A stretch of 64,000 bases of DNA from positions 2,833-66,832 of the forward strand of contig JACOSC010000258.1 in assembly GCA_016179055.1 (NCBI GenBank). Reading direction: 5' to 3'. Below the pieces are notes generated by a model. The model did no database searches. It was not told where the DNA came from and saw only the letters and a list, made by a program, of their open reading frames with translations. Source of the DNA: Acidobacteriota bacterium (GTDB taxonomy: Bacteria; Acidobacteriota; UBA6911; JACOSC01). This document shows positions 1 to 64,000 of this stretch, piece by piece. Made by a program: the position numbers and the translations under genes. Position 1 is the first letter of the stretch; every line of letters starts with the position of its first letter.

Positions 1-357
1 AATCGCGCAAACCCGCCTTGCCCAGACTGGACCATTTAACGTCGTGATTGCCCGGCGTATTGTATAGCGGAATCTGTAAGGCCTGTGCCGAAGCTATGTA
101 GCCATTCAACTCAGTGTCCGAGCCGATTTCCGTCAGATCGCCACAACTGAGCACGAAGGCCGGCCGCGGCGTCATGGTGTTCACGTCGGCTATCATGCGA
201 TCAAACCAAGTTCGGCATTCCGGAAAGGCCCCGTAATGAACATCCGCAGTGGCAATGAAGCGAAACTCTCCAGGCTCGGTTTGCGCAAAGGCGGTGCGGA
301 CACAAACGGCCAGCAACAGCCACAACCCCACAGACCGCAGGCGCCGTACGAAACGGA
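1..357 (-). CDS. Calcineurin-like metallophosphoesterase, N-terminal part (gene runs off the left edge)
   Basis: My own minus-strand translation gives ..RLRSVGLWLLLAVCVRTAFAQ (signal peptide), then FRFIATADVHYG, LSCGDLTE and YNTPGNHD. These are the DxH, GD and GNHD phosphoesterase motifs. There is no clean ATG, so the start is approximate. A GGAGG lies at about 372-376. Confidence 0.6.
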
Positions 358-716
358 TTATAGGGCGTGACCTCCAAGTTTTGTGATTAGTGGACAGGAA
401 AGAGTTACAAAGCATAATCCACCTCGAGCGGGCAGAGCCGATGATGGCCGCCTTTTCGGAAAAGGGTCTGATAAAAACAGCCGTAAAGCAAATACCAACG
501 TCGGGCAACGGCATAATTGGCAACAATCTGGCAGACCTTCCGATGGCCTTTTGGCCAGATCCCCATTCTATGCTAGGCGATCGGCACAGTCAATAAACGA
601 ATCAGAATGATCCAACTCAACAAATCGGGCAAGGATGCGTGGCCAAGCGAAGGGAAGAGAACTAAAGTAAATTCGTAACGGTGTAGCCAGTCACGCCTTA
701 CGACACCCAGTCGATT

Positions 717-790
717 CAGAGCCGGGAGCGATAGCGACCGGATAAGCGCCATACAGACCATAGACCCGGTTGCTACCGCTCCCGGTTCTG
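717..790. repeat. REP-type palindromic element, family R1 (arms CAGAGCCGGGAGCGATAGCGACCGG / CCCGGTTGCTACCGCTCCCGGTTCTG)
   Basis: Imperfect hairpin matching the elements at 45772-45849, 46447-46522 and 57481-57556. ORFs 573-821, 691-897 and 770-973 only reflect this repeat. Confidence 0.75.
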
Positions 791-832
791 TATCCGTGTA
801 GACTCTCTGAACAGTTACCAAAAATTCTTAGA

Positions 833-1732
833 CTAGTCGGCGCGGAGCAGACGTCTGAGCGCGCGCGCCTCTCCGGCGGAAAGACGGCCGTCTTCAATGC
901 GCTTGAGGATTTCCAACCCTATTTGCTTATATACAGACGTCGCGGCGGCGTCTACATGGGAAAGTGCGCTTAGGTGCCCGCGCACGGTTTCACTATCCCC
1001 ACGGCTGATGGGCCCGGTGATGGACGCGGCTAGAGGCATACGGATCAGGTTATGGATGGTTCCGGCGATCAGCGGATGCAGCAGTGCCTTGGCCTTGGAT
1101 TCGTGAATACCTATGTGACCGAGTAAGGAGACCGCTAGACCAATCAGGCCGCCAACGTGGCCACAAGCCATGGAGGCCGCACAATGATATAAGGCCTTAT
1201 TTTTGGGTGCAATAACAATGGCCTTCCCACCCAACTCCCTAACCATCTGTCTGGCGGTTCGCACCCCGCGGCCACTGCCTTCTATTGCAAAATACGATCC
1301 GCGCACCTGGTGAATGGCTTCGCGCGGACGAGCAAAGGTTTGCAGCGGATGCATCGAAGCAACGGCGGCGCCTCGTCCTGCCAGAGGCGCCAGCACACGC
1401 GAACTATGATACCCACTGCAGTGCACCACAGATTTTGCCGGCCAAAGAATGCGTGTGCCCGCCAAGACGTGCGAAATGGGGGCGAGCGCGTGATCCGGCG
1501 TGGCGATTAACAAAATGTCCCACTCTACGTGCGCCAAGGCCGCCACGTCATCCAACGGGATCCCCTTTCCAATGAAGCGAGCGGCTTGGCGAGCGTGGGG
1601 TAGTGTCCGCGCCAGGACTGCGGTTATAGAATATCGGCCTTGCCCTAATAGATACCCAAGGGTCCGGCCAACTCGCCCGGCCCCTAGCACGGCCACTCGA
1701 TAGCCGTATGGCGCCCCGCTGATATTTCGCAT
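833..1732 (-). CDS. Rossmann-fold NAD(P)-binding protein, DUF2520 / ProC-like oxidoreductase family
   Basis: ORF 833-1870. The N-terminal dinucleotide-binding motif VAVLGAGRVGRTLG follows the internal ATG at 1732. The 46 codons upstream look non-protein-like. Start choice is uncertain. Confidence 0.6.
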   Translation of the reverse strand: MRNISGAPYGYRVAVLGAGRVGRTLGYLLGQGRYSITAVLARTLPHARQAARFIGKGIPLDDVAALAHVEWDILLIATPDHALAPISHVLAGTRILWPAKSVVHCSGYHSSRVLAPLAGRGAAVASMHPLQTFARPREAIHQVRGSYFAIEGSGRGVRTARQMVRELGGKAIVIAPKNKALYHCAASMACGHVGGLIGLAVSLLGHIGIHESKAKALLHPLIAGTIHNLIRMPLAASITGPISRGDSETVRGHLSALSHVDAAATSVYKQIGLEILKRIEDGRLSAGEARALRRLLRAD

Positions 1733-1926
1733 CGTTGATGAAGAATAGCAAACTATGCGCGGTGGTCTCAAGGGTGAAATCCATAGCCCAGCGCGTGACG
1801 GTCCTTGTCGAAGAAAAATGGCATAGAGTTTGGCGGACAGATTTGATGTGGGCTCAAACCTATTAGCCATTCTTGAAAGGATAGATAGATACCATGCCTT
1901 CTAATCCTTGCCGTCGAGAAAAAAAA

Positions 1927-2202
1927 GTATCTTCTCACTAAATCGGGGTAAGTGTCTCGACCATAACACGGTTACATCAGGCCCGAAGGGCCGGTAGGCA
2001 ATAGCCCCGCCCGTGAGGGCGGGGTGGGGATACGGAAAGGCGGATGAGGCCTGAAGGGCCGATACATCTTGAGGTGGTGTACCGCGCCTTAGGCGCTCGC
2101 GGCGTGCCCGTCGCCGTTCCCCCGCCCTCACGGGCGGGGCTATTGCCTACCGGCCCTTCGGGCCTATGGCAGATGGTTTACTCCGATATATTGAGAAGAT
2201 AC
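1927..2202. mobile_element. MITE-like element sharing termini with the 50764 and 60208 copies but carrying different hairpin-rich cargo
   Basis: Left end GTATCTTCTCACTAAATCGGGG; right end CTCCGATATATTGAGAAGATAC (inverted). The flanks are A-rich (AAAAAAAA / AGTAAAAA), so the target duplication is imperfect. Confidence 0.6.
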
Positions 2203-2722
2203 AGTAAAAACATATGTAACTACTCAGCCAGTGCCTTTAGCTCCGTAGGAGCGGCCTGTTTATAGCAAGAATCCCTGCGTGAGTTCGAACAAGCCCCGTA
2301 GGGGCGGCCTGTGTAAGGTTGATTTCGTCGACGAACGCGTCCGGACAGGTCGCTCCTTACAAACATATTTCGTCTATGATACTGTCGTACAGGAGTAAGG
2401 AAGTGCGACCTATGCCGGGAATCAGGTAATTTCCAGGCAGGCACTCATAATTTATGTTCCGACGGAATGGTTGGATCGTCTTATTCATGCGCGCAGTGGG
2501 TAGGTAAGCCTCTTGCCCATGCGTCGGGCTATTCGTTGCAGATCTTGTTGAACCCTTGGCCATATGTGATACTGGCTATTGACTGGCTCTCGCACTCGGT
2601 GGGAGCGTAAGCGGTATAGTATTTCAAACCAGCGATTTGTCTTCATTGGGCGTCGGTCAATTTGTGAGCCATCGCTGCAACAAATACCAGTTCGTCCGAT
2701 TTACTCAACCTTGGGGTGTGTA

Positions 2723-4018
2723 ATGATAACAAAAAAGACTTTCAGAAGAGCTTGTTTGGTTTGGTGCTTTAGTGTCCTAGCGTTGCCCACGCTTTTTGCA
2801 ATTCCGCGTTACCTGCAAATGTATAGAGACAATCCCTTCTCTCTGCCGGAGCTGCGCAGCCAATGTGTTGTCTGCCATACGCAACCAGAGGGTGGCGGAC
2901 CTCGCAATGAATTTGGCAAGGCCTTTGTCAAAGAAGATCGTCTGATGACGGAAACGCTAAGAACGAACTATCCCATGATGTTCATGCAAGACAACCGGGC
3001 CTTGGTGGATGATATGGAAGTGATCTTCAGCGACTCGGAGAATAAGTCAATCCTCTTACGCAAAGGGGATTCCGTGTATCGCGTCGATCTCCCGTCCAAG
3101 CAAGTGAAGAAACTGGAAGCGCCGGATCTAGTGGCGATGAAATTGCCGGAAGCCATCCCACAAAAAATCATCGACCGCTCCCGGGCCAAGATGCCGGAGC
3201 CGGTTTACAATTTACCGTTTGATGGCTACCTGGTGAATTTACCGACGACTCGTCAATTGCCCAAAGGAGCAGTGAGCGTCCGCTTCACGCACCGTTTCAG
3301 TTCGTCGACCTTCAACCAGAGGCGCCGTTACGGTACGCCCTTTGATCTTTTTGGCTTGGATAGCACGGCCACGGTGGGTTACGGTGTGAGCTACGGATTG
3401 ACGCGACGCATCAGCATCGGAGTCTATCGCTCGCGCTTTGATTATTTGAGTCGGGCCATAGGCGGGAAAGGAGAAAATCCCATCGAGTTCAATGGAGATT
3501 TTCATATTTTCCAGGAAAGCGAAGGCCGGTTCCCAATTTCCCTCGTTGCCCGCGCAGCCCTTGAAGGCGATAATTTTTTCAAGGATTTCTTCCGACCTGA
3601 CTTGCAGCTTATCGTCGGCCGTTCCGTGGGTAGCTTCGCCACTGTCTACCTGGTTCCGACCGTTTCGTTCAATACCAACCCCAGACCCCGGGGCCGGGAA
3701 CTTCCGGGAGAAAAGCACAGCACAGTGGCGCTGGGCATTGGGGCCTCGCTGCGACCCCTCAAGCGGCTCCCGCGTTTGGCGCTGGTGGGTGAATACGTAC
3801 CCAGACTATGGGGCTTTAACATTTGGAACAATAATTATAAGCCCACCGCCTCCGCGGGGATTCAATTCCGTACGTACCGTCATGCATTTTCATTTGTCGT
3901 GACGAATACGCGCGGGACAACAACCAGCGCTTATGGGCAAGGGGATACGAGTTCATTCAGCTCCCATCCGATCGATGCGTTTAGTTTGGGGTTCAATATT
4001 ACGCGGCAGTTGCACTAG
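2723..4018 (+). CDS. Secreted, probably outer-membrane beta-barrel-like protein with a single N-terminal CxxCH haem-binding motif
   Basis: ORF 2579-4018. The internal ATG at 2723 gives MITKKTFRRACLVWCFSVLALPTLFA (signal peptide). Motif CVVCHTQPEGGGPRNEFGKAF. The C-terminal two thirds have alternating beta-strand-like sequence and end in an aromatic-rich tail. Confidence 0.6.
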   Translation: MITKKTFRRACLVWCFSVLALPTLFAIPRYLQMYRDNPFSLPELRSQCVVCHTQPEGGGPRNEFGKAFVKEDRLMTETLRTNYPMMFMQDNRALVDDMEVIFSDSENKSILLRKGDSVYRVDLPSKQVKKLEAPDLVAMKLPEAIPQKIIDRSRAKMPEPVYNLPFDGYLVNLPTTRQLPKGAVSVRFTHRFSSSTFNQRRRYGTPFDLFGLDSTATVGYGVSYGLTRRISIGVYRSRFDYLSRAIGGKGENPIEFNGDFHIFQESEGRFPISLVARAALEGDNFFKDFFRPDLQLIVGRSVGSFATVYLVPTVSFNTNPRPRGRELPGEKHSTVALGIGASLRPLKRLPRLALVGEYVPRLWGFNIWNNNYKPTASAGIQFRTYRHAFSFVVTNTRGTTTSAYGQGDTSSFSSHPIDAFSLGFNITRQLH

Positions 4019-4139
4019 GTTGTGGTTCGGCGAGAGGGCTAGGGGGTGTAATTCTTTCACTTGGATATGCGCGAAAGTCGGCAGGATAGAAAAAGCCAAG
4101 ACGCACGCAATCATTCACAAGAAAAATGGGAGGATACGT

Positions 4140-5378
4140 ATGCTACGATTAACAGGTCGATTTCTTCTGCTCAAGATTACGATTCTGATGGCCTTTACTG
4201 GCCTGCTGTTAGCCTTCTCCGCCGGACCTCCTCTCGGAAGGACCGGCGGCTTTGGCGAATCTACGTGTTTTGATTGTCACAGTGGCCCAACGCCGGTTGA
4301 CGGCGGCGGCGGTACGTTTACCATCGAGGGGGTACCGCCGACCTATAACCCGGGCGCCGATTACGCGATTAGCGTTCGGCTGAGCCAAGGCGCGCCGGCT
4401 ATGCGCTGGGGCTTTGAGCTGGCTGTACGGCGTCAAGCCGACGCTACCCAAGCGGGCGCTTTAACCGCTGGCGAAGGCACGCAGGTGCGTGTCTCAGCAG
4501 GCGTACAATACATTTCGCACAATTCCGCGGGGACGCGCCCGGGAACTCCCGGCGGAACTTCTTGGACCTTCACCTGGCGCGCGCCGGCGGCTGGCGCCGG
4601 TGTTGTTCAGTTCAATGCCGCGGGCAATGCGGCCAACAACGATCGGACGCCATCGGGCGATTTCATTTATACGGCACGAGCTACCACCAGCGAAGAGATC
4701 CCAGTGATCGGTTGCAATCAGCCCAACAACGCATTTTTTGCGCAGATCGCTAATGGGGGCGGATTCACGTCCAAGGTGATTTTGACTAATCCCGCTTCTA
4801 CTGCAGTAGACGTCTGCATGGAGATACTGGATGACAATGGGCGCCCGGTGAACTTCGGCCTGTCATCAGAGCCATCCGGCATCAACCCATCGGGCGTTTT
4901 CTCGCTCCCGCCGAAAGGCAGTGTCATCTTTACCACAGACGGCCAGGGTGAAGCCGCGGTGGGCGCCTCTCTAAGGGTTGGCTCAAGTGGGCGCATTGGT
5001 GGCGTAGTTCTCTTTTCCCAACCAGGTTTAGGAACAACGGGTGTGGGCGCCTCCGACCCGGTCAGTGGCTTCATTACGCCGGTCGAGCGAAATGCCAACG
5101 TTAATACCGGCCTGGCGCTGGTAAACTCAGGAGACGACCCCATTTCCGTGAGTCTTTCATTACGACGCTTCGACGGAACCGAGGTGGCGCTGGCGTCGCC
5201 AATCAATATGCCCAAACGAGGCCATATAGCTCGATTTATTAATGATTTCTTCAACCCTGGCGTGACCGACAACTTTCGCGGGACTATCGTAGCTCTGGTG
5301 ACGGGCGGTAACGCGTCCGGTATGGCTTTGCGGATCGGCAATGAATTTACCACGCTTCCAGTCACCCCATTGCCATAG
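4140..5378 (+). CDS. Secreted protein with a single N-terminal CxxCH motif and two C-terminal beta-sandwich-like repeats
   Basis: ATG at 4140 preceded by GGGAGGA. MLRLTGRFLLLKITILMAFTGLLLAFSA is a signal peptide. Motif ESTCFDCHSG. The 5' part of ORF 3933-5378 overlaps the preceding gene and is not used. Confidence 0.6.
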   Translation: MLRLTGRFLLLKITILMAFTGLLLAFSAGPPLGRTGGFGESTCFDCHSGPTPVDGGGGTFTIEGVPPTYNPGADYAISVRLSQGAPAMRWGFELAVRRQADATQAGALTAGEGTQVRVSAGVQYISHNSAGTRPGTPGGTSWTFTWRAPAAGAGVVQFNAAGNAANNDRTPSGDFIYTARATTSEEIPVIGCNQPNNAFFAQIANGGGFTSKVILTNPASTAVDVCMEILDDNGRPVNFGLSSEPSGINPSGVFSLPPKGSVIFTTDGQGEAAVGASLRVGSSGRIGGVVLFSQPGLGTTGVGASDPVSGFITPVERNANVNTGLALVNSGDDPISVSLSLRRFDGTEVALASPINMPKRGHIARFINDFFNPGVTDNFRGTIVALVTGGNASGMALRIGNEFTTLPVTPLP

Positions 5379-5663
5379 GGGTTTCGTAACTGTTTACGGG
5401 GATCGGGGGTCAGGGATCAGGGGCCAAGGGCCCGGTGGTACCGATGACTATTAGTATCTGACAAGATGAAATTTTGCGGAAACGGGCAAAATATGTTTTG
5501 GAGGTTGCATCCCACGCTTTATTCATGTAGATGCGGCTTCCAGCCGCATAACGCAAGAAAAGCGGCAAGATGCCGCTTCTACTTTGGTTAAATAGGTCAG
5601 CAATGGCCTTTCCGATCAAAAAGGGGAAGGATACCCCGAAGTCCCGAAGGGACGAACCTATGT

Positions 5664-5848
5664 CAGCCCAGGCCAGCGGCCTGGGTTGGCGAACCGAACC
5701 AGAATCTAATTTCAGCCCCAACGGGGCGGTGCTAATTCGACAATCATGAATCATTCCGCCTATCATCGTGAACCTGAACTAGGGTCGCCCCGTTGGGGCT
5801 TCGCCTCGCGCACTCGCCGTCACCCAGGCCGTTGGCCTGGGCTGGCAT
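5664..5848. repeat. Composite hairpin repeat (inverted modules CAGCCCAGGCCAGCGGCCTGGG and AGCCCCAACGGGGCG)
   Basis: 5664-5688 pairs with 5821-5848, and 5713-5728 pairs with 5786-5800. ORF 5410-5766 lies on this repeat and is not credible as a gene. Confidence 0.5.
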
Positions 5849-6142
5849 ACGGCTGCCACGTTGTGGCGAGGGCGATCGGTAGTGCGAATCGCGTTACCAA
5901 TGTTACTTTTTGAATTTTACCTGGTTGGTTCCGGCTCGTCCGGGTTAGGCTTATAGGGATTTTGAGAGCGGGTAGCGGGACGGATGCTTATCGGATTGCG
6001 GAAGTCTTTGAAAAAGAAATCCAAGCAATATCACCCGATTCCTGATCCCCGTGAACGGTTACGGGGTTTCTTCTTGGAAAATGGGCGCCGCGGGACGGCG
6101 CCCCAACCCTGTGCGGAAGCTTTGCGCAAAGCCACGCGGCGA

Positions 6143-6694
6143 CTATTCTCTAAGGGAAAGTCCCCCTTCGGGGACCTCATATAAGAGGGTCTTAATATCA
6201 AGCTCCAATTCTGCCTTGGAGAGAATACCTACGTAGTGCTTGCGTATGATTCCTTCGCGGTCAATGATAAAAGTGGTCGGGATTTTCCGAATGCGATAGT
6301 CGGCCGAAACGGATTCGTTTCCCATGACAACTTTGTAATTTACTTTCATGCGCTCAAGTTCTGGCTTGATGTCATTGGTACCGCCGTCATCGAGCGAGAT
6401 GCTGATGATCTCGAAGCCGCGATCCCGGTACTTCTCGTACAGCGCATTAAAAATCGGAACTTCTTCGTGCCAGTGCACATCCCAACTGGCCCAGAAATTC
6501 ACAAAAATAACCTTATTGCGATAATCGGAAAGCTTGATCGGCTGATTCTGCATGTCGAGCAAAGTGAAATCCCATGCGCGCACACGCTCCGTCCCTCGAT
6601 CCGCCGATCCGCGCTTGCCAAATGAAATCAAAACTACCGCAGCAGTTATCACCAACCCGAAGATTCCAAACTTCAAAAGCCATCCTTTGTTCAT
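6143..6694 (-). CDS. TlpA/ResA-like thioredoxin-fold lipoprotein or membrane-anchored protein lacking the CxxC active site
   Basis: 183 aa with an N-terminal TM anchor. It has the family signature VIFVNFWASW, but WDVHW stands where WCxxC is expected (codons tgg gat gtg cac tgg). It lies next to ccdA. Confidence 0.7.
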   Translation of the reverse strand: MNKGWLLKFGIFGLVITAAVVLISFGKRGSADRGTERVRAWDFTLLDMQNQPIKLSDYRNKVIFVNFWASWDVHWHEEVPIFNALYEKYRDRGFEIISISLDDGGTNDIKPELERMKVNYKVVMGNESVSADYRIRKIPTTFIIDREGIIRKHYVGILSKAELELDIKTLLYEVPEGGLSLRE

Positions 6695-6804
6695 AACGCA
6701 CGGTACCTTTCTGAGTCAGGCCATTAATCCACATTAAATAGCAGGCTCTGCAAGCAACAACAAATCTAGAAAACCGTGATTTACCGCCAGTCCTGCTTTA
6801 AACA

Positions 6805-7530
6805 TTATTTGGCGAACCTTTCCAAGAAAGTAAGCTTACTGGACAAGAGGGGCATGTTATTGGTAAAAATAAGAAACCCAATGACCATCAGCAGCGCGCC
6901 GCCAACAATTTCCACGACATTCAAATAACGCTTAACACTACCAAACATAGCAAAGAAATAATTAAGAGCTAACGAGATGATCAGAAATGGCAGTGCCAGT
7001 CCCGCTGAATACACCGCCATCAAACCAATCCCCTGCCACAGGGTTTCCCTCGTGCTGGCCAGAAAGAGAACGCCCGCCAAGATTGGGCCAATGCAAGGCG
7101 ACCAGCCGGCCGCAAAAGCCAAGCCGAGCAGGAAAGCGCCCAGCGGACCGCGAGCTTGTGTACGAACTTGTATTCGCTTTTCTTTATAAAGCGTCGATAT
7201 CTTAAGAATTCCCGTCATGTGTAATCCGAAAATAATCACGATGCCGCCGGCGATCTTGGTGAGGATCCCCATCTGCGAACGCAAGACGCGGCCAATGAGA
7301 CTCGCCGTGGCGCCCAAGCTGATAAACAGCAGCGAAAAACCGGCAATGAAATACAGGCAATTCCAAAAAACGCGACGCCTGATCTCTTCTCTATTGTTAT
7401 CGGATCGTAGAGCCTCTACCGATACCCCTGAAATATAGGATAAATACAGAGGGACCAGGGGCAATACGCAAGGCGAGAGAAATGATATTATCCCTGCGCT
7501 GAAGGCGGAATATAAGGGTATTTTTTCCAC
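6805..7530 (-). CDS. ccdA: Cytochrome c biogenesis protein CcdA (DsbD-family transmembrane thiol-disulfide transporter)
   Basis: 241 aa polytopic protein. Conserved Cys motifs FLSPCVLPLVPLYLS and GWSPCIGPILAGVL. Confidence 0.85.
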   Translation of the reverse strand: MEKIPLYSAFSAGIISFLSPCVLPLVPLYLSYISGVSVEALRSDNNREEIRRRVFWNCLYFIAGFSLLFISLGATASLIGRVLRSQMGILTKIAGGIVIIFGLHMTGILKISTLYKEKRIQVRTQARGPLGAFLLGLAFAAGWSPCIGPILAGVLFLASTRETLWQGIGLMAVYSAGLALPFLIISLALNYFFAMFGSVKRYLNVVEIVGGALLMVIGFLIFTNNMPLLSSKLTFLERFAK

Positions 7531-7773
7531 GGTTTTTGTTATCCTCCAGTAAGAGCCCGCGTCTATTTTAGCACTAGTTTGGCAAATCCGTCATTAAATC
7601 TTTGTAAATTGTTGGAAACCACGGCGAGGCTCGACGATAATGGCGTCCGCGCTGAACTTCACCCAGCTCCGTACTGAACAGATAATACGGTAGGAACTGG
7701 ACGATGGATTCCGGCTTCGGGCGCTTACATGGCCGGCCGTAGGGTGTCCCGGCATTGGCCAAGGCGCCTTTCA

Positions 7774-9138
7774 TTACTTTTCTAGGGCACGTAGCCCGGC
7801 GTGCATGGCGACAAGAATTGGATCCCATAGCGGCGCGAACGGCGGTGTATAGCTCAGATCTAATTGCGCCGCTTCGTCGATTCGCATATGGTTGGTCAAG
7901 ATCGTGGCGATCACGTCGGTCCGCTTGGCCACATCTGAACCGCCGACCATTTGCGCACCTAAGAGCCGCCGAGAATCCGTGTCCACTACTATCTTAATCG
8001 TAATCGGCGCGCCACCGGGGTAGTAATGGCTAATGGTTTTATCCGTAATCTTGGCGGCTATACTCTTAAAGCCATGGCTCTGAGCTTCGCGGCTCGTCAG
8101 ACCCACGCGCGCCACGGCCAAATCAAAAACTTTGACAACACAAGTACCGACAACCCCGGCAAAGCGAGTCTTCCAACCGGCGGCGTTCTCACCGGCCACT
8201 CGTCCTTGCTTGGCCGCGACCGTTCCGAGAGCGTCAATCACGGCCTTCCCGCTAACCAGATGCTTAGCCTCGGCGCAGTTGCCCGCCGCGTATATACCGG
8301 CGTAATTCGTCTCCAAATGGTCGTTGACCGCTATGCCGCCCGTACGTCCCAGCGTCACACCGCAAGCCGCCGCTAACTCTACGTTGGGACGTACACCAAT
8401 ATCAAGCATAACCATGTCGGCTTTGGCAACCGTGTCGGTAGGTCCATAAACGACAGCTTCCGCAACGCCGTCTTTTCCGGCTTGAATCGCGCGCGCCGCT
8501 GCCCCTTTGAGGACCTGGACGCCGTGCTTTCCCAGCTCAGCTTCTATCAGCTCCGAAATATCCGCATCGATTCCCCCCAAGAGTGTGGGTTCCTTTTCTA
8601 TAACAAGGACGGATAGTCCGCGAGTCGCCAAGGCCTCGGCCATTTCCAGTCCGACATAGCCGGCGCCTATGATGACCGCTTGCCGATAGGCGCCTGAGGC
8701 CAAGGCCGATTGTAACCGAATAGTATCTTCATGCTGCGCCAGGGAAAAAACATTTTTCGCCGAAGCTCCCGGTATACTCGAGCGGTTGGAGGCGTAGCCG
8801 GTGGCAATAATCAGCTTATCAAATCCTAGGGTGGCGCGCGCCTGCGTGCGCGTGTCGAGTGTTGTCACGCGTCGCATGGAAGGCATGATCTCGATCGCCC
8901 TGACGCCGACGATCGCCTGAATTCCTCGCTCCCGCCACAGCGATTCCGGCGAGAAGCCAACCAGATCTTCGACCCGCGGCACCATACCGGAAATAAGATA
9001 AGGAGCTCCGCAAATGCTATAGGAGATGTACCGGCTCTGCTCGATCACCAATACGTCCATATGCGGGCGAATGCGTTTGGCGCGCGCCGCCGCGGCCAAT
9101 CCCGCTCCGTTCCCTCCGATGACCAATAGCTTTTCCAT
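7774..9138 (-). CDS. FAD-dependent pyridine nucleotide-disulfide oxidoreductase, CoA-disulfide reductase / NADH oxidase family
   Basis: ATG at 9138 with AAGGAG 6 nt upstream. FAD motif LVIGGNGAGLAAA, single redox Cys in YISYSICGAPY, second Rossmann motif VIIGAGYVGLEMAE. Confidence 0.8.
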   Translation of the reverse strand: MEKLLVIGGNGAGLAAAARAKRIRPHMDVLVIEQSRYISYSICGAPYLISGMVPRVEDLVGFSPESLWRERGIQAIVGVRAIEIMPSMRRVTTLDTRTQARATLGFDKLIIATGYASNRSSIPGASAKNVFSLAQHEDTIRLQSALASGAYRQAVIIGAGYVGLEMAEALATRGLSVLVIEKEPTLLGGIDADISELIEAELGKHGVQVLKGAAARAIQAGKDGVAEAVVYGPTDTVAKADMVMLDIGVRPNVELAAACGVTLGRTGGIAVNDHLETNYAGIYAAGNCAEAKHLVSGKAVIDALGTVAAKQGRVAGENAAGWKTRFAGVVGTCVVKVFDLAVARVGLTSREAQSHGFKSIAAKITDKTISHYYPGGAPITIKIVVDTDSRRLLGAQMVGGSDVAKRTDVIATILTNHMRIDEAAQLDLSYTPPFAPLWDPILVAMHAGLRALEK

Positions 9139-9234
9139 AACAGGCTCCTTGCCAGTGCCGCCAACGCTCGGCATGAGCGGCGGCGCGCAGCGCCGTCCGC
9201 TGCATGCAGTTGTAAGGCGATTTGTTGCTTTCCC

Positions 9235-12868
<3,634 letters not shown>

Positions 12869-12869
12869 A

Positions 12870-15437
12870 TCAACGCCCTTCCCTTGTTCGGATTTCAATG
12901 GCGGACGCTATGCGAGTCCGAATTTCCTCGTAGATCGGAATGTCAATGCCCTCTGCGACCTCCAGCGAGATCGCAAGGCCGTAAGGGATAGGTTGCTGAA
13001 TCTTTCCGGCGTCCTTTCGACAGTTGACCTTTATCGTTAGCGCGTCTCCATCGTTCAGCGGGACGGCGCTGTTTCCCTCGAACACTTCGTGTTGGACCGT
13101 TCCCCGCCGAACCGCGCGCCAGTCTGCATCTTGACGGGTCGGGGCCAAGCCAACTCCTTCGACCTCGAACCACAGACTTCCAGTTCGATAGCGTTGCGTG
13201 TTACCCGCTACGGGGGATAGCCACGCCAGCGTCACAATCAGCCTGCGCCAGTCCCGTCTCGCTCCGAGGGATGGCGGCAAAGGAAGTCTGAATAAATTAG
13301 CTTCTTCGTCACCGAGCTGGCCGAACCCGAGCACGGTCGCCCGCTGGCTCGTGCAATCTAACACACGTGCGCTGTCCGGTGCTCCGTACCCCAGCCATTG
13401 GGAAATCCAGTTTCTAATGTGGTGCCCGTTTTCGGGCGTCTGAAGTATTTCCTGAAGGCGTGTACCAATGGTTCCCCACGAACTTCCGTGGACGATTATC
13501 GCCTTTAGCAGCGGGGCAATGTACGAATTGACTTCGATGTCGGGTGCTTGCTCCTCGAAGACTTCGAGAAGAGAATCATGACAGATCGCAGCGGTCCTGC
13601 TGATAAGCGAGGCCGAATTGCTCGTGCCGCAAGCATACGCTACTTTGGTGAGGTCGCCAGTGACCGTGCCGGGAGCTGCCACCTTGTTGCCTGGAGCGAT
13701 GCGCAACAGGCGAGGTTCAAATCGCGCATCCTGTATCGTTCCTAACTGTTCCGCATAGAGGACTCGCCCGCCATTGAAAACGATGTCGGGCTTGATCGCC
13801 CGTCTATACCCGCTGCCGAATGACGAGATCGGGCTGGGTAAGCCGTTCACGAACAGGTCTACAGCGTGGCCGAGATGCGCGACCGTCGCACTGTCGTGAT
13901 GCAATGCGCCAACGGTAATCCCGTTGATGCTTTCCGCCGGTGAAAGCAACTTGCGGTGTCTCGCATCTCCGTAAAGCGTCCTGGCTTCCTTTTCATTTTT
14001 CGACAACGCGCTGAAGTCTCCCTTTGGCACACCTGTCTCGATGTTCCTGGTGTGATTACCGGCACTGATGACAAATAGCACCTTGTACTTGACGCTCAAC
14101 CAGTCAAGTAGCCGAGCCAACGGACTCATGGTCTGGGTGAACTGTCTGCACGGATCGCCGATGGAAAAGTTGATAATCCGGATACTGGGGGCAATGGCTC
14201 TCGTGGCGCCCTCCCCCTCGAACATGCGACGGACGGCTCGATGAATGTAGTCCACTACAAGAACATCGCTAGGTATCTGCTCCGGTCGAGGTGAACGAAT
14301 CCACGGGATCGGCTTCATGATTGGGCGGATGTAAACCGGACGAGAAAGAGGAGCTTCTCCGTCGCTGAGATCGCCGTGAACAACGAGCGAGGCCATTGCC
14401 GTACCGTGTATCCGGTCGGCAGCTGTGTATTCCGAGGCGTGGCCGTCCGGGTCGTCAATAATCAGACGGTTAGCGAGCAGCGCGTGGTTCTCCAAAGGGA
14501 GCCCGTCCAAAACTGCAACGACAGGCTGTCCCGTTGGCGCGGCCATCACGCCCGCCGTGTGGTCCGAAAGTTCGTCTTCAACAGACCTTTTTCCAGTGGC
14601 CATTTGTCCAACTGGCCGAAAGAACATGACGCTGTCGCACTTGACGAGGTCCACGTCCGGGTGGTCAATGATCTGTTGGGCGGCCCGGGCTGGCACTTCC
14701 GCGAGCAACGCTTGGTAGCTGATCTCCTCTACCATCGAGTTCCCCATGATCCGCCCGCCAAGTTGCCCGATGAGGTTGTTGAGCTGTCCCTCGGCCTCCC
14801 GCCGCTTTGCTTGCGAAGCACGGAACCACAGTTCAACCTCACAACGGATTGGCCGATTACCATCGCGCGCGAGGTCCTCCCGCCACGCATCGAGCAACCC
14901 GGTCTCCTCGATCCGATCATGGACGCCCCAGCGACGAATGTCCTTAATGGAGAGGAAAACGTCACGAAACTTGGTCAAACCGCGCTCAAACCTCATATTG
15001 GGATCGCTCTGATAACGCTGCCACAACGAAAGCATCTCGTCGAGCGCCCGCAGGTTTGTCATGACGAGGTAGAGCCGCCCACTCAGTGGCTTTTCTCGAT
15101 TAACCTCGTCGTAGAAGTCGGCGTCAGGCACGATCTCGTCGGTTTCGACTTCTCCCATCCATTCAAGCCCTTGGATGCGCTTTACGGCGTTGGCGAAGTT
15201 CTCGACGCCGTCAACGGTTTCGATCACCAGAACCTGTTCCGGATCAGCTCCTGCCGCTGTCTGTTGCAACTCGACGCGTCGCGCTCTGAATTCGCTCTGA
15301 AGCCGAGCAAAAACAGGCGATAGGCGCGCTCCTTGTCGTCCGCGAGACGGCTTGTGAATCCGGCGCGGCGACGGTGGAAGAGTTGTGCGCTCAGCCGTTT
15401 CAGGCGTTGGAAACAGCAATAACGGGCGGTCGGGCAT
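12870..15437 (-). CDS. S8 subtilisin-like serine peptidase, IetS-like
   Basis: 855 aa. The catalytic triad context is retained: VVAVLDGLP (Asp), [11 protein letters not shown] (His), [11 protein letters not shown] (Ser). Its start overlaps the upstream ATPase stop (TAATG at 15435-15439). Confidence 0.8.
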
Positions 15438-16444
15438 TATTCATCGCCTCCATTTTGCTGTTTCGTCTTGACGGACCGCGCAGGCCATGTGTTTAGCGTG
15501 CGCTCGACGATTTGTTTCATGTTCGACTCTGGCTGTCCGAGCACGTACTGCCGAAAGACGCTGGCCCCGAACTCTTCCGCTTCCGCGAAACTTGCGCCGA
15601 AAAGTTTTTTTGCCAGCGTCTCTGGCGTATAGTCAAGCGGAACCTTGACGCGTCGCTCAAACTTGGCGAACCACTCAGCCAGTCGCGCACGCGTAGGCTC
15701 GGGCAACGTCATGCGGACTTGGAATCGACGCCATACGGCCCGGTCGAGGAGCTCGGCATGGTTGGTCGCCCCGATAACGACGACATGGCTTGGAAGCGAG
15801 TCAATCTGCATTAACAGGGAACTAACGACCCGCTTTATCTCACCGGTTTCGTGCCGGTCGCCGCGCTCCTTGCCCAGGGTTTCAAACTCGTCGAAGAAAA
15901 GAACGCATTTTCTGGTGCTCGCATGCTCAAGCAAGCGCCGCAGCCGCACAGCCGTTTCTCCGAGATATGCCCCGACGACGCCTTCGTACCGCACGACAAG
16001 CAACGGAACCATGAGTGCGCGGGCGATAGCTTCCGCCAATGATGTCTTGCCGTTACCAGGAGGGCCGATCAGGAGAATCCGGTTACGTGGTTCGAGGTTA
16101 TACGACCTGAGCAGATCGGTCCTGTGGTGCTCCTGAACTAATTCGCGGGAAATTTCCACCACGTCCTTCGGCAACACCAAGTCTTCAAAGTCGCGTTCGG
16201 GCATCACCTCCTGAACAAGGTTTGTCACGCGCAGGTCCAGCGTGGCGCTTCCATTGGCCGTGGGTTTCTCCGCTGGGACCGACCGGAGTAGCTCTTCCAG
16301 AGCACCTGCGAGAACGGTGTGTTTTTTTGCCCTTTCCTCGGCGATGATCGCCTCGACGACCTTTCGGAACTTGGCCTTATCGCCAGTCATCCCGAGTCGG
16401 ACGAGGTCGGTTAGTAGATCCGCTCTAGCCATCGGTGCCTCCAT
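15437..16444 (-). CDS. AAA+ ATPase, IetA-like
   Basis: 335 aa. Walker A LLIGPPGNGKTSLAEAIA, Walker B VLFFDEFE, and a sensor/arginine region VIGATNHAELLDRAVWRRF. Confidence 0.8.
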   Translation of the reverse strand: MEAPMARADLLTDLVRLGMTGDKAKFRKVVEAIIAEERAKKHTVLAGALEELLRSVPAEKPTANGSATLDLRVTNLVQEVMPERDFEDLVLPKDVVEISRELVQEHHRTDLLRSYNLEPRNRILLIGPPGNGKTSLAEAIARALMVPLLVVRYEGVVGAYLGETAVRLRRLLEHASTRKCVLFFDEFETLGKERGDRHETGEIKRVVSSLLMQIDSLPSHVVVIGATNHAELLDRAVWRRFQVRMTLPEPTRARLAEWFAKFERRVKVPLDYTPETLAKKLFGASFAEAEEFGASVFRQYVLGQPESNMKQIVERTLNTWPARSVKTKQQNGGDE

Positions 16445-16450
16445 CCATCT

Positions 16451-17749
16451 TCATGCTTCGCCCTCCTTGCTCTGCACGATGGCAGGCACTTCGAGTTCGC
16501 CGCTCAGCAACTTTGGGAGAAGCGCGTCCCGCAGCTTCTCCAGCTTTTTTGACTGGAAGTCGTTTGCCCTCGTCTTGCGGAGTGCGGGCTGGACCATGTT
16601 TCCAAAGGCGGTTGCCACGCTTTCTGATGGAACGGTTACTTGGAACCGGTCGAAGCAAGTGGCCGGAACCCGCTGGCGGCCGGAGGTCCCGGTCATGTTT
16701 GCTATGGCGTGCTCGCGGAACCTGTCAGAGCGCGCTAGGAAGTACGTGAACTCGGGCGGCAGCGGCGGCCCGCTGCAAAACACGATGTACTCCGTGGACC
16801 CCCATCCGATTTCGTCCCTGTCGAGGAAATCCACGAAGGCGGTTTTCCCGTTTTCGAGGCAGGGCGTGATGCGTGCCACCAGAATATCGCCGTTGCGGAA
16901 CCTCGATCCCGAGCTGAATTCACGCCTTGGCCATCCTGCCGGACGGGATAGCTGCGTCGGCATGGCGCTCATTTCCACGTAGGGCGCTGCTGTTCCGCGA
17001 GAAAGACTGCGACTTGGGTTGACTTCGATTGCCTCGGGTAGAGACTTCACCGTCCATCCCTCCGGAATCTCGCCAAGCTCCGAGTCCTCAAACTCGTCCG
17101 GGAAGAGGTCGGCGATGGCCTGGGGCAGGCCGGGGTCGCGGCCTTCGGCCTTGGCGCGGACGGGGTCGAAGTCGATGAACCAGTTCTTGAAGAGCGCCGC
17201 CGCCATCTTCTCCAACGTCCGGTTCACCCGGCGGTTCAGCTCGATCTTGTCGTCCAGCATGCCGAGGACGTGGGCGATGCTCCGCTGTGTCGGAAGCGGC
17301 GGAATGGTGGCTTCGAATCCGGAGAGCGATTCGGCGGGGACACGCTGTCTGCCCGAGGTGCCCGTCATCTGAGCGACGGCGAACTGGTGGAACTCGGACC
17401 ACTTTGTCAGGTAGTAGGCGAAGTCGTTCTCCGTGACGTTCTCGCGGCCCCGGATAACGATAAACTCCGTTGATCCAAAACCCGGACTTGTCTTGTCAGT
17501 CGGTCGGAAGCGGGCGATTTTCCCGTTCTCAAGGCATGGGGTTATGCGCGCCATCAAGGTGTCGCCCGAATGGAAGCGCGCACCCCCGCCTGTGAACTCC
17601 CGGTGTTCCGACTCGCTAACACTCCGGGCTGTCGGATCGACAGCCGCCATCTCGACGAACGGGTAGACCTTGCCCTTCGTGAGTGGCACGGACGGATTGA
17701 CCGTTACCGCTTGTGTGAACGGATACATTGTCCAACCATTATTTCCCAT
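16451..17749 (-). CDS. hsdS: Type I restriction-modification specificity subunit (HsdS), two target-recognition domains
   Basis: 432 aa. It has duplicated conserved blocks (ITPCLENGK.., MTGTSGRQRVPA..) and a central and a distal coiled-coil spacer (LEKMAAALFKNWF; LEKLRDALLPKLLSGEL). Confidence 0.85.
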   Translation of the reverse strand: MGNNGWTMYPFTQAVTVNPSVPLTKGKVYPFVEMAAVDPTARSVSESEHREFTGGGARFHSGDTLMARITPCLENGKIARFRPTDKTSPGFGSTEFIVIRGRENVTENDFAYYLTKWSEFHQFAVAQMTGTSGRQRVPAESLSGFEATIPPLPTQRSIAHVLGMLDDKIELNRRVNRTLEKMAAALFKNWFIDFDPVRAKAEGRDPGLPQAIADLFPDEFEDSELGEIPEGWTVKSLPEAIEVNPSRSLSRGTAAPYVEMSAMPTQLSRPAGWPRREFSSGSRFRNGDILVARITPCLENGKTAFVDFLDRDEIGWGSTEYIVFCSGPPLPPEFTYFLARSDRFREHAIANMTGTSGRQRVPATCFDRFQVTVPSESVATAFGNMVQPALRKTRANDFQSKKLEKLRDALLPKLLSGELEVPAIVQSKEGEA

Positions 17750-18965
17750 CGCTCGCCCCCTTCCTGCCTTCGCGACGGCGACGCTTGCCGGGCGACTTCC
17801 TGGCTTGCGGTTTTTCGGGACCGGCGAGCTCCTTCTGAATCTGCTGGACCGTCGGCAGTTTGCCCTTGAGGTCGTCGGGCAGGCTTTCGACCAGCCTGGT
17901 CACGTAGCGGGCCACGCCGACGGGCTTGGCGAGGTCGCGCAGGGCGTACTCAGCAATGACCCGGCTGCGGGTCTTGCAGAGGATGATGCCAATGGACGGC
18001 TTGTCTTCGGGATGGCGCAGGAGATCGTCCACGGCCGAGAGGTAGAAGTTCATCTTGCCCGCGTGCTCGGGCTTAAAAGGCCGGGCCTTCAGGTCGATGA
18101 CGACGTAGCACCGCAGGCGCAGGTGGTAAAAGAGCAGGTCGAGGTAGAAGTCCTCGCCGCCCACGTCCAGATGCACCTGCCGGCCCACGAAGGCGAAGCC
18201 CGCGCCGAGTTCCAGCAGGAACTTGCGGATGTGATCCAGGAGCCCCCGTTCCAGGTCGCGTTCGGCCGCGTCGGCGCGCAACGTGAGAAAGTCGAAGTTG
18301 TAGGGGTCGCGGACGACCTCGGCGGCCAGGTCCGAGTGCGGTGCGGGCAGCGAGGCCTTGAAGTTGGTGATGGACCTGCCCTGTCGGGCGTGGAGATCGG
18401 ATTCGATCCAATGCGTGAGCATGGCGCGCGACCAGCCGTTGGCGACGGTCTGCCGGGCATACCAGAGGCGGGCGGAGGGGTCTTTCACCTTCTCCATGAG
18501 CCACACGTTGTGTCCCCACGGGATTTCTGCCACGGGTTGTGGCAGACTCCGGCCGTCCAATTCTCGCACAAGCTGTGCGAGTTTTGGCGGCTCCCCGCTT
18601 TCTCGCACAGCCCGTGCGAGAACTTCCTCCGTCCAGGCGAGATAGAAGGCCCGCATCCGCCAGATGTTGGCCTCTGAAAAGCCCGCAACGTCCGGGAACT
18701 CGCGCCGCAGGTCGGCCGATAATTGTTCCACGACGGCCTTGCCCCAACCCTCGGCGCGCTGACGCTTGACGATGGACCTGCCGATATGCCAGTACAGGGC
18801 GATGAGTTCGCGGTTGACGGACAGCGCCGCTTTGACCTGCGCCGCTCGGATGCGGGATTCCAGGTCTTCCAGCAGTTCGCCGTAGCCGACCGGAATCTCT
18901 CCGGCGTCTGTCGACTGCGTGATAGCTTTTCCCGTTCTTGATGGCTTCGCCTTGTTATTCGCCAT
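17739..18965 (-). CDS. DUF1016 / YhcG-family PDDEXK nuclease-domain protein
   Basis: 408 aa. N-terminal block LIALYWHIGRSIV..GWGKAVVEQLSADLRREFPDVAGFS..NIWRMRAFY is typical of the family. The C-terminal core is PD-(D/E)xK-like (DLLFYH..CYVVIDLK). Basic C-terminal tail. Confidence 0.7.
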   Translation of the reverse strand: MANNKAKPSRTGKAITQSTDAGEIPVGYGELLEDLESRIRAAQVKAALSVNRELIALYWHIGRSIVKRQRAEGWGKAVVEQLSADLRREFPDVAGFSEANIWRMRAFYLAWTEEVLARAVRESGEPPKLAQLVRELDGRSLPQPVAEIPWGHNVWLMEKVKDPSARLWYARQTVANGWSRAMLTHWIESDLHARQGRSITNFKASLPAPHSDLAAEVVRDPYNFDFLTLRADAAERDLERGLLDHIRKFLLELGAGFAFVGRQVHLDVGGEDFYLDLLFYHLRLRCYVVIDLKARPFKPEHAGKMNFYLSAVDDLLRHPEDKPSIGIILCKTRSRVIAEYALRDLAKPVGVARYVTRLVESLPDDLKGKLPTVQQIQKELAGPEKPQARKSPGKRRRREGRKGASDGK

Positions 18966-19016
18966 AGCCCAGCGCCTCCAGAAAGAAGTTTGAAGGGTGA
19001 AGAGTGAAGGGTGAAA

Positions 19017-19373
19017 TCATGATCTCTTGGCCTTGAGTTTCTTGACGATGCTTGTCAGTATGGCGATTATTTCATTGCACTCGTTTATCAGGTCTTGAAG
19101 CTGGTTTTTGGAGACGAGATCTCCGGCATCCAAGAGCCGAAGCCAATAATGGGTTTCTCGCGCTTCCTTGCAAGCAATGCTGTATTTCGATAGAAAATCA
19201 GCCTCGCTTTGCGAAGCCTGACCTTCTTCAATATTTGCTCCGATGGATGTTCCTGACCGCAATAGTTGATGCGCCAGCGTGCGACCCGTTCCTAGCTTAT
19301 CGTCCAGAACAGCGCACAGCGTCACAATACGCTTTGCAAAAGAAAAAGTTCTTTCCGGCAAATCAGATTTCAT
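19017..19373 (-). CDS. Four-helix-bundle protein (23S rRNA intervening-sequence protein family)
   Basis: Internal ATG at 19373 gives MKSDLPERTFSFAKRIVTLC.. then SIGANIEEGQASQS..DFLSKYSIACKEARETHYWLRLL. The 5' part of ORF 19017-19610 is a shadow frame of the hsdM remnant. Confidence 0.75.
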   Translation of the reverse strand: MKSDLPERTFSFAKRIVTLCAVLDDKLGTGRTLAHQLLRSGTSIGANIEEGQASQSEADFLSKYSIACKEARETHYWLRLLDAGDLVSKNQLQDLINECNEIIAILTSIVKKLKAKRS

Positions 19374-19389
19374 TTCACCATTCTCACTT

Positions 19390-19593
19390 CTAACTTCCCC
19401 CTTCATCAAAGCCAAGTCTTGAAAAATTGGCTTTGATGGTTGCGTCCAGCTCCGTCGCCTCGGCCATCTTCTCCTCGAAGGGGACGTGCTTGTACTCGGC
19501 GGCGTCCATGTTGCCGCGCAGCTTGTCGGCGGCCGCCCACAACTTGTCCTCGAAGCCAAGGTTGGCGCCCGTGTTTTTTTTCTGCTTGGCCAT
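19390..19593 (-). pseudogene. hsdM: hsdM remnant: the N-terminal ~37 aa of a type I methyltransferase fused in frame to its last ~30 aa
   Basis: [37 protein letters not shown] is the canonical HsdM N-terminus. It runs straight into [30 protein letters not shown], which looks like the C-terminal coiled-coil tail. The whole catalytic domain is missing. Confidence 0.7.
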
Positions 19594-19754
19594 TTATCTA
19601 TCCAGTCCACGTGGCGGTTCGCATGGAGCCGCTTCAGTTCGTCTCTTCTCCCGGCTTATAAGTGCCGCCATCTCGGATCCGCCTTTATTCGCCTAACGCG
19701 GGATCGGGCCGTTTACCGTCAATGACCAACCAGTTTCGCCGTATGGCACATAGA

Positions 19755-19780
19755 CCCGGTCGCTACCACTCCCGGTTCTG
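19755..19780. repeat. REP family R1, right arm only (CCCGGTCGCTACCACTCCCGGTTCTG)
   Basis: It matches the right arms at 765-790 and 57531-57556, including the preceding ATGGCACATAGA. The left arm is degenerate. It sits at the upstream border of the R-M island. Confidence 0.6.
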
Positions 19781-19809
19781 TATCCGTGCAGACCCCCGGA
19801 ACAGTTGCC

Positions 19810-20418
19810 TTAATTCTTATCACTCGTTACCTTTTTCAAGGCGTCTTCAACGAGTAGGTTGTTGACTAACAGGCATCGATATTCAATGATAATTGCGAGA
19901 AGATTGATCGCTACGGCGATGTACCCCAGCCACCCGTGCACCGATGCCAATAGACCGCGGGAGGTCGCGGCACCGCCACCCAGTATGGTTGCGGCCATAG
20001 TGCCTAATATGGCAGCGGTGATGTGCGGAGAAGCTTTGGACTTGCAAGAACGCATCTGACTTAAAATGGCCGGATCTAATTTATGACGGGCGGACCAATC
20101 CTTAATTTGTTTAGTCATCCCGATAAAATAAAAGAAAGTCATGCTGTGCGAGAAAATGGATAAGAAGGCGGCCGGGATTGCCATGTTAAAATGATTGCGA
20201 AAATTACTGTGCGTGACGGCATGCAGATGGCCAAAGTAGGCGGCTGCACAGAGCCCAACCCATGACAGTACGTTAGCTATGAGAAGTCCTAGAGCCATAA
20301 ATTCCCGCGAGGCGCACGCCTCATACCTACAGTGGCTCAGGCTTACCGTCTGAGGGCCTTCGGCGAGATCGCTCTCGGTAACGGAAACTCTCAGACGTAA
20401 TGCTTGTGCCACTGCCAA
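19810..20418 (-). CDS. Hypothetical integral membrane protein (about 4 TM segments)
   Basis: ORF 202 aa. The more likely start is ATG 20298 (MALGLLIANVLSWVGLCAAAYF). No recognisable family. Confidence 0.45.
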   Translation of the reverse strand: MAVAQALRLRVSVTESDLAEGPQTVSLSHCRYEACASREFMALGLLIANVLSWVGLCAAAYFGHLHAVTHSNFRNHFNMAIPAAFLSIFSHSMTFFYFIGMTKQIKDWSARHKLDPAILSQMRSCKSKASPHITAAILGTMAATILGGGAATSRGLLASVHGWLGYIAVAINLLAIIIEYRCLLVNNLLVEDALKKVTSDKN

Positions 20419-20696
20419 GGGCCGACACTCCGCCTTTACCTAAAACCGGCGAAATTCGTGGACCCCATAAATTAACTAGATCTGCAACAAGTCTTAACTT
20501 ACCAGACCACTTTTTTCTGCTTTAGCATTCAACCAAGGTCAACGCGACAGGCGCGAAGTCCCTCGAACGACGCCTTACGCTAGCGGTAGTGAAAGAGGCA
20601 CTCCGCCTTGAACGCTGCGGATAAGGTGCGGCGTGCGAGCGCCGCCGCCTCCTGCCATGCGTGAGCGTGCCGCACGCCGACACCTTACTGCGCTTG

Positions 20697-21287
20697 TTAG
20701 GTGGCGGTCCCATTTCCCACCGTGAATAGCGCTGTTGGCGCTGCCCGCCCCAGCGCTTCGTATAGAAAGTGATCGACAAGCGAGCGCGTTGCACGGCAGC
20801 CTGCCGCGAGCGGAGCAGGCTGCAGCCTCTCGCTGCCTATCGTCAGATGCGCCCCGCCCTTGTGGCCAGCACGAATAGTCTGAACAAGACCGTTGATCGC
20901 GGTGACGTCGTCCGACAAGTGGGCCAAGACCCGCTCGACGGTGAGAAGGTCCAGACCAAAGTGCCGAAGGGTGAGAGTAGTGCACCGTTGATGGCGGTAT
21001 TCCGCGAGCTGATCCTGCGTCGGGTTCAGGCCGACTCCCAAACTCTCCAGCATGGCACGGCACGACATGAAACCGTGTTCCACCACAGCATTGCTGAAAA
21101 CCGTCACAGTTGGAGCCTGAATCACCATCATGGGGTGGGAAACCGTAATCGTCGTGACATGTGCATTGCCATGGTGCTCAAGAAACAGGGACACGTGGTA
21201 ACAGAGATCGATCGCGGTTAGCTTATAGGGAATGTGCTCATTCAGAAACTTTTCCTGCAGTTCAGGTGTCATGATGCTCACCGCCAC
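20697..21287 (-). CDS. Hypothetical protein, no family recognised
   Basis: 196-aa ORF co-directional with and directly upstream of the membrane protein. Alternative start at 21272 (MTPELQEKF). Its C-terminal third overlaps GC-rich shadow ORFs. Confidence 0.4.
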   Translation of the reverse strand: MAVSIMTPELQEKFLNEHIPYKLTAIDLCYHVSLFLEHHGNAHVTTITVSHPMMVIQAPTVTVFSNAVVEHGFMSCRAMLESLGVGLNPTQDQLAEYRHQRCTTLTLRHFGLDLLTVERVLAHLSDDVTAINGLVQTIRAGHKGGAHLTIGSERLQPAPLAAGCRATRSLVDHFLYEALGRAAPTALFTVGNGTAT

Positions 21288-21363
21288 CTAACGACCAAGC
21301 TCACCTGCCGCTATGGAGCGTAGCGGAATAGCAGTCAGGTGCCGCGCCTTGTTAGGCATTAAT

Positions 21364-21654
21364 TTAGATTCTGTGCTTCCAGTATTCTGGATCTCTATGT
21401 AAATGCATAATAGCCACAATGTATATTCCTTCTTTTTCTTCTGAATATAGGATTCCATATGGAAACCTCCGAACTAACGATCGCCGAATGTCCTCCTCAA
21501 TAACAGGCCAAGCTTTTGGAAAAGATACCGTTCTTTCGATAGTTAAATACACTTCAACAGCGAAGTCGTATCCCAATCCCGATTCCTTTTCCTCATAATA
21601 CTCAATTGCCTCAATGAACTCGACTTCCGCTTCGGGATGAAACAAGTAGTTCAT
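21364..21654 (-). CDS. Type II toxin, RelE/ParE superfamily
   Basis: 96 aa. MNYLFHPEAEVEFIEAIEYYEEKESGLGYDF...RFPYGILY...IYIVAIMHLHRDPEYWKHR is a typical ParE-like plasmid-stabilisation toxin. It overlaps the antitoxin stop by 4 nt. Confidence 0.8.
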   Translation of the reverse strand: MNYLFHPEAEVEFIEAIEYYEEKESGLGYDFAVEVYLTIERTVSFPKAWPVIEEDIRRSLVRRFPYGILYSEEKEGIYIVAIMHLHRDPEYWKHRI

Positions 21655-21875
21655 TTTGAGAACCTATTCCATATTCTTTTAAATACTTCTTCACCTGGCA
21701 CTGCTTCTACCTTCCCAGAACGAATTTCCTCCAATCGTCGCTTAGCTACTGCTGCCCATTTTTTATCTATTTCCAATTCTGGTGGATTCAGACTTTTCAA
21801 TAATAAATCAACAACCATTGCTCTTTCTTCAACAGGCAATGAGATTACTTCTGCTATGATATCTTTTGTCTTCAT
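21651..21875 (-). CDS. Putative addiction-module antitoxin component (TIGR02574-like)
   Basis: 74 aa. ..IIAEVISLPVEERAMVVDLLLKSL..IDKKWAAVAKRRLEEIRSGKVEAVPGEEVF. It is translationally coupled to the toxin. Confidence 0.75.
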   Translation of the reverse strand: MKTKDIIAEVISLPVEERAMVVDLLLKSLNPPELEIDKKWAAVAKRRLEEIRSGKVEAVPGEEVFKRIWNRFSK

Positions 21876-21943
21876 ATCACATTTACCTCTATGTATTTTA
21901 TGCCTAACATATGATTAGCCCACGGCTAACCGAGCTATACGCC

Positions 21944-22168
21944 TCATGTCCCTCCAAATCCGATTTGGACCTTGCCGTGATCAACAATGACGGGAACTCT
22001 ACGATCGCCACCGCTGTATTTAAGCATTCGATCAAGACTGGCCGTATCAGCCAGGACATTAATATAATCAAACGCAACCCCTTTTTGCTCGCAGTCCGCA
22101 CGGGCTGCCGACGTATAGGGTCAGGTATCTTTCCCAAAAATAAGCGTCATTCTCTTATCCCTGCTCAT
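21944..22168 (-). CDS. Glutaredoxin-like small redox protein with in-frame UGA (candidate selenocysteine) at the first active-site position: U-P-Y-T
   Basis: Not in the ORF track. My translation is MSRDKRMTLIFGKDT-[TGA 22121-22123]-PYTSAARADCEQKGVAFDYINVLADTASLDRMLKYSGGDRRVPVIVDHGKVQIGFGGT*. AGGAGG lies at 22173-22178. The pattern matches Grx/NrdH-type proteins (..IY.K..CPYC......L...G..F..........SG...VP.I...G..IGG). Confidence 0.6.
22087..22112 (-). promoter_or_regulatory. SECIS-like stem-loop immediately downstream of the in-frame UGA
   Basis: RNA GUCGGCAG C CC GUGC GG A CUGC GAGC. Counting from the U of UGA as 1, pairs are G16-C33, C17-G32, A18-U31, G19-C30, a C20/A29 mismatch, C21-G28 and C22-G27, with apical loop G23 U24 G25 C26. 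Confidence 0.5.
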
Positions 22169-22186
22169 AGAGCCTCCTATGTTTTA

Positions 22187-23425
22187 TTAGAAGACCATGC
22201 TGGCGAAGGTGACCACCGAGCCGTCATCGCAGCGCTGACCGTACTTGAGCACACGTCCGCGCTCGGCCTCCAGTACGCTCAGCATGGCATAAATGGGCGG
22301 GTAACCGCAAATGCGCCGGCGGTCTTTGTCTTTTTCGATATGCTGATGAAACCCCGCGGCGTCTACCCGTTCGATGGTCTGCAGCAACTCATGGTCTTCC
22401 TTATGGATTTCTTGTAAGACGGGTGAATCGGCCGGGAATGGATCGCCAAAGCGGGGACCCATGTGGGCCAGGTCAGCGCTGGCGAGGCAAAAAACCTTTT
22501 GGCCGGCACGTGCGGCGCCGTTGATCGCGGTTTTCAAGGCATCTCGGAAGGCGCAATATTCACGATCCCGACTCGGCGGGACTCCGTTATAAACATGTCC
22601 GTGCAATGAGCCGCACAAAATGGGTACTGCACGTATCTTGCGCTTTTCCCCAAAAAGGAATTGTAAAAATACGGATTGAAACTCAATTGAATGCTCGGAG
22701 CGATGTTCAAACTCGTCCTTAAACAGGTCCAACGAGCCGCGATAGGATTGCAAGAGCGCCTCGAGGAAGGGTTGGTCCGTCTCTAACGGCCCTAGCGGGG
22801 TTTCGTAGTTTTTTCGGGTGAGAGCGAAAGGGCTACGCATCGGCCCGTGCGCGGTGCCAAAGATTAGGAAGAGGTCCGCCGCGCAGCGCTCGGCCAGTTC
22901 CTTATAGGCCCATGCGTAACACCAGCCGCCGCGTGGGAAATCAATGTGCGGGAGGATGGCGCCGCGGACTTCGTTGTCGGGGTGTATGGGGCCGATCGGC
23001 CCAGGACCGTCCTTATGTATAAAATATTGCGAGAGCGTTTCACGAAGGGAGAGTGGCTCCGCCGGATAAACCTTGCCGGCATGCCAAGCCGTGCGTGTGC
23101 CGGCCTGACGGAACTCGATCTCTAATTGTCGTCGGAATTCGTCAAATCGTTCGTTCTCCAGCAGGTGATTCTCATCCAATTGCCGTGTGATTCCTTCGAT
23201 CTCGTGGTCAAAAATTATGTCCCCGAATTGCTTGGCGAACTTGGCCTGTATGTCGCCAGTAGAGTGCAGGCCATCCAGCAGCGTGATCACAAAAAAGACC
23301 GGCAGAGGGACCGCCAGCATTTTATCACCCAGGGCGATGGGGTCTCGTAGATACACATAACGCTCTCCGGAAACCTCCACGGGAAAGGCATCAATGAGTC
23401 GCACTTTAGTGTATGTTTCCGACAA
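22187..23425 (-). CDS. Memo-family protein (AmmeMemoRadiSam system protein B-like) with ~100-aa N-terminal extension
   Basis: 412 aa, TTG start 7 nt after AAGGAG. Memo core motifs AGKVYPAEP, GAILPHIDFPRGG, LIFGTAHGP and ADLAHMGPRFGD. The N-terminal 100 aa form an extra small domain. Confidence 0.7.
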   Translation of the reverse strand: MSETYTKVRLIDAFPVEVSGERYVYLRDPIALGDKMLAVPLPVFFVITLLDGLHSTGDIQAKFAKQFGDIIFDHEIEGITRQLDENHLLENERFDEFRRQLEIEFRQAGTRTAWHAGKVYPAEPLSLRETLSQYFIHKDGPGPIGPIHPDNEVRGAILPHIDFPRGGWCYAWAYKELAERCAADLFLIFGTAHGPMRSPFALTRKNYETPLGPLETDQPFLEALLQSYRGSLDLFKDEFEHRSEHSIEFQSVFLQFLFGEKRKIRAVPILCGSLHGHVYNGVPPSRDREYCAFRDALKTAINGAARAGQKVFCLASADLAHMGPRFGDPFPADSPVLQEIHKEDHELLQTIERVDAAGFHQHIEKDKDRRRICGYPPIYAMLSVLEAERGRVLKYGQRCDDGSVVTFASMVF

Positions 23426-24139
23426 TCAACTTCTCCTTGGTTTCTGCGCAACCTAGTAAATATCATAGCCCGCCCTCGAAATCAATGCAAAAGAACTTGC
23501 CTTCTAAGATTCGATCATCAGATTAATCGGAAGGTATCGGGCCCAGCCGCGCACGGGAACGAATTTTGTTCTCCACGCTTTTCTTGTGTCGGTATCTGCT
23601 TGCCGTCATGGCCGGCTGGGGGACTCCTTAGAAACTTCTCCAGTTTCTTCTTTGATTCTGCGCGTTGTTAAAGCTCGCCAACAATCGTGATTGGCCGGTA
23701 ATACTTGCTCTTTGTAATGTCCAATCTCCAGAGCGCCCCAGAGGGGCGCCGGGACATTAGCCTGGGGCAAGTGGAGCGCCGCCCCAGGTCGCGAGTTCCC
23801 TAGAACACAGGCGCCCCGGCAGGGGCGCCGAGTGGTCATTGACTCATCTGAGTCTGCATCCTCATCTCATCATAAGCGCTTAGGGCAGCTAGTAAGCCAA
23901 ACCCATCTCCGCGCCCCTGCCGGGGCGGTCGAGGGGGATGGGGCCATGAGTCCTGGGGCGGCGCTCCGCTTGCCCCAGGCTAATCTCCTTGCGCCCCTGC
24001 CGGGGCGCGTGCGACTTTATGTTTTCGCTTGCTACGTAGGATCGGCGCCGACCCGCTCCAAAATGTCGAAATGCCGGGCTCCTTAGAAACTTTCCCAGTT
24101 TCATCGCTGCTCTGCGTGTGGATGGGACAATCTGGGGGA

Positions 24140-24437
24140 CTCCTTAGAAACTTCGTAACCATTCACGGGTGGTGGATACCCCCGGCGGAAGCCGGGGGAG
24201 CTTCAAGATCCAGCCTACATCACGCGCCCCTCACCCCCTTGGCCCCCTCTCCCCGCCCGGCGGGGAGAGGGGGGTTGGGGGAGTGGGGCGTCGCCGGAGT
24301 AGGCTGGGCCTGAGTCTCCCCCAGCTTCCGCTGGGGGTCTCTTGTGTGCTCTCAGTGAACCCCGCGAACCGTTACGAAACTTCCCTAGTTTCATCTTGGT
24401 ATCTGCTTGCCGTCTTCGCAAGCTGGGGGACTCTTTT
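24140..24437. repeat. ~295-bp hairpin-rich repeat, family R4, copy 1
   Basis: Near-identical by eye to 30998-31290 in the same orientation. It contains hairpins CCCCCGGC-GGAA-GCCGGGGG, CTCTCCCCGCC..GGCGGGGAGAG and CCCCCAGC-TTCC-GCTGGGGG. ORFs 24169-24510 and 24215-24451 are artefacts of it. Confidence 0.8.
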
Positions 24438-24489
24438 GGAGCTACGGACACAAGTGATACACAAGACCATCCGAAATATCCAAACTCCA

Positions 24490-24523
24490 GAGCAATTAGC
24501 TTTTAGCTAATTGCTCTTTTTTT
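24490..24523 (+). terminator. Canonical intrinsic-terminator hairpin (12-bp perfect stem, 3-nt loop, T7 tail) overlapping the CHAT gene stop codon
   Basis: GAGCAATTAGCT-TTT-AGCTAATTGCTC followed by TTTTTTT on the plus strand. On the minus strand the same hairpin follows the CHAT1 stop region with a weaker U-rich tail, so it may act bidirectionally. Confidence 0.6.
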
Positions 24524-27500
24524 GCTTTCTTATGCAGGAACAAGAAGCCGGAAAGCGCCGCAAGAAAAATGGAGGCCAGCATGGCCCAGTACAGTTTATC
24601 GATCCGAAAATGAGAATCGTCCAGTGAAATAGGGTCTGCATTGCCAATTAAAATAAAGGGCGCCCAGAAGAATGGATCATCATACTTTCCACGAGCGATG
24701 AGCTCGAGCTTCGCTTTTCGCAAAGCCTCTCGCTTCGGTGCGCCCTCCGCCATATGCTTATAAAACCGTGTCATCAAGTCGACCGTCGCAGGGCTATCAG
24801 CAATCGGCCAGAGCGTAGCGACGACCGAATCGACACCGGCTGACAAGAACGCCCGGCTCATCGTATCGAGGGCCTCTCCGCGCCGGAGGTGACCCGAGGC
24901 CGTGTCGCAGGCCGATAGGATCACCAAATCCGCGTGCAAATCAAGCGACAGGGTCTCGTAAAGGTACAAGTATCCGTCCTCGCCCTTTTGGTCCGCGGTT
25001 GGGTTCAAGGTAAAGGCGATACGCGAGTATAACGGATTCTGGTCATCGAGGATATTGTGTGTGGCCAAGTGGATCACTTTCGACTTGCTCGCCAACTGTT
25101 TGAACGTATGCTCGGTAGCTTCGCCTTTCAAGAAGAGGAGGCCTCCCGGAACGAGCCGGCGGATATTTCGGACCTCAGCTTCGCTGTACGGCAGCGAAGC
25201 GAGATGCTCAACCCGCGATGCACCCACGGCGTCTTGACTCCTTGTTCCGGCCAGAGTGAAATCCGGGTTCCCCATAGCCAGGAGCGGGATCTGCCGCGTG
25301 GATTCTGAATGGCCACGCTTTGGACCAAGGAGGCTCGCCGCGTAGGAATAAGATATGGGATAGCGCTTGAGGAGGTAGCATGGCTTGTAATTGTCAAAGC
25401 CGGTGACCAACATCTCGAAGGGAACATAGCTCAAGAGCCCATCCGGCACGATGATGAGGCGTGTTCCGGCGGCGACAAATTTTTCCAACGGCTGAAAGAC
25501 CGCTTTATATAACGTCTGGAGCTCATTAAGATGAAACCCTGCGCCCACGGGATCTTTTACGCGTTGGCGGTTATTGGTGAAGAGCGTGCTCGTCTCCTCG
25601 ACTAGCGTCTTCAATTGTTTTTCAGCTACGGGGATCTCTTCGATTCTGAAAAACTTCTTGCCCACTATAAACGCGATAATCTTGCGGTCAGTGACCAAGT
25701 ATTCCAACAATGTCTCGGTCTCATTGAGCTGGCTTTGGATTTGGGAAGGATTTAAAATGGCAGGGTCGTAGAAGAAAGAAAATCCCGGGTGTTGTTTTTT
25801 CATTTCCGCCAGGAGCGCGGCCTTCCGGTTATCCAGGCGCCGGACATCAAGTTCCAAATCCGCGATCTGTCGGTTGGTCTTCTCGGCAAGAGTCAGGTCA
25901 TACCGTGCCACTTGAGATTTGCGTTCCGTATTCATTGCGATGAGCTGTTGGTGTATGGCATGTAAGGCATCCTGTGTTTCGTCCATACGTCTTTTTAACG
26001 AATCGTCCAAGTGCACCTTATCCGTGAGATGTCCCCGGCGCATCAGATCAAGAATATTGGAGGCCTTGGCTTTTTCGGCGTAATAAAAAGCCAGCTCCGC
26101 GTAATCCTCGCGGTGCGTCTTCCGATGAAGCGTAAGCAGCAGCTCCACCAGGGTGTGGTAAGCCTTCATGTTCGTTTCGGAGAATCCCGTCCGTTCTTTC
26201 GGCGTGAGCCGCTTACGCACGGCTTCGATCAGCTCGACGGCGTTTCGGTAGTATTGATAAGCGAGTTCGTCGTCGCCCTTCTGTTGACTTAGATCGCCGA
26301 GGCCTTCATAGGCTTCCCATTGGAGATCCTCATAGCCGAGTGAACGACCCATCGTAAGAGCCGCCTGGTAAGATTGTTCTGCCTGGGTAAATTTCTGCAA
26401 ACGTAAGGAAGCATCTCCGATCCCCTTGAGGCACAATCCTTCAAACTGCGGACGCTTACGGGCCCGCGCTAATCGGAGGGCGATATCAAAGGTGTCGAGC
26501 GCCTTTTTGTAGAGTCCCATTTTCATGTAGGTCTTGGCGATGTTCCAGTAAACAACATTTAAGTTTAGACTCGCCTCATCCTTTTGGGACAGTGCGAGCG
26601 CTTGGTTATAAAATTCGAGCGCCGCCTGGTAATCCTCTTTGAAGAGGAAAGCATCTCCGAGAGAGCCCAAAATGGCTTCTCTTGCACGAGAGGGCGAACG
26701 AACGAGTCGCAAGGCTTGCTTATACAAATCGATCGCTTTATCATATTCGCCGATTAGAGCCGCCATTTCGCCGAGGCCTCGATACGTATTGGAGGCGCCG
26801 ACATCGTCGTGGATCTCCTTAAAAAGATCGAGTGCCTTCAGGAATTGATCGGCGGCTTTCGAGTAGTCGTTTAGTTTTTGCCAAGCGAGTTCACCGGCTT
26901 TAAGCGCCGTCCAAGCTTGTCGCTCCTTGTCGTTGGCGGCAAGGCTCAGGCGTTCGGCGCTTTGAAAGTACTTCGCTGCCTCCGCAGTTTTATCCAGGCG
27001 ACTGGAGAAGACGGCCTTGAGATAAAAGGCAAACCCTTGCAGTTGCGGGTCGCCCAGTGCTTCTGATAAATGCAGCGATCTTTCAAGATACTGAAACGCG
27101 GAGCGAAAATCTCCCAAGAGGCCATGACCACGACCCACATAGGTGTAGGCCTCCGCCATGAGTTCATGATTCCCGGTTTTCTCGGCCAAATCTTCAGCCT
27201 GTTTTGACGTCGAAAGATAGTCACGTAATTTATGAAGATCCCAAAGAATAGCGGCCTTCAATAAGTGCGCCAAGGGATCCTTGGGATTTATCTTGATCGT
27301 CTTGTCGGCATATTCGAGCGCCTGTTGGAAGTCCAAATTCAGCCGATAGGCCGTGGCAAGGCCAAAATAGATAGGGTACGGATGCGGAGATGATTTCTCG
27401 AGACGATGCAGCCGTTTGAGGGCAGGATTTAAATCCCCTTTGGCTCGGAAGACATGCGCCAGAAAAACGTATGGCTTTTGAGAACGCGGGTAGCTCTGGA

Positions 27501-27870
27501 GTGCTCTAAACAGATACTGGGCCGCCTCGTCGTAGTCCTTTTTATGATGGTGACAAAGGGCAAGACCATAAAGCAGGCCGGGATGATTGGGCCGGCGGGA
27601 AAGCTCTGCTTTAAGGAATGTGATGCTGTCTTCGAGAATTCCCTTTTTGCCGCTTGCTCGGGCCAGCAGTTCGTAGACCTCAATGAACTGAGGTTCCTTA
27701 ACGACCGTCTCTCGAGCAACCCGTATGACCTTGTCGTAATCCTCTGAGTTTAGCGTTTGAAGGGTTTGTAATTCCAGCCGATCCGACCGATGCGATGTTG
27801 GGGGCGTTGCGCGAACGAAGCTTGATTCCATCCCTAAGAGGAGTATGATGAAGAGGCTTGCTAATCGCAT
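24496..27870 (-). CDS. Exported TPR-repeat CHAT-domain (caspase-like) protease with C-terminal membrane anchor
   Basis: ORF 24496-27906. The preferred ATG at 27870 gives the signal peptide MRLASLFIILLLGMESSFVRA. About 700 aa of TPR repeats follow. CHAT His context is VIHLATHNILDD and Cys context is DLVILSACDTASG. C-terminal TM segment LYWAMLASIFLAALSGFLFL, then KKAKKE. Confidence 0.8.
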   Translation of the reverse strand: MRLASLFIILLLGMESSFVRATPPTSHRSDRLELQTLQTLNSEDYDKVIRVARETVVKEPQFIEVYELLARASGKKGILEDSITFLKAELSRRPNHPGLLYGLALCHHHKKDYDEAAQYLFRALQSYPRSQKPYVFLAHVFRAKGDLNPALKRLHRLEKSSPHPYPIYFGLATAYRLNLDFQQALEYADKTIKINPKDPLAHLLKAAILWDLHKLRDYLSTSKQAEDLAEKTGNHELMAEAYTYVGRGHGLLGDFRSAFQYLERSLHLSEALGDPQLQGFAFYLKAVFSSRLDKTAEAAKYFQSAERLSLAANDKERQAWTALKAGELAWQKLNDYSKAADQFLKALDLFKEIHDDVGASNTYRGLGEMAALIGEYDKAIDLYKQALRLVRSPSRAREAILGSLGDAFLFKEDYQAALEFYNQALALSQKDEASLNLNVVYWNIAKTYMKMGLYKKALDTFDIALRLARARKRPQFEGLCLKGIGDASLRLQKFTQAEQSYQAALTMGRSLGYEDLQWEAYEGLGDLSQQKGDDELAYQYYRNAVELIEAVRKRLTPKERTGFSETNMKAYHTLVELLLTLHRKTHREDYAELAFYYAEKAKASNILDLMRRGHLTDKVHLDDSLKRRMDETQDALHAIHQQLIAMNTERKSQVARYDLTLAEKTNRQIADLELDVRRLDNRKAALLAEMKKQHPGFSFFYDPAILNPSQIQSQLNETETLLEYLVTDRKIIAFIVGKKFFRIEEIPVAEKQLKTLVEETSTLFTNNRQRVKDPVGAGFHLNELQTLYKAVFQPLEKFVAAGTRLIIVPDGLLSYVPFEMLVTGFDNYKPCYLLKRYPISYSYAASLLGPKRGHSESTRQIPLLAMGNPDFTLAGTRSQDAVGASRVEHLASLPYSEAEVRNIRRLVPGGLLFLKGEATEHTFKQLASKSKVIHLATHNILDDQNPLYSRIAFTLNPTADQKGEDGYLYLYETLSLDLHADLVILSACDTASGHLRRGEALDTMSRAFLSAGVDSVVATLWPIADSPATVDLMTRFYKHMAEGAPKREALRKAKLELIARGKYDDPFFWAPFILIGNADPISLDDSHFRIDKLYWAMLASIFLAALSGFLFLHKKAKKEQLAKS

Positions 27871-27987
27871 AACGCACAGGTCGCAAGATCCGAGAATCGC
27901 CGGCAAAAGAATCAGGAAAGACCAGCCGTGGCATCGTCGGTGGATCGCCGGCCTTTAAGAAATAAATTTGTATTCATCGAAGATAAC

Positions 27988-29403
27988 CTAGATGTTTCCC
28001 TCCATAGCGCCAGGATCGTGTATCGTAAAAATTTCGTATGAGCGGGTTTGGCTATTCCAATTCAACACCACTCCCGTCGTGTCGAAGCTTCTCGTAAGAC
28101 TCGAGCAGGGATTTGGGTTTGGATTTACTACGCCCCCATCAACGATGGCGAAGTCAACGGGGTCGAAATTAGCCGGAGCTTCGACCAGTGTACTACCGGG
28201 TTGGGCATTCGTACCGACAACGGTCTCGTAGGCTGTTTCAAACGGGCATCTAGCGTGCAACGGTGTCATGGATGCGGGCGGAAGCGTGCGAACGATCCGT
28301 CCTCTATGGATAAAGTAAATAAGTCCGTTCCCATCAGAACTGATGCCGGTAGGATGTGAGTCTGAGCCGTCTGGAAGATAGAAATGCGACCGCTGCGGCG
28401 CCGGAAGCCTCACCGGGTCAATAAGAACTTCATGAATACCTCCTCTCCCGGCCGTGTAGAGAGCCCATTGCTCGCCATAGGACCACCGCGGATAGAAGAC
28501 ACCGTGAATTGACGCCGCCGGAGGCAAATTTGTTGCGACAATGTTGGCCGAGCCCTCTTGGATATTCTTGATCACAGAATCGCCAAGGCTACCCTCGTCG
28601 AGGACGAAAGTCTCTCCTCCCACGGAGGCAACACTAAGCGGCCGGCGAAGTAGGCTATTCCGGCATTCTCCCCCGACGAGAGTCTCTACCGGGTAGCCAT
28701 TCGTAGCTGAAACAACAGGCGCGCTTGCGGGACCCACATACGCGACTTTGACCGCGCAATTTCCTGTATCGGCAATGATCAGAGTGTTATTGTTCGGGTT
28801 GAAAGCCAGCCCGGCAGGCCGATTTAATTGGGCGGTCTCTCCTAGAGCACGCGTCTGCGTCACGCTGAGCAGGGAAATGCTCGCTACGTGATAGGGCTGA
28901 TAGTTCATTTCGAGTCGAACCTGGGCCTTGATCTCATCAACGGCGTTGGCGAATGGTAGTGTGACAAAGACTCTGAGCGAGAGGCACACAATTTGGTCCG
29001 CTTCGGTTGCAGCCGCAGGAGGCGAGATTTGGCCCCTCGCGACGGTCCTCACCGAACCTGCGCACTGAGTACATCGGCCCAGACAATCTGCCTCTTTTCC
29101 TTCGCAGTAATTTCGACAGGCGGACGAGTAATCAAGCTGATCAAGTTCCAAATCACTTGAATCACCGCCTCCTCTATCGTTGGCGCCGAACGATGCGGCG
29201 ACATCCTCGGCGGTAAGCCTGATGAGTTCGAGACTCCGATCTACAGCTATCCCTCCCACATCCTGAGATTGAAACGACGCAATCGGGATCACAACCAGAT
29301 GTCCCCTGTCCCCTGGCAAACGGGTCAGAGTGCCTTCCGCGAATACAGTGACAGCGGCAGCCCACAGCGCAGCCAAAGCAATGGCTAAGCCGATCTTTGT
29401 CAT
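27988..29403 (-). CDS. Secreted protein with N-terminal Cx3C-x6-Cx3C module and a probable beta-propeller body
   Basis: 471 aa. Signal peptide MTKIGLAIALAALWAAAVTVFAEG. Cys cluster CRNYCEGKEADCLGRCTQC at nt 29062-29118. The remainder is beta-rich. No family assigned. Confidence 0.55.
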   Translation of the reverse strand: MTKIGLAIALAALWAAAVTVFAEGTLTRLPGDRGHLVVIPIASFQSQDVGGIAVDRSLELIRLTAEDVAASFGANDRGGGDSSDLELDQLDYSSACRNYCEGKEADCLGRCTQCAGSVRTVARGQISPPAAATEADQIVCLSLRVFVTLPFANAVDEIKAQVRLEMNYQPYHVASISLLSVTQTRALGETAQLNRPAGLAFNPNNNTLIIADTGNCAVKVAYVGPASAPVVSATNGYPVETLVGGECRNSLLRRPLSVASVGGETFVLDEGSLGDSVIKNIQEGSANIVATNLPPAASIHGVFYPRWSYGEQWALYTAGRGGIHEVLIDPVRLPAPQRSHFYLPDGSDSHPTGISSDGNGLIYFIHRGRIVRTLPPASMTPLHARCPFETAYETVVGTNAQPGSTLVEAPANFDPVDFAIVDGGVVNPNPNPCSSLTRSFDTTGVVLNWNSQTRSYEIFTIHDPGAMEGNI

Positions 29404-29497
29404 ATTCGCCTCCTAAATACAATTTGCCTTACCCTACATGTAGAGCATATCGGCCGGCCGATTGGAAAACTTTAGTCGTTTTTTTACTGCGGTCAAA

Positions 29498-30196
29498 TTA
29501 TGGGCTGATGCCTGTCTCCAGGGTCCTTAAGAGCGACTGCGCGTCGGCGGCGAGCCGTCCTCCGGTCTTCACGATCTCGCTAAGTTGTTCGCGGGCCTGA
29601 TCTGGTTGATGAAGTTCTAAATACGATTTGGCCAAAAACCATCGGGCTTGCTCTTTCTCACGGTCCTCGGCCGAAGCAATCGCGCGCAGGAATGGCGTCA
29701 CAGCCTTACTGTGTTGGTTGACGCTGTAGTAGCAATACCCCAAGAGCAGGTAGCTCGAAGAGGAGGGTTTCGTTTGAACGTGGGTTTCCAAGGCGCCGAT
29801 GGCTTCCGCGTACCGGCCCTTTTCAACAAGCCGCGTGACTCTCTGCGGCGGAAGCTCGACGGCTCGAATTACCGGCGCCGGCTCGCTTTTTGGTATATGA
29901 TGTTCGTAATAGACAAAGAGACTTCCGACAACCAATAGCACGGAGGCCAAGCCGGACGCCCATTTGAGAAAGTGGAAGCCCGCAGGACCGACGTGGCCCG
30001 GATTGAGTCGAAGCCCCCGGGCCTCGTTAAGAATAGGATACAGTTCGCTAGAGTCCCCCAACTCCTGCACGCAATAGACACAGTGTCTGAGGTGGTCCTC
30101 GAAGATATCCTTCTCCTGCACTTCGATCGCATGAAACTGATACGGTGCAAGCAGGAGCCCAATATCAGGGCTTGTGCATTTTAAACGTCTAAACAT
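29498..30196 (-). CDS. Anti-sigma factor: zinc-binding ZAS N-domain, one TM helix, periplasmic TPR domain
   Basis: 232 aa. H-x3-C-x2-C motif HLRHCVYC. TM segment ASGLASVLLVVGSLFVYY. The C-terminal part is TPR-like (YLLLGYCYYSVNQHSKAV.., WFLAKSYLELHQPDQA). It starts 12 nt after the sigma gene. Confidence 0.75.
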   Translation of the reverse strand: MFRRLKCTSPDIGLLLAPYQFHAIEVQEKDIFEDHLRHCVYCVQELGDSSELYPILNEARGLRLNPGHVGPAGFHFLKWASGLASVLLVVGSLFVYYEHHIPKSEPAPVIRAVELPPQRVTRLVEKGRYAEAIGALETHVQTKPSSSSYLLLGYCYYSVNQHSKAVTPFLRAIASAEDREKEQARWFLAKSYLELHQPDQAREQLSEIVKTGGRLAADAQSLLRTLETGISP

Positions 30197-30208
30197 AGTA
30201 GCCTCCCT

Positions 30209-30760
30209 TTACTCTTGAAATTTTAGCCGGCGGGTCGTTAACTTCTGCGCCAAAAGGTTGCGAAGGCGGCTAAGTTTTTTCCGGACGCACAGGACGCTTA
30301 GCCCAAGCTCCCGGGCAATCTGGGGACTCTCATAGCCATCGATGGTCAATTCATAAAGTCGTTGCTCGGTGGGGCCTAAGCCGGCGAGGACCTTGAGGAT
30401 GAGCTCGCGGCGCTCTTGCTTAAGTATGTTCTCTTCTGCGTTATTGAATGCACTGGGGCTCGAACCGGCTGAACGGAACAGAGCAAAGGCCTTATCCAGC
30501 AGATTTTTCTTTCGCTGTTTGGTTCGGAAAAACATGGACATTTCCCGTTTCATCACCGCAAAAACCCAAGGCATTAGCTCGTTCAAATCTGTCTCTTCGA
30601 TCCGTCGACTATCTTTCGAAAGATCCTTAATGGCTTCCTGAGCGATATCTCTCGCGTCTTCGGGCTTTATTTGTTTGGACCGCGCGTAATTGACGAGGAT
30701 ATCGGTCAGGTGAGCCAGCTTTGCATCGAGCGTTGTTTCCTTGGTGACTAGCAAACTCAT
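30209..30760 (-). CDS. ECF-type RNA polymerase sigma factor (sigma-70 regions 2 and 4)
   Basis: 183 aa. Region-4 HTH ESPQIARELGLSVLCVRKKLSRLRNLL and a divergent region 2. It is the first gene of the four-gene operon. Confidence 0.7.
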   Translation of the reverse strand: MSLLVTKETTLDAKLAHLTDILVNYARSKQIKPEDARDIAQEAIKDLSKDSRRIEETDLNELMPWVFAVMKREMSMFFRTKQRKKNLLDKAFALFRSAGSSPSAFNNAEENILKQERRELILKVLAGLGPTEQRLYELTIDGYESPQIARELGLSVLCVRKKLSRLRNLLAQKLTTRRLKFQE

Positions 30761-30830
30761 GGACTTGTAATCCCCCTCTTATCCAGCAGACGGCGCTCCA
30801 GCCGTATATTCCGTAAACGCGTTCCGCATA

Positions 30831-30868
30831 GAAAGCTGCCGGATGCATCGCATCTGTGACCAAAAAAA
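30831..30868 (-). promoter_or_regulatory. Bipartite promoter-like motif, site D (gene strand: TTTTTTTG-GTCAC-N13-CCGGCAGCTTTC), upstream of the ECF sigma operon
   Basis: Plus strand gaaAGCTGCCGG-atgcatcgcatct-GTGAC-caaaaaaa. The proximal edge is 70 nt from ATG 30760. It has the same two boxes and the same 13-nt spacing as the sites at 33073, 35200 and 36992. Confidence 0.6.
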
Positions 30869-30997
30869 GTAACTACTCAGTCGGCGCTCCTTAGCCCCGT
30901 AGGGGCGGCATGTTTATAGCAGAAGCCATTGAATAGGAGTCAAGCTCCATAGGAGCGACACGTACAGAGCCTTTATTAGCTAAGCCTGCACATGTCG

Positions 30998-31290
30998 CTC
31001 CTTAGAAACTTCGTATCCGTTCACGGGTGGTGGATACCCCCGGCGGAAGCCGGGGGAGCTTCAAGATCCAGCCTACATCACGAGCCCCTCACCCACCTGG
31101 CCCCCTCTCCCCGCCCGGCGGGGAGAGGGGGGTTGGGGGAGTGGGGTGTCGCCGGAGTAGGCTGGGCCTGAGTCTCCCCCAGCTTCCGCTGGGGGTCTCT
31201 TGTGTGCTCTCAGTGAGCCCAGCGAACAATTATGAAACTTTCTTAGTTTCATCTTTGTATCTGCTTGCCGTCTTCGCAAGCTGGGGGACT
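30998..31290. repeat. ~295-bp repeat family R4, copy 2 (direct orientation relative to copy 1)
   Basis: It aligns end to end with 24140-24437. It is nested between inverted modules CCCCGTAGGGGCGGCATGTTTATAGCA (about 30896-30925) and its complement (about 31322-31349). ORFs 31027-31356 and 31073-31279 are artefacts. Confidence 0.8.
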
Positions 31291-31490
31291 CCTCCTACGG
31301 AGCTTGACCGTTTTGGAATCCCAGTTACTATAAACATGCCGCCCCTACGGGGCTGAGAGGCATGCCTGAATAGTTACAAAATAAAAATAATAAGCATTCG
31401 TTTCCATCTCCTCCTTCATATCGGCAGATTGACCTGGCGGCTATACCAAAAAGCATGCTGGTGTACGGGAACTTGCACTAAAGAAATTCT

Positions 31491-31665
31491 GTATCTTCTC
31501 AATAAATCGAGGTAGGGGCCCATACCACAATTCAAGAAGCGCGCGCGACCGTCAGCCAATCCTATCCCTGAAAGGGATACATAAAATAGCCGGGGGTGGA
31601 GCGGAGCGAAACCCCCGGGTCAAATAGGCCCCGAGTCCGTTCGACCCTGAAGAGGTCGCACCACT
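31491..31665. mobile_element. Truncated copy (left half) of the 400-bp MITE
   Basis: It starts GTATCTTCTCAATAAATCGAGG and follows the 50764 copy up to ..CGACCCTGAAGAGGTCGCACCA. No right terminus is present. Confidence 0.6.
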
Positions 31666-31887
31666 GTGACAAATAATTTCAAATATTTTTTTGTTAGATT
31701 TAAAGCGTCAACATGTCAGGGCGCAGCGCAAGCGCGGAGATTTGAGTTGGGTTTTCGATTTCGCCGGTCCGAGTTCACAGACTGGCGCCAGCTTGGACGG
31801 GACCGGTCGCGAGCATGTTAGCGGGGCCGCCCCGGAGGGGGACAGAGCGGCCTCGTACAGCAAGGTTGAGCAATCATTGCACGGCGA

Positions 31888-32970
31888 CTACAAAGAGTGA
31901 AGGGGCTGCCACCCTGTGCCGCCAAAGGACGGATCGAACTGCCATAGGATCGGAGCATTATCGACTGCGAACACCGTAGCTTCACCGTTACGGTTCTGCA
32001 CGGCAGCAACTCCTCCCCACACGTTCGTGAGCGGCGACAACAAGGCCCAACCATTGCCCGCGAAGAGGTCGCCGAACTCGCGATCCCATTCCCACACCCG
32101 TGCAGACCCATCGTCGGCAAATACAACAGGATTGCCGTTGTAGTTGCGAGTCGCACTAAGCGCTACAAAGTTTCCTTCCGACGACAACAAGCTCCAGCCA
32201 CCGGCGTCGGAATTGAAGTGCCAGAGCGAGAGAATGGCGTCCAGCACAAACACAACCGGCTTTCCCGTTGCGTTCTGCGTCGCAGCTATCTCACCCGTGC
32301 AATTGCATTGATTGGACAGCGACCTCCAGTTGTTGCCGCCCAGCGCGCGATTGAACTCGAACAGTTCTCCGCTTCCATCAACGACGAATACAGATGCCTG
32401 GCCGAATTCGTTTCGTGTCGCGCCTATGCCGCGATAATTCGCTGCGGTGGTCATTTGTGTCCAGCCGTCCGAAAACCGGGCAGCGGTTTGAAACCACGAC
32501 CACAGTTCACTACTGCGCGTTACCGCAAAAACCGCGGGCTGTCCGTCATCGGTTTGCGTTGCGCTGATCTGCCCTGAAATGTCCGGCACTCGCGCAGTGC
32601 GAAGCCCCAGCCAGCCGTTTCCTCCGTTGCTGGGATTGTGCTCGAAGATGTTGAACTGGGAATCGACGACAAAGACTACCGGCTGCCCGAGTGAGTTTTG
32701 GGTCGCGGTGATCCCCACAAATGTTCGAGCCGGATTCGAATCAGCCATGTGGAGCCATCCGATCGCAGAGTTAGGGTTGTGTTGCCACAATTCGTCGAAT
32801 GTCTGCCCGTGACGGATCACGTAGGCGACCGGCTGACCGAACTCGTTCCTCGTCGAAGCGACTCGTTCGCTGGAAACCACGCGACTCTGGGCGTTTGCCC
32901 AAGTGGGAGTCAGCAGAACCACGAGGGCAGCCATAAGGATCGAAATTGAAATTCTGAAGTTTATTTTCAT
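31888..32970 (-). CDS. Secreted seven-repeat beta-propeller protein (tectonin / PLL-lectin-like repeats)
   Basis: ATG 32970 with AAGGAG upstream. Signal peptide MKINFRISISILMAALVVLLTPTWANAQ. About seven ~48-aa repeats of the form ATQN..GQPVVFV.D....LWHF......GW..L. Confidence 0.6.
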   Translation of the reverse strand: MKINFRISISILMAALVVLLTPTWANAQSRVVSSERVASTRNEFGQPVAYVIRHGQTFDELWQHNPNSAIGWLHMADSNPARTFVGITATQNSLGQPVVFVVDSQFNIFEHNPSNGGNGWLGLRTARVPDISGQISATQTDDGQPAVFAVTRSSELWSWFQTAARFSDGWTQMTTAANYRGIGATRNEFGQASVFVVDGSGELFEFNRALGGNNWRSLSNQCNCTGEIAATQNATGKPVVFVLDAILSLWHFNSDAGGWSLLSSEGNFVALSATRNYNGNPVVFADDGSARVWEWDREFGDLFAGNGWALLSPLTNVWGGVAAVQNRNGEATVFAVDNAPILWQFDPSFGGTGWQPLHSL

Positions 32971-33072
32971 GATGTTTCTCCTTTTTCTTGTACGCTCTTG
33001 CAGCCTCAGCCGAAGAGAGCCAAGCAACAAAATTCTGAATCACTCAGCAAGCGCTGTTTGCTCTGACACCCA

Positions 33073-33112
33073 TATAGCTGCCGGATGCGCGGGATGAGTG
33101 ACCAAGAAATAA
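33073..33112 (-). promoter_or_regulatory. Bipartite promoter-like motif, site A (gene strand: TTTCTTG-GTCAC-N13-CCGGCAGCTATA)
   Basis: Plus strand tatAGCTGCCGG-atgcgcgggatga-GTGAC-caagaaataaac. It lies about 100 nt upstream of ATG 32970. Confidence 0.6.
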
Positions 33113-33937
33113 ACAAGTAAGCTTTTTCGTCGGACAGACCCCTGTATAACATATCTCCGGAATCTTGTTTTCTTAACAAGATTTTCTCTGCGTTTCCGTG
33201 CCTCTGTGATTAGTTTTTTCACCACAGAGTTGTTCATGCCCCTTTGGGGCACCACGAAGGATGAAAATCTCGTAAGGGAGTCTGATCGCGGGTGCTGTTA
33301 CGGCGCCACGATTTGTTCCCATAGAGGACGTAGGGAAGATTCGACCCTAAGGCCGGCACCCCGTGCGTCCGGCGACCGCGTTTACGTTCGTTGACAGATC
33401 GGGAGTCGATCGGGTGTGCCCTTGGGCACGCGGTCGGGTAAGGTGTGTCTTGTAGTCTTATTTTATTTTCAGGGGAGGGAAGAGGCACGATAAGGCGCCC
33501 CAGCGGGGTGCAAAGAGATTAGCCTGGGGCAACCGAAGTGCCGCCCCAGGACTACCGTCCCAAGAAGACACGCGCCCTGGAAGGGCGCGGGATTTGGTGT
33601 GCGGCAACTTCTCCGGCGCCCTTCCCGGGCGCGCCATCCCAGAGCCGGGCTAGCCCTGGGGCTGCGCTGACGCTTGCCCCAGGCTAATCTCCCTTGGCCC
33701 CTCCGGGGCCCGACGGGCGAATCGCACGCGGGTATTCTCGGGCGCGCACCCAGCAAGCGCAGCCGCCGTCGTCTTCCCGTCCATTTAGACGCCGGACCCA
33801 CTCCGGGTTTCTTTGCCACAACGCGTGGAGTACCCAGCTATTTCCTCAGCAATCAACCCGTAATCGAGCACTCTCGACCCCATACTGATAGGTCACGTAC
33901 TGTCCGCTGCAGCAGAAACTATGCTGCTGAGGAACGA

Positions 33938-35122
33938 TTAGCACCCTCGCATACATTCGGCACGGTCTTCACTGCAATTCTGCAAGCATAAGGTTCTTGC
34001 TCGACCTGTAAGTTCCCGACAATCTGCCACGCAGGTCTCCCGCTGCTGCGTACAACTGTGTACACAGTCCGGATCGACGGGCGGTGGTGGCGGCGGTGAT
34101 GCTAGAGAGCCACAATCGCTCACACAGAAAGGGTCTGTCATCGTGACACTTGGCACATCACTGAGCGCCTGGATCGACCGTCCATACCGGGGGTCGACGG
34201 TCGGGAATAGTGTCCGACCATCCCAGTTTTCTTCGGCAACGAGGGGCACGTCGATCACGATGCGCTCCAGGCCAAGGAAATAAGCGGTATACGGATTTGA
34301 CGTCAAGTGACCCGCCACGAATTGCCCCCATGCAGAGGGCCATGCCTGCGTGAGATCCAACGGGGCGCTGAATACATGTCCAGGATTTTCCATCGTCCCG
34401 TCGCCGAGATAATGGGTCACGCGCACCGATTCGTGTCCGACCCGATTTCCCGTATCACCATCGGTTGCTCGATGATCGCGGACAAATGTCATGGAATAGA
34501 TATTCCGAGCTTGGCTGATATACTGACCGCCATTGGTGTAACTGCCAAAGCCATAGTCCATACCCCATCTCGAATTGTCGTAACCGTCTGGTGTCGTCAA
34601 ATTCGAATCCGGCAAAGCGAACCACACATAGTACGTCGCCGAACCTTGTTGCATTTCGGCGTACACGAGGATGTGCCCACAGAACCCAGGCGTGCGGCCT
34701 GCCGTGATTCCGGTTGGGCTCACCATGGGCACCCATGAAAACGGCGAGCCGATGTGGTTTCCTGTTCGGGCTTGAGCGACGCCTGATCCGAGAGTACCCG
34801 GAACGCCAGTGCTACCGTCGGGCGAAATCGCGTTAAGGTCGAGTCCGAAGGGAAACGGCATATCCATATCCATGCCGGCTCCTTGATAAGAGTCGATTCG
34901 GCAGTTTGCGTTCGAGTCGTAGATTGCAATCGCCGCCGTCGCCGCAAATTGAGCAGGAAACCAGGTGCGGGTGGGACTCATTTGGCTGGCGGTCAACTGG
35001 GTCCAGGGGCTTTGAGCGAGACCGTCAGGACTGACGCAAGCGAAGAGTGCGATGAGGCCTAGAACACCGAACCGTAAGTACAATCGCCTCAGTCGCGTGC
35101 CTTTAATTGATAATTCGTTCAT
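33938..35122 (-). CDS. Secreted protein with C-terminal poly-Pro linker and four Cx3C motifs
   Basis: ATG 35122 with AGGAG upstream. Signal peptide ..LRFGVLGLIALFACVSPDGLAQS. The C-terminus is PPPPPPVDPDCVHSCTQQRETCVADCRELTGRARTLCLQNCSEDRAECMRGC (nt 33941-34096). Confidence 0.55.
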   Translation of the reverse strand: MNELSIKGTRLRRLYLRFGVLGLIALFACVSPDGLAQSPWTQLTASQMSPTRTWFPAQFAATAAIAIYDSNANCRIDSYQGAGMDMDMPFPFGLDLNAISPDGSTGVPGTLGSGVAQARTGNHIGSPFSWVPMVSPTGITAGRTPGFCGHILVYAEMQQGSATYYVWFALPDSNLTTPDGYDNSRWGMDYGFGSYTNGGQYISQARNIYSMTFVRDHRATDGDTGNRVGHESVRVTHYLGDGTMENPGHVFSAPLDLTQAWPSAWGQFVAGHLTSNPYTAYFLGLERIVIDVPLVAEENWDGRTLFPTVDPRYGRSIQALSDVPSVTMTDPFCVSDCGSLASPPPPPPVDPDCVHSCTQQRETCVADCRELTGRARTLCLQNCSEDRAECMRGC

Positions 35123-35199
35123 ATCTAATCTCCTTTCCAAAGTCATAAGACTTGTCGTTTCATCGTATGGCTCCATCTTTCATTGCCCACGGTCACTAG

Positions 35200-35239
35200 G
35201 ATAGCTGCCGGGAGGCCCCGATGTGTGACAATAAAATTT
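35200..35239 (-). promoter_or_regulatory. Bipartite promoter-like motif, site C (gene strand: TTTTATT-GTCAC-N13-CCGGCAGCTATC)
   Basis: Plus strand gatAGCTGCCGG-gaggccccgatgt-GTGAC-aataaaattt. It lies 78 nt upstream of ATG 35122. Confidence 0.6.
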
Positions 35240-35457
35240 CTGCCATTATTGAAAGCGTGGCACTCTAGTATCCCTTGGCTCATTCCCCCCGTCTGGTCTA
35301 TTCATAGCCTCTTCCCATACAGACCTCCCTTAAGACCTACTGAATTCCGACTTCGACGATACACGCGGCGCCCCGCCTGCTCGCCTGAGGCGAAGTTCAT
35401 CTATTCCACGCCGTCTACGACTGTGCCGACACGCATCGCGGCTTGCGCCGGGACGAC

Positions 35458-36819
35458 TCACCGCAGTAGGATCGGCGCCTCGAATTTGAAGTCGATCATG
35501 GTGCCGTAGAACCCGCCACTTGGGCTGACGAACATCACGTCTCCGGTCGCGCGGCCTCTGGCACGTAGCTGTTCTAGCGCTGCAACGTCGAACGTACCGG
35601 TGAATCCTTCACGTTGCATGACGACGCCTCGGGACTCGCGATATGGACCGATAAAGTCTGCACTGTCACCCGCCGCGAGATGTACGGCGTCTACGCGCGT
35701 CGACTGTTCGTCGGGCTTCCATAGAGCGAAGCTGGCGGCCACGAACTGCGGCGTATTGAGTCCACAATCAAACCTCGCAACGACGATCAAGTTGCTGGTG
35801 GTTCCCGTAGCGCGATTCGTCGGGTAGCGGCTGCCGTCGCGCACGGCATAGCCCGATGGTAACAACAATCCGATCTCGACGTAGTTGGGGAAAAACCCTA
35901 TCACTTGTTCGCCAGTGTCGATCGCGCCGTCGGCTTTCCCATCCTGGTTTTGATCGAAGTACGCGATGACACTGGTTGGGTTGCCCCCGCACAGAGGATT
36001 GGTGAAGTTGGGCAGATCGGTCACGGTCACCGTCGCCGTCCCGCCAGTCAACGTGGTCGCGTAGATTCGTTCCCCGCCAAGGCTGGGCGACTCGCCATCC
36101 TCACTGTACGCGTTGATCACGAACATGTAGCGAGTGTTGGGAAGCAGGTTGCGAAATCGGAATGACTGCGTATTCTCAGGCACACGGACGTCAGGGAGCC
36201 AGGTACTCGGGCCTTCAAGAATGTGGATGATGAAACCATACTCGTTGTCCGAGTTATCTTGCCAACTCACGTCGATCTCTCGGTCGGACAGCACGACAGC
36301 TCGCCGGTTCGACGGGCTAATCGGCGGGTTGTACACGGCAAACGGACGAGGAAACACCAACAAGGTCCGCAACACGCCGATGAATATTCCTTCTGCGGGC
36401 CCGGGGCAATTCTGGAACAGCGTAAGAGACACCACGCCGGACGTTGCAGTGTCCGGCACGATGGCACGGAGCTCCCGATCACTCACTCGCGTGAACTCGC
36501 GCCTCTCGAACGTCGTTCCGCTCGAAAAGCTGATCCTCGCTTCGGGGGGCAAGCGGTTAAAGCCGCTGCCGACGATGTTCATCTCAGTGCCCGGACTTCC
36601 AGACCATGGCGAATAGCCTGTCACGAAAACCCCGTTCGGAACCGATGGGGTACAGGCATTGGCGTCGAGAGGTTGCCCGTCTCCAGAGCTTTGAGATCGG
36701 ACGTATCCTATATTCAGGGCTAGCATGGCCACAAAAGTTGCTACCGTGAGTGTCAATTGCAGATAGCTCTTCCCATGAGCTACTGTACTTGAGGTTCGCT
36801 TTCCATAATCGATTATCAT
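35458..36819 (-). CDS. Secreted protein with IPT/TIG-like and fibronectin type III-like domains
   Basis: 453 aa. Hydrophobic leader LQLTLTVATFVAMLALNIGYV. IPT-like VTGYSPWSGSPGTEMNIVGSGF. FN3-like VVLSDREIDVSWQDNSDNEYGFIIH..LLPNTRYMFVINAYSEDGESP. The leader ACAAGAAAAGGAGAAACATC is nearly identical to that of the gene at 32970. Confidence 0.6.
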   Translation of the reverse strand: MIIDYGKRTSSTVAHGKSYLQLTLTVATFVAMLALNIGYVRSQSSGDGQPLDANACTPSVPNGVFVTGYSPWSGSPGTEMNIVGSGFNRLPPEARISFSSGTTFERREFTRVSDRELRAIVPDTATSGVVSLTLFQNCPGPAEGIFIGVLRTLLVFPRPFAVYNPPISPSNRRAVVLSDREIDVSWQDNSDNEYGFIIHILEGPSTWLPDVRVPENTQSFRFRNLLPNTRYMFVINAYSEDGESPSLGGERIYATTLTGGTATVTVTDLPNFTNPLCGGNPTSVIAYFDQNQDGKADGAIDTGEQVIGFFPNYVEIGLLLPSGYAVRDGSRYPTNRATGTTSNLIVVARFDCGLNTPQFVAASFALWKPDEQSTRVDAVHLAAGDSADFIGPYRESRGVVMQREGFTGTFDVAALEQLRARGRATGDVMFVSPSGGFYGTMIDFKFEAPILLR

Positions 36820-36991
36820 AGATGTTTCTCCTTTTCTTGTTTATTCTTCGGCATAGACCGAGAAGAACGACCACTTCGAATCTTGCCTTCATCTCCTTGG
36901 GTTTATGTTCTTCCTAGCTAACGCCGGAGAAGACCAGAAAAAGGGAAAGGACTTGAGACCCTCTTCTTACCCTACCTTCTCTGGGCACCAA

Positions 36992-37031
36992 GATAGCTGC
37001 CGGCACCGCCGTGTGTGTGACAAGAATAATT
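36992..37031 (-). promoter_or_regulatory. Bipartite promoter-like motif, site B (gene strand: TATTCTT-GTCAC-N13-CCGGCAGCTATC)
   Basis: Plus strand gatAGCTGCCGG-caccgccgtgtgt-GTGAC-aagaataatt. It lies about 173 nt upstream of ATG 36819. Confidence 0.55.
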
Positions 37032-37075
37032 CGTAACTGTTCAAGGGGTCCGCTGAGGAGCCCATCGACTTTCGA

Positions 37076-37104
37076 TTGACAACTGCAAACTTGTGCAGTA
37101 TGGT
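37076..37104 (+). promoter_or_regulatory. lexA promoter (TTGACA-17 nt-TATGGT) with an embedded palindromic SOS-box candidate ACTGCAAACTTGTGCAGT
   Basis: -35 at 37076-37081, -10 at 37099-37104. The palindrome at 37082-37099 (CTG-N10-CAG) fills the spacer. RBS AAGGAGGG at 37121-37128; ATG at 37134. Confidence 0.6.
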
Positions 37105-37133
37105 ATTGGCGGATTCCGGCAAGGAGGGAACGG

Positions 37134-37760
37134 ATGAGTAGACCAACACTCACCGATCGGCAGCGCGGCATACTGGATTTCATTTATAGAATGGTAAAGC
37201 AGTTGGGATATCCTCCCACCATGCGCCAAATTGGGAAGGAGTTCGGGATTCGCTCGACCAACGGCGTGCGTGCGCACTTACGCGCGTTGCAAAAGAAAGA
37301 ATACATCAAGCGTAACGCTTATACCTCGCGAGGAATCGAATTATTGGGCGCGGGATTGCGGAACGCCTTAAATACGGAAGTCTTGGAGATTCCAGTAATC
37401 AGTCGCGTGGCGGCGGGTACTCCGCTCTTGGCGGTGGAGAATATTGACGATACCTTAGTGCTGAACCGAGACCTGATCAAAGGGGAAGGGCTCTTCGCGC
37501 TGCGCATTCAGGGCGACAGCATGATCGAAGCCGGAATATTGGACGGTGATTATGTATTGGTTTGCCCGCAAGCTACCGCCGACAATGGAACCATCGTGGT
37601 CGCGTTGTTAGGAGAAGAAGCCACGGTCAAAACCTTTTTCTGCGAGCCCGACGGCCGCATACGCCTACAACCGGCCAACGCCCGACTTGAGCCGATTCTA
37701 ACCAATAATGTTCAGATCGTCGGCCAAGTGGTAGGTTTATTGCGGACCGCCTTTCATTAG
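37134..37760 (+). CDS. lexA: LexA repressor (S24 peptidase)
   Basis: 208 aa. LTDRQRGILDFI..GYPPTMRQIG..GIRSTNGVRAHLRALQKKEYI (winged HTH), VAAG cleavage region, GDSMIEAGI (Ser) and VKTF (Lys). Confidence 0.9.
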   Translation: MSRPTLTDRQRGILDFIYRMVKQLGYPPTMRQIGKEFGIRSTNGVRAHLRALQKKEYIKRNAYTSRGIELLGAGLRNALNTEVLEIPVISRVAAGTPLLAVENIDDTLVLNRDLIKGEGLFALRIQGDSMIEAGILDGDYVLVCPQATADNGTIVVALLGEEATVKTFFCEPDGRIRLQPANARLEPILTNNVQIVGQVVGLLRTAFH

Positions 37761-37926
37761 GCCGAAACCTTAATGCCGAACTACGACGAAGGAAAATGTG
37801 AAATCCGTGTCATGGAGCCCGTACGAAAGGCCATGATTCGAGCCTAAATGTTGAGGTGGATTTGAACGGGCCGTTTAACCTTCATGTCGAAGCGGTTGTT
37901 TCTCGCGGTCGTCGGCGCGCGACCGC

Positions 37927-38220
37927 CTAATCCCATGAAGTTCCAAGAATCACCCCACAGGCCCTCATCATGAGATTTATTTCGAGGGAGCCCGCATCAT
38001 ATTCCATCCATAGAATGGCCGGCCATTCGACGGCACGGCTTTCATACTGGACCGTGTGACCCATCTGCCAAGCCTGGTTAAAACGGCCGCTCACATTACG
38101 GGCCCCGCTGCGTGAGCGACGAGCCGGCGGCGAGGATCGAATGTGAGACACCGTCGTCCGTGCCTCTTCCGAAAGCTGGAGTTGTTGGCGCCACGCTAAG
38201 AATTGCTCATCGTTTAGCAT
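37927..38220 (-). pseudogene. Possible N-terminal fragment of a TnsA-endonuclease-like / Tn7-family transposition protein
   Basis: 97-aa ORF. ..HIRSSPPARRSRSGARNVSGRFNQAWQMGHTVQYESRAVEWPAILWMEYD resembles the start of TnsA-N-domain proteins, then ends abruptly. Recognition is from memory only. Confidence 0.3.
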
Positions 38221-41128
38221 AAGACGTCACCTCTACGAAGGCCCGACCGTTATAACAGCCGATCATCAGAAAGGTGGCACGCGGCCTGCCTTTTATGCAC
38301 CGATAGGACCGTTTAAATTATGTAACCCCTCTCAATCCCCTTTACCGATCAGAACAAACCCGGCCCAATAAAACGGGTGGCTATAAGGGCTGGACTTAAT
38401 CATGCGCAGTTTGGCTTGGCGCAGCGCGTCGGCCTTATCGGCGCCGTTTGGGGAGCGCAGTCTTCTAAAGAACGCGGGCATGAGTACGGACGTGGATTGG
38501 TCGGATACCGCCCATAAGCTGGCCACGACCGACGGCGTGCCGGCGTACATAAACGCGCGGGTCAGCCCGATCAGTCCCTCGCCGCGGACCTGCTTTCCCA
38601 GCGCGGTCTGACAAGCGGACAGTATGACGAGATCGGCCTTTAACTTCAGATTGAATATTTCGTGGACTTGCAAAAAGCCATCTTCCGGAGAGTTATTATC
38701 CAGCGTCAGGACAATGGAGGAGAACTGCGGCTTTTCCTCATTCAACAACCCGTGGGCGGAGAAGAGGATGTATTTGTATGCTTCCAAGTTTATGCCGGTC
38801 TTGACATTCTCCTCGCTGGCCTTATGCCGTAAGAATAGCCGCGCCTCGCCGGGCGGAAAGACTTTGGCGATGGACTGGGCTTCCCACTGGCTATGGGCCA
38901 GCCGGGCCAATCCTCCGCGCACGACGCCGCGCAGTAGACTTTTTTCCACATTGCCGGATCGCCGTTTTCCTTCGTAATATACAGGATCTGCGAACGCCAG
39001 AAACGCCTTCTGTTTGACGGGTGCCACTTCAAGGGGCTTAGTCAGCGTAGCTAAAACTGTGGCCGATGGAACATACTGGATCGCCAACTTACGGATCAAG
39101 TAGGGCAAAGCCGCGAAGTCGGCGCCGGCTTTGACCGGTTGGGTTAGCAAGGCTTCAAACGGCAAGTACACCAGTGGTCCATCGGGGACAATAATGAGGT
39201 GCTTCTTACCCGCGAGCCGCTTCGCCGCCGGTCCTACCAGCGTTCGATAAAGGTGATGGGCCAGGCCGGCATATTGACCGGCGTAGCCATGCAGCTCTTG
39301 CTCGGCGGGATCGGTTTTCATGATGAGGTTGCGCAGAGCCTTCACCTGCGCGGTTAACTTATCAGCGCCCGGCAGTCGATACAACTGGTAATCATTCTGC
39401 GCGACGGCAAAAAGATAAGAGGCTTTCTCCCCGACGACATACTCCAGCAATGCGGATTCTGCATCCAGTAGTTTCTGCGCTTGTTCCAAGGTGATGGGCT
39501 GAGGATAGAGTAAATCGGCGTACTTCGGATTTCTCCGGCGGGTCTCCTGTTGCAGCTTTTCATATTCGTCGTCAAACTCGCGCTGCGCGGTGTGTAATTC
39601 TTCCAGTGTCGCCGCCCTGGAATCACTTGGACCGGCTGGACCAAGGAGCGTGGCACTCAGCCGCCTCTGCTTGTCCGACAGCGTGGCCGTGAGTCGCTGT
39701 TTCCTTTGTAGCAAGTCGGGATCGATTCCTTGCGAGACCTGGGCTTTGGATTCAGCCAACAGCTCAAGAAAGGCGCGCGCCTTGGCCCGCTCAGCATACT
39801 CGAACGCTTCCCGATCAAATCCGTGGGCGGGTTCCCTCATATGCGCTTTGGCTAGCAGTTCAATAGCTCCTTCATACACTTCGAGTTTGCTTTCTAAAAA
39901 ACTAGACTTTTGCTCAGGCAATTGGATCTGACTGCGAAGGTTTTCGATCGTCTCGATCGCGAGCCGATAGTGCCCGAACGCCGCGTCGCGTTCTCCTTTC
40001 TGTTCGAGCGCGCGCCCCAGTCCGTAATGGGCTTGCCAAACAATTTCTAGCATGCCGGTTTGTTCCCCGGTGGCTAACGCGGAACCAAAGCCTGCGATGG
40101 CCTCTTCAAGCCGGCCCGTTCTTAGGTACAGATCGCCTAAACTATTCCACCCATAGCCTTGAACGTATTTATGCCCCTGCTCTCCCAAAAGCTTCATTCC
40201 GTCTCGAATGTATTCCAGTGCTTTCTGGTATTGGCCTGACCGTTTGTAGACCTCTCCGATGCGAGCTAAGGTTTCCCCTTTAAAGAGCATGTTCTTTATC
40301 TCTTCCGCTATAGTCAACGACTGTTCCAGTGCTTCCAATGCTTTTGCATATTCACCTATCTGAATGTATAAGTCCCCGATATTGGAAAGATTTCTTTCCT
40401 CTTCGAGCCTATCCGGAAACTCTCTCGCGCTTATCAATGACTTCTCGTAATACTCCAGGGCTTTAGCATAATCGCCCAAATCCTGATAAATGATCGCTGT
40501 ATTTCCCAGGCTGGCACCCGCTCGCCGTTTGTCTTCAATACCTGAAAGCCCCAGGAATATTCCAACCTCCTCATGATTAGCTGCCAGCGCCTTGGAGTAG
40601 TTGCCTATTTCCCGATAGATGTTTGAGAGGCCTCTTAAGGCTAGCCCACAATTAGGTTTGTCTCCTATCTCACAAGCAGCTTTTTGTGCTTCTTTCATGT
40701 ACTCTAAAGCTTTCTCGTAATTTCCTAATTTGGCATGAAGCCCTCCGATATGACCCATTAAGCGATAGACCCACTCGTAGCCCAGGTGACGTCCCAACTT
40801 TAATCTCCAGCTTGAAGAATTCTATAGCGTTCTGGTAATCATACAAATCCTTGTAGCGCGCTGAGATGACATCAAGAATTACCAATGTTACTTCCTGGTC
40901 GTTAACGTTTTTGGCTTTTGAAAGAGCAGTAAGATACGCTTGCAAGGAATGTTCTGAGAGTTTTCGAGAGCTCATCCTCCCATACAGATTTCCTAAACCG
41001 TAGTAGGGACCCGGATATTCTGGGTTAACTCGAATAATATCGTTTAGATATTCGCTTAGGTCGGCCAGGTATATTCTCTCTTCAAGATAGCTAGCGACTA
41101 AAGGCTCATAGCACATTAGAAGACTAGG

Positions 41129-42985
41129 CCCAAAATAAGCGAAGTTACTTCCTGGGCGCGAACAGGCTGTTTTTGCTCGAGCCGGCCGGGCCGCGACAAC
41201 GAATTCTTTCGTCGTAGGACTTGCGAGGCAGATCCTGAAGACACGACTCCCTTTGTCATTTGCTTTTTGGGAATTGCTCGTGGTGTTTCTGCCTCGACCC
41301 TCCCTTCGCCCGGGTTTTTTGGTTTTGCACCGACGAGCCGGGCCGCTCGCTGGTGCAGTGCAATCAGGCCAGCTTCAGCCGCTTGATGTAATCAAACGTG
41401 GCGAAAAACGTCTCGAGATGCTTGCTGTAGGTCAGGATGCGATAGACAAGGCGGCGGCCCGTATTCACGATCTGGCACGGCAGCTGGATGAAGCTGATCA
41501 GGAAGCGTTTGAACTCCATCCGCACGATGTCCCTGCGTGCACTCTTCGATTGCGTCACCAGCCCGTACCAGGCCTTGAGGTTCCAGGCCAGAGCTGCAAT
41601 GACCATGTAAGCCCAGTTCGAAACCAGTCCGTCCGACGGCATTCTCAGTGCGTTCACACCGCTCTTCAGCTGTGCAATCACGTTCTCCTGGTTGCAACGA
41701 TCGTTGGCGAAGAGCACAACTTCTTCCATCGTCATCTCACGATCGTCGGTAATGTAGAAGAAGTACCGGATCTCGTCGAACAACCGCTGCTCACCTTTTT
41801 CGACGGTCAGGTTCTTGCGCACCGCGACCATCCGATAGGTCTTCTCACAGCACGTCGGTCGGTAGTCGAATTCAGCCACATCTTCGCCCTGCAGGTGGAT
41901 GTTCTTATATTCACGCTCTCTGATAATCTGCTCCTTGACGTTGTCCGGACGGGCACGTTCCTCGGTTTTGATCTCGTAGCGCGGAGGCCTCTCAAGCCGC
42001 CTCCATGCGCTCTTGGGCAACTCATCGGCCAGCCTCACCACGTTCTTCTTGGCGTCGAAACCGAAAACAAAATGCACCCTTTCGCTCCATCGATCGAAGT
42101 TCTTCGTCAGCGAGAAATCCGTGTCCCCACGCAGCCACACTTTTTGGAAAACCGGATCCACCAGAGAAATGGCCCGGTCTATCCACTCCGCGGCTCCGTC
42201 CGACGAAGGTCTGTTGCCTGGCCGGTTGACCAGATAGAGAACCTCGTTGGTGTTGGCCAAACTCACGATCAGCGGCGCGTAACCCCAGATCCCCGTGTAG
42301 GCAATGTCCATGCCCTGCTTGCACTCGCCCGTCGTCCCGGCAATCGTTCCATCCACGTCAATGATCCCCTCTTTTCGGAACGACTGGCCCTGAAGTGCCC
42401 AGACCTTCTGGCGCGCAGCGTTATACGTCTCTTGAAGCTCAACAATCGAAGGCACGTCGAAGCGCCGAAGAAAATCACCGGCCGTCGTCGGATCTGGAAT
42501 CCTCGTTGCTCCAAGACCATTCATGTACGCTTCGTCATTACGCAATCTCTCAATGTCTTCAAGACACGTCCCGCCCGAGAGCACGTTGTATGCGATGTTC
42601 AGGACGTGGTCCGATTCGTGGTAGGGCACATGAAACTTCAGCAGCTCGATCCTGTCGTTGATCGCAACGTCGAGTTTCAGTCTGCAAACCAACTTGTGGA
42701 TCGCACCGAGGCCACCGTAGCCGATAGCTCGTGTCCGGTCACTGATCTCGTACACGATGTTGGAGTCCTTGAACATGGGGTCGGGCTGGTTTCCGAACTG
42801 TTTTCGCTCAAGCCGCTTTTCAAGATTTTTCTTGTCTCTGCGCAGGATTTTGTGGTCTCTTTTCTTCATCTGGACTATGCTCCTTTTTGGTTTGGAAAGT
42901 TTGGTGCCAATCGTATCATAGCCAATAAAGGAGCATTTGTCCAGCCCTATCTTCCAAATCCGCGCAGAAACCACGCTGGTTTAGG
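41129..42985 (-). mobile_element. Insertion sequence (IS1380/IS4-like DDE transposase) with flanking GACTAGG duplication
   Basis: A 7-bp direct repeat GACTAGG lies at 41122-41128 and 42986-42992. Imperfect terminal inverted repeats: CCCAAAATAAGCGAAGTT.. (left) versus CCCTAAACCAGCGTGGTT.. (complement of the right end). Confidence 0.75.
41364..42974 (-). CDS. DDE transposase of the IS element
   Basis: 536-aa ORF. ..HESDHVLNIAYNVLSGGTCLEDIERLRNDEAYMNGLGATRIPDPTTAGDFLRRF.. is typical of IS1380/IS4-type transposases (family assignment from memory). The start may be the internal ATG at 42869 (MKKRDHK). The 580-aa plus-strand ORF 41253-42995 is its shadow. Confidence 0.75.
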   Translation of the reverse strand: MVSARIWKIGLDKCSFIGYDTIGTKLSKPKRSIVQMKKRDHKILRRDKKNLEKRLERKQFGNQPDPMFKDSNIVYEISDRTRAIGYGGLGAIHKLVCRLKLDVAINDRIELLKFHVPYHESDHVLNIAYNVLSGGTCLEDIERLRNDEAYMNGLGATRIPDPTTAGDFLRRFDVPSIVELQETYNAARQKVWALQGQSFRKEGIIDVDGTIAGTTGECKQGMDIAYTGIWGYAPLIVSLANTNEVLYLVNRPGNRPSSDGAAEWIDRAISLVDPVFQKVWLRGDTDFSLTKNFDRWSERVHFVFGFDAKKNVVRLADELPKSAWRRLERPPRYEIKTEERARPDNVKEQIIREREYKNIHLQGEDVAEFDYRPTCCEKTYRMVAVRKNLTVEKGEQRLFDEIRYFFYITDDREMTMEEVVLFANDRCNQENVIAQLKSGVNALRMPSDGLVSNWAYMVIAALAWNLKAWYGLVTQSKSARRDIVRMEFKRFLISFIQLPCQIVNTGRRLVYRILTYSKHLETFFATFDYIKRLKLA

Positions 42986-43574
42986 GACTAGGTAGCAGGT
43001 ATACACATTTCTTACTGTATTCTATCGCCTTTTTGTAGTCCTTCTTGAGGAAGGAGACACGTGCCAAGGCATGCCACAGATTCGCGTTTTCTTTATTCTG
43101 CTGCAAAAGTGATTCCAGATAATGTTCACCTTCGGCCAGTCGTCCGCGCAAAGCATAAATTTCCACCAAATCATAAGCATGAGAATAGGTCGGATCATCC
43201 GCAATCAATGTCTTAAATATTAATAGCGCCTCATCATACTTTCCTTGGTAGCTGAGTCGCAAAGCTTTATTAAATTTGCTTATACTGTTGGCTCTATCTA
43301 TGTTTTCGGCGGCAGTTGTCTGGCAGCTTAGCAATAAAATCAGGAGGACGAATAGACAGGCAGACATTCTGTTTATGATTTCCTTCTTTTCCTGTCTTAT
43401 TCCCCTTGGTGTTTTCATAGCGATATCAAACCAAAATGGTCGAGATATTATAGGTGCGGCCTCACTATAGAGCATTTTAACCAGAGTTACAATATCTTGA
43501 AGGAATGGCGCACCCCAGATTACCTTTCCAACTCCTTAATTCGGTGGCTGGGGCGCGCCGTTTATCTTTTCCCC

Positions 43575-44402
43575 TCATTTCCTTTCCAGAGCGACGAATC
43601 GACTCTTCAATGCCTCATTTTCCGCTTTTAACTCTTTCACTGCCTCAATGAGCACGGCGGTGAGCCGGCTGTAATCAACAGCTTTGTAGCCCTCTTTGCT
43701 TACTGTGGCCACTACCTCGGGAAAGGCGGCCTCCACTTCCTGAGCGATTACTCCAATTTCTCGGTTACCAGATATCTGACCCAGTGACTCGGCCCGCGCA
43801 TTCCATTTGAACGAGACACCACGAAGCTTATCTAACTTCTCCAATGCCCCTGTCAACGTCTCTATATCTTCCTTCAACCGTATATCTGAAGGTACGTCAT
43901 ACCCATTGGCAAATACCCGTCCCGCCACATGCAGTTTTGATATTGGATTTGTTGTCCCAATGCCGACGTTACCGTTATCCTTAATTGTAAATTTGTAGGC
44001 GCTACCCATATCTGGCCAAGAACCGCTGGCCGCCCCGATTACAACGTTGAAACCTCCAGAGTCTACATCGTAATTGAGCCCAAAAGGGACCCGCCCATTT
44101 GCGTCCTGATGTTGAAATGGCCAAGTAGCATAACCGCCGACTGTGGAGTCACCACCGTCTGTGACAATCAAACCATCTCTAAAGATAAAGCTTCGCCCAG
44201 GGCGCCCAGGGCTCCACGACACTTCCAGCTTCCCTCTTGGAGTAGTCGTTCCGATGCCGATGTTGCCGTAGATAGTCTCGGTTATAATCGAATCAGCAAG
44301 AGTACCTTGATCATCAAACCACTTCACGATCTGCCCGGGTGTCTGTGCTTGGGCCTGCCCTGAGTTCAGGACCAGCATTGCCGACAAAAAAAACAAATCC
44401 AA
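43575..44402 (-). CDS. Secreted tail-fibre-like protein with C-terminal S74 intramolecular-chaperone (endosialidase chaperone) domain; 5' end frameshifted in an A6/T6 tract
   Basis: C-terminus SDIRLKEDIETL..LDKLRGVSFKWN..IGVIAQEVEAAFPEVV..YKAVDYSRLTAVLIEAVKELKAENEALK. A well-placed ATG at 44419 (GGGAGG 8 nt upstream) is out of frame by one base. Adding one T in the run at 44401-44406 gives MHRKVFLDLFFLSAMLVLNSGQAQA. Confidence 0.7.
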   Translation of the reverse strand: MDLFFLSAMLVLNSGQAQAQTPGQIVKWFDDQGTLADSIITETIYGNIGIGTTTPRGKLEVSWSPGRPGRSFIFRDGLIVTDGGDSTVGGYATWPFQHQDANGRVPFGLNYDVDSGGFNVVIGAASGSWPDMGSAYKFTIKDNGNVGIGTTNPISKLHVAGRVFANGYDVPSDIRLKEDIETLTGALEKLDKLRGVSFKWNARAESLGQISGNREIGVIAQEVEAAFPEVVATVSKEGYKAVDYSRLTAVLIEAVKELKAENEALKSRFVALERK

Positions 44403-44540
44403 AAAACTTTGCGATGCATATTGATTACCTCCCTCTCTTAAATGAAGAGCCCCAGATCAGGAGGCTCTAGGTTCTCGTGCCAGGCACGTTGTGTCCTGGT
44501 CGTAGACGGAATGGTTCAGTGGTTCGCCTCAGCGCGAAGG

Positions 44541-45518
44541 TTAGGGCGTGTACGCCTCCACTGTGCTGAGGGTACGCTCAGCGAAGCCGTCATTGTAATA
44601 GCCGCCGATGACGTAGATCGTACCGTCCAGACCGACTGCAGTTGCCAGAGCTGAGCGGGCCGTAGGCATAGAGGCCACGGTTGTCCAGGAATCAGTGGAC
44701 GGATTATAGGCCTCCAATGTGCTCAGAACACTGGTGAAATTGTTACCCCCGGTCTCATAAATCGTGCCATCCAAGCCTGTCGCTGCTGCGAGACCCCAGC
44801 GTGCCGTCGGCATGGATGCCACGGAAGTCCAGGTGTCCGTAGAAGGATTATAGGCCTCATTCGTGTTACGAATAATGAGGCCGGGCTGTGTAAGACCGCC
44901 AGTGGCGTATATCATGCCGTTCAATGCGGTTGCCAGCACTGGGCCGATGCGTGCTGTTGGCATGGGTGCCACAGAAGTCCAGGAGTTCGTAGACGGATTA
45001 TAGGCCTCTGCTGCGTTGGTAGACTGGCCGCCACCCGCTGTATCCCCTCCAATGGCGTAGATTCTGCCATCCGTTCCCGTCGCCGCTCCGAGCCCATGGC
45101 GGGCAGTCGGCATACTAGCGACCGCGGTCCAGGTATCTGTGCTCGGATCATATCTCTCCACTGTATTCAGGGGCCCGCCGTTATACCCGCCGATGGCGTA
45201 GATTCTGCCATCCGGCCCTGTCGCTGCCGCCAGACTGTAGCGGGCCGTAGGCATGGAAGCTACAGTACTCCAGGTATCGGTACCTGGGTCATACGCCTCC
45301 ATGGTGTTCAAAGGAACTCTAGTTAACCCGACCCATTTGTACCCGCCGATAGCGTAGATGATGCCATCTTGTCCTGTCGTTGCCGCTAGCGCCTCCCGCG
45401 CGGTTGGTAGGTGGGCCGAGGTGGTCCAAGTACGCTGGGCAACGGCGGGCCGGGATACGGCCAAGCTCAGCCCGGCCAGGACTGCCAATACGAAGAATCT
45501 TGCAGTACGGGGTATCAT
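44541..45518 (-). CDS. Secreted Kelch-repeat beta-propeller protein
   Basis: ATG 45518 with AAGGAGG upstream. Signal peptide MIPRTARFFVLAVLAGLSLAVSRPAVAQ. Six repeats of the form ..TW(T/S).VASMPTAR..L.AATG.DG.IYAIGG... Confidence 0.8.
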   Translation of the reverse strand: MIPRTARFFVLAVLAGLSLAVSRPAVAQRTWTTSAHLPTAREALAATTGQDGIIYAIGGYKWVGLTRVPLNTMEAYDPGTDTWSTVASMPTARYSLAAATGPDGRIYAIGGYNGGPLNTVERYDPSTDTWTAVASMPTARHGLGAATGTDGRIYAIGGDTAGGGQSTNAAEAYNPSTNSWTSVAPMPTARIGPVLATALNGMIYATGGLTQPGLIIRNTNEAYNPSTDTWTSVASMPTARWGLAAATGLDGTIYETGGNNFTSVLSTLEAYNPSTDSWTTVASMPTARSALATAVGLDGTIYVIGGYYNDGFAERTLSTVEAYTP

Positions 45519-45771
45519 CGCTTCCCTCCTTGATAGAGTTATTGTTTCCGCCATAACTAAAGTTTTTATCTTTGGCCCTTTCAAGAAGCACCACTTGGTG
45601 CGTCCACCCATAAAGACGCACCAGCTTTAAAAACCTGTACATCGAAAATGGAAGAATTTTTCATTTTTTCACTTCAGGCTCCGAGTATGACGGGTTCACA
45701 CGAAAGGAGTAGCCAACACGGGTGAGCTTAATTTATACTCCTACAGGGGAATAGACGATTGCTTCCTCTCT

Positions 45772-45849
45772 ACAGAACCGGGAGCGGTAGCGACCGGGTC
45801 GGCACGTCCGCAGGGCGCGCACCCGGTCGCTACCGCTCCCGGTTCTGTT
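45772..45849. repeat. REP family R1 hairpin, 5' flank of RAYT-1
   Basis: ACAGAACCGGGAGCGGTAGCGACCGGGT-loop-ACCCGGTCGCTACCGCTCCCGGTTCTGT, with 28-bp perfect arms. Confidence 0.85.
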
Positions 45850-45913
45850 CTATACCATGTTGCGTAGACCCGCTCACCGATGTTGGAATGGTGCAGGCGG
45901 GGGAGGAGCTCCG

Positions 45914-46447
45914 ATGAGTGCACCCAATCTTTTTAATGCAGAACGGATCCCGCTAGCCTGTCTCATCACGTTTCGTTGCTATGGTACCTGGCTGCACGGT
46001 GATGCGCGGGGCTCGGTCGACCGCTATCACAATCAGCACGCCGCGCCCCTCCTTCCGCCCCATAAGCCATGGTGGCAGCACAATCGGCGCGCGCTCAAAC
46101 ACGCGCCCGTTGAACTCGATGAGGCCCAGCGGGCGGCGGTGGACGTCGCCATCCGCGAGACTTGTGCTTTACGCGGCTGGGAGCTGCGCGCCGTCCATGT
46201 GAGAACCAATCACGTGCATGTTATTGTTTCGGCCCGGTGCCGGCCGGAGCCCGTGTTGAGCGCCTGCAAAGCCAATGCCACGCGCCCGTTGAAAGAGGCC
46301 GGATGTTGGCCTTATGAGCACAGTCCTTGGGTCGATGGCGGCAGTAAGCGGTATTTGTGGACGGCGCGCAGTGTGGACCGGGCGATGGATTACGTCGTCA
46401 ACGGACAGGGCGGCCAACTGCCGGACTTCAATCAGGGCGATGGGTAA
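45914..46447 (+). CDS. REP-associated tyrosine transposase (RAYT, IS200/IS605 Y1 HUH family), copy 1
   Basis: ATG 45914 after GGGAGGAG. HUH motif TNHVHVIVS and a C-terminal Tyr region RAMDYVVNGQG. It is flanked on both sides by R1 REP hairpins. Confidence 0.75.
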   Translation: MSAPNLFNAERIPLACLITFRCYGTWLHGDARGSVDRYHNQHAAPLLPPHKPWWQHNRRALKHAPVELDEAQRAAVDVAIRETCALRGWELRAVHVRTNHVHVIVSARCRPEPVLSACKANATRPLKEAGCWPYEHSPWVDGGSKRYLWTARSVDRAMDYVVNGQGGQLPDFNQGDG

Positions 46448-46522
46448 CAGAACCGGGAGCGGTAGCGACCGGGTCGACCGCCAGCCCGCACGCACCCGGT
46501 CGCTACCGCTCCCGGTTCTGTT
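46447..46522. repeat. REP family R1 hairpin, 3' flank of RAYT-1 (overlaps its stop codon)
   Basis: Same 28-bp arms as 45772-45849 with a different loop. Confidence 0.85.
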
Positions 46523-46565
46523 TTTGCATGAAGTCATTATGCTCTTCTCTTTCAACCCATTTACC

Positions 46566-47105
46566 ATGGATAAAGATCCGGACGCGGATCTGCTGAAACG
46601 CTTGCGAGCCGGCGAGCCGGATGCCTTTACGCTTTTAGAGATGCGGCATAAACGGATGGTCATCGGACTGGCCGAAGCGTTGGGCGTCGCTAATGAGGCC
46701 GAGGATGTTTGGCAGCACGTTTGTTTGCGTGTCCGACAGAGTAAGGAAGAAGCGACCCTCGGCGCCTTTATCTATAAGACGGCCGTGCATAAATGCATCG
46801 ACCTCAAGCGCAAAGCCGCTCGTCAGAAAGCCTCATTGGACAGCTTGGCGAGGGATGCCGTGGCGACTCCTCAGAGGAATCCGGAAGAAGATCTCCTCCG
46901 GCAAGAGCGGCAGCAGCTCCTGGAGCAGGCGTTAAATTCGCTGCCGCCGGCGGAACGGGAAGTTATCGAGTTGATCCATATTCAAGGCTTGAAACCGCAG
47001 GAAGTAAGTCGAAAATTAAATAAGCCGCCAACTACTATTTATGTTTGCTATTCCAGAGCTCGGAGAAAAATGAGGGAGTTCTTAGAAGCCAAATATAAAA
47101 GCTAG
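46566..47105 (+). CDS. ECF-type sigma factor 2
   Basis: ORF 46314-47105; the 5' part lies on the REP. ATG 46566 (or 46539) gives MDKDPDADLLKRLRAGEPDAFTLLEMRHKRMV.. (region 2) and ..REVIELIHIQGLKPQEVSRKLNKPPTTIYVCYSRARRKMREFL (region 4). Confidence 0.75.
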   Translation: MDKDPDADLLKRLRAGEPDAFTLLEMRHKRMVIGLAEALGVANEAEDVWQHVCLRVRQSKEEATLGAFIYKTAVHKCIDLKRKAARQKASLDSLARDAVATPQRNPEEDLLRQERQQLLEQALNSLPPAEREVIELIHIQGLKPQEVSRKLNKPPTTIYVCYSRARRKMREFLEAKYKS

Positions 47106-47109
47106 ATAT

Positions 47110-47805
47110 GGAGTGCAAAACACCAAGTTTTGCCAGCAGCGGCGAAGCCGCTGTCCCAGCGTCTCCGGCGCACATTGCAGAACTTGGCATTTTGGACTCC
47201 AGAGTAAAGTATGGAAAGCCTATACAAAACTTACACCCACGCGCCGACGCATTATTTTAGTTCCCATGCCGTGTATATGGTCACGGCCGGCGCCTTGCAT
47301 AGGGAGCATTTCATCGGCTCCGATCAAAAGAAACAATGCGTGCTTAACGATATTCGTCATGAAATCGAACGCTATAAATGGGAATTGGTCGCCTGGGTCA
47401 TCCTGTCGAACCATTATCATATGCTATTACGAGCCCCGGAAAAAGCCGCTACGCTGATCCGTCTCATAAAAAACATACATACGTACTCGGCCGGCAAATT
47501 AAACAAGCTGGACGACTCTCCTAGCCGCCAAGTGTGGTGGAATTATTGGGACACCTGTATTACCAACGATCGATCGTTCTATGCGCGTTTAAATTACATC
47601 CATTGGAATCCCGTCAAACACGGAGTGGTTCGCCGGCCAGAGCAATATCGGTTCAGCAGCTATAATGATTATTACGCAGTCGATGCGGCGAGGACCGCCG
47701 AACTGGAGGGCGATTATCCGTTCGATCGCGTTCAGGTTTTCGATGAGTTTTGATGTGGGGCAGCGGCTTTGTCGCTGCTGGCAAAACTTGGTGTTTTGCA
47801 CTCCA
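47110..47805 (+). mobile_element. RAYT-2 unit: tyrosine transposase gene bracketed by 48-bp inverted repeats
   Basis: Left repeat 47110-47157 is GGAGTGCAAAACACCAAGTTTTGCCAGCAGCGGCGAAGCCGCTGTCCC. Right repeat 47758-47805 is its imperfect reverse complement. Each contains a CAGCGGC-loop-GCCGCTG type hairpin. The unit sits between the sigma-2 and anti-sigma-2 genes. Confidence 0.8.
47211..47753 (+). CDS. REP-associated tyrosine transposase (RAYT), copy 2
   Basis: 180 aa. HUH motif SNHYHMLL and catalytic Tyr motif LNYIHWNPVKHG, the classic RAYT / IS200-like Y1 signature. Confidence 0.85.
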   Translation: MESLYKTYTHAPTHYFSSHAVYMVTAGALHREHFIGSDQKKQCVLNDIRHEIERYKWELVAWVILSNHYHMLLRAPEKAATLIRLIKNIHTYSAGKLNKLDDSPSRQVWWNYWDTCITNDRSFYARLNYIHWNPVKHGVVRRPEQYRFSSYNDYYAVDAARTAELEGDYPFDRVQVFDEF

Positions 47806-47868
47806 CATAGAATTATTGTACAGAATCTCAGCGTTACAGCGTCTTATATCAGGAGGTAAACGATCGGT

Positions 47869-48801
47869 ATGCGGTGCCCAAACCCGGAGATGGAAGAAAA
47901 AGTAGCGGGTTATAGCCTCCTGAGTGCCGCGGGGCGGGAAGTCGTCGAGGCGCACATTCTGCAATGTCCCGTTTGCCTCGAGACTAGACGACTGGATACG
48001 GAGATCAACCGCGCCATAGACGAAAGAGCCGGGGCCCACCGCGCCGCGCTACAAGATAACCACTTGGCATCGGAGGATATCCTAGCGTATGCCTTGCCAA
48101 GGCAAACCTTCCGCCGGAAGCGATGGCGAGAGCTGGAGACCCATTTAAACCGGTGTGCCGAGTGTCAGCGGGAGGTCTGGTTGGTGCAAGATACCGAAAA
48201 GGAATGGGTAGAGCCGAAGCGACCGGCCCTTTCCAATCTCAGGACGTTGATTTTCTCGCCGGCCCTAGTGCTGACGTTGACCGGCATCGTGCTGCTCCTT
48301 CTTCCCTATCTAGCTTTCAGAACCATTAGCCTGCGGCGCCAAATCAACGAAGTGACCCAGTCGTATCAGAGCAGTGTCGCCGAAGCTGAAAGGCAAGCCG
48401 AAGGGATACGCAAGGATTATGCACGCCTGGAGCAGGACCGTCGTGACTTGCTCCAGCCCCAAATCGGCGGTCCCGTGTTTAAGCCGACCGAGATACCGGT
48501 GCGCCGGGGACCAGGCGGCGAACCCACCGGAAGCTCGATTGAATTTCATTTTTCTCGACAAGTCCAATCCATCACCACCATTATTTCGTTACCGCCCAGT
48601 CGGCATAACACGTATGAGGTTCAGATCTATCAATCGGACAAAAGACTTTGGGTCGGCTCTGTGCTACTGCCGAAACCGGTGTTGGCGCTCACGCTCCATG
48701 CACGGTCGCTGGAGGCCGGTCAGTATATGCTCAAGATTTACGAAAAGAACGAGCCGCCAACCTTGGTGGCGTATCGTCCACTCCTTGTCCTTAAAGATTA
48801 A
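47869..48801 (+). CDS. Anti-sigma factor 2 (two ZAS-type H-x3-C-x2-C motifs, one TM helix, extracytoplasmic domain)
   Basis: 310 aa. HILQCPVC and HLNRCAEC. TM segment IFSPALVLTLTGIVLLLLPYLAF. A coiled-coil segment, then a beta-rich C-terminal domain. Confidence 0.7.
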   Translation: MRCPNPEMEEKVAGYSLLSAAGREVVEAHILQCPVCLETRRLDTEINRAIDERAGAHRAALQDNHLASEDILAYALPRQTFRRKRWRELETHLNRCAECQREVWLVQDTEKEWVEPKRPALSNLRTLIFSPALVLTLTGIVLLLLPYLAFRTISLRRQINEVTQSYQSSVAEAERQAEGIRKDYARLEQDRRDLLQPQIGGPVFKPTEIPVRRGPGGEPTGSSIEFHFSRQVQSITTIISLPPSRHNTYEVQIYQSDKRLWVGSVLLPKPVLALTLHARSLEAGQYMLKIYEKNEPPTLVAYRPLLVLKD

Positions 48802-48834
48802 TCGCCGGATTCAAGCAGGCATCGCCTGGCCAGA

Positions 48835-49440
48835 TCAAAGGGCCTCTATTCGCCGATCAGCTTGTGATACCGGCCCATCCAAATAGGGTAGCAGGAAGAA
48901 CGCCCCGTCGTCTTCGCTGTGGCCGCCGCTGCCGCCGTCCAGGCCGTAGGGGTTGCCGTTCCATTTGAGCATTGGCCACTCGTCGGGCGGCAGCACCAGC
49001 AATGATTGGGGGCGCTTAAAGCGGTCCGACGAAGGGTCGCTGACAATATCCATCCGGTGGGAATTCGTCACGGTCCAGGAGATCAAGTCCATGGGGATTT
49101 GCTGCAAGGTGCAAACCGATTCGGCCGCGCAGAACTCCTGGCTGCCGGTGCCCACGGCGTAGATGAAATTCCACAGCGGATTGTACTCGGGACGTTCCAC
49201 CCGCCAACTGCGTTCCAGGCTCTCCATGAAAATCTTCTTCAGCGAGGGATCGGTCTCGTAGAGCAACAGCGGGTAGTAGGACAGGAACGCCAGCTCGTCA
49301 TCCGAGTGATTGACGTGGCCGGGAACGTTGATCTTCTAATTGCGCGTCCAGAGCGCGTAGTGGTGCTTCGTCACCAGAACATCATAAGCCGCTTGATATT
49401 TTTGGTTGCTTGTGATGTGATGCGCGACCCGCAGATCATG
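48835..49440 (-). pseudogene. 5'-truncated remnant of an unidentified gene with an in-frame TAG (49336-49338)
   Basis: My translation is ..RHDLRVAHHITSNQKYQAAYDVLVTKHHYALWTRN*KINVPGHVNHSDDELAFLSYYPLLLYETDPSLKK.., continuing into ORF 48835-49266. There is no start codon, and the frame runs into the 3' end of the ribB-like gene. Confidence 0.5.
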
Positions 49441-49474
49441 GCGTGGCGTCAGGCCTACAGAACTCGTCAGGAGG

Positions 49475-50626
49475 TCAAGCGCCTTGAGGTTTCTGAGAAG
49501 GGAGCTCGAGCGGCACTTGTTCTTCGATGGAGAGGCCGTACCCGTTTAACGCAATCACTTTGCGAAGGTGCAACGTAAGCAAGCGCATACGGTGCACACC
49601 CAGGTCGCTCAAGATCTGCGCCCCAATCCCATGCTCTCGCAGTTTGGTGGAAAGCGGAGACTCTTCCAAGTTGCCGATCCGCCGGCCGGATTCTTGGGGC
49701 TGACTTAGCGCGCGGGCTTCGGCAAGCAGGTCTATACTTTTTTCTAGTCTGAGATATACCAACACACCGGCGCCGTCTTGCTCTATCGCTTTGAGCGCCG
49801 CCTGCAGTTGCTGTCCGGTTCCGCCCTGTAGGGCCCGAAAAACATCGCCTAAGGTGGATTGAATTTGGACGCGCACTAGGATCGGCCGCTCCGGTCGAAT
49901 CTCGCCTTTGACCAGTGCCAAGTGCGTGTTCCCGTCAATATGATTCTGATAGAGGATAAGATTGAAGCGCCCAAATTCGGTATCAATCGGATTCTCCGCG
50001 ACCCGGTGTACGAATTTTTCATTTTGCATGCGAAACCGAATGAGATCGGCCACCGTTATAATCTTCAACCCTTGTTGCTGAGCGAAAATTTCCAAATCGC
50101 TCACTCTGGCCATGGTGCCATCCTCATTCATGATTTCACAGATCACGCCGGCTGGGTACAAACCGGCCATTCGGGCTAGATCGACGGCGGCTTCGGTCTG
50201 GCCGGCGCGCTGTAACACGCCGCCTCGTCGTGCCCGCAGTGGAAATACGTGGCCCGGGCGCGCCAAATCGGCGGGTTTGGTATGTGGGTTAATCGCCGTC
50301 AGAATTGTTATGGCGCGATCATGGGCCGAGATGCCGGTGGTTGTCTGCTGCCGCGCGTCGATGGCGATGGTAAAGGCTGTACCGTAACTTGAAGTGTTCT
50401 CTGCCGTCATGGGCGGCAAGTGCAACTCGTCGCAGCGTTCCTCCGTCATGGGCAAGCAGATTAATCCGCGGCCATGCCTGGCCATGAAGTTGATAGCTTC
50501 CGGCGTGACTTTTTCAGCGGCCATCGTCAGATCGCCTTCATTCTCGCGATCCTCATCGTCTACGACAATGACCATTCGTCCCTGTTGAATGTCCTCGATG
50601 GCATCCGTAATCACTGCAAAAGCCAT
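49475..50626 (-). CDS. ribB: 3,4-dihydroxy-2-butanone-4-phosphate synthase fused to a degenerate GTP cyclohydrolase II-like domain (RibBX-type)
   Basis: The RibB half is canonical ([32 protein letters not shown]). In the RibA-like half the zinc and catalytic residues are replaced: [13 protein letters not shown] instead of HSECLTGD, and LQGGTGQQL instead of RCDCG.QL. Confidence 0.8.
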
Positions 50627-50763
50627 GTGCGCTACCTCCCTTTGGCCAAATTTTATCGTTTAGACCGGTCAATTGCAATGCTGCAGAGGCGTCAACACCC
50701 GTTCGTTGAAAATAATTCTGGTTTTTTTCGGTCCTTTCGTGATTGATAAATTAGAACTACTTC

Positions 50764-51163
50764 GTATCTTCTCAATAAATCGGGGCAGGGGCCCAGGCCA
50801 AAATTCAAGAGGGGCCCGCGACCGTCAGCCAATCCTATCCCTGAAAGGGATACATAAAATAGTCGGGGGTGGAGCGGAATCCCCGGTCAAATAGGCTCCG
50901 ACTCCGTTCGACCCTGAAGGGGTCGCACCAAGGCACGGTCGGTGGTTAGGCTCGACCCTTTCAGGGTTAAACCGGAGGGGCGGAGAAGACCGGGGGTTAC
51001 GCTGCGCTCCACCCCCGGCTATTATATTTGGCCCTTTCAGGGCCGCGACTCTCTTCTCAATAAATCAAGGCAAGGCCCTATGCCAAAATTTAGGTGGGGC
51101 GCCCGACCGTGCTCTCCTACATTTTTTGAGATAATCTCTTACCCCGATTTATTGAGAAGATAC
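50764..51163. mobile_element. 400-bp MITE with perfect 22-bp terminal inverted repeats and 8-bp target-site duplication ACTACTTC
   Basis: TIR GTATCTTCTCAATAAATCGGGG at 50764-50785, with its complement at 51142-51163. ACTACTTC lies at 50756-50763 and 51164-51171. No coding capacity. Confidence 0.85.
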
Positions 51164-51381
51164 ACTACTTCTTTGTAATTATTTTTTTGTATTGGTGTGG
51201 CTAGGAGTCTGTCGGCGATAAGCTATTTGAGCGTTCGGCGACCCCCTTTTTTTACAAAATAACCGGGGTAAAAATGGCAAACGCAGCCTCAGCAAAGACC
51301 GATTCTTGAATTCTCCGACAGACTCCTAGTACGCTACACATGGTTATTGATTAGGTGACTTTAGAGATTTGGGAGAAAAGC

Positions 51382-51585
51382 ATGATTAATGAATTTTCAA
51401 CCTTACAGTCGACGCAACTCACAGGGGTCTCGCTTCGCCAGTTAGACTACTGGGATAAAATAGGAATCATCAAACCTACGGCTACTCCCGCGAGAGGCTC
51501 AGGCTCACGAGCAAGCCCTCTTCAAGATGGTCACAGTATATTACCAGTATATCCACACATTAAGTTGTTACAAATAAAACGTTAG
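51382..51585 (+). CDS. Small MerR-type HTH protein, probably truncated or degenerate
   Basis: ATG 51382 after GGGAGAAAAG. ..LTGVSLRQLDYWDKIGIIKPT...RGSGSR matches the MerR N-terminal HTH. The sequence after GSGSR no longer resembles the family. Confidence 0.4.
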   Translation: MINEFSTLQSTQLTGVSLRQLDYWDKIGIIKPTATPARGSGSRASPLQDGHSILPVYPHIKLLQIKR

Positions 51586-51601
51586 TAGAGAGACCGGGTG
51601 T

Positions 51602-52369
51602 TCAGGGCTTCATCTTTATCAGTCTTTGCAAAACTTCCACATCATAGTCTCGAACATCGAACTGGTTTCCTTGAACCTTCTTAATGTGTCGATGACATTC
51701 CAGCGCCGTCCGGCACACTTTATTTAAAAACTCCTCTTTCTCCTTTGAAGTCATGTCTTTTCGGCGTAGTCCCAGCCTCCTTTGCAAGTCAATCAAGTGT
51801 GGACCTGTTACATCCACAATATGCCGATCTATGCTACCCTGAACCTTGAACTCACAGAAGAATATATCTGCCTCCGAATATCGAGCCGCTCTGACCAATT
51901 CAATTCCGCCCATACCGACCTCTTTAGGAACAGGCGGCAGGTTTGCCCCTATCCATTCAATCTCAACTAGTTCAGTACCAATAAATATCTTAAACTCAGG
52001 ATCGCCGCTGACCACGGGTGCCTGCTCTCGGATAGCCGTTGCCACCGCAAAAGCATCGGCATAGGAGATGGCATAGCGACCCTTCAACTGCGCCGCTTCG
52101 AGGATCAGTCGCTTTGGCGTAGCAACTGTCCGGATCGGCATTCGCTTTAAGTCACTCAAGAAGGCCCTCGCCTCCTTCTCGGTGCGCTTCTTAGCCAACC
52201 GGTAATACACCTCGCCGACGTTAATCATACTCATGCTCAGTTGCAGAGCACCCGCCTCAGCTACGTCCAGCATCTTCTGTACCCTATCGGCCGCCGGCAG
52301 CTCGTCCTGCAACCACGCGAGTATCGCCCATGCATCAAGAACCTTGCGCTTTCCGCGCGTGCTCTTCAT
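51602..52369 (-). CDS. PIN-domain toxin (VapC-like) with ~115-aa C-terminal extension
   Basis: 255 aa. PIN part VLDAWAILAWLQDE...ISYADAFAVATA...VVSGDPEF. Residues after about 140 have no recognised family. It overlaps the antitoxin gene by 35 nt. Confidence 0.65.
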   Translation of the reverse strand: MKSTRGKRKVLDAWAILAWLQDELPAADRVQKMLDVAEAGALQLSMSMINVGEVYYRLAKKRTEKEARAFLSDLKRMPIRTVATPKRLILEAAQLKGRYAISYADAFAVATAIREQAPVVSGDPEFKIFIGTELVEIEWIGANLPPVPKEVGMGGIELVRAARYSEADIFFCEFKVQGSIDRHIVDVTGPHLIDLQRRLGLRRKDMTSKEKEEFLNKVCRTALECHRHIKKVQGNQFDVRDYDVEVLQRLIKMKP

Positions 52370-52601
52370 CCTGGTTTATCTCCTCCCGATGCTCTCGCTC
52401 CAGGTCCTCAAGGACGTTCGTACCTTTCAATGCCCCACGCCACCTTCGCCAGGAGCCGCTGGGGACCTTCCGCATCACCAGATCCTGATTCCTGACTACA
52501 ATTGCCAGCGCGGTTCCCTCTTCCAAGCCTACCTTATCCCGGATGGACTTGGGAATCGCAATCTGCCCTTTTGAGGAAATTCTTACGGTTACCATAATCA
52601 A
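52335..52601 (-). CDS. AbrB/SpoVT-type antitoxin (VapB-like)
   Basis: 88 aa. MVTVRISSKGQIAIPKSIRDKVGLEEGTALAIVV is the looped-hinge-helix fold signature. Confidence 0.75.
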   Translation of the reverse strand: MIMVTVRISSKGQIAIPKSIRDKVGLEEGTALAIVVRNQDLVMRKVPSGSWRRWRGALKGTNVLEDLEREHREEINQDEEHARKAQGS

Positions 52602-53161
52602 CTCTCCTAAATCTTACCCTATAGTAAGAAATTTGAATACGGAAGTCAACTAAAATTCGCACACAAATTCGCAACGTTACCCACGCGTCCATGCGCGCAA
52701 GTAGCGCCCACGTAGGCAAGCAAATCTTTTGGAGCGTTGCGATGCATTTATCAACACGAAAGAAACGTATGAACCACGAGGAAACAGGACTCTTTCGCCT
52801 TCCAGCTGGTCAGCTCTCGCGCCCGCAGATCTCTATGTCCATCACTATAGAATTGCCGTATCGAGAACCGCCGCAGCTTGTGCGTCCCTTCGATTTTAGT
52901 CCGCACTTTTTCGCCGCCCGATAAGAGCCCTTCCGATCTTATACGGACCTGGACATGACAAATACTATAGCCATTATTTCTGAGGATGCGCCCCAGTTTG
53001 TGAAGACCAAATAACGGTTCAGGGATCTGCACTGCTGCCGCTCACGCGGAATCGATTGTCTCGCCGCCTTCTCCGTCACGAAATCTTGTGTTATACTTCC
53101 TATCCTTTTGGTCGGGATTATAGCTGGTCCGCGCCGGTTTGCGCGGTTTCTTTATGATAAT

Positions 53162-53725
53162 ATGCGTATTTTCATTGCTGTGGACATCCCGGAGCGGCTC
53201 AAGGACAAGCTGCGCGGCTTGCAAGCGGAAATGAAGCAGTTTAACGCGCCGGTTCGTTGGGCGGCCCCGGATGGCTTTCATATCACTATAAAATTTTTTG
53301 GGGAAGTGCTCGACACAAGACAGCCGGCAATCTGTCAGCAGTTAAGGGATATTGCCCGCTGGTCCAAGCCCTTCGAAATTCATCTGGAGCGACTGGGCAC
53401 GTTCCCGCGCGAGCAGTCCCCCCGCGTTATATGGATCGGAACGCGACCTGAGGACGACCGGCTTAAGAACCTCGCGAGCACCGTGGAAACCGCGATGGCC
53501 TCAATAGGCTTTGCGGCCGAGGAACGGGAACCGAGTCCGCATATTACGTTGGGCCGGATCAAAGGAGCGGATAACCTGTTTCGTCTAATGACCTACATAA
53601 ATCTCTACCGCGAAAGTCAATCGCTTGGATCCTTTGTGGTTGATAATTTCTATCTTTATAAAAGCACGTTGGCGCCAACCGGTTCCGTGTATGAAAAACT
53701 TCAGGCTTTCCCCTTTGGCCAGTAG
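53162..53725 (+). CDS. thpR: RNA 2',3'-cyclic phosphodiesterase (2H family, LigT/ThpR)
   Basis: ATG 53162 gives MRIFIAVDIP. Two H-x-T-x motifs are present: FHITIKF and PHITLGR. Confidence 0.8.
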   Translation: MRIFIAVDIPERLKDKLRGLQAEMKQFNAPVRWAAPDGFHITIKFFGEVLDTRQPAICQQLRDIARWSKPFEIHLERLGTFPREQSPRVIWIGTRPEDDRLKNLASTVETAMASIGFAAEEREPSPHITLGRIKGADNLFRLMTYINLYRESQSLGSFVVDNFYLYKSTLAPTGSVYEKLQAFPFGQ

Positions 53726-53733
53726 TTAGTTTT

Positions 53734-54345
53734 ATGTCCATGCACCACCTGCTTATTTTAATGGGCGCGTATTTTTTGGGGGCGATCCCCTTCGGCTATA
53801 TGATCGTGCGCCTGACCCAAGGCGGGGATATACGGCAGGTGGGCAGCGGAAATATTGGAGCGACCAATGTCTTCCGCAGCGCCAGTAAGATGGGTGGCGT
53901 CGCTACCTTATTGCTGGATGCGGCCAAGGGTTATTTGGCCGTTCTTCTGGCACGGAAGCTTTTGAACGATCCGACACGCAGTTGGGAAGTCGCCGCCGCC
54001 GTATTGGCGATTGTCGGCCACATTTTTACAATTTTTCTGAAGTTTAAGGGCGGTAAGGGCGTGGCGGTAGGCTGCGGGGCCTACATGGCCATCTCGCCGA
54101 TGGCCGGTCTGGCTTCAATATTGGTGTTTGTCGTTGTGATGGGGATTTCCCGCTACGTTTCGCTAGGCTCGATTATGGCTACACTGGCTTATCCGCTCAG
54201 CGCCTATTGGTTTGACGAGCCCAAAGTGGTCATTCTCGGCGGAGGTCTGGGCGCCCTTTTGATCATTGCTAAACATCATGCCAATATTCGGCGATTGTTC
54301 ACAGGTCGTGAGCATAGGCTAGCCGCCTCCCACAAACCAAGCTGA
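53734..54345 (+). CDS. plsY: Glycerol-3-phosphate acyltransferase PlsY
   Basis: 203 aa. YFLGAIPFGY..GSGNIGATNVFR..DAAKG..HIFTIFLKFKGGKGVA is the canonical PlsY pattern. Confidence 0.9.
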   Translation: MSMHHLLILMGAYFLGAIPFGYMIVRLTQGGDIRQVGSGNIGATNVFRSASKMGGVATLLLDAAKGYLAVLLARKLLNDPTRSWEVAAAVLAIVGHIFTIFLKFKGGKGVAVGCGAYMAISPMAGLASILVFVVVMGISRYVSLGSIMATLAYPLSAYWFDEPKVVILGGGLGALLIIAKHHANIRRLFTGREHRLAASHKPS

Positions 54346-54409
54346 ATTGGTGGAGGCGTGCCAGTCCCGCGAGTTAGCAACCCAGCATGAATGAGTGCGG
54401 AGGTAACCC

Positions 54410-54586
54410 ATGTCGATTAGCAAAGAACTATTGGAAATCTTAGCCTGTCCTGAGTGCAAGACCGAAGTTCAATTGACTCCTGATGAAAAAGGACTCAAGT
54501 GTCTCAACTGCCACCGTGTATATCCGATCAAAGACGACATTCCCGTCATGCTCGTTAATGAAGCCAAGATTGAAGGCTCGTCCTAG
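54410..54586 (+). CDS. Trm112/YcaR-family small zinc-ribbon-like protein
   Basis: 58 aa, below the ORF-track cutoff. MSISKELLEILACPECKTEVQLTPDEKGLKCLNCHRVYPIKDDIPVMLVNEAKIEGSS. Confidence 0.8.
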   Translation: MSISKELLEILACPECKTEVQLTPDEKGLKCLNCHRVYPIKDDIPVMLVNEAKIEGSS

Positions 54587-54720
54587 CGTCCGTCATGAAG
54601 GATGTATCGCAAGGCGTGAAACGGGCCTCCAACGAGTCAGCCCTTTCATGCCTTGTCGGGCGCTAATTTGAATGCTTTGCCGTGGATTTCCGATAGGCCA
54701 TACGAGATCCTTCTTCCTTT

Positions 54721-55854
54721 TTGGTGTCCCATATGCCGTCAGAAACCAATAGGGAACGGACGCGCCCCTCCATTGATCTGGGCGCGATTTCCAGCGTTCT
54801 GCTCTTACGGCTACGCTCATTAGGGGATACCGTTCTAATGACGCCGGTAATTTCGGCGCTCAGACGATGGCGATCCGATTTACACATTGCAGCGCTGGTC
54901 GAGGAGCGCTTTGCCGCGATTTTACAGCATAATCCAAAACTCGATGCCGTGTTGGAGGTCGATACCTGCCGAGCCGGCCCCTCTTACGGATTACTGCCGA
55001 AGTGGAAAACTGCCATGGCGATCCGCCGGCGCCGGTACGATCTGGTCGTGAATCTTCATGGCGGAACGACCAGCCTCTTATTTACAAGTCTCGCCCGCAG
55101 CCGCTACACACTGGGATTAGCCTCATACCGTTATCCGTCGGCCTACACATTTCGTATGCCCCCGCCGTCGCTGGTATGGCAACGGCGGAATCTGCACACG
55201 GTGGAGAATCAGTTAGCGCCGCTGAAATGGTTGGGAATTCCGGTCGAGCCCTTGCCGCGCCTCGAAGTTTTCATCGATGAAGCCGCGCGCCGGAGAGTGG
55301 GACAGCGGCTTAGCGCCGTGGGGCTGGCGGATCGATCTTTTGTGCTGATTCATCCTACCGCCACGTTGTTTACTAAGCAATGGGATCCGCAAAAATTTTC
55401 CCAACTGGTTAATTACCTGACCCTCAGCCGCCATTGGCCGGTGGTGATCACGGTGGGCAGGGCTGAGCGCGCGGTTGCCCGAGAGATTCAAGCCGCGGCC
55501 GGCGCGCCGGTGATCGTGTGGGATGATTTGCCCCTGTCTGAGCTAATGGCTGTTATTGACCGGACCGCGTTGTTTATCGGGTGCGATAGTGGACCGGCCC
55601 ACATTGCTTCAGCCTTAAAGAAGAAGGTTGTAGTGATCTTTGGTTCGTCCAGCGCGATAGGCTGGCGGCCATGGCATGCCACTTACGAGCTGATCGAATC
55701 CGGTCTGCCGTGCAATCCGTGCCCCGGACATCGTTGCGCCGTTTTTGACGAACCGAAATGTATCCAAAGTATAACCGTAGAGATGGTGGCCGCGGCCGTA
55801 GACCGTATCTTGTCCGCGGAGACCTCAGATCTTAGAGTTCCGACTTCCGACTAA
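54721..55854 (+). CDS. Glycosyltransferase family 9 (ADP-heptose:LPS heptosyltransferase-like)
   Basis: LLLRLRSLGDTVLMTPVISALR, ..IHPTATLFTKQW, ..FIGCDSGPAHIASAL. The start is either TTG 54721 or ATG 54733. Confidence 0.8.
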   Translation: MVSHMPSETNRERTRPSIDLGAISSVLLLRLRSLGDTVLMTPVISALRRWRSDLHIAALVEERFAAILQHNPKLDAVLEVDTCRAGPSYGLLPKWKTAMAIRRRRYDLVVNLHGGTTSLLFTSLARSRYTLGLASYRYPSAYTFRMPPPSLVWQRRNLHTVENQLAPLKWLGIPVEPLPRLEVFIDEAARRRVGQRLSAVGLADRSFVLIHPTATLFTKQWDPQKFSQLVNYLTLSRHWPVVITVGRAERAVAREIQAAAGAPVIVWDDLPLSELMAVIDRTALFIGCDSGPAHIASALKKKVVVIFGSSSAIGWRPWHATYELIESGLPCNPCPGHRCAVFDEPKCIQSITVEMVAAAVDRILSAETSDLRVPTSD

Positions 55855-56017
55855 TGTCTGTGGTCTAGTGTCCGATGAGCGCGCCGGGCCGTACAGTCTG
55901 TATTGGTCGCAGGCGGGCGCGCATCATCTTGTGAACCGCCGCAGGCCGAACGACACGTTCGGGTTAGGGCGGTTCATTAACCAAACTTGGGTGCAATACC
56001 GAAGGCTGGTTGAACCT

Positions 56018-56345
56018 GCCGCGTAGCGGCCCGTTGACTTTAGCCGTGCCTTTCAAGGCACGGTAGGTTCGGCGGCGGAAACCCTTCCGTCCCGACGCTG
56101 TCGGGACGATTGACCCGCAGCCACGGGACAACAATTATGGCCAATACCTACACTTCGCTTCCCCATCGTCTTCAGCACCATAATAGTACAGGATACCTAA
56201 AATATCTGTGGGGTTGAATTTGCTAAGGCGTCGTAGAACGCCATTATCGCCTGAATCAATCGTCGCTGACGCGACGGGGGGCCGGCTGGTCCATTGGACC
56301 CGTGCCCTAAAGGACACGGCTAAAGTCAATGAGCCGCTACGCGGC
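56018..56345. repeat. Large inverted-repeat element (46-bp arms GCCGCGTAGCGGCCCGTTGACTTTAGCCGTGCC.. and complement) with nested inner inverted repeats
   Basis: 56018-56063 pairs with 56299-56345. The inner pair GTCCCGACGCTGTCGGGACGATTG / CAATCGTCGCTGACGCGACGG is related to 57407-57440. The element ends 25 nt before the heptose kinase start. Confidence 0.6.
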
Positions 56346-56369
56346 GTTCATATGGGTTAGGATACTTTC

Positions 56370-57395
56370 ATGAAACTGTCTCAAACTACCGTTACAAGAC
56401 TGGCGCGTCTAATCGGCCACTTTAAGAGCACCCGTATTTTAGTTTTGGGAGATGTCATGCTCGATCAATTTGTATGGGGCTCCGTCCGTCGGATTTCACC
56501 GGAGGCGCCGGTGCCAGTCGTTGAGGTTACGCGGGAAACCACACATCTCGGCGGCGCCGCCAACGTGGCTCACAACCTATGGGCATTGGGCGGCGCCCCG
56601 CAGGTTATCGGCGTGGTGGGCGATGATCATCCCGGCCGGCTGTTGGATCAAGAGTTGCGGCGACTCCATCCCGAGCCGGGATTGATAAACGATGAAGCGC
56701 GGCCCACGACGGTTAAGACGCGTATCATTGCCCATCATCAGCAAGTCTGTCGCACGGATCGCGAAAGCGACGTAGCGCTCGGCGACCGCGCCGGACGCGC
56801 CGTGATGGCGGCTGTTGATCGATGGCTTGCCGATGCCGATGGAATCATCGTGTCGGATTATGCCAAAGGCGTCATCAGCGGCCCGCTTATGCAACACGTA
56901 ATGCGACGGGCCCGCACCGGCGGGCTGTTCGTGTGCGTGGATCCAAAGGTACGGAACTTCGGCTGGTATCGCGGAGCTACGGTGATCACACCGAACCAGC
57001 ATGAGGCGGAGGCGGTGGCCGGCGTGGCCATTCGAGACGAAGGCTCGCTGCGGGCCGCCGGCAAGAAGATACTCTTGCAAACCGGATGCCGGTACTTGCT
57101 GATCACGCGCGGCGAAGCGGGCATGGCGCTGTTCCTTTCCCCGAGCCAGGTGATTCACATTCCGGCGGTGGCGCGCGAAGTATTTGATGTGACCGGCGCC
57201 GGCGACACCGTCATCGCGACCTTGGCGATGGGCCTGGCGCATGGAGCCGCGATCGCCGATGCCGCGCGGCTGTCGAACTTTGCCGCGGGTATTGTGGTGG
57301 GAAAATTAGGCACCGCCTCGGTAACCGCAGAGGAGCTGCTGGCCTATGTGCGCGCTCATGCCGAAGAGATCACATCGCCGAAACGTCGTCGGTAA
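56370..57395 (+). CDS. D-glycero-beta-D-manno-heptose-7-phosphate kinase (RfaE domain I / PfkB family)
   Basis: 341 aa. ILVLGDVMLDQFVWG.V.RISPEAPVPVV, GGAANVAHNLWALGG, and the C-terminal DVTGAGDTV anion-hole motif. Confidence 0.8.
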   Translation: MKLSQTTVTRLARLIGHFKSTRILVLGDVMLDQFVWGSVRRISPEAPVPVVEVTRETTHLGGAANVAHNLWALGGAPQVIGVVGDDHPGRLLDQELRRLHPEPGLINDEARPTTVKTRIIAHHQQVCRTDRESDVALGDRAGRAVMAAVDRWLADADGIIVSDYAKGVISGPLMQHVMRRARTGGLFVCVDPKVRNFGWYRGATVITPNQHEAEAVAGVAIRDEGSLRAAGKKILLQTGCRYLLITRGEAGMALFLSPSQVIHIPAVAREVFDVTGAGDTVIATLAMGLAHGAAIADAARLSNFAAGIVVGKLGTASVTAEELLAYVRAHAEEITSPKRRR

Positions 57396-57480
57396 AGTGC
57401 CATTGTCGGCTAAAGCCATCGTCGCTGACGCGACGAGGCTGCGGCTGGCCCAGGGAACTGTTCAGGAGGTCTGCACTGAC

Positions 57481-57556
57481 ACAGAACCGGGAGCGGTAGC
57501 GACCGGGTAAGCGCCGAATGGCACATAGACCCGGTCGCTACTGCAATCGGTTCTGT
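57481..57556. repeat. REP family R1 hairpin, degenerate right arm
   Basis: ACAGAACCGGGAGCGGTAGCGACCGGGT...ACCCGGTCGCTACTGCAATCGGTTCTGT. It lies directly upstream of mutM. Confidence 0.75.
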
Positions 57557-57583
57557 TTCGGCTCGTACGGATTGGGAGGAAAC

Positions 57584-58426
57584 ATGCCGGAATTACCCGA
57601 GGTAGAAACCGTTCGTCGGCAATTGGCAGAGAATCTGGTGGGTCGCCGATTGGTTCGAGCTGAGTTCTCGAGAATGGCATTGCGCGCGGCGATCCCGGCC
57701 CGCCAGTTGGCCCGCGCCCTTCAAGGCGCCACCGTCCTGCAAATTCGTCGTCGCGCAAAGTATTTGCTGTGGGATTTTAGCAGCGGTTACACGATGCTGG
57801 CGCATCTTGGTATGAGCGGGCATTTTTTCATTGGCCATGAGAAGGTCGATCCCGTAAGACACACGCACGGCCGATGGCGGTTCGCCGGGCTCACCGTGCA
57901 TTTTGTCGACCCACGGCGCTTCGGTCTGCTGAAGCTTTATAAGACGGCGGAGGTATTGGAAAGCGCCGAGCTCGCCGAACTCGGACCGGAGCCTTTTGAT
58001 CCAATCTTCACTCCCGATTGGCTGCGACAATCACTCAAACAATCCGCGGCCCCGATCAAGTCTTGGCTGCTTGACCAGAAACGCCTGAGCGGGCTTGGAA
58101 ACATTTACGCGAACGAAGCCTTATTCCGGTCGCGCATACATCCGCGACGGCCTTCCCACACGTTGCGCCCTCGTGAAGCGCAGCGCTTGCATACCGCCAT
58201 ACGTCAGGTCTTACTGGCGGCCATAGAGCACGCCGGAACCACTTTTCTTAGTTACAAAGCGCCCGACGGAGGCGATGGCGCCTTTTACGACTCGCTGCTG
58301 GTCTTTCAGAGGGAGGGCCTGGAATGTCATCGTTGCGGCGTCCCTATTGAGCGAATCGTGCAAAGTGGCCGATCTTCGTTCTTCTGCCCAACCTGTCAGA
58401 AGGCTGCGCCACGCCATCCCTCATAA
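57584..58426 (+). CDS. mutM: Formamidopyrimidine-DNA glycosylase
   Basis: ATG 57584 after GGGAGGA. The N-terminus MPELPEVETVRR contains the catalytic Pro2 and Glu3. H2TH region, and a C-terminal zinc finger CHRCGVPI...FFCPTCQ. Confidence 0.9.
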   Translation: MPELPEVETVRRQLAENLVGRRLVRAEFSRMALRAAIPARQLARALQGATVLQIRRRAKYLLWDFSSGYTMLAHLGMSGHFFIGHEKVDPVRHTHGRWRFAGLTVHFVDPRRFGLLKLYKTAEVLESAELAELGPEPFDPIFTPDWLRQSLKQSAAPIKSWLLDQKRLSGLGNIYANEALFRSRIHPRRPSHTLRPREAQRLHTAIRQVLLAAIEHAGTTFLSYKAPDGGDGAFYDSLLVFQREGLECHRCGVPIERIVQSGRSSFFCPTCQKAAPRHPS

Positions 58427-58526
58427 CGTTCGCCCGTCAGCACGCCAGGCTCCCCGACGGCCTTTGCATCGGTCCGTGCGACGCCCACATCCTCCACGCG
58501 CTATTCCAGTATCCGGTGAGACATTT

Positions 58527-59924
58527 CTACGGCGCCGTTGCAACAGCATAGAGATAGCAGTATTCGTTGCCGCTCTCCTGGCCGGGAATGGATGTGCCGA
58601 TGTAGACCATCTGAGCGTCACCCGAGAAGCGCGCGCGGGAGGAAGGCACGACGTTGCGGCCGTCCTCGATGGGCAACAATATCCTCCACAGCAGCGCTCC
58701 CGCTGTGCTGACACCCGCGAAGAGTCCCGGCTGGCCATAGGTGACGATGCCGCCCAGAAAGATCAGGTCGTTGTTCGGGCTGACTACGGGACTGGACAGA
58801 ATGCCGCTATCGGTGTAGCGCCATCGCTCGGCGCCGTTGGGGTGGATGGCATAGAGACTCGCCAGGTTGTGTCCGTCGTAGATGACGCCATCCTGGCCGA
58901 CGTCCGGAGTGCTCACAACATTTGTGCCGGCTTCAAAGAAGGTCCACAGGCGGTCGCCTTGTGGATCGAACGCCACTAGCCGCGTGCCCTGGCCGATCAG
59001 GAACTGATGTGTGTAAATGTTCCCGTCGGGGCCGACCGCGGGTTGCGGATCGCCCAACTGCGCGCTCAGGCTGCCGGAGATGGTGAAGACTTCGCGGCCG
59101 TCCAGGCGTATGCCCTTAAGGTGATCGTTGGCGTTGAAGTAGAGTTGGAAGTCCGCGTCGCCGGGACCAAAAACGATTTCCTGCAGATCAACAATAGGGC
59201 GTGAATAAGGTTCAGGCATCGACCAGCGCAGGTCTCCATACGGCGTCAGCGAAAAAACTCCCAACCCTTGCGTGGCCACGGCGTAGATATTGCCGTCGGG
59301 GCCGACATTGGGACCCAGCAAAATGAAGGCGCGCGGATTTTGCGCGAATCGCCAGAGGAGTGTGCCGTCGGGATTGATCGCGGTGATGGCCGCTTCGCTG
59401 CCGGCGTAGATATTGCCGTCGGGGCCGAGCGTCACTCCGCTTCCACCCGCTCCATTGAAAATCCACTGCAGGCCGCCATCGGGCGCGAGCGCGTAGAGAT
59501 GGCCGGCCACATCGTTCGTGTACACGGTTCCATCGGGGCCCACCGCTGGGCGGGCTCGTATGTACATGGCGTCGGCCTGGAACCGCCAGGCCACGCCGTC
59601 CTGCGGCGGTGTACGCAACGTGACCGCGAGCGGCATCGTGTTGCTGGCGCCGGCATCGGTGAATACCTGCACCGCGGCGGCGCCGATCGTCGTGGCCTCG
59701 GGCACATAGGCGGCAATCAGTGCATCGCTCCAACGCGTGAAGGGCGCCTCGCGGCCGCCGATTTCCACGCGTCCGCGGTCCGCGCTGCCGAAACTCGCGC
59801 CGCGAATCAGCAGCCGCCCGCTGCGCGGCAAAGAATCGGCGGAAAGCGAAGTGATCACCGGCTGCGCCTCGGCCACAGCCGTAGCGACGAGCAAAAGCAG
59901 TAGAACTATTAAGATTCGTTTCAT
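58527..59924 (-). CDS. Secreted IPT/TIG plus PQQ-like (BamB-like) beta-propeller repeat protein
   Basis: Signal peptide MKRILIVLLLLLVATAVAEAQ. An N-terminal IPT-like domain (ITSLSADSLPRSGRLLIRGASFG). Repeated GPDG(N/T)IY propeller blades. Confidence 0.7.
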   Translation of the reverse strand: MKRILIVLLLLLVATAVAEAQPVITSLSADSLPRSGRLLIRGASFGSADRGRVEIGGREAPFTRWSDALIAAYVPEATTIGAAAVQVFTDAGASNTMPLAVTLRTPPQDGVAWRFQADAMYIRARPAVGPDGTVYTNDVAGHLYALAPDGGLQWIFNGAGGSGVTLGPDGNIYAGSEAAITAINPDGTLLWRFAQNPRAFILLGPNVGPDGNIYAVATQGLGVFSLTPYGDLRWSMPEPYSRPIVDLQEIVFGPGDADFQLYFNANDHLKGIRLDGREVFTISGSLSAQLGDPQPAVGPDGNIYTHQFLIGQGTRLVAFDPQGDRLWTFFEAGTNVVSTPDVGQDGVIYDGHNLASLYAIHPNGAERWRYTDSGILSSPVVSPNNDLIFLGGIVTYGQPGLFAGVSTAGALLWRILLPIEDGRNVVPSSRARFSGDAQMVYIGTSIPGQESGNEYCYLYAVATAP

Positions 59925-60207
59925 TGAAATTCCTCCGTGTAGAAAGTTTCAGACGTGGCCGCTTGTGCGGTAGGGCGCACCTCTGCGCCCGCGGGTGCAA
60001 CGCCGGTACGTCCTGCCGCCAGGCTCAGGAGTGCGGACGGAATTCCGTTCGATGTTGCTCTCATGCAGTTTCCCTGTCGTTGATGTCTCGATCGGGTACC
60101 CGTTGTCGCCATGCCACTTGGCGAGTTGGCGCTCGAACCTCGAGCTTACCACTCCCTGAGACGACGAGTGAAGCGAAAGGGAACAGGAAAAATGAGGAAC
60201 ACACTTC

Positions 60208-60611
60208 GTATCTTCTCAATAAATAGGGGCAGGGGCCCAGGCCAAAATTCAAGAGGGGCCCGCAACCGTCAGCCAATCATATCCCTGAAAGGGGTACATA
60301 AAATAGCCGGGGGTGGAGCGGAGCGGAACCCCCGGTCAAATATCCCGAGAGTCCGTTCGACCCTGAAGGGGTCGCACCAAGGCACGGTCGGTGGTTAGGT
60401 TCGACCCTTTCAGGGTTAAACCGGAGGGGCGGGGAAGACCGGGGGTTACGCTGCGCTCTATTCCGGCTATAATATTTGGCCCTTTCAGGGCCGGCGAATC
60501 TCTTCTCAATAAATCAAGGCAAGGTCCTATGCCAAAATTTGGTGGGGCGCCCGACCGTGCTCTCCTACATGTTTTGAGATAATCTCTTACCCCGATTTAT
60601 TGAGAAGATAC
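60208..60611. mobile_element. Second full copy of the 400-bp MITE, 8-bp target-site duplication CACACTTC
   Basis: Left TIR GTATCTTCTCAATAAATAGGGG (1 mismatch); right TIR complement at 60590-60611. CACACTTC lies at 60200-60207 and 60612-60619. The interior is collinear with the 50764 copy. Confidence 0.85.
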
Positions 60612-60617
60612 CACACT

Positions 60618-61046
60618 TCACTCCGCTGCAGTGTTTGGCAGTGCGACACCGGCCCGGGGATTCTCGCTGGGGGCACAGGTGCGGTGTTCGATGAGCGTGT
60701 GCTGCCAGCCGCCGGAGAGCGTGGTTTCCCCGACGACCCAGGCTTCACCGTTCGGCAAGACTGCGACGGCGCGGGCGATCTCTTCCTTCGACGCTTGGCC
60801 CGAAGGGACATACTCACACGGATGACCGGCTGGCTGGGCAACGGCCTCCGCCGGCGCATTGATGCGGGCGGAGATCTTCAGGGCAAAGGCCTTGACGTCC
60901 TTATAACGCACCCGCTGCGAAGACAAGAAACGCTCCATGCCCCCGAGGTGACAAAGATTGGACAAATTCCCGCGGAACAATATGCGATCCATTCCGGCTA
61001 TAATACCTTGGATGCGGTCTTGATGCCGCTCCAGAAATCGCTCCAT
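60618..61046 (-). CDS. Hypothetical protein, probably a decayed gene fragment abutting the MITE
   Basis: 142-aa ORF. The N-terminus MERFLERHQDRIQGIIAGMDRILFRGNL.. looks like a conserved hypothetical family. The C-terminal third looks out of frame. The stop codon overlaps the MITE target duplication. Confidence 0.35.
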   Translation of the reverse strand: MERFLERHQDRIQGIIAGMDRILFRGNLSNLCHLGGMERFLSSQRVRYKDVKAFALKISARINAPAEAVAQPAGHPCEYVPSGQASKEEIARAVAVLPNGEAWVVGETTLSGGWQHTLIEHRTCAPSENPRAGVALPNTAAE

Positions 61047-61237
61047 GGCTTAGCTCCCCATGAAGATGACTTTGCAACTCTACCTCATGACGGAGCGGGT
61101 CATGGAGCGTCAACCCCTTTACATTACGTATCTATCCTTTTGGTTGCGGCCTAAAGGCCGCGCTGTGACTCTGTGGCGCCTACTCAGCTCGCCGGCGTCA
61201 CTTCTATGATCCTGCTCACTGGCGAGAACGGCGTGTG

Positions 61238-62023
61238 TCAGATTCTGCCATGAAGCCAGTACCAAAAAGTTCCCCACCATTCGTGAAACACTCGCTGGCA
61301 GTTCTGGGCAGCCGCCGGGCTTGGTATGAAATCCGTATACCAAAATTTCATCTGAGTGGCGCGATAGTGGCAAGCCGAAGGAATCGCATCGATGTATTGT
61401 CTCCAGAAACAGCGTAGGGCACGATGAGCGTCTACGGCGTCAGTAACCAAGAAAATCTTGCGCAGGCCGCGCGACTCGAGTATCTTCCGGCACTCAACGG
61501 CGTTCTCGAACGTGGTGCGCGAGGTATTTTCAACGATCAGGTCTTTGTCCGCCACTCCAAGCTTTCCCAGGAATTCACGCATTAGTTCCGCAGCCGCCGG
61601 TCCGGGTGCAGCAGCATCGACCTTGCCTCCGCTTACGATGATCGGGCAAGCTGCGCGTTGATGGTAAAGCTCGGCGGCATGTAGGCAGCGGTACAACGTG
61701 TCCTGATCCATCTCTGCCTTCACTCGTATCGCATCGGGAGGCCGTATGCCGGCCGCGAGAACCACGATGGCGTCCACATAGGCCGGCCGTTGCGGATTCG
61801 GAGGACACGACCACTCCAATGTGCCCAGGACACCATAGCTCACCACCGGAAGGCTGTGTGCCGTTAAGGCGAGAAAGAGGATCATGAGGGCCATCAATCG
61901 CACCTTGCTTTCACGGCGCCGATGCCAAAGGCTCGCAATTAACAGGCCCGTGATCAGATGAAGGAATGGATACGGTTGTAGCCAGTTTGTGAAAAAATAA
62001 TACATAAGCCATAGACTCTGCAA
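61238..62023 (-). CDS. DUF218 / YdcF-ElyC-SanA family membrane-associated protein
   Basis: 261 aa. Two N-terminal TM segments, then VDAIVVLAAG..., IIVSGGKV.. and LVTDAVDAHRA, typical of DUF218. Confidence 0.65.
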   Translation of the reverse strand: MQSLWLMYYFFTNWLQPYPFLHLITGLLIASLWHRRRESKVRLMALMILFLALTAHSLPVVSYGVLGTLEWSCPPNPQRPAYVDAIVVLAAGIRPPDAIRVKAEMDQDTLYRCLHAAELYHQRAACPIIVSGGKVDAAAPGPAAAELMREFLGKLGVADKDLIVENTSRTTFENAVECRKILESRGLRKIFLVTDAVDAHRALRCFWRQYIDAIPSACHYRATQMKFWYTDFIPSPAAAQNCQRVFHEWWGTFWYWLHGRI

Positions 62024-62093
62024 AGCTGCCGTTGCGTTCCAGGCCGACAGGTACTTCTCGGGACGTAGCCCTTCCTCACTCCCGGATAGGCTC

Positions 62094-63841
62094 CTAAAAT
62101 TCAGCGCTCCGGCAAGGCGGAGTAGTTTGCAGGTTGTCCTTGTTTTTCCGGGGAAGCGAATACTGGAAAAATGGTTGACTGGCCTTATCGGGATTGGCCG
62201 GCGAGTTGTGCTGTCCTATGAAAAGCATTCCCAAAATAAGGTCGAAGGGCCGGGGAATTGCCGAAATGTCGCGGCGAATCAGGCCGTGTATGACCTTCTT
62301 GATGAGGCCCACGGCGATGATCATCGCTCCGATCATTGGGTAACGCTTCATCGTAACGGTTCTGTCCCCGAAATCTTGGCCCAGAACGTAGTCGATCCAG
62401 AATTGGGGCACTCTCGTGATGATGTAAAAGGCAAGGGTCAGGTTCAGCCGCGTCGGTATGTACTGGACGTAAGAGGCCAGCGTGATCTCTTGGTTCTTCC
62501 TGGTAAAGCCGGCTTGCTCCCCCATGCGGTAAATCGTCGTGCCGGGCAGTAGCGTGAGCGAATTGATGGCGAAAGTGTACGGAGGTTTCAGCGAATGCAC
62601 CAGCCGGATCGTGTGCTTCAATTCCTCAGGATGTTCCCAGGGATTGTCTACGATCAGGTCATACTGCAAGGGAGCCAGCCTCTTGCGGTTATTGTAGGCA
62701 ATTTCGGAGGCAACCAACAGCTTGCGGTCGTGAAACGGCCGAACGAAAACCTCCTTCATAATCCGAGGATTGCCGGACTGTAGGCCGATTCGCGCCTTGA
62801 CCATTCCCGCTTCTATCAAGACTTGAAACTTCTCCTCTTCCACGGAAGCGGGAATGATGCCGCTGACAAAGAAAGGAATAGCAAACTCCCTTTTGTACTT
62901 TTCCGAGAACTCGCGGATCACGGAAATGGGGAGGAACATGTAGGCGTCGTCGTCGAAACAGATATTGTAAATGTGGGGGTACCGTGAAAGAATATAGCGG
63001 AGTTCCGCAAGGAAAAATCGACGGAATGTCTCCGAAACTTCCGATACCCGCTGTCCAAATCTATAAGAACGTCATTCGAGCAAAATGTGCATTTGTATGG
63101 GCAACCCTGGCTGAACATGGTCCACAACTTGCCGCCGTAATACTTTTTCATGAGACGCATGTCCATCCGCTACAACTTGCCCTGGTCGTCGATGAAGTGG
63201 GCCTCATACTCAAAATCAAGAAATGGGAAGTCGTCGAGATCATTTACCAAGGGTTGTTCACGATTTCGAATGAGCTTCCCGCCCTCGCGAAACCAGAACC
63301 CCCGGGCCTTCTTATAATCGCGTCCTTCCCGTACGGCTTGCGCAAGCTGCAGGAAACTGACTTCTCCCTCTCCCATACAAATGGCTTCCACCACTTGTAA
63401 TGATTCCTCAGGAAAACTGGTGGGGTGGATGCCTCCCCAAATGATGAGTGAACTCAGTTCCTTCTGCAGGCGACGGGTGACCCGCGTCACCTGCTCAACC
63501 TGATGCGTCCAGACGCTGAAGCCCACTATGGCGCTGTCTCTGCATATATCGAGCAGTTGCTGATACACGGACTCAGACAAGTCATCCTCGTCGAAATAGG
63601 CGTTGAAGCGTCGTTTGCTTTGTCCCCAGAAGGTTGTGGCCCGGAGAAAAATCAGGTCGACCTCAAAACCGTGACGCTTGCGCTGGGAGGAGAAGCGACG
63701 GGGACCGATGCAGTAAATGTCGCCAGTCGAACAGATAATTGAGATTCTAGTTGGGGAAGATTTCTTAGTTGCTCCCAACGAATCTCTTTCCATGAAATGA
63801 CCTCCAGGGATCATAGGTAGGGAATTGCTTTTCTGTGCCAT
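62094..63841 (-). pseudogene. B12-binding radical SAM enzyme gene disrupted by an in-frame TAG (63170-63172) and a frameshift at an A5 run (63013-63017)
   Basis: Three ORFs: 63170-63841 (B12-binding domain, ..LIIWGGIHPTSFPEE), 62918-63166 (SQGCPYKCTFCSN, a CxxxCxxC cluster) and 62094-62939. My re-reading across GATTTTTCC gives a continuous ..HSVDFFLAELRYILSRYPHIYNICFDDDAYMFLPISV... Confidence 0.75.
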
Positions 63842-64000
63842 GGGGGACTATATCAGATTCGGGGGGAGCCCAGCAACAAAAAAACCCGTGCGCCGACGGG
63901 AATTTTTGACGTAAAGCGGCGGCCCAGCGGGATTTTGGTGCCAAGGTCGGGTAGAAGTTGGGCGCGCGCACGTTGCCAGCAACGCCACGTTTCCCAACCG

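Follow-up and report, generated by a model that had tools for sequence, protein, structure and literature searches.

On the minus strand of the window, i.e. the whole stretch of 64,000 nucleotides that was analysed, a Memo-family gene is directly followed by a small gene that, to judge from its sequence, is real and intact and encodes a selenoprotein of 77 amino acids with selenocysteine (Sec) at positions 16 and 75. By the same standard it is a full-length member of the already catalogued UXX-star family 1 of glutaredoxin-like (Grx-like) proteins, so that the status of a candidate for a new selenoprotein, which the original prediction had implied, has to be dropped. The best explanation of the locus, which we regard as very probable, is that both UGA codons of this UXX-star family 1 gene are read as Sec, each by means of its own SECIS element; that Sec16 and Sec75 may form a redox couple is proposed with much less confidence.

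Gene model and family membership

The reading frame is opened by an ATG at 22168-22166, as can be seen by direct reading of the sequence, and this ATG follows the TAA of the Memo gene (22189-22187) after a gap of 18 nt. Translated without recoding, the minus-strand frame gives MSRDKRMTLIFGKDT-stop-PYTSAARADCEQKGVAFDYINVLADTASLDRMLKYSGGDRRVPVIVDHGKVQIGFGGT-stop, in which the first stop is followed by PYTSAAR and the second is preceded by GFGGT. With the first TGA taken as Sec, codons 15-19 read T-U-P-Y-T, which is a U-x-x-T active site, and the 3' end reads TGA GGC GTA TAG (21946-21935), which is the C-terminal arrangement called 'UXX-star'. The original prediction had reported the minus-strand frame, the 18-nt gap behind the Memo gene, an AGGAGG ribosome binding site and a TGA exactly where the first Cys of a C-P-Y-C motif belongs (22123-22121, giving U-P-Y-T), and all of this is present on direct reading. 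It had also counted 74 codons with this TGA as the only interruption, and here it needs correction, as the coding sequence comprises 77 amino acids and contains a second in-frame Sec TGA at 21946-21944. The sequence is identical in contigs of three independent read sets (SRR12113389, SRR12113411 and SRR12113413). The features of the locus and of its surroundings are compiled in Table 1.

Table 1. Positions of the selenoprotein gene, its signals and the genes discussed in the text, as numbered in the window
Feature	Position	Strand	Remarks
Long-form Memo / AmmeMemoRadiSam protein B gene, 412 aa	22187..23425	-	Co-oriented, upstream; MBI1748243.1 / MBI3655787.1, Acidobacteria bacterium MAG
Shine-Dalgarno sequence AGGAGG	22173..22178	-	4 nt upstream of the ATG at 22168, direct reading
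UXX-star family 1 selenoprotein coding sequence, corrected	21935..22168	-	77 aa + stop, predicted product MSRDKRMTLIFGKDT-U-PYTSAAR...GFGGT-U-GV-stop
UGA1, codon 16 (predicted Sec16)	22121..22123	-	Motif U-P-Y-T, CysA position of glutaredoxins
SECIS 1 (predicted), GCAG-C-CC[GUGC]GG-A-CUGC	22091..22108	-	nt 16-33 from the U of UGA1, hand count
UGA2 (predicted Sec75)	21944..21946	-	C-terminal tail G-G-T-U-G-V-stop ('UXX-star')
True stop TAG	21935..21937	-	Direct reading and comparison of loci
SECIS 2 (predicted), GGUUAGCC-GUG-GGCUAAUC	21913..21931	-	8-bp stem, loop G24/U25 from the U of UGA2
Insertion 1, toxin-antitoxin pair and unknown ORF	21875-20697		
orf162	20418-19810		
CoADR-like flavoprotein	9174-7774		
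CcdA	7530-6805		
AhpC/TSA- or ResA-like redoxin	6694-6143		

For the assignment to a family, both Sec residues of the 77-aa protein were written as Cys. The protein then matches the NCBIfam equivalog model NF041114 ('UXX-star selenoprotein family 1') with 113.6 bits (cutoff 72, E=3.6e-33), and the match spans positions 2-70 of 70 in the profile. If the last three residues are left out, 104.5 bits are reached, and it is the addition of C-G-V that raises the score to the full value and lets the whole profile be covered. Since the end TGA-NNN-NNN-stop is invariant among the loci compared (see below) and the curated model is completed by the extra residues, the coding sequence is taken to extend over 21935-22168 and to contain two Sec codons. 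The parent subfamily NF041212 ('Uxx-star family glutaredoxin-like (seleno)protein') is matched as well, and the Pfam model Glutaredoxin (PF00462) scores 40.3 bits against a threshold of 22.9, which points, by sequence only, to a fold of the Grx/Trx type. The closest relative of solved structure, again by sequence, is E. coli Grx3 (PDB 3GRX/1FOV; E=1e-5, residues 10-63). No match was found with Rfam at the locus, and the protein collection contains no exact match to the X-substituted protein either.

In a 2026 review (PMC13188914), the NF041114 family appears as 'Distant Grx-like protein 1' with the motif UxxT and two Sec residues, and the entry there credits it to Zhang & Gladyshev 2008. A search of the literature for an experimental characterisation of UXX-star family 1 found none. 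The window protein shares with the family the UxxT motif, the two Sec positions, the C-terminal U-x-x-stop and the length of about 70-77 amino acids, and there is no family-defining feature in which it differs. Particular to the window copy are an N-terminal extension of six residues (MSRDKR), a Cys at position 26 and the location behind a long-form Memo gene.

Related families can be told apart by their scores and by their Sec positions. UXX-star families 2 and 3 and the HUGP/GUXX-star fusion have the small Grx-like fold and a Sec three residues from the C-terminus in common with the window protein, but their models (NF041211, NF047338 and NF045501) score only 52-57 bits, far under their cutoffs of 97-325. 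According to the table of PMC13188914, family 2 has one Sec (GxGU), whereas the window protein has two, and the fusion is described there as having an extra N-terminal HUGP domain; both family 2 and the fusion are credited in the review to Haft & Tolstoy 2025. The clostridial selenoprotein glutaredoxin, for which PMC13188914 cites Kim et al. 2011, has Sec at the attacking Grx position like the window protein, but it is a UxxC protein with a resolving Cys, a single Sec and no C-terminal Sec tail. With E. coli Grx3 and the class I/II glutaredoxins the window protein shares the CysA place in C-P-Y-x, the V-P cis-Pro motif and the G-G loop, whereas Thr replaces CysB of Grx3. In comparison with glutaredoxins that have an IGGCD motif, it carries Sec and not Cys, one residue further from the G-G (GGT-U versus GG-C), and as the chain ends two residues after Sec75, it lacks the C-terminal helices and the CDD residues that bind glutathione. 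An assignment to the classical dithiol Grx3 type (TIGR02181/NF007923) was rejected, with 36 bits against 90 and 34.5 against 129 and with Thr at the fourth position, and so was an assignment to the NrdH or YruB type (TIGR02194 and TIGR02196; 22.5 bits against 85.75 and 39 against 88.55), where the CxxC motif would call for a second Cys that the window protein does not have.

Two UGA codons and their downstream hairpins

Evidence for the two-Sec reading comes from the comparison of loci. A DNA pattern for FGKDxUPYT with TGA at the U position was used to scan one genome per species, and at least 119 other genomes or loci with TGA were found, where an information-content estimate lets about one match be expected by chance. 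The frame stays open behind the TGA and the protein is highly conserved downstream of it in several phyla, with most of the Sec-form loci, among the matches listed, belonging to Acidobacteriota, Desulfobacterota/'Deltaproteobacteria' and NC10. Together with the E value of the NF041114 match this places the locus far beyond chance. The core of the original prediction, a Grx-fold selenoprotein in which Sec replaces the attacking Cys, holds. The original proposal that homologues should be inspected for Cys/Sec pairs at this column has likewise been borne out, as 18 database proteins and 115 complete metagenomic loci have Cys there (CPYT). The metagenomic loci came from a scan for TGY at codon 16, which returned 120 loci, of which 115 are complete.

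The C-terminal end is even more uniform than the active site. All 114 Sec-forms with a complete 3' end (113 genomic loci and the window) have GG[TS] followed by TGA, then exactly two sense codons and a stop, which is TGA in 67, TAG in 29 and TAA in 18 of them, and the tail behind GG[TS] is U-G-V in most. The same ending TGA-NNN-NNN-stop is found in 115 of the 115 complete Cys-form loci. All of the 18 homologues that databases list as 'glutaredoxin' end at GGT or GGS, and not one of them has a Cys at position 75; most likely they are the same genes with their 3' ends lost to the gene callers. As far as sequences can tell, the C-terminal Sec is universal in the family, and it is the active-site position that alternates between Sec and Cys.

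These data also bear on the reading under which the protein has 74 amino acids with a single Sec at codon 16 and ends at the TGA 21946-21944. TGA is a genuine stop in 12 of 46 other long ORFs of the window, and the gene callers end the Cys-form homologues at just the position of UGA2. Against this, 229 of 229 loci have the TGA and behind it just two sense codons before the next stop, where for a plain stop a second stop at exactly that codon would be expected in roughly 5% per locus; about 90% of the loci have a hairpin with a GG or GU loop some 23 nt further downstream, rarely followed by a U-tract; the curated model takes in the last three residues with a gain in score; and the family is catalogued with two Sec residues in PMC13188914. 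The shorter protein therefore has very little probability. TGA is the normal stop of other genes in the window, and the genome as a whole is not recoded; to this extent the original prediction, which had described TGA as an ordinary stop, was right for the neighbouring genes; it was wrong for the frame itself, in which the terminal TGA is the codon for Sec75.

The predicted hairpin behind UGA2 (SECIS 2) has a fold z of -2.0. For the comparison, a hairpin was counted when it had 5 or more contiguous base pairs, a loop beginning 20-27 nt after the U of the UGA, and a G as one of the first two loop bases; such a hairpin was found in 91% of the Sec-form and 88% of the Cys-form loci, versus about 12.5% of the shuffled sequences. 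In the 194 hairpins of this kind, the loop starts with GG in 106 and with GU in 85 cases (191/194), mostly 20-25 nt from UGA2 and typically at about 23 nt, and there are 90 different 6-nt stem arms, so that at SECIS 2 the structure is conserved and the sequence is not. An alignment of 113 3' UTRs with MAFFT, evaluated with RNAalifold, gave no consensus structure, because hairpins of unequal stem length fell out of register, and for this reason the hairpins were counted in each sequence and compared with shuffles. A U-tract follows only 7 of the 194 hairpins, which means that they are not terminators. An intrinsic terminator of a Memo-Grx operon in place of a SECIS would agree with the position of the hairpin directly past the coding end and with its stable, G+C-containing stem, but besides the rarity of U-tracts also the loop start (GG or GU almost throughout), the narrow spacing of the loop from the UGA, the absence of a U-run behind the stem in the window and the further co-oriented genes downstream in relatives speak against it, and such a role is hardly credible.

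The hairpin behind UGA1 (SECIS 1) lies inside the coding region and is weak because the same bases must encode A-A-R-E/A-D. Counted by hand from the U of UGA1, the loop has G as nt 23 and U as nt 24. Folded as a single sequence, it gives z values of -0.21 over 71 nt and -1.7 over 45 nt, neither of which is significant, which is why the support was taken from the comparison of Sec-forms with Cys-forms and from codon controls within the same ORFs. With a tolerant criterion, SECIS-like hairpins were found in 37.5% of the Sec-forms versus 11.8% of the Cys-forms (Fisher p=1.6e-5). The synonymous codons are decisive. Codon +7 (nt 22-24) of the Sec-forms is CGT in 98 and CGG in 16 of 114 cases and never CGC or CGA, whereas CGT makes up only 30 of the 380 other CGN codons of the same ORFs (8%; p=1.7e-58), and codon +6 is always GCC or GCT, versus 49% elsewhere (p=1e-30). 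In consequence of this usage, nt 21 is C or U and nt 24 is U or G in all Sec-forms. The Cys-forms favour CGC and GCG at codons +7 and +6, and the bias is absent from them (p=5e-21). The window itself has GCC CGT at +6/+7 and thereby the signature of the Sec-forms. The pattern indicates that G23 and U/G24 are selected at the RNA level only where codon 16 is UGA.

G23 and U24 are the bases that have been reported for the contact of the E. coli SECIS with SelB, at a spacing of 11 nt (PMC8659212). As in the SECIS of E. coli fdhF, where the hairpin starts about 11-15 nt after the UGA and presents an apical G23/U24, the predicted elements described here have this arrangement, and the fdhF-like geometry that the original prediction had suggested for the first UGA stands by count, with comparative support from the codon bias. 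Two differences from fdhF are evident: in SECIS 1, a 1x1 internal loop between an upper stem of 2 bp and a lower stem of 4 bp takes the place of a bulged U17, and SECIS 2 lies wholly in the 3' UTR, because UGA2 is only two codons from the stop. What bacteria require of a SECIS, a hairpin with an apical G(U/G) after each UGA, is predicted to be present at both UGAs. UGA1 would then be read as Sec through the weak hairpin in the coding sequence that presents G23/U24, and UGA2 through the strong 8-bp hairpin of the 3' UTR that presents G24/U25.

That the locus is a nonsense pseudogene, i.e. a decayed Grx gene in which a Cys codon TGC or TGT has become TGA, needs only one base change and agrees with the absence of visible Sec machinery from the 64-kb window, but it is very improbable, given an open frame and a conserved protein behind the TGA in at least 119 genomes of several phyla, the SECIS-specific synonymous codons GCC CGT in the window itself, an intact ribosome binding site, no other disabling mutations and the same sequence in all three read sets. 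Sec insertion in the source organism is suggested by the intact gene. Among the about 45 ORFs of the 64-kb window that were scanned there is no selA, selB or selD, and within the window no tRNA and no other selenoprotein gene was detected.

Genomic neighbourhood

The Memo protein upstream scores 111 bits with the AmmeMemoRadiSam protein B model (cutoff 26). In such a system protein B goes together with an AMMECR1-like protein A and a radical SAM enzyme, and the selenoprotein would not be expected to be one of these partners. The window ORFs scanned, which are a part of all ORFs, include neither an AMMECR1 gene nor a radical SAM gene next to Memo. In three close relatives with a Memo identity of 61-66% (L244 and L245 with 66%, L248 with 61%) the adjacency is kept: a Sec-form UXX-star gene, not called by the annotation, lies directly 3' of the Memo gene. 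In relatives with 52% and 49% Memo identity the UXX-star gene was not found in the locus, and tblastn detected Memo beside UXX-star in 0 of 240 loci elsewhere, by which Memo is ruled out as a general partner of the family. The link to Memo that the original prediction had implied is thus found in the close relatives and not in the 240 other loci, and the adjacency appears to be specific to a narrow lineage and not a family trait.

In L244, the Memo gene comes first and is followed by UXX-star and orf162, then by a CoADR-like pyridine-nucleotide disulfide oxidoreductase, and finally by CcdA (DsbD_TM) and a redoxin that is AhpC/TSA- or ResA-like. The window has counterparts of these genes with 60-75% identity, which are syntenic but split by two insertions, the first of which carries a toxin-antitoxin pair (Table 1), whereas the second, an island of about 10.6 kb, contains type I restriction-modification genes, a subtilase together with an IteA-like ATPase, a DUF1016/YhcG nuclease and a 23S-IVP protein. 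The CoADR-like protein, CcdA, the ResA-like protein and orf202 were also rejected as general UXX-star partners, with 0-1 matches in 240 loci. ORF-based clustering of 228 loci, which was dominated by spurious high-GC antisense ORFs, showed no gene neighbour that is conserved across the family; the largest neighbour families that are plausibly real occur in at most about 31 of the 228 clustered loci each, and only in single clades. By reading of representative sequences, recurring neighbours resemble an ABC-transporter ATPase, peptide deformylase, HPr and PtsI.

Possible roles of the two selenocysteines

In the predicted protein, Sec16 would take the attacking place of CysA in U-P-Y-T, and there is no resolving CysB, as the fourth position is Thr. 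Sec75 would stand just after the conserved loop I-G-x-G-G (I-G-F-G-G-T here), adjoining the place of the semi-conserved 'CysC' that glutaredoxins of classes I and II have in the IGGCD motif. Mammalian thioredoxin reductase, with its tail G-C-U-G-stop, offers a likeness, as it has a Sec near the C-terminus on a flexible segment by which electrons are carried to or from a redox centre in the protein interior. It differs in that it is an unrelated flavoprotein fold with a eukaryotic SECIS in the 3' UTR, and in that the partner of its Sec is the adjacent Cys and not a distant active-site residue. A diselenide bond is very rare in natural proteins.

E. coli Grx3, human Grx1 and many glutaredoxins of class II possess CysC, and in yeast Grx5 and Chlamydomonas Grx3 (CrGrx3) a recycling disulfide can be formed between CysA and CysC without a CysB, which is reduced by a reductase and not by glutathione (PMC3866529). 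Because a CysB is missing, Sec75 lies beside the CysC place and such CysC recycling is known from these proteins, we propose that Sec16 and Sec75 may be a redox pair. They would form an intramolecular diselenide, or in the Cys-forms a selenenylsulfide between Cys16 and Sec75, and would alternate between oxidised and reduced state as a two-electron couple; the Grx fold carrying them would be a minimal one, devoid of the glutathione-binding C-terminal helices. In the Memo-adjacent lineage, the couple could plausibly be recharged by the CoADR-like flavoprotein of the ancestral cluster. A finding that counts against the redox pair comes from poplar GrxS12, in which 9.6 A separate the CysC sulfur from the CysA adduct and a CysA-CysC disulfide is not formed (PMC3866529). 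On the present analysis we give the redox pair somewhat less than an even chance.

The same gene with the same decoding could also serve a different chemistry, in which the two selenols are not a redox pair but soft ligands for metals or metalloids (Hg, As, Cu) or take part in selenium or sulfur trafficking. Metal binding has been suggested as an alternative role in the review PMC13188914, and by general chemistry two selenolates, one on a flexible tail and one in an active-site loop, would be expected to make a high-affinity chelate; in addition, the CcdA-like neighbour weakly matches the arsenical efflux permease ArsG (54.8 bits, cutoff 200). However, no mer, ars or cop genes recur beside the gene in 240 loci, the local ancestral cluster with its flavoprotein, CcdA and redoxin is thiol-redox in character, and an oxidoreductase is what the fold and the CysA position correspond to, so that a role as a metal ligand is considered rather unlikely; what is left of the probability falls to roles other than these two.

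Returning to the redox pair, the contiguous ancestral cluster of Memo, UXX-star, orf162, CoADR-like protein, CcdA and ResA-like redoxin would, in the acidobacterial lineage, allow an electron relay based on selenium, in which electrons pass from NAD(P)H to the flavoprotein, from there to the Sec16-Sec75 diselenide, and further to CcdA and the periplasmic redoxin or to a Memo-family redox enzyme. The double selenoprotein would then be a cytoplasmic hub. Such a relay is speculative, and we consider it improbable.

For the annotation of genomes, the practical consequence is that standard gene callers either miss the Sec-form of this gene altogether or shorten the Cys-form by three residues, and that the 77-aa model with two Sec residues is the correct product. 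The value of the analysis lies in this corrected annotation and in the comparative statistics on the SECIS elements and on the exchange of Cys and Sec; it leaves the current understanding of selenoproteins unchanged. It does provide leads for a characterisation of the family, namely a C-terminal Sec that is universal while the active site has Sec or Cys, a footprint of synonymous codons in SECIS 1 (GCY-CGU/G, nt 19-24), and the position of Sec75, which adjoins the 'CysC' position of glutaredoxins.

Redox cluster, insertions and long-form Memo

In relatives, the redox cluster of Memo, the UXX-star selenoprotein gene, orf162 and the genes of the CoADR-like, CcdA and ResA-like proteins is unbroken, as found by synteny comparison with the window. 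The cluster of the window is syntenic with these, but is broken by two insertions within 9235-21875 (table). The second of these, an island about 10.6 kb long, also encodes a 23S rRNA-IVP protein.

The Memo protein (AmmeMemoRadiSam protein B), the gene of which lies directly upstream of the UXX-star gene, is extended at its N-terminus by about 110 residues, which lie outside the reach of the Memo models of 267-270 positions. The search gave 1661 matches with an E-value of 1e-20 or lower; among the 120 listed, which come from Acidobacteria, Desulfobacterota, Nitrospinota and others, nearly all have the length of the long form.

Features of the window (window coordinates)
Feature	Position	Strand
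Acido-Lenti-1 sRNA, full-length match, 52.8 bits	1979-2024	-
Acido-Lenti-1 sRNA, full-length match, 52.8 bits	2120-2165	+
Insertion 2 (island)	9235-19610	
Island: T1RH-like, type I R-M	9235-10857	
Island: HsdR, type I R-M	10703-12898	
Island: subtilase, adjoins AAA ATPase	12870-15437	
Island: IteA-like AAA ATPase, adjoins subtilase	15437-16444	
Island: HsdS, type I R-M	16451-17749	
Island: DUF1016/YhcG nuclease	17739-18965	
Insertion 1: toxin-antitoxin pair, 196-aa ORF	20697-21875	
Memo, long form, ~408-412 aa	22187-23425	-
Direct repeat, copy 1	24140-24433	
Block: CHAT-TPR protein, 471-aa unknown ORF, TPR protein, sigma-70-like protein	24496-30760	
TPR + CHAT-domain (caspase-like) protein, 1136 aa	24496-27906	-
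Inverted arm	30890-30955	
Direct repeat, copy 2	30998-31291	
Inverted arm	31292-31357	
TPR + CHAT-domain (caspase-like) protein, 821 aa	38332-40797	-
Peptidase_S74-domain ORF, 275 aa	43575-44402	-

Other features of the window

The two Acido-Lenti-1 matches, both above the gathering score of 37, are divergent with about 95 nt between them, and such a pair is consistent with an acidobacterial origin of the window. A direct repeat of 294 nt (copies 95% identical) flanks the block tabulated between its copies on both sides, and the second copy is itself flanked by inverted arms of 66 nt that are 79% complementary. The two large TPR + CHAT-domain proteins are encoded at most 14 kb apart. Peptidase_S74 is the domain that acts as intramolecular chaperone in endosialidase and phage tail fibres, and the ORF that carries it is possibly the remnant of a prophage or tailocin.

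Annotation of the Cys16 form

All 18 database homologues of the UXX-star protein (P0001-P0018) end with GGT or GGS, and several of them carry the source names 'glutaredoxin' or 'glutaredoxin 3'. After this GGT/GGS position, TGA, two codons and a stop follow in each of the 115 complete metagenomic loci of the Cys form, which has Cys in place of Sec at codon 16, and likewise in L243, the locus that encodes P0001. Because the loci continue in this way, the 18 database proteins are most likely selenoproteins that were cut three residues (U-G-V) short, and these shortened entries point to systematic misannotation of UXX-star proteins in the Cys16 form.

Follow-up and report, generated by a model that had tools for sequence, protein, structure and literature searches.

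What might a caspase-like protease do outside the cytoplasm when its gene closes the operon of an ECF sigma factor? The question arises from a 64,000-nucleotide stretch of DNA (the window) from an Acidobacteriota bacterium (GCA_016179055.1, JACOSC010000258.1:2833-66832), where an original prediction had placed an operon joining an ECF sigma/ZAS anti-sigma pair to an exported TPR-CHAT protease. As a whole its interpretation is partly supported. The reading that I tentatively prefer, at somewhat less than an even chance, is an autoregulated ECF sigma/ZAS anti-sigma module with a separate exported, membrane-anchored TPR-CHAT partner, that is, a split, two-polypeptide version of DdvS-DdvA in which CHAT would clip the anti-sigma in trans.

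The operon and its products

The minus strand from 30760 to 24496 carries four co-directional genes with intergenic gaps of 12, 94 and 117 nt, in the order ECF sigma, ZAS-motif anti-sigma, NHL/Cx3C exported protein and TPR-CHAT (Table 1). All four genes claimed by the original prediction are present, and the observation of the operon and its genes is confirmed.

Sigma1 scores 60.2 bits against the ECF-type sigma model TIGR02937 (cutoff 42.9) and matches Sigma70_r2 at residues 21-83 and r4_2 at 119-167, both Pfam scores lying slightly below their cutoffs. Its predicted regions 2 and 4 and its length place it in the ECF (group IV) branch of the sigma-70 family, and a cytoplasmic location is strongly predicted. 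None of the ECF subgroup models reached its cutoff on sigma1, which is a near-orphan whose sole relative (69% identical) lies on a 799-nt contig. The main text of an ECF classification (PMC7826278) nowhere mentions CHAT.

The anti-sigma gene starts 12 nt 3' of the sigma1 gene. Residues 35-42 of its product match HxxxCxxC, and this motif, with the position directly downstream of sigma, assigns the protein to ZAS class I as a sequence-based prediction in which Pfam zf-HC2 gave no score and the NCBIfam anti-sigma model NF052375 scored below its cutoff (E = 2e-4). Matches to TPR_19, ANAPC3 and TPR_16 span residues 118-225. The topology is strongly predicted, with the ZAS domain inside the cell and the Pro-rich linker and three TPRs outside, so that the anti-sigma TPR domain and the TPR-CHAT protease share the extracytoplasmic side, as had been proposed.

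The third gene encodes an orphan with an N-terminal leader, the cysteine cluster CRNYC-x6-CLGRC-x2-C and a single NHL repeat; its single-sequence AF2 model is unusable (pLDDT 33). Cx3C clusters occur in only two products of the whole window, this one and that of 33938..35176.

The length of the TPR-CHAT protein (CHAT1) is counted from NCBI's ATG at 27870; the reading frame reaches a TTG at 27906. Its strongly predicted layout is a signal peptide (leader MRLASLFIILLLGM...VRA), a TPR solenoid of roughly 700 residues (about 28-700), a CHAT domain (PF12770, E = 2.5e-63), a C-terminal anchor (TM 1093-1111) and a positively charged cytoplasmic tail, HKKAKK. The catalytic dyad, originally thought intact, is so on alignment: His938 (codon at 25057-25059) is kept in 37/38 aligned homologues and Cys988 (24907-24909) in all 38, which identifies CHAT1, by sequence, as a probable CHAT protease. 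The best PDB fold matches of its confident AF2 model (pLDDT 83.4) are separase, DdvA (8rw5, E = 7e-15; 8rot, E = 3e-14) and Csx29. When a CHAT-domain profile was run against all PDB sequences the first match was again DdvA (E = 5.8e-5; 8ROT was confirmed as DdvA), and Csx29 matched significantly by profile as well as by fold. Among proteins of solved structure, DdvA is the nearest relative of this CHAT domain. Identity to uncharacterised exported TPR-CHAT proteins is at most 28%. An N-terminal leader is present in 88 of 120 CHAT1 homologues, a frequency of export that undercuts the claim of novelty, and a C-terminal TM in 12 of the 120.

Table 1. Features of the locus, in window coordinates.
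Feature	Position	Strand	Remarks
MITE-like palindromic repeat, 294 nt	24140..24433	.	Downstream of operon; ~170 nt self-complementary
TPR-CHAT caspase-like protease (CHAT1)	24496..27870	-	1124 aa; predicted exported, C-terminal membrane anchor
Exported orphan protein	27988..29403	-	471 aa; Cx3C-x6-Cx3C-x2-C module, NHL-repeat, beta-rich region
Anti-sigma factor	29498..30196	-	232 aa; HLRHCVYC, single predicted TM 77-95, Pro-rich linker, three periplasmic TPRs
ECF sigma factor (sigma1)	30209..30760	-	183 aa; TIGR02937, Sigma70_r2, r4_2 matches
Predicted autoregulatory ECF-type promoter	30835..30860	-	GTCAC-N15-CGGCAGC; 75 nt upstream of sigma1 start codon
Second 294-nt repeat copy	30998..31291	.	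Upstream of sigma promoter
Predicted regulon: exported protein with internal repeats	31888..32970	-	360 aa, N-terminal leader; ORF extends to 33030
Promoter motif copy 2	33077..33102	-	Upstream of exported repeat protein gene
Predicted regulon: exported protein, five C-terminal Cx3C motifs	33938..35176	-	394 aa from NCBI start
Promoter motif copy 3	35204..35229	-	GTCAC-N15-CGGCAGC
Predicted regulon: exported fn3/TIG-domain protein	35458..36819	-	453 aa
Promoter motif copy 4	36996..37021	-	GTCAC-N15-CGGCAGC
Module 2 TPR-CHAT (CHAT2), C-terminal part	38332..40797	-	SAHG and LSAC (His, Cys contexts) intact; no C-terminal TM
DDE-transposase insertion sequence	40983..42994	-	Splits module 2 TPR-CHAT gene; transposase 41364..42974
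CHAT2 N-terminal TPR fragment	42981..43475	-	Signal peptide
Module 2 accessory exported proteins	43575..45611	-	Peptidase_S74-domain protein 43575..44402; Kelch beta-propeller 44541..45611
Module 2 ECF sigma (sigma2)	46566..47105	+	179 aa
Module 2 anti-sigma	47869..48801	+	HILQCPVC motif, one TM at 127-145

A predicted regulon

The promoter-like motif GTCAC-N15-CGGCAGC occurs four times in the window against 0.04 copies expected, and all four lie on the minus strand, gene-proximal, co-oriented and upstream of genes. Since these genes are the sigma operon and three neighbouring genes for exported proteins, the unit reaches to about 37 kb and is predicted, from the common motif, to form one regulon. 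That secreted proteins are co-regulated with the operon had been suggested before, and the motif supports it directly, as a sequence motif. The 360-aa repeat protein had no match in Pfam or the PDB.

A broken paralogue and recurrence elsewhere

The decayed module proposed at 38-49 kb does exist as a paralogue of the first, but it departs from its original description in three ways: its genes are arranged divergently, its CHAT has no C-terminal anchor, and three mobile elements interrupt it (two with Y1 transposases and one DDE insertion sequence). CHAT2 is CHAT1's best match anywhere (30% identity over 818 aa, E = 2e-93), and the best match of sigma1 is sigma2. An IS200-like element at 47106-47808 separates sigma2 from its anti-sigma. 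GC content drops at the DDE insertion sequence.

The association recurs well outside the window, in 13 of 80 metagenomic CHAT loci and in two of six looked-up homologues. The 437 kb of flanking sequence yielded 13 ECF sigmas, none more than 3.2 kb from CHAT and 12 within 1.2 kb of it (binomial P = 1.7e-4 for clustering), and nearly every one of these loci has an adjoining single-pass anti-sigma, often ZAS. At the other 67 loci no ECF neighbour was detected in the available flanks; among the 80, 25 are flanked by less than 1.5 kb on both sides, and in 33 the flank reaches at least 1.5 kb on one side only. The same pairing was found in two Acidobacteriota MAGs; the MAGs with sigma/anti-sigma/TPR-CHAT adjacency are from Pyrinomonadaceae and Thermoanaerobaculia, and the present window has it twice. 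One locus (L010) keeps the gene order: sigma, ZAS-TM-TPR anti-sigma, and a CHAT with signal peptide and C-terminal TM. The CHAT-adjacent sigmas belong to several unrelated ECF lineages and not to one ECF group, and the constant partner of CHAT is the sigma/anti-sigma pair, with accessory proteins that vary.

Comparison with known systems

To call an envelope CHAT module linked to an ECF sigma functionally new is to overstate its novelty, for there are precedents in DdvA (PMC6061681; PMC11506125) and in Csx29/Csx30 (PMC10028731). DdvA of Myxococcus xanthus, described in 2018 and 2024 with a cryo-EM structure, joins a ZAS anti-sigma and a periplasmic TPR-CHAT in a single protein, and its authors proposed CHAT to be the site-1 protease preceding RseP (PMC6061681; PMC11506125). 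The TPR-CHAT is there the anti-sigma's own periplasmic domain, and its removal permits RseP cleavage; cleavage by CHAT is unproven, dyad mutants having no phenotype and no autocleavage having been seen (PMC11506125). Such fusions have been reported only from Myxococcota and one Comamonas (PMC11506125), and the 80 CHAT loci sampled contained none.

The present system resembles DdvS-DdvA in its ECF sigma and single-pass ZAS-type anti-sigma, in a separase/craspase-like TPR-CHAT with a His-Cys dyad that is linked to an ECF sigma and predicted to be periplasmic, in having further exported or peptidase genes within the same operon, and in the role proposed for CHAT in both, that of a signal-activated site-1 protease with RseP acting next. 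It differs in that CHAT1 is encoded apart from the anti-sigma and has a signal peptide of its own and a C-terminal anchor, and any cleavage would therefore be between two different proteins. The periplasmic TPR region of the anti-sigma is no longer than about 110 aa, the predicted regulon comprises three exported orphan proteins and not CBASS or CRISPR-Cas, and the host is an acidobacterium. A single-polypeptide DdvA-type anti-sigma is ruled out: the 232-aa anti-sigma lacks CHAT, and CHAT1 begins with a signal peptide and lacks HxxxCxxC or a sigma-binding domain.

In craspase (Cas7-11/Csx29/Csx30), the TPR-CHAT protease Csx29 cleaves the anti-sigma-like Csx30, relieving inhibition of the ECF-type CASP-sigma/RpoE (PMC10028731). 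In both systems the gene for TPR-CHAT is linked to those for an ECF-type sigma and the inhibitor of that sigma, but craspase is cytoplasmic and RNA-guided whereas CHAT1 has a predicted signal peptide for export. The window has no tandem or CRISPR repeats, no Rfam CRISPR match and no cas domains among its annotated ORFs. With no Cas7-11 or CRISPR array in the window, an exported CHAT1, and a sigma1 that is not of the III-E type (32 bits against NF041236, cutoff 100), identity with type III-E craspase is ruled out.

Canonical anti-sigma proteolysis (DegS/RseP-RseA-sigmaE in E. coli, PrsW/RasP-RsiW-sigmaW in B. subtilis) proceeds by a periplasmic site-1 cut and then a site-2 cut. Those systems likewise use an anti-sigma that crosses the membrane once and binds sigma through its cytoplasmic domain, but the candidate site-1 protease is here neither a PDZ serine protease nor PrsW: it is a cysteine protease of the caspase fold that bears a large sensor of TPRs, and its gene lies in the sigma operon. 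The signal peptide-TPR-CHAT architecture itself is that of the uncharacterised exported TPR-CHAT proteins (HetF-type CHAT proteases) of cyanobacteria, Acidobacteriota and Bacteroidota, most of which, unlike CHAT1, lack a neighbouring sigma/anti-sigma pair as far as their available flanks extend.

Possible roles of the exported CHAT protease

In the preferred reading, resting sigma would be held by the anti-sigma, whose periplasmic domain would block the site-2 protease. The TPR array may read a periplasmic, probably protein, signal, perhaps together with the co-encoded Cx3C and beta-propeller proteins. CHAT, activated by the signal, would then clip the periplasmic linker or TPR domain of the anti-sigma in trans (site 1), after which an RseP-type site-2 protease, no gene for which was seen in the window, and cytoplasmic proteases would release sigma to transcribe its own operon and the three exported-protein genes. 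Because CHAT lies within that operon, positive feedback is proposed. The DdvA fusion, in which TPR-CHAT is the anti-sigma's periplasmic domain, suggests by Rosetta-stone logic that the two split proteins are linked, physically or functionally. I regard the system as a known kind in split, trans-acting form, its mechanism plausible but unproven.

ECF sigma/anti-sigma pairs typically adjoin their regulon genes, and the adjacency is therefore equally compatible with CHAT as an output: the pair would sense an envelope cue itself and induce an exported protease whose task would be to mature, remodel or degrade further proteins outside the cytoplasm, for instance the Cx3C, beta-propeller and fn3 proteins under the same control, or proteins of foreign origin. 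The position of CHAT as the last gene of a sigma-driven operon is what one would expect of an output gene, as is the near-match of the clade's sigma promoter 5' of a separately transcribed CHAT gene (L044), and other exported proteases or proteins lie beside CHAT (Peptidase_C11 in L004, Peptidase_S8 in L090, two exported proteins in L023, Kelch and S74 in module 2). I nonetheless consider this role somewhat less likely than the preferred one, given that the partner conserved across loci is the sigma/anti-sigma pair and not an accessory protein, that DdvA shows a TPR-CHAT to be capable of serving as an anti-sigma's own sensor domain, and that several partner anti-sigmas have only a small periplasmic TPR domain with no obvious sensing module.

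CHAT might instead be a co-sensor or shield that does not cleave, docking on the periplasmic TPRs of the anti-sigma and sterically blocking site-1 and site-2 proteases in the manner of RseB or DdvA, until its TPR array bound a ligand or it processed itself, either of which would bring release; the dyad would then serve another substrate or autoprocessing. Both partners have predicted extracytoplasmic TPRs and membrane tethering on the same side, and in DdvA the TPR-CHAT demonstrably blocks RseP while dyad mutants show no phenotype. The strict conservation of the dyad argues for catalysis, however, and the membrane anchor is absent from CHAT2 and most homologues, and I judge such a shield improbable. 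That ECF pairs and TPR-CHAT proteins, both numerous in Acidobacteria, are neighbours with no functional link would fit the many CHAT loci with no detectable ECF neighbour and the mixed ancestry of the sigmas beside CHAT. Against this stand the clustering of sigma genes close to CHAT, where the enrichment test already points to an excess, the presence of the pairing twice in one window, and the tight spacing of the operon genes behind one predicted promoter, all of which make mere coincidence very improbable.

Repeats flanking the operon

The two 294-nt repeats on either side of the operon are 95% identical, and the upstream copy sits within a further inverted repeat (30890-30955 / 31292-31357). 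The NCBI contig end falls inside the downstream copy.

Operon architecture and relation to known CHAT systems

The original prediction of a four-gene operon stands: all four genes lie on the minus strand, separated by 12, 94 and 117 nt, and end with the gene for the TPR-CHAT protein, CHAT1 (see table). The catalytic dyad, also predicted to be intact, proved so on alignment, with His938 kept in 37 of 38 sequences and Cys988 in all 38. The window derives from an Acidobacteria MAG, an origin with which its two Acido-Lenti-1 RNAs agree, and CHAT1 has an identical counterpart in GCA_016201345.1 (contig JACQDC010000054.1). CHAT1 has a C-terminal hydrophobic helix at residues 1093-1111, followed by HKKAKK. 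Its AlphaFold model, built from an alignment, is confident (pLDDT 83.4, pTM 0.75) and consists of a leader helix, a disordered linker, about 30 TPR helices, the CHAT alpha/beta domain and the terminal helix; the AF2 single-sequence model of the 471-aa NHL protein was unusable (pLDDT 33). Against the PDB, a full-length CHAT1 query was swamped by TPRs and phmmer with the CHAT domain alone gave no match, and only profile and fold searches were informative. The CHAT-domain profile found DdvA first (8ROT/8RW5, E = 5.8e-5) and Csx29 next (2.5e-3), and the top matches of the fold search include DdvA, separase and Csx29. The sigma factor of the operon, sigma1, reached no ECF subgroup model. Membership of type III-E CRISPR was rejected for the locus, as the III-E sigma model gives sigma1 32 bits against a cutoff of 100; no cas genes or CRISPR arrays were found in the window.

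The suggestion that an envelope ECF-linked CHAT protein would be new has to be given up, since DdvA precedes it (PMC6061681, PMC11506125). DdvA of Myxococcus xanthus is a ZAS anti-sigma factor whose periplasmic domain of about 900 residues is a TPR-CHAT with the canonical dyad (PMC11506125). A protease role for it was already suggested in 2018 (PMC6061681), and a 2024 cryo-EM study proposes that a signal induces CHAT to cut the DdvA linker; this cut would be the site-1 step and precede the action of RseP, which degrades DdvA once the TPR-CHAT part is removed (PMC11506125). In craspase, the type III-E CRISPR protease, Csx29 cleaves Csx30, an inhibitor of an ECF-type sigma factor (PMC10028731). 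Whereas DdvA is one chain, the anti-sigma factor and the TPR-CHAT protein of the window are separately encoded, and the locus looks like a split, trans-acting variant of DdvS/DdvA. Because, in the literature searched, only the papers on DdvA and craspase join "CHAT domain" with "ECF sigma", this split arrangement appears not to have been described before, ECF Hub group entries aside; CHAT is nowhere named in the main text of the ECF reclassification paper (PMC7826278).

Coordinates of features in the window
Feature	Position	Strand	Details
sigma1	30760..30209	-	TIGR02937 ECF superfamily model, 60.2 bits against a cutoff of 42.9
anti-sigma	30196..29498	-	HLRHCVYC; one TM segment, residues 77-95; Pro-rich linker; TPR matches 118-225
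471-aa NHL protein	29403..27988	-	leader peptide; CRNYC-x6-CLGRC-x2-C module; single NHL repeat
TPR-CHAT (CHAT1)	27870..24496	-	1124 aa; Sec-type leader; CHAT PF12770, E = 2.5e-63
predicted regulon gene	to 33030	-	orphan repeat protein with N-terminal leader
predicted regulon gene	33938-35176	-	orphan with N-terminal leader; five C-terminal Cx3C motifs after poly-Pro linker
predicted regulon gene	to 36819	-	orphan fn3/TIG protein with N-terminal leader
lexA	37134-37760	+	divergent from the fn3/TIG gene
CHAT2 (module 2)	40797..38332	-	signal peptide; lacks C-terminal anchor
RAYT-like element (module 2)	45776-46522		palindromes of about 75 nt at 45776-45850 / 46448-46522
IS200-like element (module 2)	47106-47808		53-nt inverted repeats, 92% complementary
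294-nt repeats	24140-24433, 30998-31291		direct orientation, 95% identical
inverted repeat	30890-30955 / 31292-31357		encloses the upstream 294-nt copy
palindromic repeats, about 47 nt	23742-23788, 23952-23998, 33505-33553		GCGCCCCAG...GCCTGGGGCAA...CCCCAGG
defence-island-like stretch	9235-19610	-	restriction-modification and nuclease genes
Acido-Lenti-1 sRNA (RF01687)	1979-2024	-	52.8 bits
Acido-Lenti-1 sRNA (RF01687)	2120-2165	+	52.8 bits

A paralogous module within the window

A second sigma/anti-sigma/CHAT set at 38-49 kb (module 2) is, as had been proposed, both paralogous and decayed: CHAT2 and sigma2 are the best matches of CHAT1 and sigma1, and three mobile elements have entered it. 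Nothing matches CHAT1 better than CHAT2 (30% identity over 818 aa, E = 2e-93); the best database match of CHAT1 is only 28% identical. The two anti-sigma factors have the ZAS region alone in common. Module 2 is divergently arranged, with sigma2 and anti-sigma2 on the plus strand and genes for a Kelch protein, a Peptidase_S74 protein and CHAT2 on the minus strand. A DDE insertion sequence of about 2 kb interrupts the TPR-coding region. Between sigma2 and anti-sigma2 lies an IS200-like element, and a RAYT-like ORF occupies the divergent intergenic region, these two both being of the Y1-transposase, IS200/RAYT-like kind. No shared promoter motif was found for module 2.

Recurrence of the ECF/CHAT pairing

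Word-index homologue searches show sigma1 and the NHL protein to be near-orphans, and a search of genome contigs with sigma1 gave one weak, irrelevant match only. Conservation was therefore judged across the CHAT family as a whole rather than by strict orthologue context. Exported TPR-CHAT proteins are common, an N-terminal hydrophobic leader being present in 88 of 120 homologues and a C-terminal TM segment in 12 of 120. The pairing in labelled genomes was sampled through six homologue contigs, and a metagenome scan with a 3-sequence CHAT alignment yielded 80 CHAT loci (641 kb in total). Sigma factors were called with an iteratively built ECF HMM; the precomputed Pfam annotation of neighbours missed those in the Pyrinomonadaceae locus L004 and the Thermoanaerobaculia locus L090.

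The predicted adjacency of sigma, anti-sigma and CHAT genes is conserved, recurring in L004, in L090 and in the metagenomic set, where 13 of 80 loci contain a strong ECF sigma match. This share, about 16%, is a minimum, since many contigs are short in flank (25/80 have less than 1.5 kb on either side and 33/80 reach that length on one side only). In the 437 kb of non-CHAT flank no sigma gene is more than 3.2 kb from CHAT, and 12 of the 13 are within 1.2 kb (binomial P = 1.7e-4 for the 1.2-kb clustering). The order is sigma, anti-sigma, CHAT in L010 and L088, and CHAT, sigma, anti-sigma in L004, L014 and L017; the genes are convergent in L023, L036, L044, L048, L067, L075, L077 and L090, and divergent in L032 and L050. 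The CHAT protein of L010 has a signal peptide and a C-terminal TM segment, and its CHAT domain is 43% identical.

Nearly every CHAT-adjacent sigma gene adjoins one for a single-pass membrane protein, and most of these proteins carry HxxxCxxC. By Pfam, three of the partner anti-sigma factors have zf-HC2 (L004, L010, L023) and three have periplasmic TPRs (L010, L023, L075), the architecture of the window's own anti-sigma factor. An N-terminal ZAS motif was present in no sampled CHAT ORF. The sigma factors fall in several unrelated ECF lineages. A promoter-like element, TGAGAA-N19-TCTATAT, precedes three related CHAT-adjacent sigma genes (L036, L044, L048), and L044 has a near-match, TGAGAA-N19-TCATAAA, upstream of its CHAT gene.

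Some loci hold further genes of note. L004 contains a second ECF sigma gene about 7 kb upstream (618-1184, minus strand), its product 46% identical to the CHAT-adjacent one, with its own anti-sigma-like neighbour (3-473, minus strand), and a Peptidase_C11 (clostripain-like) gene immediately upstream of CHAT. In L083, four tandem co-directional TPR-CHAT genes (148-14257, about 980-1140 aa each) have no sigma gene in the available sequence.

A predicted sigma regulon

Alignment of upstream regions revealed a common element, T-rich-GTCAC-N15-CCGGCAGCT(A/T)T. The pattern GTCAC-N12-18-CGGCAGC has exactly four matches in the 64 kb against 0.04 expected, and never more than one in any of 100 shuffles. 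Every copy is on the minus strand and stands 28-177 nt ahead of an ORF start: one before the sigma1 gene, as expected of a (predicted) autoregulated ECF promoter, and the other three before the leader-bearing orphan genes of the table, for whose products no sequence relatives were found in the PDB. Cx3C clusters occur in only two ORFs of the window, one of these orphans (33938-35176) and the NHL protein, where twin Cx3C motifs lie near the N-terminus; both ORFs are under the predicted sigma promoter, and their clusters may represent a shared disulfide-stabilised helical module. Because of the motif copies, the leader-bearing orphans and the shared Cx3C clusters, I infer that 24.5-37.0 kb forms a single predicted sigma regulon, larger than the original four-gene unit.

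The fourth motif copy lies in the intergenic region between lexA and the fn3/TIG gene. A LexA operator was considered and rejected, since the motif lacks symmetry and points the same way as the gene downstream of it in all four cases, one copy preceding the sigma gene itself. The motif is absent from the neighbouring restriction-modification island at 9-19 kb. PADLOC gave nothing specific and assigned no defence system; there is thus no support for a DdvA-like role of the locus in defence.

Possible roles of the exported CHAT protein

The explanation that I tentatively favour is a split DdvA-like pathway, in which a signal-gated CHAT protein would act in trans on the anti-sigma pathway as site-1 protease or sensor, with positive feedback through the operon that sigma and CHAT share. 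Such a signalling role is suggested by analogy with the DdvA fusion, and by several partner anti-sigma factors whose periplasmic part is only a small TPR domain, with no sensor evident in them. Both points argue against the main rival, that CHAT is simply a sigma-controlled exported protease, which I consider possible but rather unlikely. Adjacency and co-transcription do not separate this rival from the site-1 or sensor reading, and the near-match upstream of CHAT in L044, a weak indication from a single locus, would put CHAT inside the regulon. That CHAT is a non-cleaving shield or co-sensor seems improbable, and that its adjacency to ECF genes is a coincidence very improbable indeed. A wider proposal, which I regard as doubtful, is that exported, separately encoded TPR-CHATs serve in trans, as dedicated site-1 proteases or sensors, a widespread and uncatalogued ECF/anti-sigma class that spans Acidobacteriota, other phyla and several ECF lineages, with DdvA as a special case and the Cx3C/beta-propeller proteins as co-sensors or substrates.

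DdvA, a fusion, is the only envelope CHAT-ECF system studied so far. The 2024 study notes that CHAT has yet to be proved to make the cut (PMC11506125), the obstacles being an unidentified signal and a single chain that holds both protease and substrate. In a natural two-gene version the two could be separately expressed, mutated and titrated, which would make the CHAT-as-site-1 hypothesis directly testable, and the compact predicted regulon, with four promoters within 7 kb, is suited to reporter assays. As a test bed for proteolysis of anti-sigma factors by CHAT, the locus would be broader and easier to handle in experiments. DdvA-like fusions have been reported only in Myxococcota and one Comamonas (PMC11506125); the survey suggests that the ECF/TPR-CHAT partnership is much broader, and it gives a first functional handle on the exported TPR-CHAT proteins of bacteria, a family both very large and uncharacterised.

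Repeats and other features of the window

The sigma-to-CHAT operon lies entirely between the two 294-nt repeats. Both are imperfectly palindromic over about 170 nt and MITE/REP-like in character, and fragments lie near 23.6 kb and 2.2 kb; contig JACQDC010000054.1 ends within the downstream copy. In the defence-island-like stretch, the type I restriction R subunit is divided between two ORFs, of which the second has a weak Peptidase_S24 tail, and no hsdM gene was seen. An 855-aa subtilase and an AAA ATPase are encoded between hsdR and hsdS; next come a YhcG-type PDDEXK nuclease and a 23S-rRNA-IVS protein. The palindromic repeats of about 47 nt are intergenic and lie on both sides of the regulon, and the two Acido-Lenti-1 matches are inverted and about 100 nt apart.

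Follow-up and report, generated by a model that had tools for sequence, protein, structure and literature searches.

Described systems closest to the locus

By analogy, the closest characterized counterpart of the locus described here is the DdvS/DdvA system of Myxococcus. For the M. xanthus sigma factor DdvS, four promoters that depend on it have been mapped around its gene, and DdvA-like anti-sigma factors have been reported only from Myxococcota and one Comamonas species (PMC6061681, PMC11506125). ECF41 promoters have the form TGTCACA-n16-CGTC (Wecke et al. 2012, PMC3426412), with TGTCACA validated as the −35 box and a spacer of 16 ± 1 nt (PMC3426412), and the CASP-sigma of type III-E systems has three motifs within its own locus (PMC10028731). 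ECF sigma factors often autoregulate and are often encoded beside their own targets (PMC7826278, PMC7776599). They are reported to need near-consensus promoters (PMC7776599), for which the spacing between hexamers is given as 16–18 nt (PMC7776599) or 14–17 nt.

A divergent ECF sigma factor is encoded with an anti-sigma factor and a TPR-CHAT protease

The window (the whole 64-kb stretch of DNA that was analysed, from an uncultured Acidobacterium) carries the following four genes, predicted to form an operon.

30209..30760, minus strand: ECF-type sigma factor of a very divergent lineage, 183 aa (TIGR02937)
29498..30196, minus strand: anti-sigma factor (sequence reading, TPR Pfam matches, weak NF052375 match)
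27988..29403, minus strand: exported Cys-rich protein with NHL repeat, third operon gene (profile matches, sequence)
24496..27870, minus strand: exported TPR-CHAT protease, fourth operon gene, 1124 aa from the ATG at 27870 (CHAT, E = 2.5e-63)

The assignment of 30209-30760 as an ECF sigma factor, made in the first-pass annotation, is borne out by a score of 60.2 bits against the ECF superfamily model TIGR02937 (cutoff 42.9); Pfam Sigma70_r2 and r4_2 both fall marginally below their cutoffs for this protein. It is the sole sigma factor detected in the window ORFs that were scanned. Among 1.8 billion representative proteins, only one relative exceeds 31% identity. This protein is 69% identical and is encoded on a 799-nt contig that is cut 43 nt upstream of the start codon, short of the expected position of the motif described below, and it therefore adds no comparative support for that motif.

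The anti-sigma gene begins 12 nt past the sigma stop codon, and its product combines an N-terminal HxxxCxxC zinc motif (with the weak NF052375 anti-sigma match at residues 15-51), one membrane helix, and C-terminal, predicted periplasmic TPR repeats (Pfam matches at residues 120-223). The Cys-rich NHL protein contains 10 Cys residues, CxxxC pairs included. In the TPR-CHAT protease, a signal peptide and a C-terminal membrane helix accompany many TPR repeats and a CHAT domain that contains a His motif (IHLATHN) and a Cys motif (LSACDT).

These genes resemble DdvS/DdvA in that an ECF sigma factor is co-transcribed (here as predicted from the genes) with a single-pass transmembrane anti-sigma factor bearing an N-terminal zinc-binding anti-sigma domain, and in that a periplasmic TPR-CHAT caspase-like module is part of the system. 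However, DdvA carries a TPR-CHAT region of ~900 residues fused to the anti-sigma domain, whereas the anti-sigma factor here has only ~110 TPR residues and the TPR-CHAT protein is separate and exported, with its own signal peptide and C-terminal membrane helix. In sequence searches of the PDB, none of the chains returned was described as DdvS, DdvA, or a TPR-CHAT protease.

A TPR-CHAT protease encoded with an ECF-like sigma factor and an inhibitor is likewise found in Craspase (Csx29 TPR-CHAT, Csx30, and CASP-sigma), where, as proposed here, several sigma-binding motifs in one locus lead to positive autoregulation. The sigma factor matches the type III-E sigma model NF041236 weakly, at 32 bits, far under the cutoff of 100. 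In contrast to Craspase, Tandem Repeats Finder detected no tandem array in the window, no Cas-like protein was present among the scanned window ORFs, the TPR-CHAT protein is exported rather than cytoplasmic, and a classical transmembrane zinc-finger anti-sigma factor stands as the inhibitor in place of Csx30.

Four copies of a bipartite motif precede the sigma operon and three neighboring genes

Three further genes near the sigma gene are candidate targets.

31888..32970, minus strand: gene A, exported beta-propeller-like repeat protein, 360 aa (signal peptide MKINFRISISILMAALVVLLTPTWANA)
33938..35122, minus strand: gene C, exported protein of 394 aa, CxxxC motifs clustered C-terminally (gene call, sequence)
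35458..36819, minus strand: gene B, membrane-anchored or exported TIG/IPT and fibronectin-III protein, 453 aa (profile matches, sequence)

A homologue of gene A (P0153, 42% identical) carries PF26607 Beta-prop_PLL and adjoins a different ECF sigma gene. The sites in front of the sigma operon and these genes, and two neighboring features, are as follows.

30831..30868, minus strand: site D, candidate autoregulatory promoter of the sigma operon (exact pattern match, PWM, leave-one-out, sequence reading); T-tract, −35 box GGTCAC at 30856-30861, CCG plus GCAGCT at 30834-30842, predicted start G at 30827; 73 nt from box to sigma ATG
33073..33112, minus strand: site A, candidate promoter of the beta-propeller-like exported protein gene (pattern match, leave-one-out score); −35 box GGTCAC at 33098-33103, CCGGCAGCT at 33076-33084, predicted start G at 33069; 105 nt upstream of the ATG at 32970
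35200..35239, minus strand: site C, candidate promoter of the Cx3C-rich exported protein gene (pattern match, leave-one-out score); −35 box TGTCAC(A) at 35225-35230, CCGGCAGCT at 35203-35211, predicted start G at 35196; 80 nt upstream of the ATG at 35122
36992..37031, minus strand: site B, candidate promoter of the TIG/fn3 exported protein gene (pattern match, leave-one-out score); −35 box TGTCAC(A) at 37017-37022, CCGGCAGCT at 36995-37003, predicted start G at 36988; 175 nt upstream of the ATG at 36819
33571..33589, minus strand: terminator-like hairpin lying after the end of gene C and before site A (consensus scan only)
37076-37104, plus strand: sigma-70-like promoter of lexA, which is divergent from site B (promoter prediction)

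The hairpin would fit a division into separate transcription units.

All four sites proposed in the first-pass annotation were recovered exactly and on the minus strand, and its distances from site ends to start codons agree with our values of 70 (D), 102 (A), 77 (C), and 172 (B) nt, which use the start codons called on the matching GenBank contig. The pattern KGTCAC-N13-CCGGCAGCT has exactly four matches in the window, with no mismatches and all on the minus strand (30834-30861, 33076-33103, 35203-35230, and 36995-37022). Allowing up to two mismatches yielded no further match in the whole window, and relaxing to three added matches at chance level only. Shuffled sequence gave a mean of 0.25 matches at up to two mismatches, and none of 100 shuffles reached four. 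When a matrix was built from three sites, the held-out fourth scored 33–35 bits in every case, and the best non-site on either strand of the window reached at most 7.7 bits. Thus, both pattern and matrix scans uphold the claim that the window has no further copy, not even upstream of the second CHAT gene. First-order Markov sequences were searched for 5+9-nt two-block patterns with any gap from 8 to 21, and in 0 of 40 simulations did such a pattern occur in four copies. Scans of genome and metagenome collections produced only single, chance-level matches in unrelated organisms.

Conservation is concentrated in the boxes, where pairwise identity across the four sites is 0.89–1.00, compared with 0.22–0.25 (random level) in the flanks. 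The spacer had been described as 13 nonconserved nucleotides. Its length is indeed fixed, but its sequence is not entirely free, given an in-register identity of 0.45 and a third base that is A at all four sites. The four sites also share two invariant G residues 7 and 9 nt past CCGGCAGCT, and a T-rich tract precedes each.

This pattern bears on a possible origin of the sites as leftover pieces or termini of a mobile or dispersed repeat, with no regulatory role. Repeats abound in the window (one of 294 nt, one of 173 nt, paired palindromic elements, and eight copies of a 26-nt REP-like element), and the terminus of a dispersed repeat adjoins site D at 30869, with site D itself outside the repeat. 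However, these genuine repeat families lack the motif and are conserved contiguously rather than in two boxes only, the two other copies of the repeat abutting site D are likewise free of it, and the intergenic regions of sites C and B have no repeat match at all. The genes downstream are mutually unrelated, with no paralogues among them. The sites are all intergenic, on the strand of the downstream gene and with the box 73–175 nt before its start codon, although the agreement in orientation is a weaker argument than it appears because all four downstream genes share one strand. We consider a repeat origin very improbable, in keeping with the earlier view that the sites are not a copied repeat.

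Site geometry fits an ECF promoter with an unusual −10 box

The hexamers KGTCAC and GCAGCT are separated by 16 nt, the last three of which are CCG in all sites, and an invariant G lies 7 nt downstream. This spacing falls inside both ranges given for ECF promoters. The near-identity of the boxes at four sites agrees with the near-consensus demand of ECF sigma factors. The 25 nt upstream of the boxes are 60–76% A+T (45% for the window), as in UP elements, and A/T-rich DNA also adjoins the DdvS promoters. Against an ECF reading, GCAGCT lacks the CGT core common to most ECF promoters, and the 9–12 conserved bases of the −10 region are more than is usual.

The −35 box equals that of ECF41, with TGTCACA in sites C and B and GGTCACA/T in sites D and A. 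The ECF41 arrangement is similar also in the ~16 nt to the downstream box, in the placement of the motif before the sigma gene or a neighbor, and in leaders of tens to ~200 nt. In contrast, the ECF41 −10 box is CGTC or TGTT rather than GCAGCT after CCG, and ECF41 sigma factors have a fused regulatory domain and no anti-sigma factor, whereas the sigma factor here, at 183 aa, has no C-terminal SnoaL-like extension and a separate anti-sigma factor. ECF41 factors have essentially one target gene, compared with four candidate units here. The DdvS promoter cores, AAc/cGT, likewise differ from CAC/GCAGCT. In a weak alignment to E. coli RpoE, the position of Arg171 (which pairs with base −31) is kept, and the base is C as in GGAAC; Ser172 (−34) is replaced by Lys and Asn84 (−13/−12) by Met. 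These two changes would fit the altered −34 base and the unusual −10 box, an argument given low weight because the alignment is weak.

The downstream box invites another comparison. Promoters for sigma-54 have the consensus TGGCAC-N5-TTGC, and the GGCA of GGCAGC resembles the GGCAC of the −24 element. Yet from that GG, the GC of the GG-N10-GC register is found at none of the four sites, the single GG-N10-GC present sits in the spacer of site C, and the conserved GTCAC 13 nt upstream is left without explanation. The sequence thus contradicts this reading, to which we attach almost no probability. A search for sigma-70 matches at the four sites found none.

Because the sites lie 73–175 nt before start codons, they could instead fall within leaders that start further upstream and could act in RNA, as a shared structure or protein-binding site. 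At site C, GTCAC is indeed followed by the complementary GTGAC. However, this complementarity occurs at one site of the four, and alignment of the four regions gave a consensus fold of −0.03 kcal/mol, in which 3 pairs are predicted and compensatory changes are absent. Furthermore, promoter prediction gave no sigma-70-like promoter on the minus strand ahead of the sites, and Rfam yielded nothing at the sites. A role in RNA is accordingly rated as highly doubtful.

A protein encoded outside the window, such as another alternative sigma factor or a transcription factor with an asymmetric two-box operator, might also read these sites as genuine regulatory elements. The analysis provides no physical tie between the sites and the local sigma factor, and the −10 box departs from the ECF norm. 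In addition, a loose GNCA core recurs in both boxes (GTCAC and GGCAG) at a distance of 20 nt and could represent tandem half-sites. Nevertheless, we regard an outside reader as unlikely. One of the four sites directly precedes the sigma gene and all lie clustered within 6.2 kb of it, the arrangement usual for ECF factors, and the scanned ORFs offer no second sigma gene. Dyad symmetry is absent and no direct repeat is clear, whereas spacing, the upstream A/T tract, and distance to start codons suit a promoter. The neighboring lexA has a separate sigma-70-like promoter, and the four-site motif does not resemble LexA boxes, which are symmetric or direct repeats.

A candidate local regulon for exported proteins

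The four sites are probably promoters read by RNA polymerase with the ECF sigma factor of 30209-30760, namely, an autoregulated promoter and three local targets. The local regulon proposed in the first-pass annotation is therefore supported, as sequence-based checks for repeats, paralogy, RNA folding, sigma-54, and sigma-70 all failed to refute it. The sites with their statistics, placement, and orientation, the ECF character of the sigma factor, and the anti-sigma features are direct results; we infer the factor that reads the sites, the transcription start points, and the signal. In the proposed promoter, the A/T-rich tract would act as an UP-like element, followed by a −35 box T(G/T)GTCAC spanning roughly −36 to −29, then a 16-nt spacer ending in CCG, and the −10 box GCAGCT at −12 to −7, and transcription would start at the invariant G 7 nt downstream of the −10 box. 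As is known for the family, the zinc-finger anti-sigma factor from the next gene would hold the sigma factor at the membrane in the resting state, and an envelope signal would inactivate the anti-sigma factor and free the sigma factor. The free sigma factor would then fire site D, raising expression of its own operon (sigma factor, anti-sigma factor, Cys-rich NHL protein, and TPR-CHAT protease) in positive feedback, and would also fire sites A, C, and B, which precede genes for three unrelated exported proteins.

Four sigma-dependent promoters (candidates here) around the sigma gene, one before the sigma operon and the others driving neighboring units, recall DdvS. However, DdvS targets are CBASS and CRISPR-Cas defense genes, whereas the candidate targets here are exported proteins without assigned function, and PADLOC matched no defense system. 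A sigma and anti-sigma operon behind a self-read promoter (a candidate here), bipartite promoters with strict boxes, and a regulon of envelope or exported proteins are shared with E. coli RpoE-RseA and B. subtilis SigW-RsiW. The boxes of those systems, GGAAC/TCAAA (RpoE) and TGAAAC/CGTA (SigW), are unlike those here. The locus also differs from them in a nearly unique sigma lineage with one known relative, and in having a CHAT protease in the operon rather than the unlinked DegS/PrsW-type site-1 protease that is usual. The proposed design is that of an ordinary self-activating local ECF regulon, in which the promoter sequence is new and the sigma factor very divergent.

The promoter-like motif occurs exactly four times

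When the window was searched with the pattern KGTCAC-N13-CCGGCAGCT, exactly four copies without a mismatch were recovered in the 64 kb, all on the minus strand:

30834-30861, minus strand: match in site D, which lies 73 nt before the sigma ATG on the strand of the sigma gene
33076-33103, minus strand: match in site A, which precedes target gene A (31888-32970)
35203-35230, minus strand: match in site C, which precedes target gene C (33938-35122)
36995-37022, minus strand: match in site B, which precedes target gene B (35458-36819)

The first-pass annotation had correctly given the coordinates of these sites and their distances to the start codons, and we likewise found no motif upstream of the second CHAT locus. 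In shuffled sequence, 0.25 matches are expected with up to two mismatches, and a count of four was reached in none of 100 shuffles; allowing three mismatches in the window added matches at the chance level only. Weight matrices built from any three sites assigned 33-35 bits to the left-out fourth, and under the same leave-one-out matrices the best non-site on either strand of the window scored at most 7.7 bits. Because the pattern had originally been chosen by eye, we also counted two-block patterns of 5 + 9 nt with gaps of 8-21 nt, and four copies were reached in none of 40 simulated windows. The four-site motif is real and lies far beyond chance.

Pairwise identity among the four sites is 0.89-1.00 in the boxes, 0.45 in the spacer, and 0.22-0.25 in the flanks, and a G is invariant at 7 and at 9 nt past the second box. 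The spacer of 13 nt had been described as non-conserved. The boxes are indeed far more conserved, but the spacer itself is partly conserved when compared with the flanks.

The sites are not members of a repeat family

A dispersed repeat of the REP or MITE type had to be considered with care because the window is rich in such elements:

24140-24433 and 30998-31291: direct repeat of 294 nt, 95% identical
30869-30955 and 31292-31377: inverted arms (87 nt)
31491-31663, 50764-50930, and 60208-60379: 173-nt dispersed element, copies 89% identical, all intergenic
23.7-24.0 kb and 33.5-33.7 kb: paired palindromic elements
716-791, 19756-19781, 45772-45848, 46447-46521, and 57481-57506: 26-nt REP-like element CCGGTCGCTACCGCTCCCGGTTCTGT, eight copies, with three close inverted pairs

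These true repeat families are conserved contiguously, whereas the four sites are conserved in their boxes only. A dispersed repeat is rejected as the source of the sites, their conservation not being contiguous over spacer and flanks. One repeat terminus does adjoin the T-tract of site D at 30869, but the other two copies of this repeat (2216-2267 and 31292-31377) have unrelated sequence at the position of the motif. This result, together with the random flanks, upholds the earlier statement that the motif is not a copied repeat. Moreover, blastn comparison of the intergenic regions recovered the true repeats and never linked the four sites, and the intergenic regions of sites C and B had no match elsewhere in the window. 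The four downstream genes show no detectable similarity to one another, which argues against a motif carried along by gene duplication.

A CRISPR array was suspected because the 26-mer occurs in eight copies, and it was rejected because these copies are dispersed and mostly form inverted pairs rather than a tandem series. Near some of them lies a gene (47211-47753, plus strand) with an IS200-like Y1 transposase domain, whose product could be a REP-associated tyrosine transposase.

Several further observations concern the repeat-rich region beside site D. The 294-nt direct repeat brackets the entire sigma operon including site D, and its upstream copy sits within an element of ~500 nt that has the 87-nt inverted arms. 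The 31491-31663 copy of the 173-nt element falls in the 1.1 kb without genes that separate target gene A from site D. Apart from one mismatch and a 76-nt indel in the repeat region, the window is identical to a GenBank contig of the uncultured Acidobacteria MAG GCA_016201345.1; the 76 nt at 30978-31053 are present in the window and missing from that contig. Position 30898, within a repeat arm, is a shared break point of three independent Logan contigs, and the region is an assembly-unstable repeat cluster that may be mobile. Elsewhere, the Acido-Lenti-1 RNA motif occurs twice at full length (52.8 bits in each case; 1979-2024, minus strand, and 2120-2165, plus strand), in inverted orientation and with 95 nt in between, and next comes the 2216-2267 copy of the repeat terminus found beside site D.

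The inferred geometry of the sites fits ECF promoters

If the invariant CCG is counted as spacer, the motif becomes KGTCAC-N16-GCAGCT. We infer that GCAGCT, within a 9-nt box read as CCG + GCAGCT, is the -10 hexamer. The invariant G located 7 nt past GCAGCT, which falls at 30827, 33069, 35196, and 36988 in sites D, A, C, and B, would be a plausible transcription start; numbered from it, GCAGCT would span -12 to -7 and KGTCAC -34 to -29. The 16-nt spacing lies within the range of ~14-18 nt for ECF -35/-10 elements, for which spacers of 16-18 nt (PMC7776599) and 14-17 nt (PMC6061681) have been described. Sites C and B carry TGTCACA as their -35 sequence, an exact match to the experimentally supported ECF41 -35 box, after which comes a spacer of 16 +/- 1 (PMC3426412). 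Directly upstream of the -35 box, 25 nt have an A+T content of 60-76%, compared with a window average of 45%, and UP-like A/T tracts occur beside the -35 box in about a quarter of predicted ECF promoters. ECF sigmas reportedly need near-consensus promoters (PMC7776599), which fits the almost identical boxes of the four sites. The usual ECF cores, AAC in the -35 and CGT in the -10 element, are not found at the sites, where the -35 box has CAC and the -10 region CCGGCAGCT lacks CGT; such cores, though common, are not shared by all ECF groups.

Other signal types were compared with the same four sites. An RNA structure was rejected, the consensus fold reaching -0.03 kcal/mol with no compensatory pairs, and Rfam returned nothing at the sites. 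A sigma-54 promoter (GG-N10-GC, -24/-12) was rejected as well, with the register counted from the GG of GGCAGC present in no site, as was a sigma-70 promoter, with a consensus scan that left all four sites unflagged. A dimeric operator, including one for LexA, is unlikely in a motif that lacks dyad symmetry. We considered the LexA operator because a lexA gene (37134-37760, plus strand; LexA repressor, TIGR00498 195 bits) diverges from site B, and rejected it because the motif is asymmetric and lexA has a separate sigma-70-like promoter (37076-37104), which is ~45 nt away from the site B T-tract.

The sigma operon encodes a candidate reader of the sites

Site D precedes an operon of four genes:

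30209-30760, minus strand: ECF sigma factor
29498-30196, minus strand: candidate anti-sigma factor
27988-29403, minus strand: Cys-rich protein with NHL repeat
24496-27870, minus strand: TPR-CHAT protein

The sigma protein (183 aa) matches TIGR02937 (sigma70-ECF) over residues 20-174 with 60.2 bits against a cutoff of 42.9 and falls just under the Pfam cutoffs for Sigma70_r2 (22.1 versus 24) and r4_2 (25.4 versus 25.7); no specific ECF subfamily model came near its cutoff. The anti-sigma gene begins 12 nt past the sigma stop. Its 232-aa product has an HxxxCxxC motif (DHLRHCVYC), one hydrophobic membrane helix, and C-terminal TPR repeats, and it matches the anti-sigma model NF052375 weakly (21.5 bits versus 100). 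As judged from these features, the predicted protein has the layout of a zinc-finger transmembrane anti-sigma. The third gene encodes an exported protein of 471 aa, and the fourth a 1124-aa protein that carries a signal peptide and a C-terminal membrane helix in addition to the His and Cys motifs of the active site. A palindromic hairpin with a perfect 13-bp stem (AGAGCAATTAGCT...AGCTAATTGCTCT, 24489-24517) overlaps the TPR-CHAT stop codon and is likely a bidirectional terminator that closes the operon.

The main rival explanation is that a different factor reads the four sites. The window ORFs scanned included no second sigma gene. Residue-base specificity pairs known for E. coli RpoE (PMC7776599) were also transferred to the sigma protein through what is a weak alignment. 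The Arg at the position paired with -31 is kept, and both promoters have C as this base; Ser172, the partner of -34, is changed to Lys, and that base is T instead of the G of GGAAC; and Asn84, the partner of -13/-12, is changed to Met. These residue changes would be compatible with the altered boxes and carry little weight. The best-supported explanation, and probably the correct one, is that of the first-pass annotation, an autoregulated ECF promoter with three local targets.

The target genes and their surroundings

The gene behind site A encodes an exported repeat protein (beta-propeller-like), that behind site C an exported protein whose C terminus is rich in CxxxC, and that behind site B a TIG/fibronectin-III protein whose N terminus has a hydrophobic segment. 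Between gene C and site A lies a terminator-like hairpin.

Target genes A and B also resemble each other immediately upstream of the ATG, where their translation-initiation regions, CAAGAAAA(A)GGAGAAACATC, are nearly identical; this is a second element common to two of the four units:

32971-32989, minus strand: shared initiation region of target gene A
36821-36839, minus strand: shared initiation region of target gene B

This region occurs nowhere else in the window. The second TPR-CHAT protein (38332-40797, minus strand) is 30% identical to the first, with FSAHG/LSACQT intact and no signal peptide; its gene is flanked by a 97-aa ORF (37927-38220, minus strand) and a DDE transposase gene (41364-42974, minus strand). 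Genes for a Peptidase_S74 protein (endosialidase chaperone, tail-fiber-like; 43575-44402, minus strand) and a 23S rRNA intervening-sequence protein (19017-19610, minus strand) are also present, neither connected to the motif finding.

A single close relative of the sigma factor was found

Among 1.8 billion representative proteins, we found one sigma homolog at 69% identity (P0002) and all others at 31% or less. The contig of this sole ortholog, JASDBE010426601.1 of assembly GCA_030157145.1, carries just 43 nt upstream of the gene, and the next-best homolog (P0005, 31% identity) belongs to an unrelated locus of small genes, one with a phage-protein domain. Exact-motif scans gave 97 matching stretches in 185,579 species genomes and at least 120 in metagenome contigs, each listed stretch having a single match and coming from unrelated taxa; by a rough estimate, these numbers are about those expected by chance, and the source genome was not among the stretches. 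The genes at the ends of the window likewise led to no useful extension of the locus. A tblastn search with eight locus proteins found no relative in any of the 217 fetched loci.

Homologs of targets A and C (30-46% identical) lie outside an ECF/CHAT context with one exception, and the motif was absent from the readable loci of these homologs. The exception is a 42%-identical target A homolog (P0153; PF26607 Beta-prop_PLL) on an 8571-nt contig of JGI soil metagenome 3300047160, whose neighbors are a divergent PF07638 ECF sigma gene, encoding a different sigma, and a 1287-aa protein. As a second member of the family found beside an ECF sigma, this homolog hints at a tendency toward ECF control among target A proteins.

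Parallels in known systems

The closest characterized system is DdvS/DdvA of M. xanthus, in which an ECF sigma is paired with a zinc-finger transmembrane anti-sigma bearing a periplasmic TPR-CHAT (PMC6061681, PMC11506125). Four DdvS-dependent promoters, including an autoregulatory one, have been mapped in the neighborhood of the sigma gene (PMC6061681). In DdvA, the zinc anti-sigma is fused via one membrane helix to TPR-CHAT, whereas here the 232-aa anti-sigma has TPR only and the CHAT domain resides on a separate exported protein encoded two genes downstream. Unlike those of DdvS, the targets here are not defense genes, and PADLOC, which holds models of known defense systems, gave no match. 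PDB sequence searches returned no chain described as DdvS, DdvA, or a TPR-CHAT protease. Because of the separate TPR-CHAT, the non-defense targets, and the lack of a PDB match, we regard the locus as working like DdvS/DdvA without being a member.

A second functional parallel is the type III-E Craspase module, in which a TPR-CHAT protease and an inhibitor accompany an ECF-like sigma and the motifs lie within the module's locus (PMC10028731). Such a module is recognized by Cas7-11/gRAMP, Csx29, Csx30, Csx31, a CRISPR array, and a match to NF041236. Membership was rejected, with 32.1 bits for NF041236 against a cutoff of 100; there were no Cas-like proteins among the window ORFs scanned and no tandem repeat array in the window. 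ECF41 sigmas differ in another way, having a C-terminal SnoaL-like extension, no anti-sigma, and a COE-type neighbor, whereas the sigma described here ends right after sigma-4, is followed by a separate anti-sigma, and has no ECF41-like neighbor.

Implications

A self-activating ECF sigma with neighboring targets is a standard, expected design, and specialists would find nothing surprising in it. The new elements are the sequence of the promoter, the near-orphan lineage of the sigma, and the placement of a TPR-CHAT protease, exported and stand-alone, within an ECF operon.

A bolder proposal, which we consider improbable, is that the locus represents a split version of the DdvA design. The exported, membrane-anchored, caspase-like TPR-CHAT would act as a signal-activated site-1 protease and cleave the separate zinc-finger anti-sigma in its periplasmic TPR part. 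The freed near-orphan sigma would then amplify the whole cascade from site D and, through sites A, C, and B, deploy the three exported proteins. If true, this would be caspase-like proteolytic sigma activation outside CRISPR and defense islands and outside Myxococcota.

Should the autoregulated promoter with its three local targets be correct, seven genes with no assigned function over 12.5 kb would become one testable regulatory unit, and the promoter specificity KGTCAC-N16-GCAGCT would be established for an ECF lineage with essentially no relatives, which could serve as an orthogonal sigma/promoter pair. The locus would also provide a second, independent setting for the link between a periplasmic TPR-CHAT and sigma/anti-sigma signaling, of which DdvA is the only characterized case.
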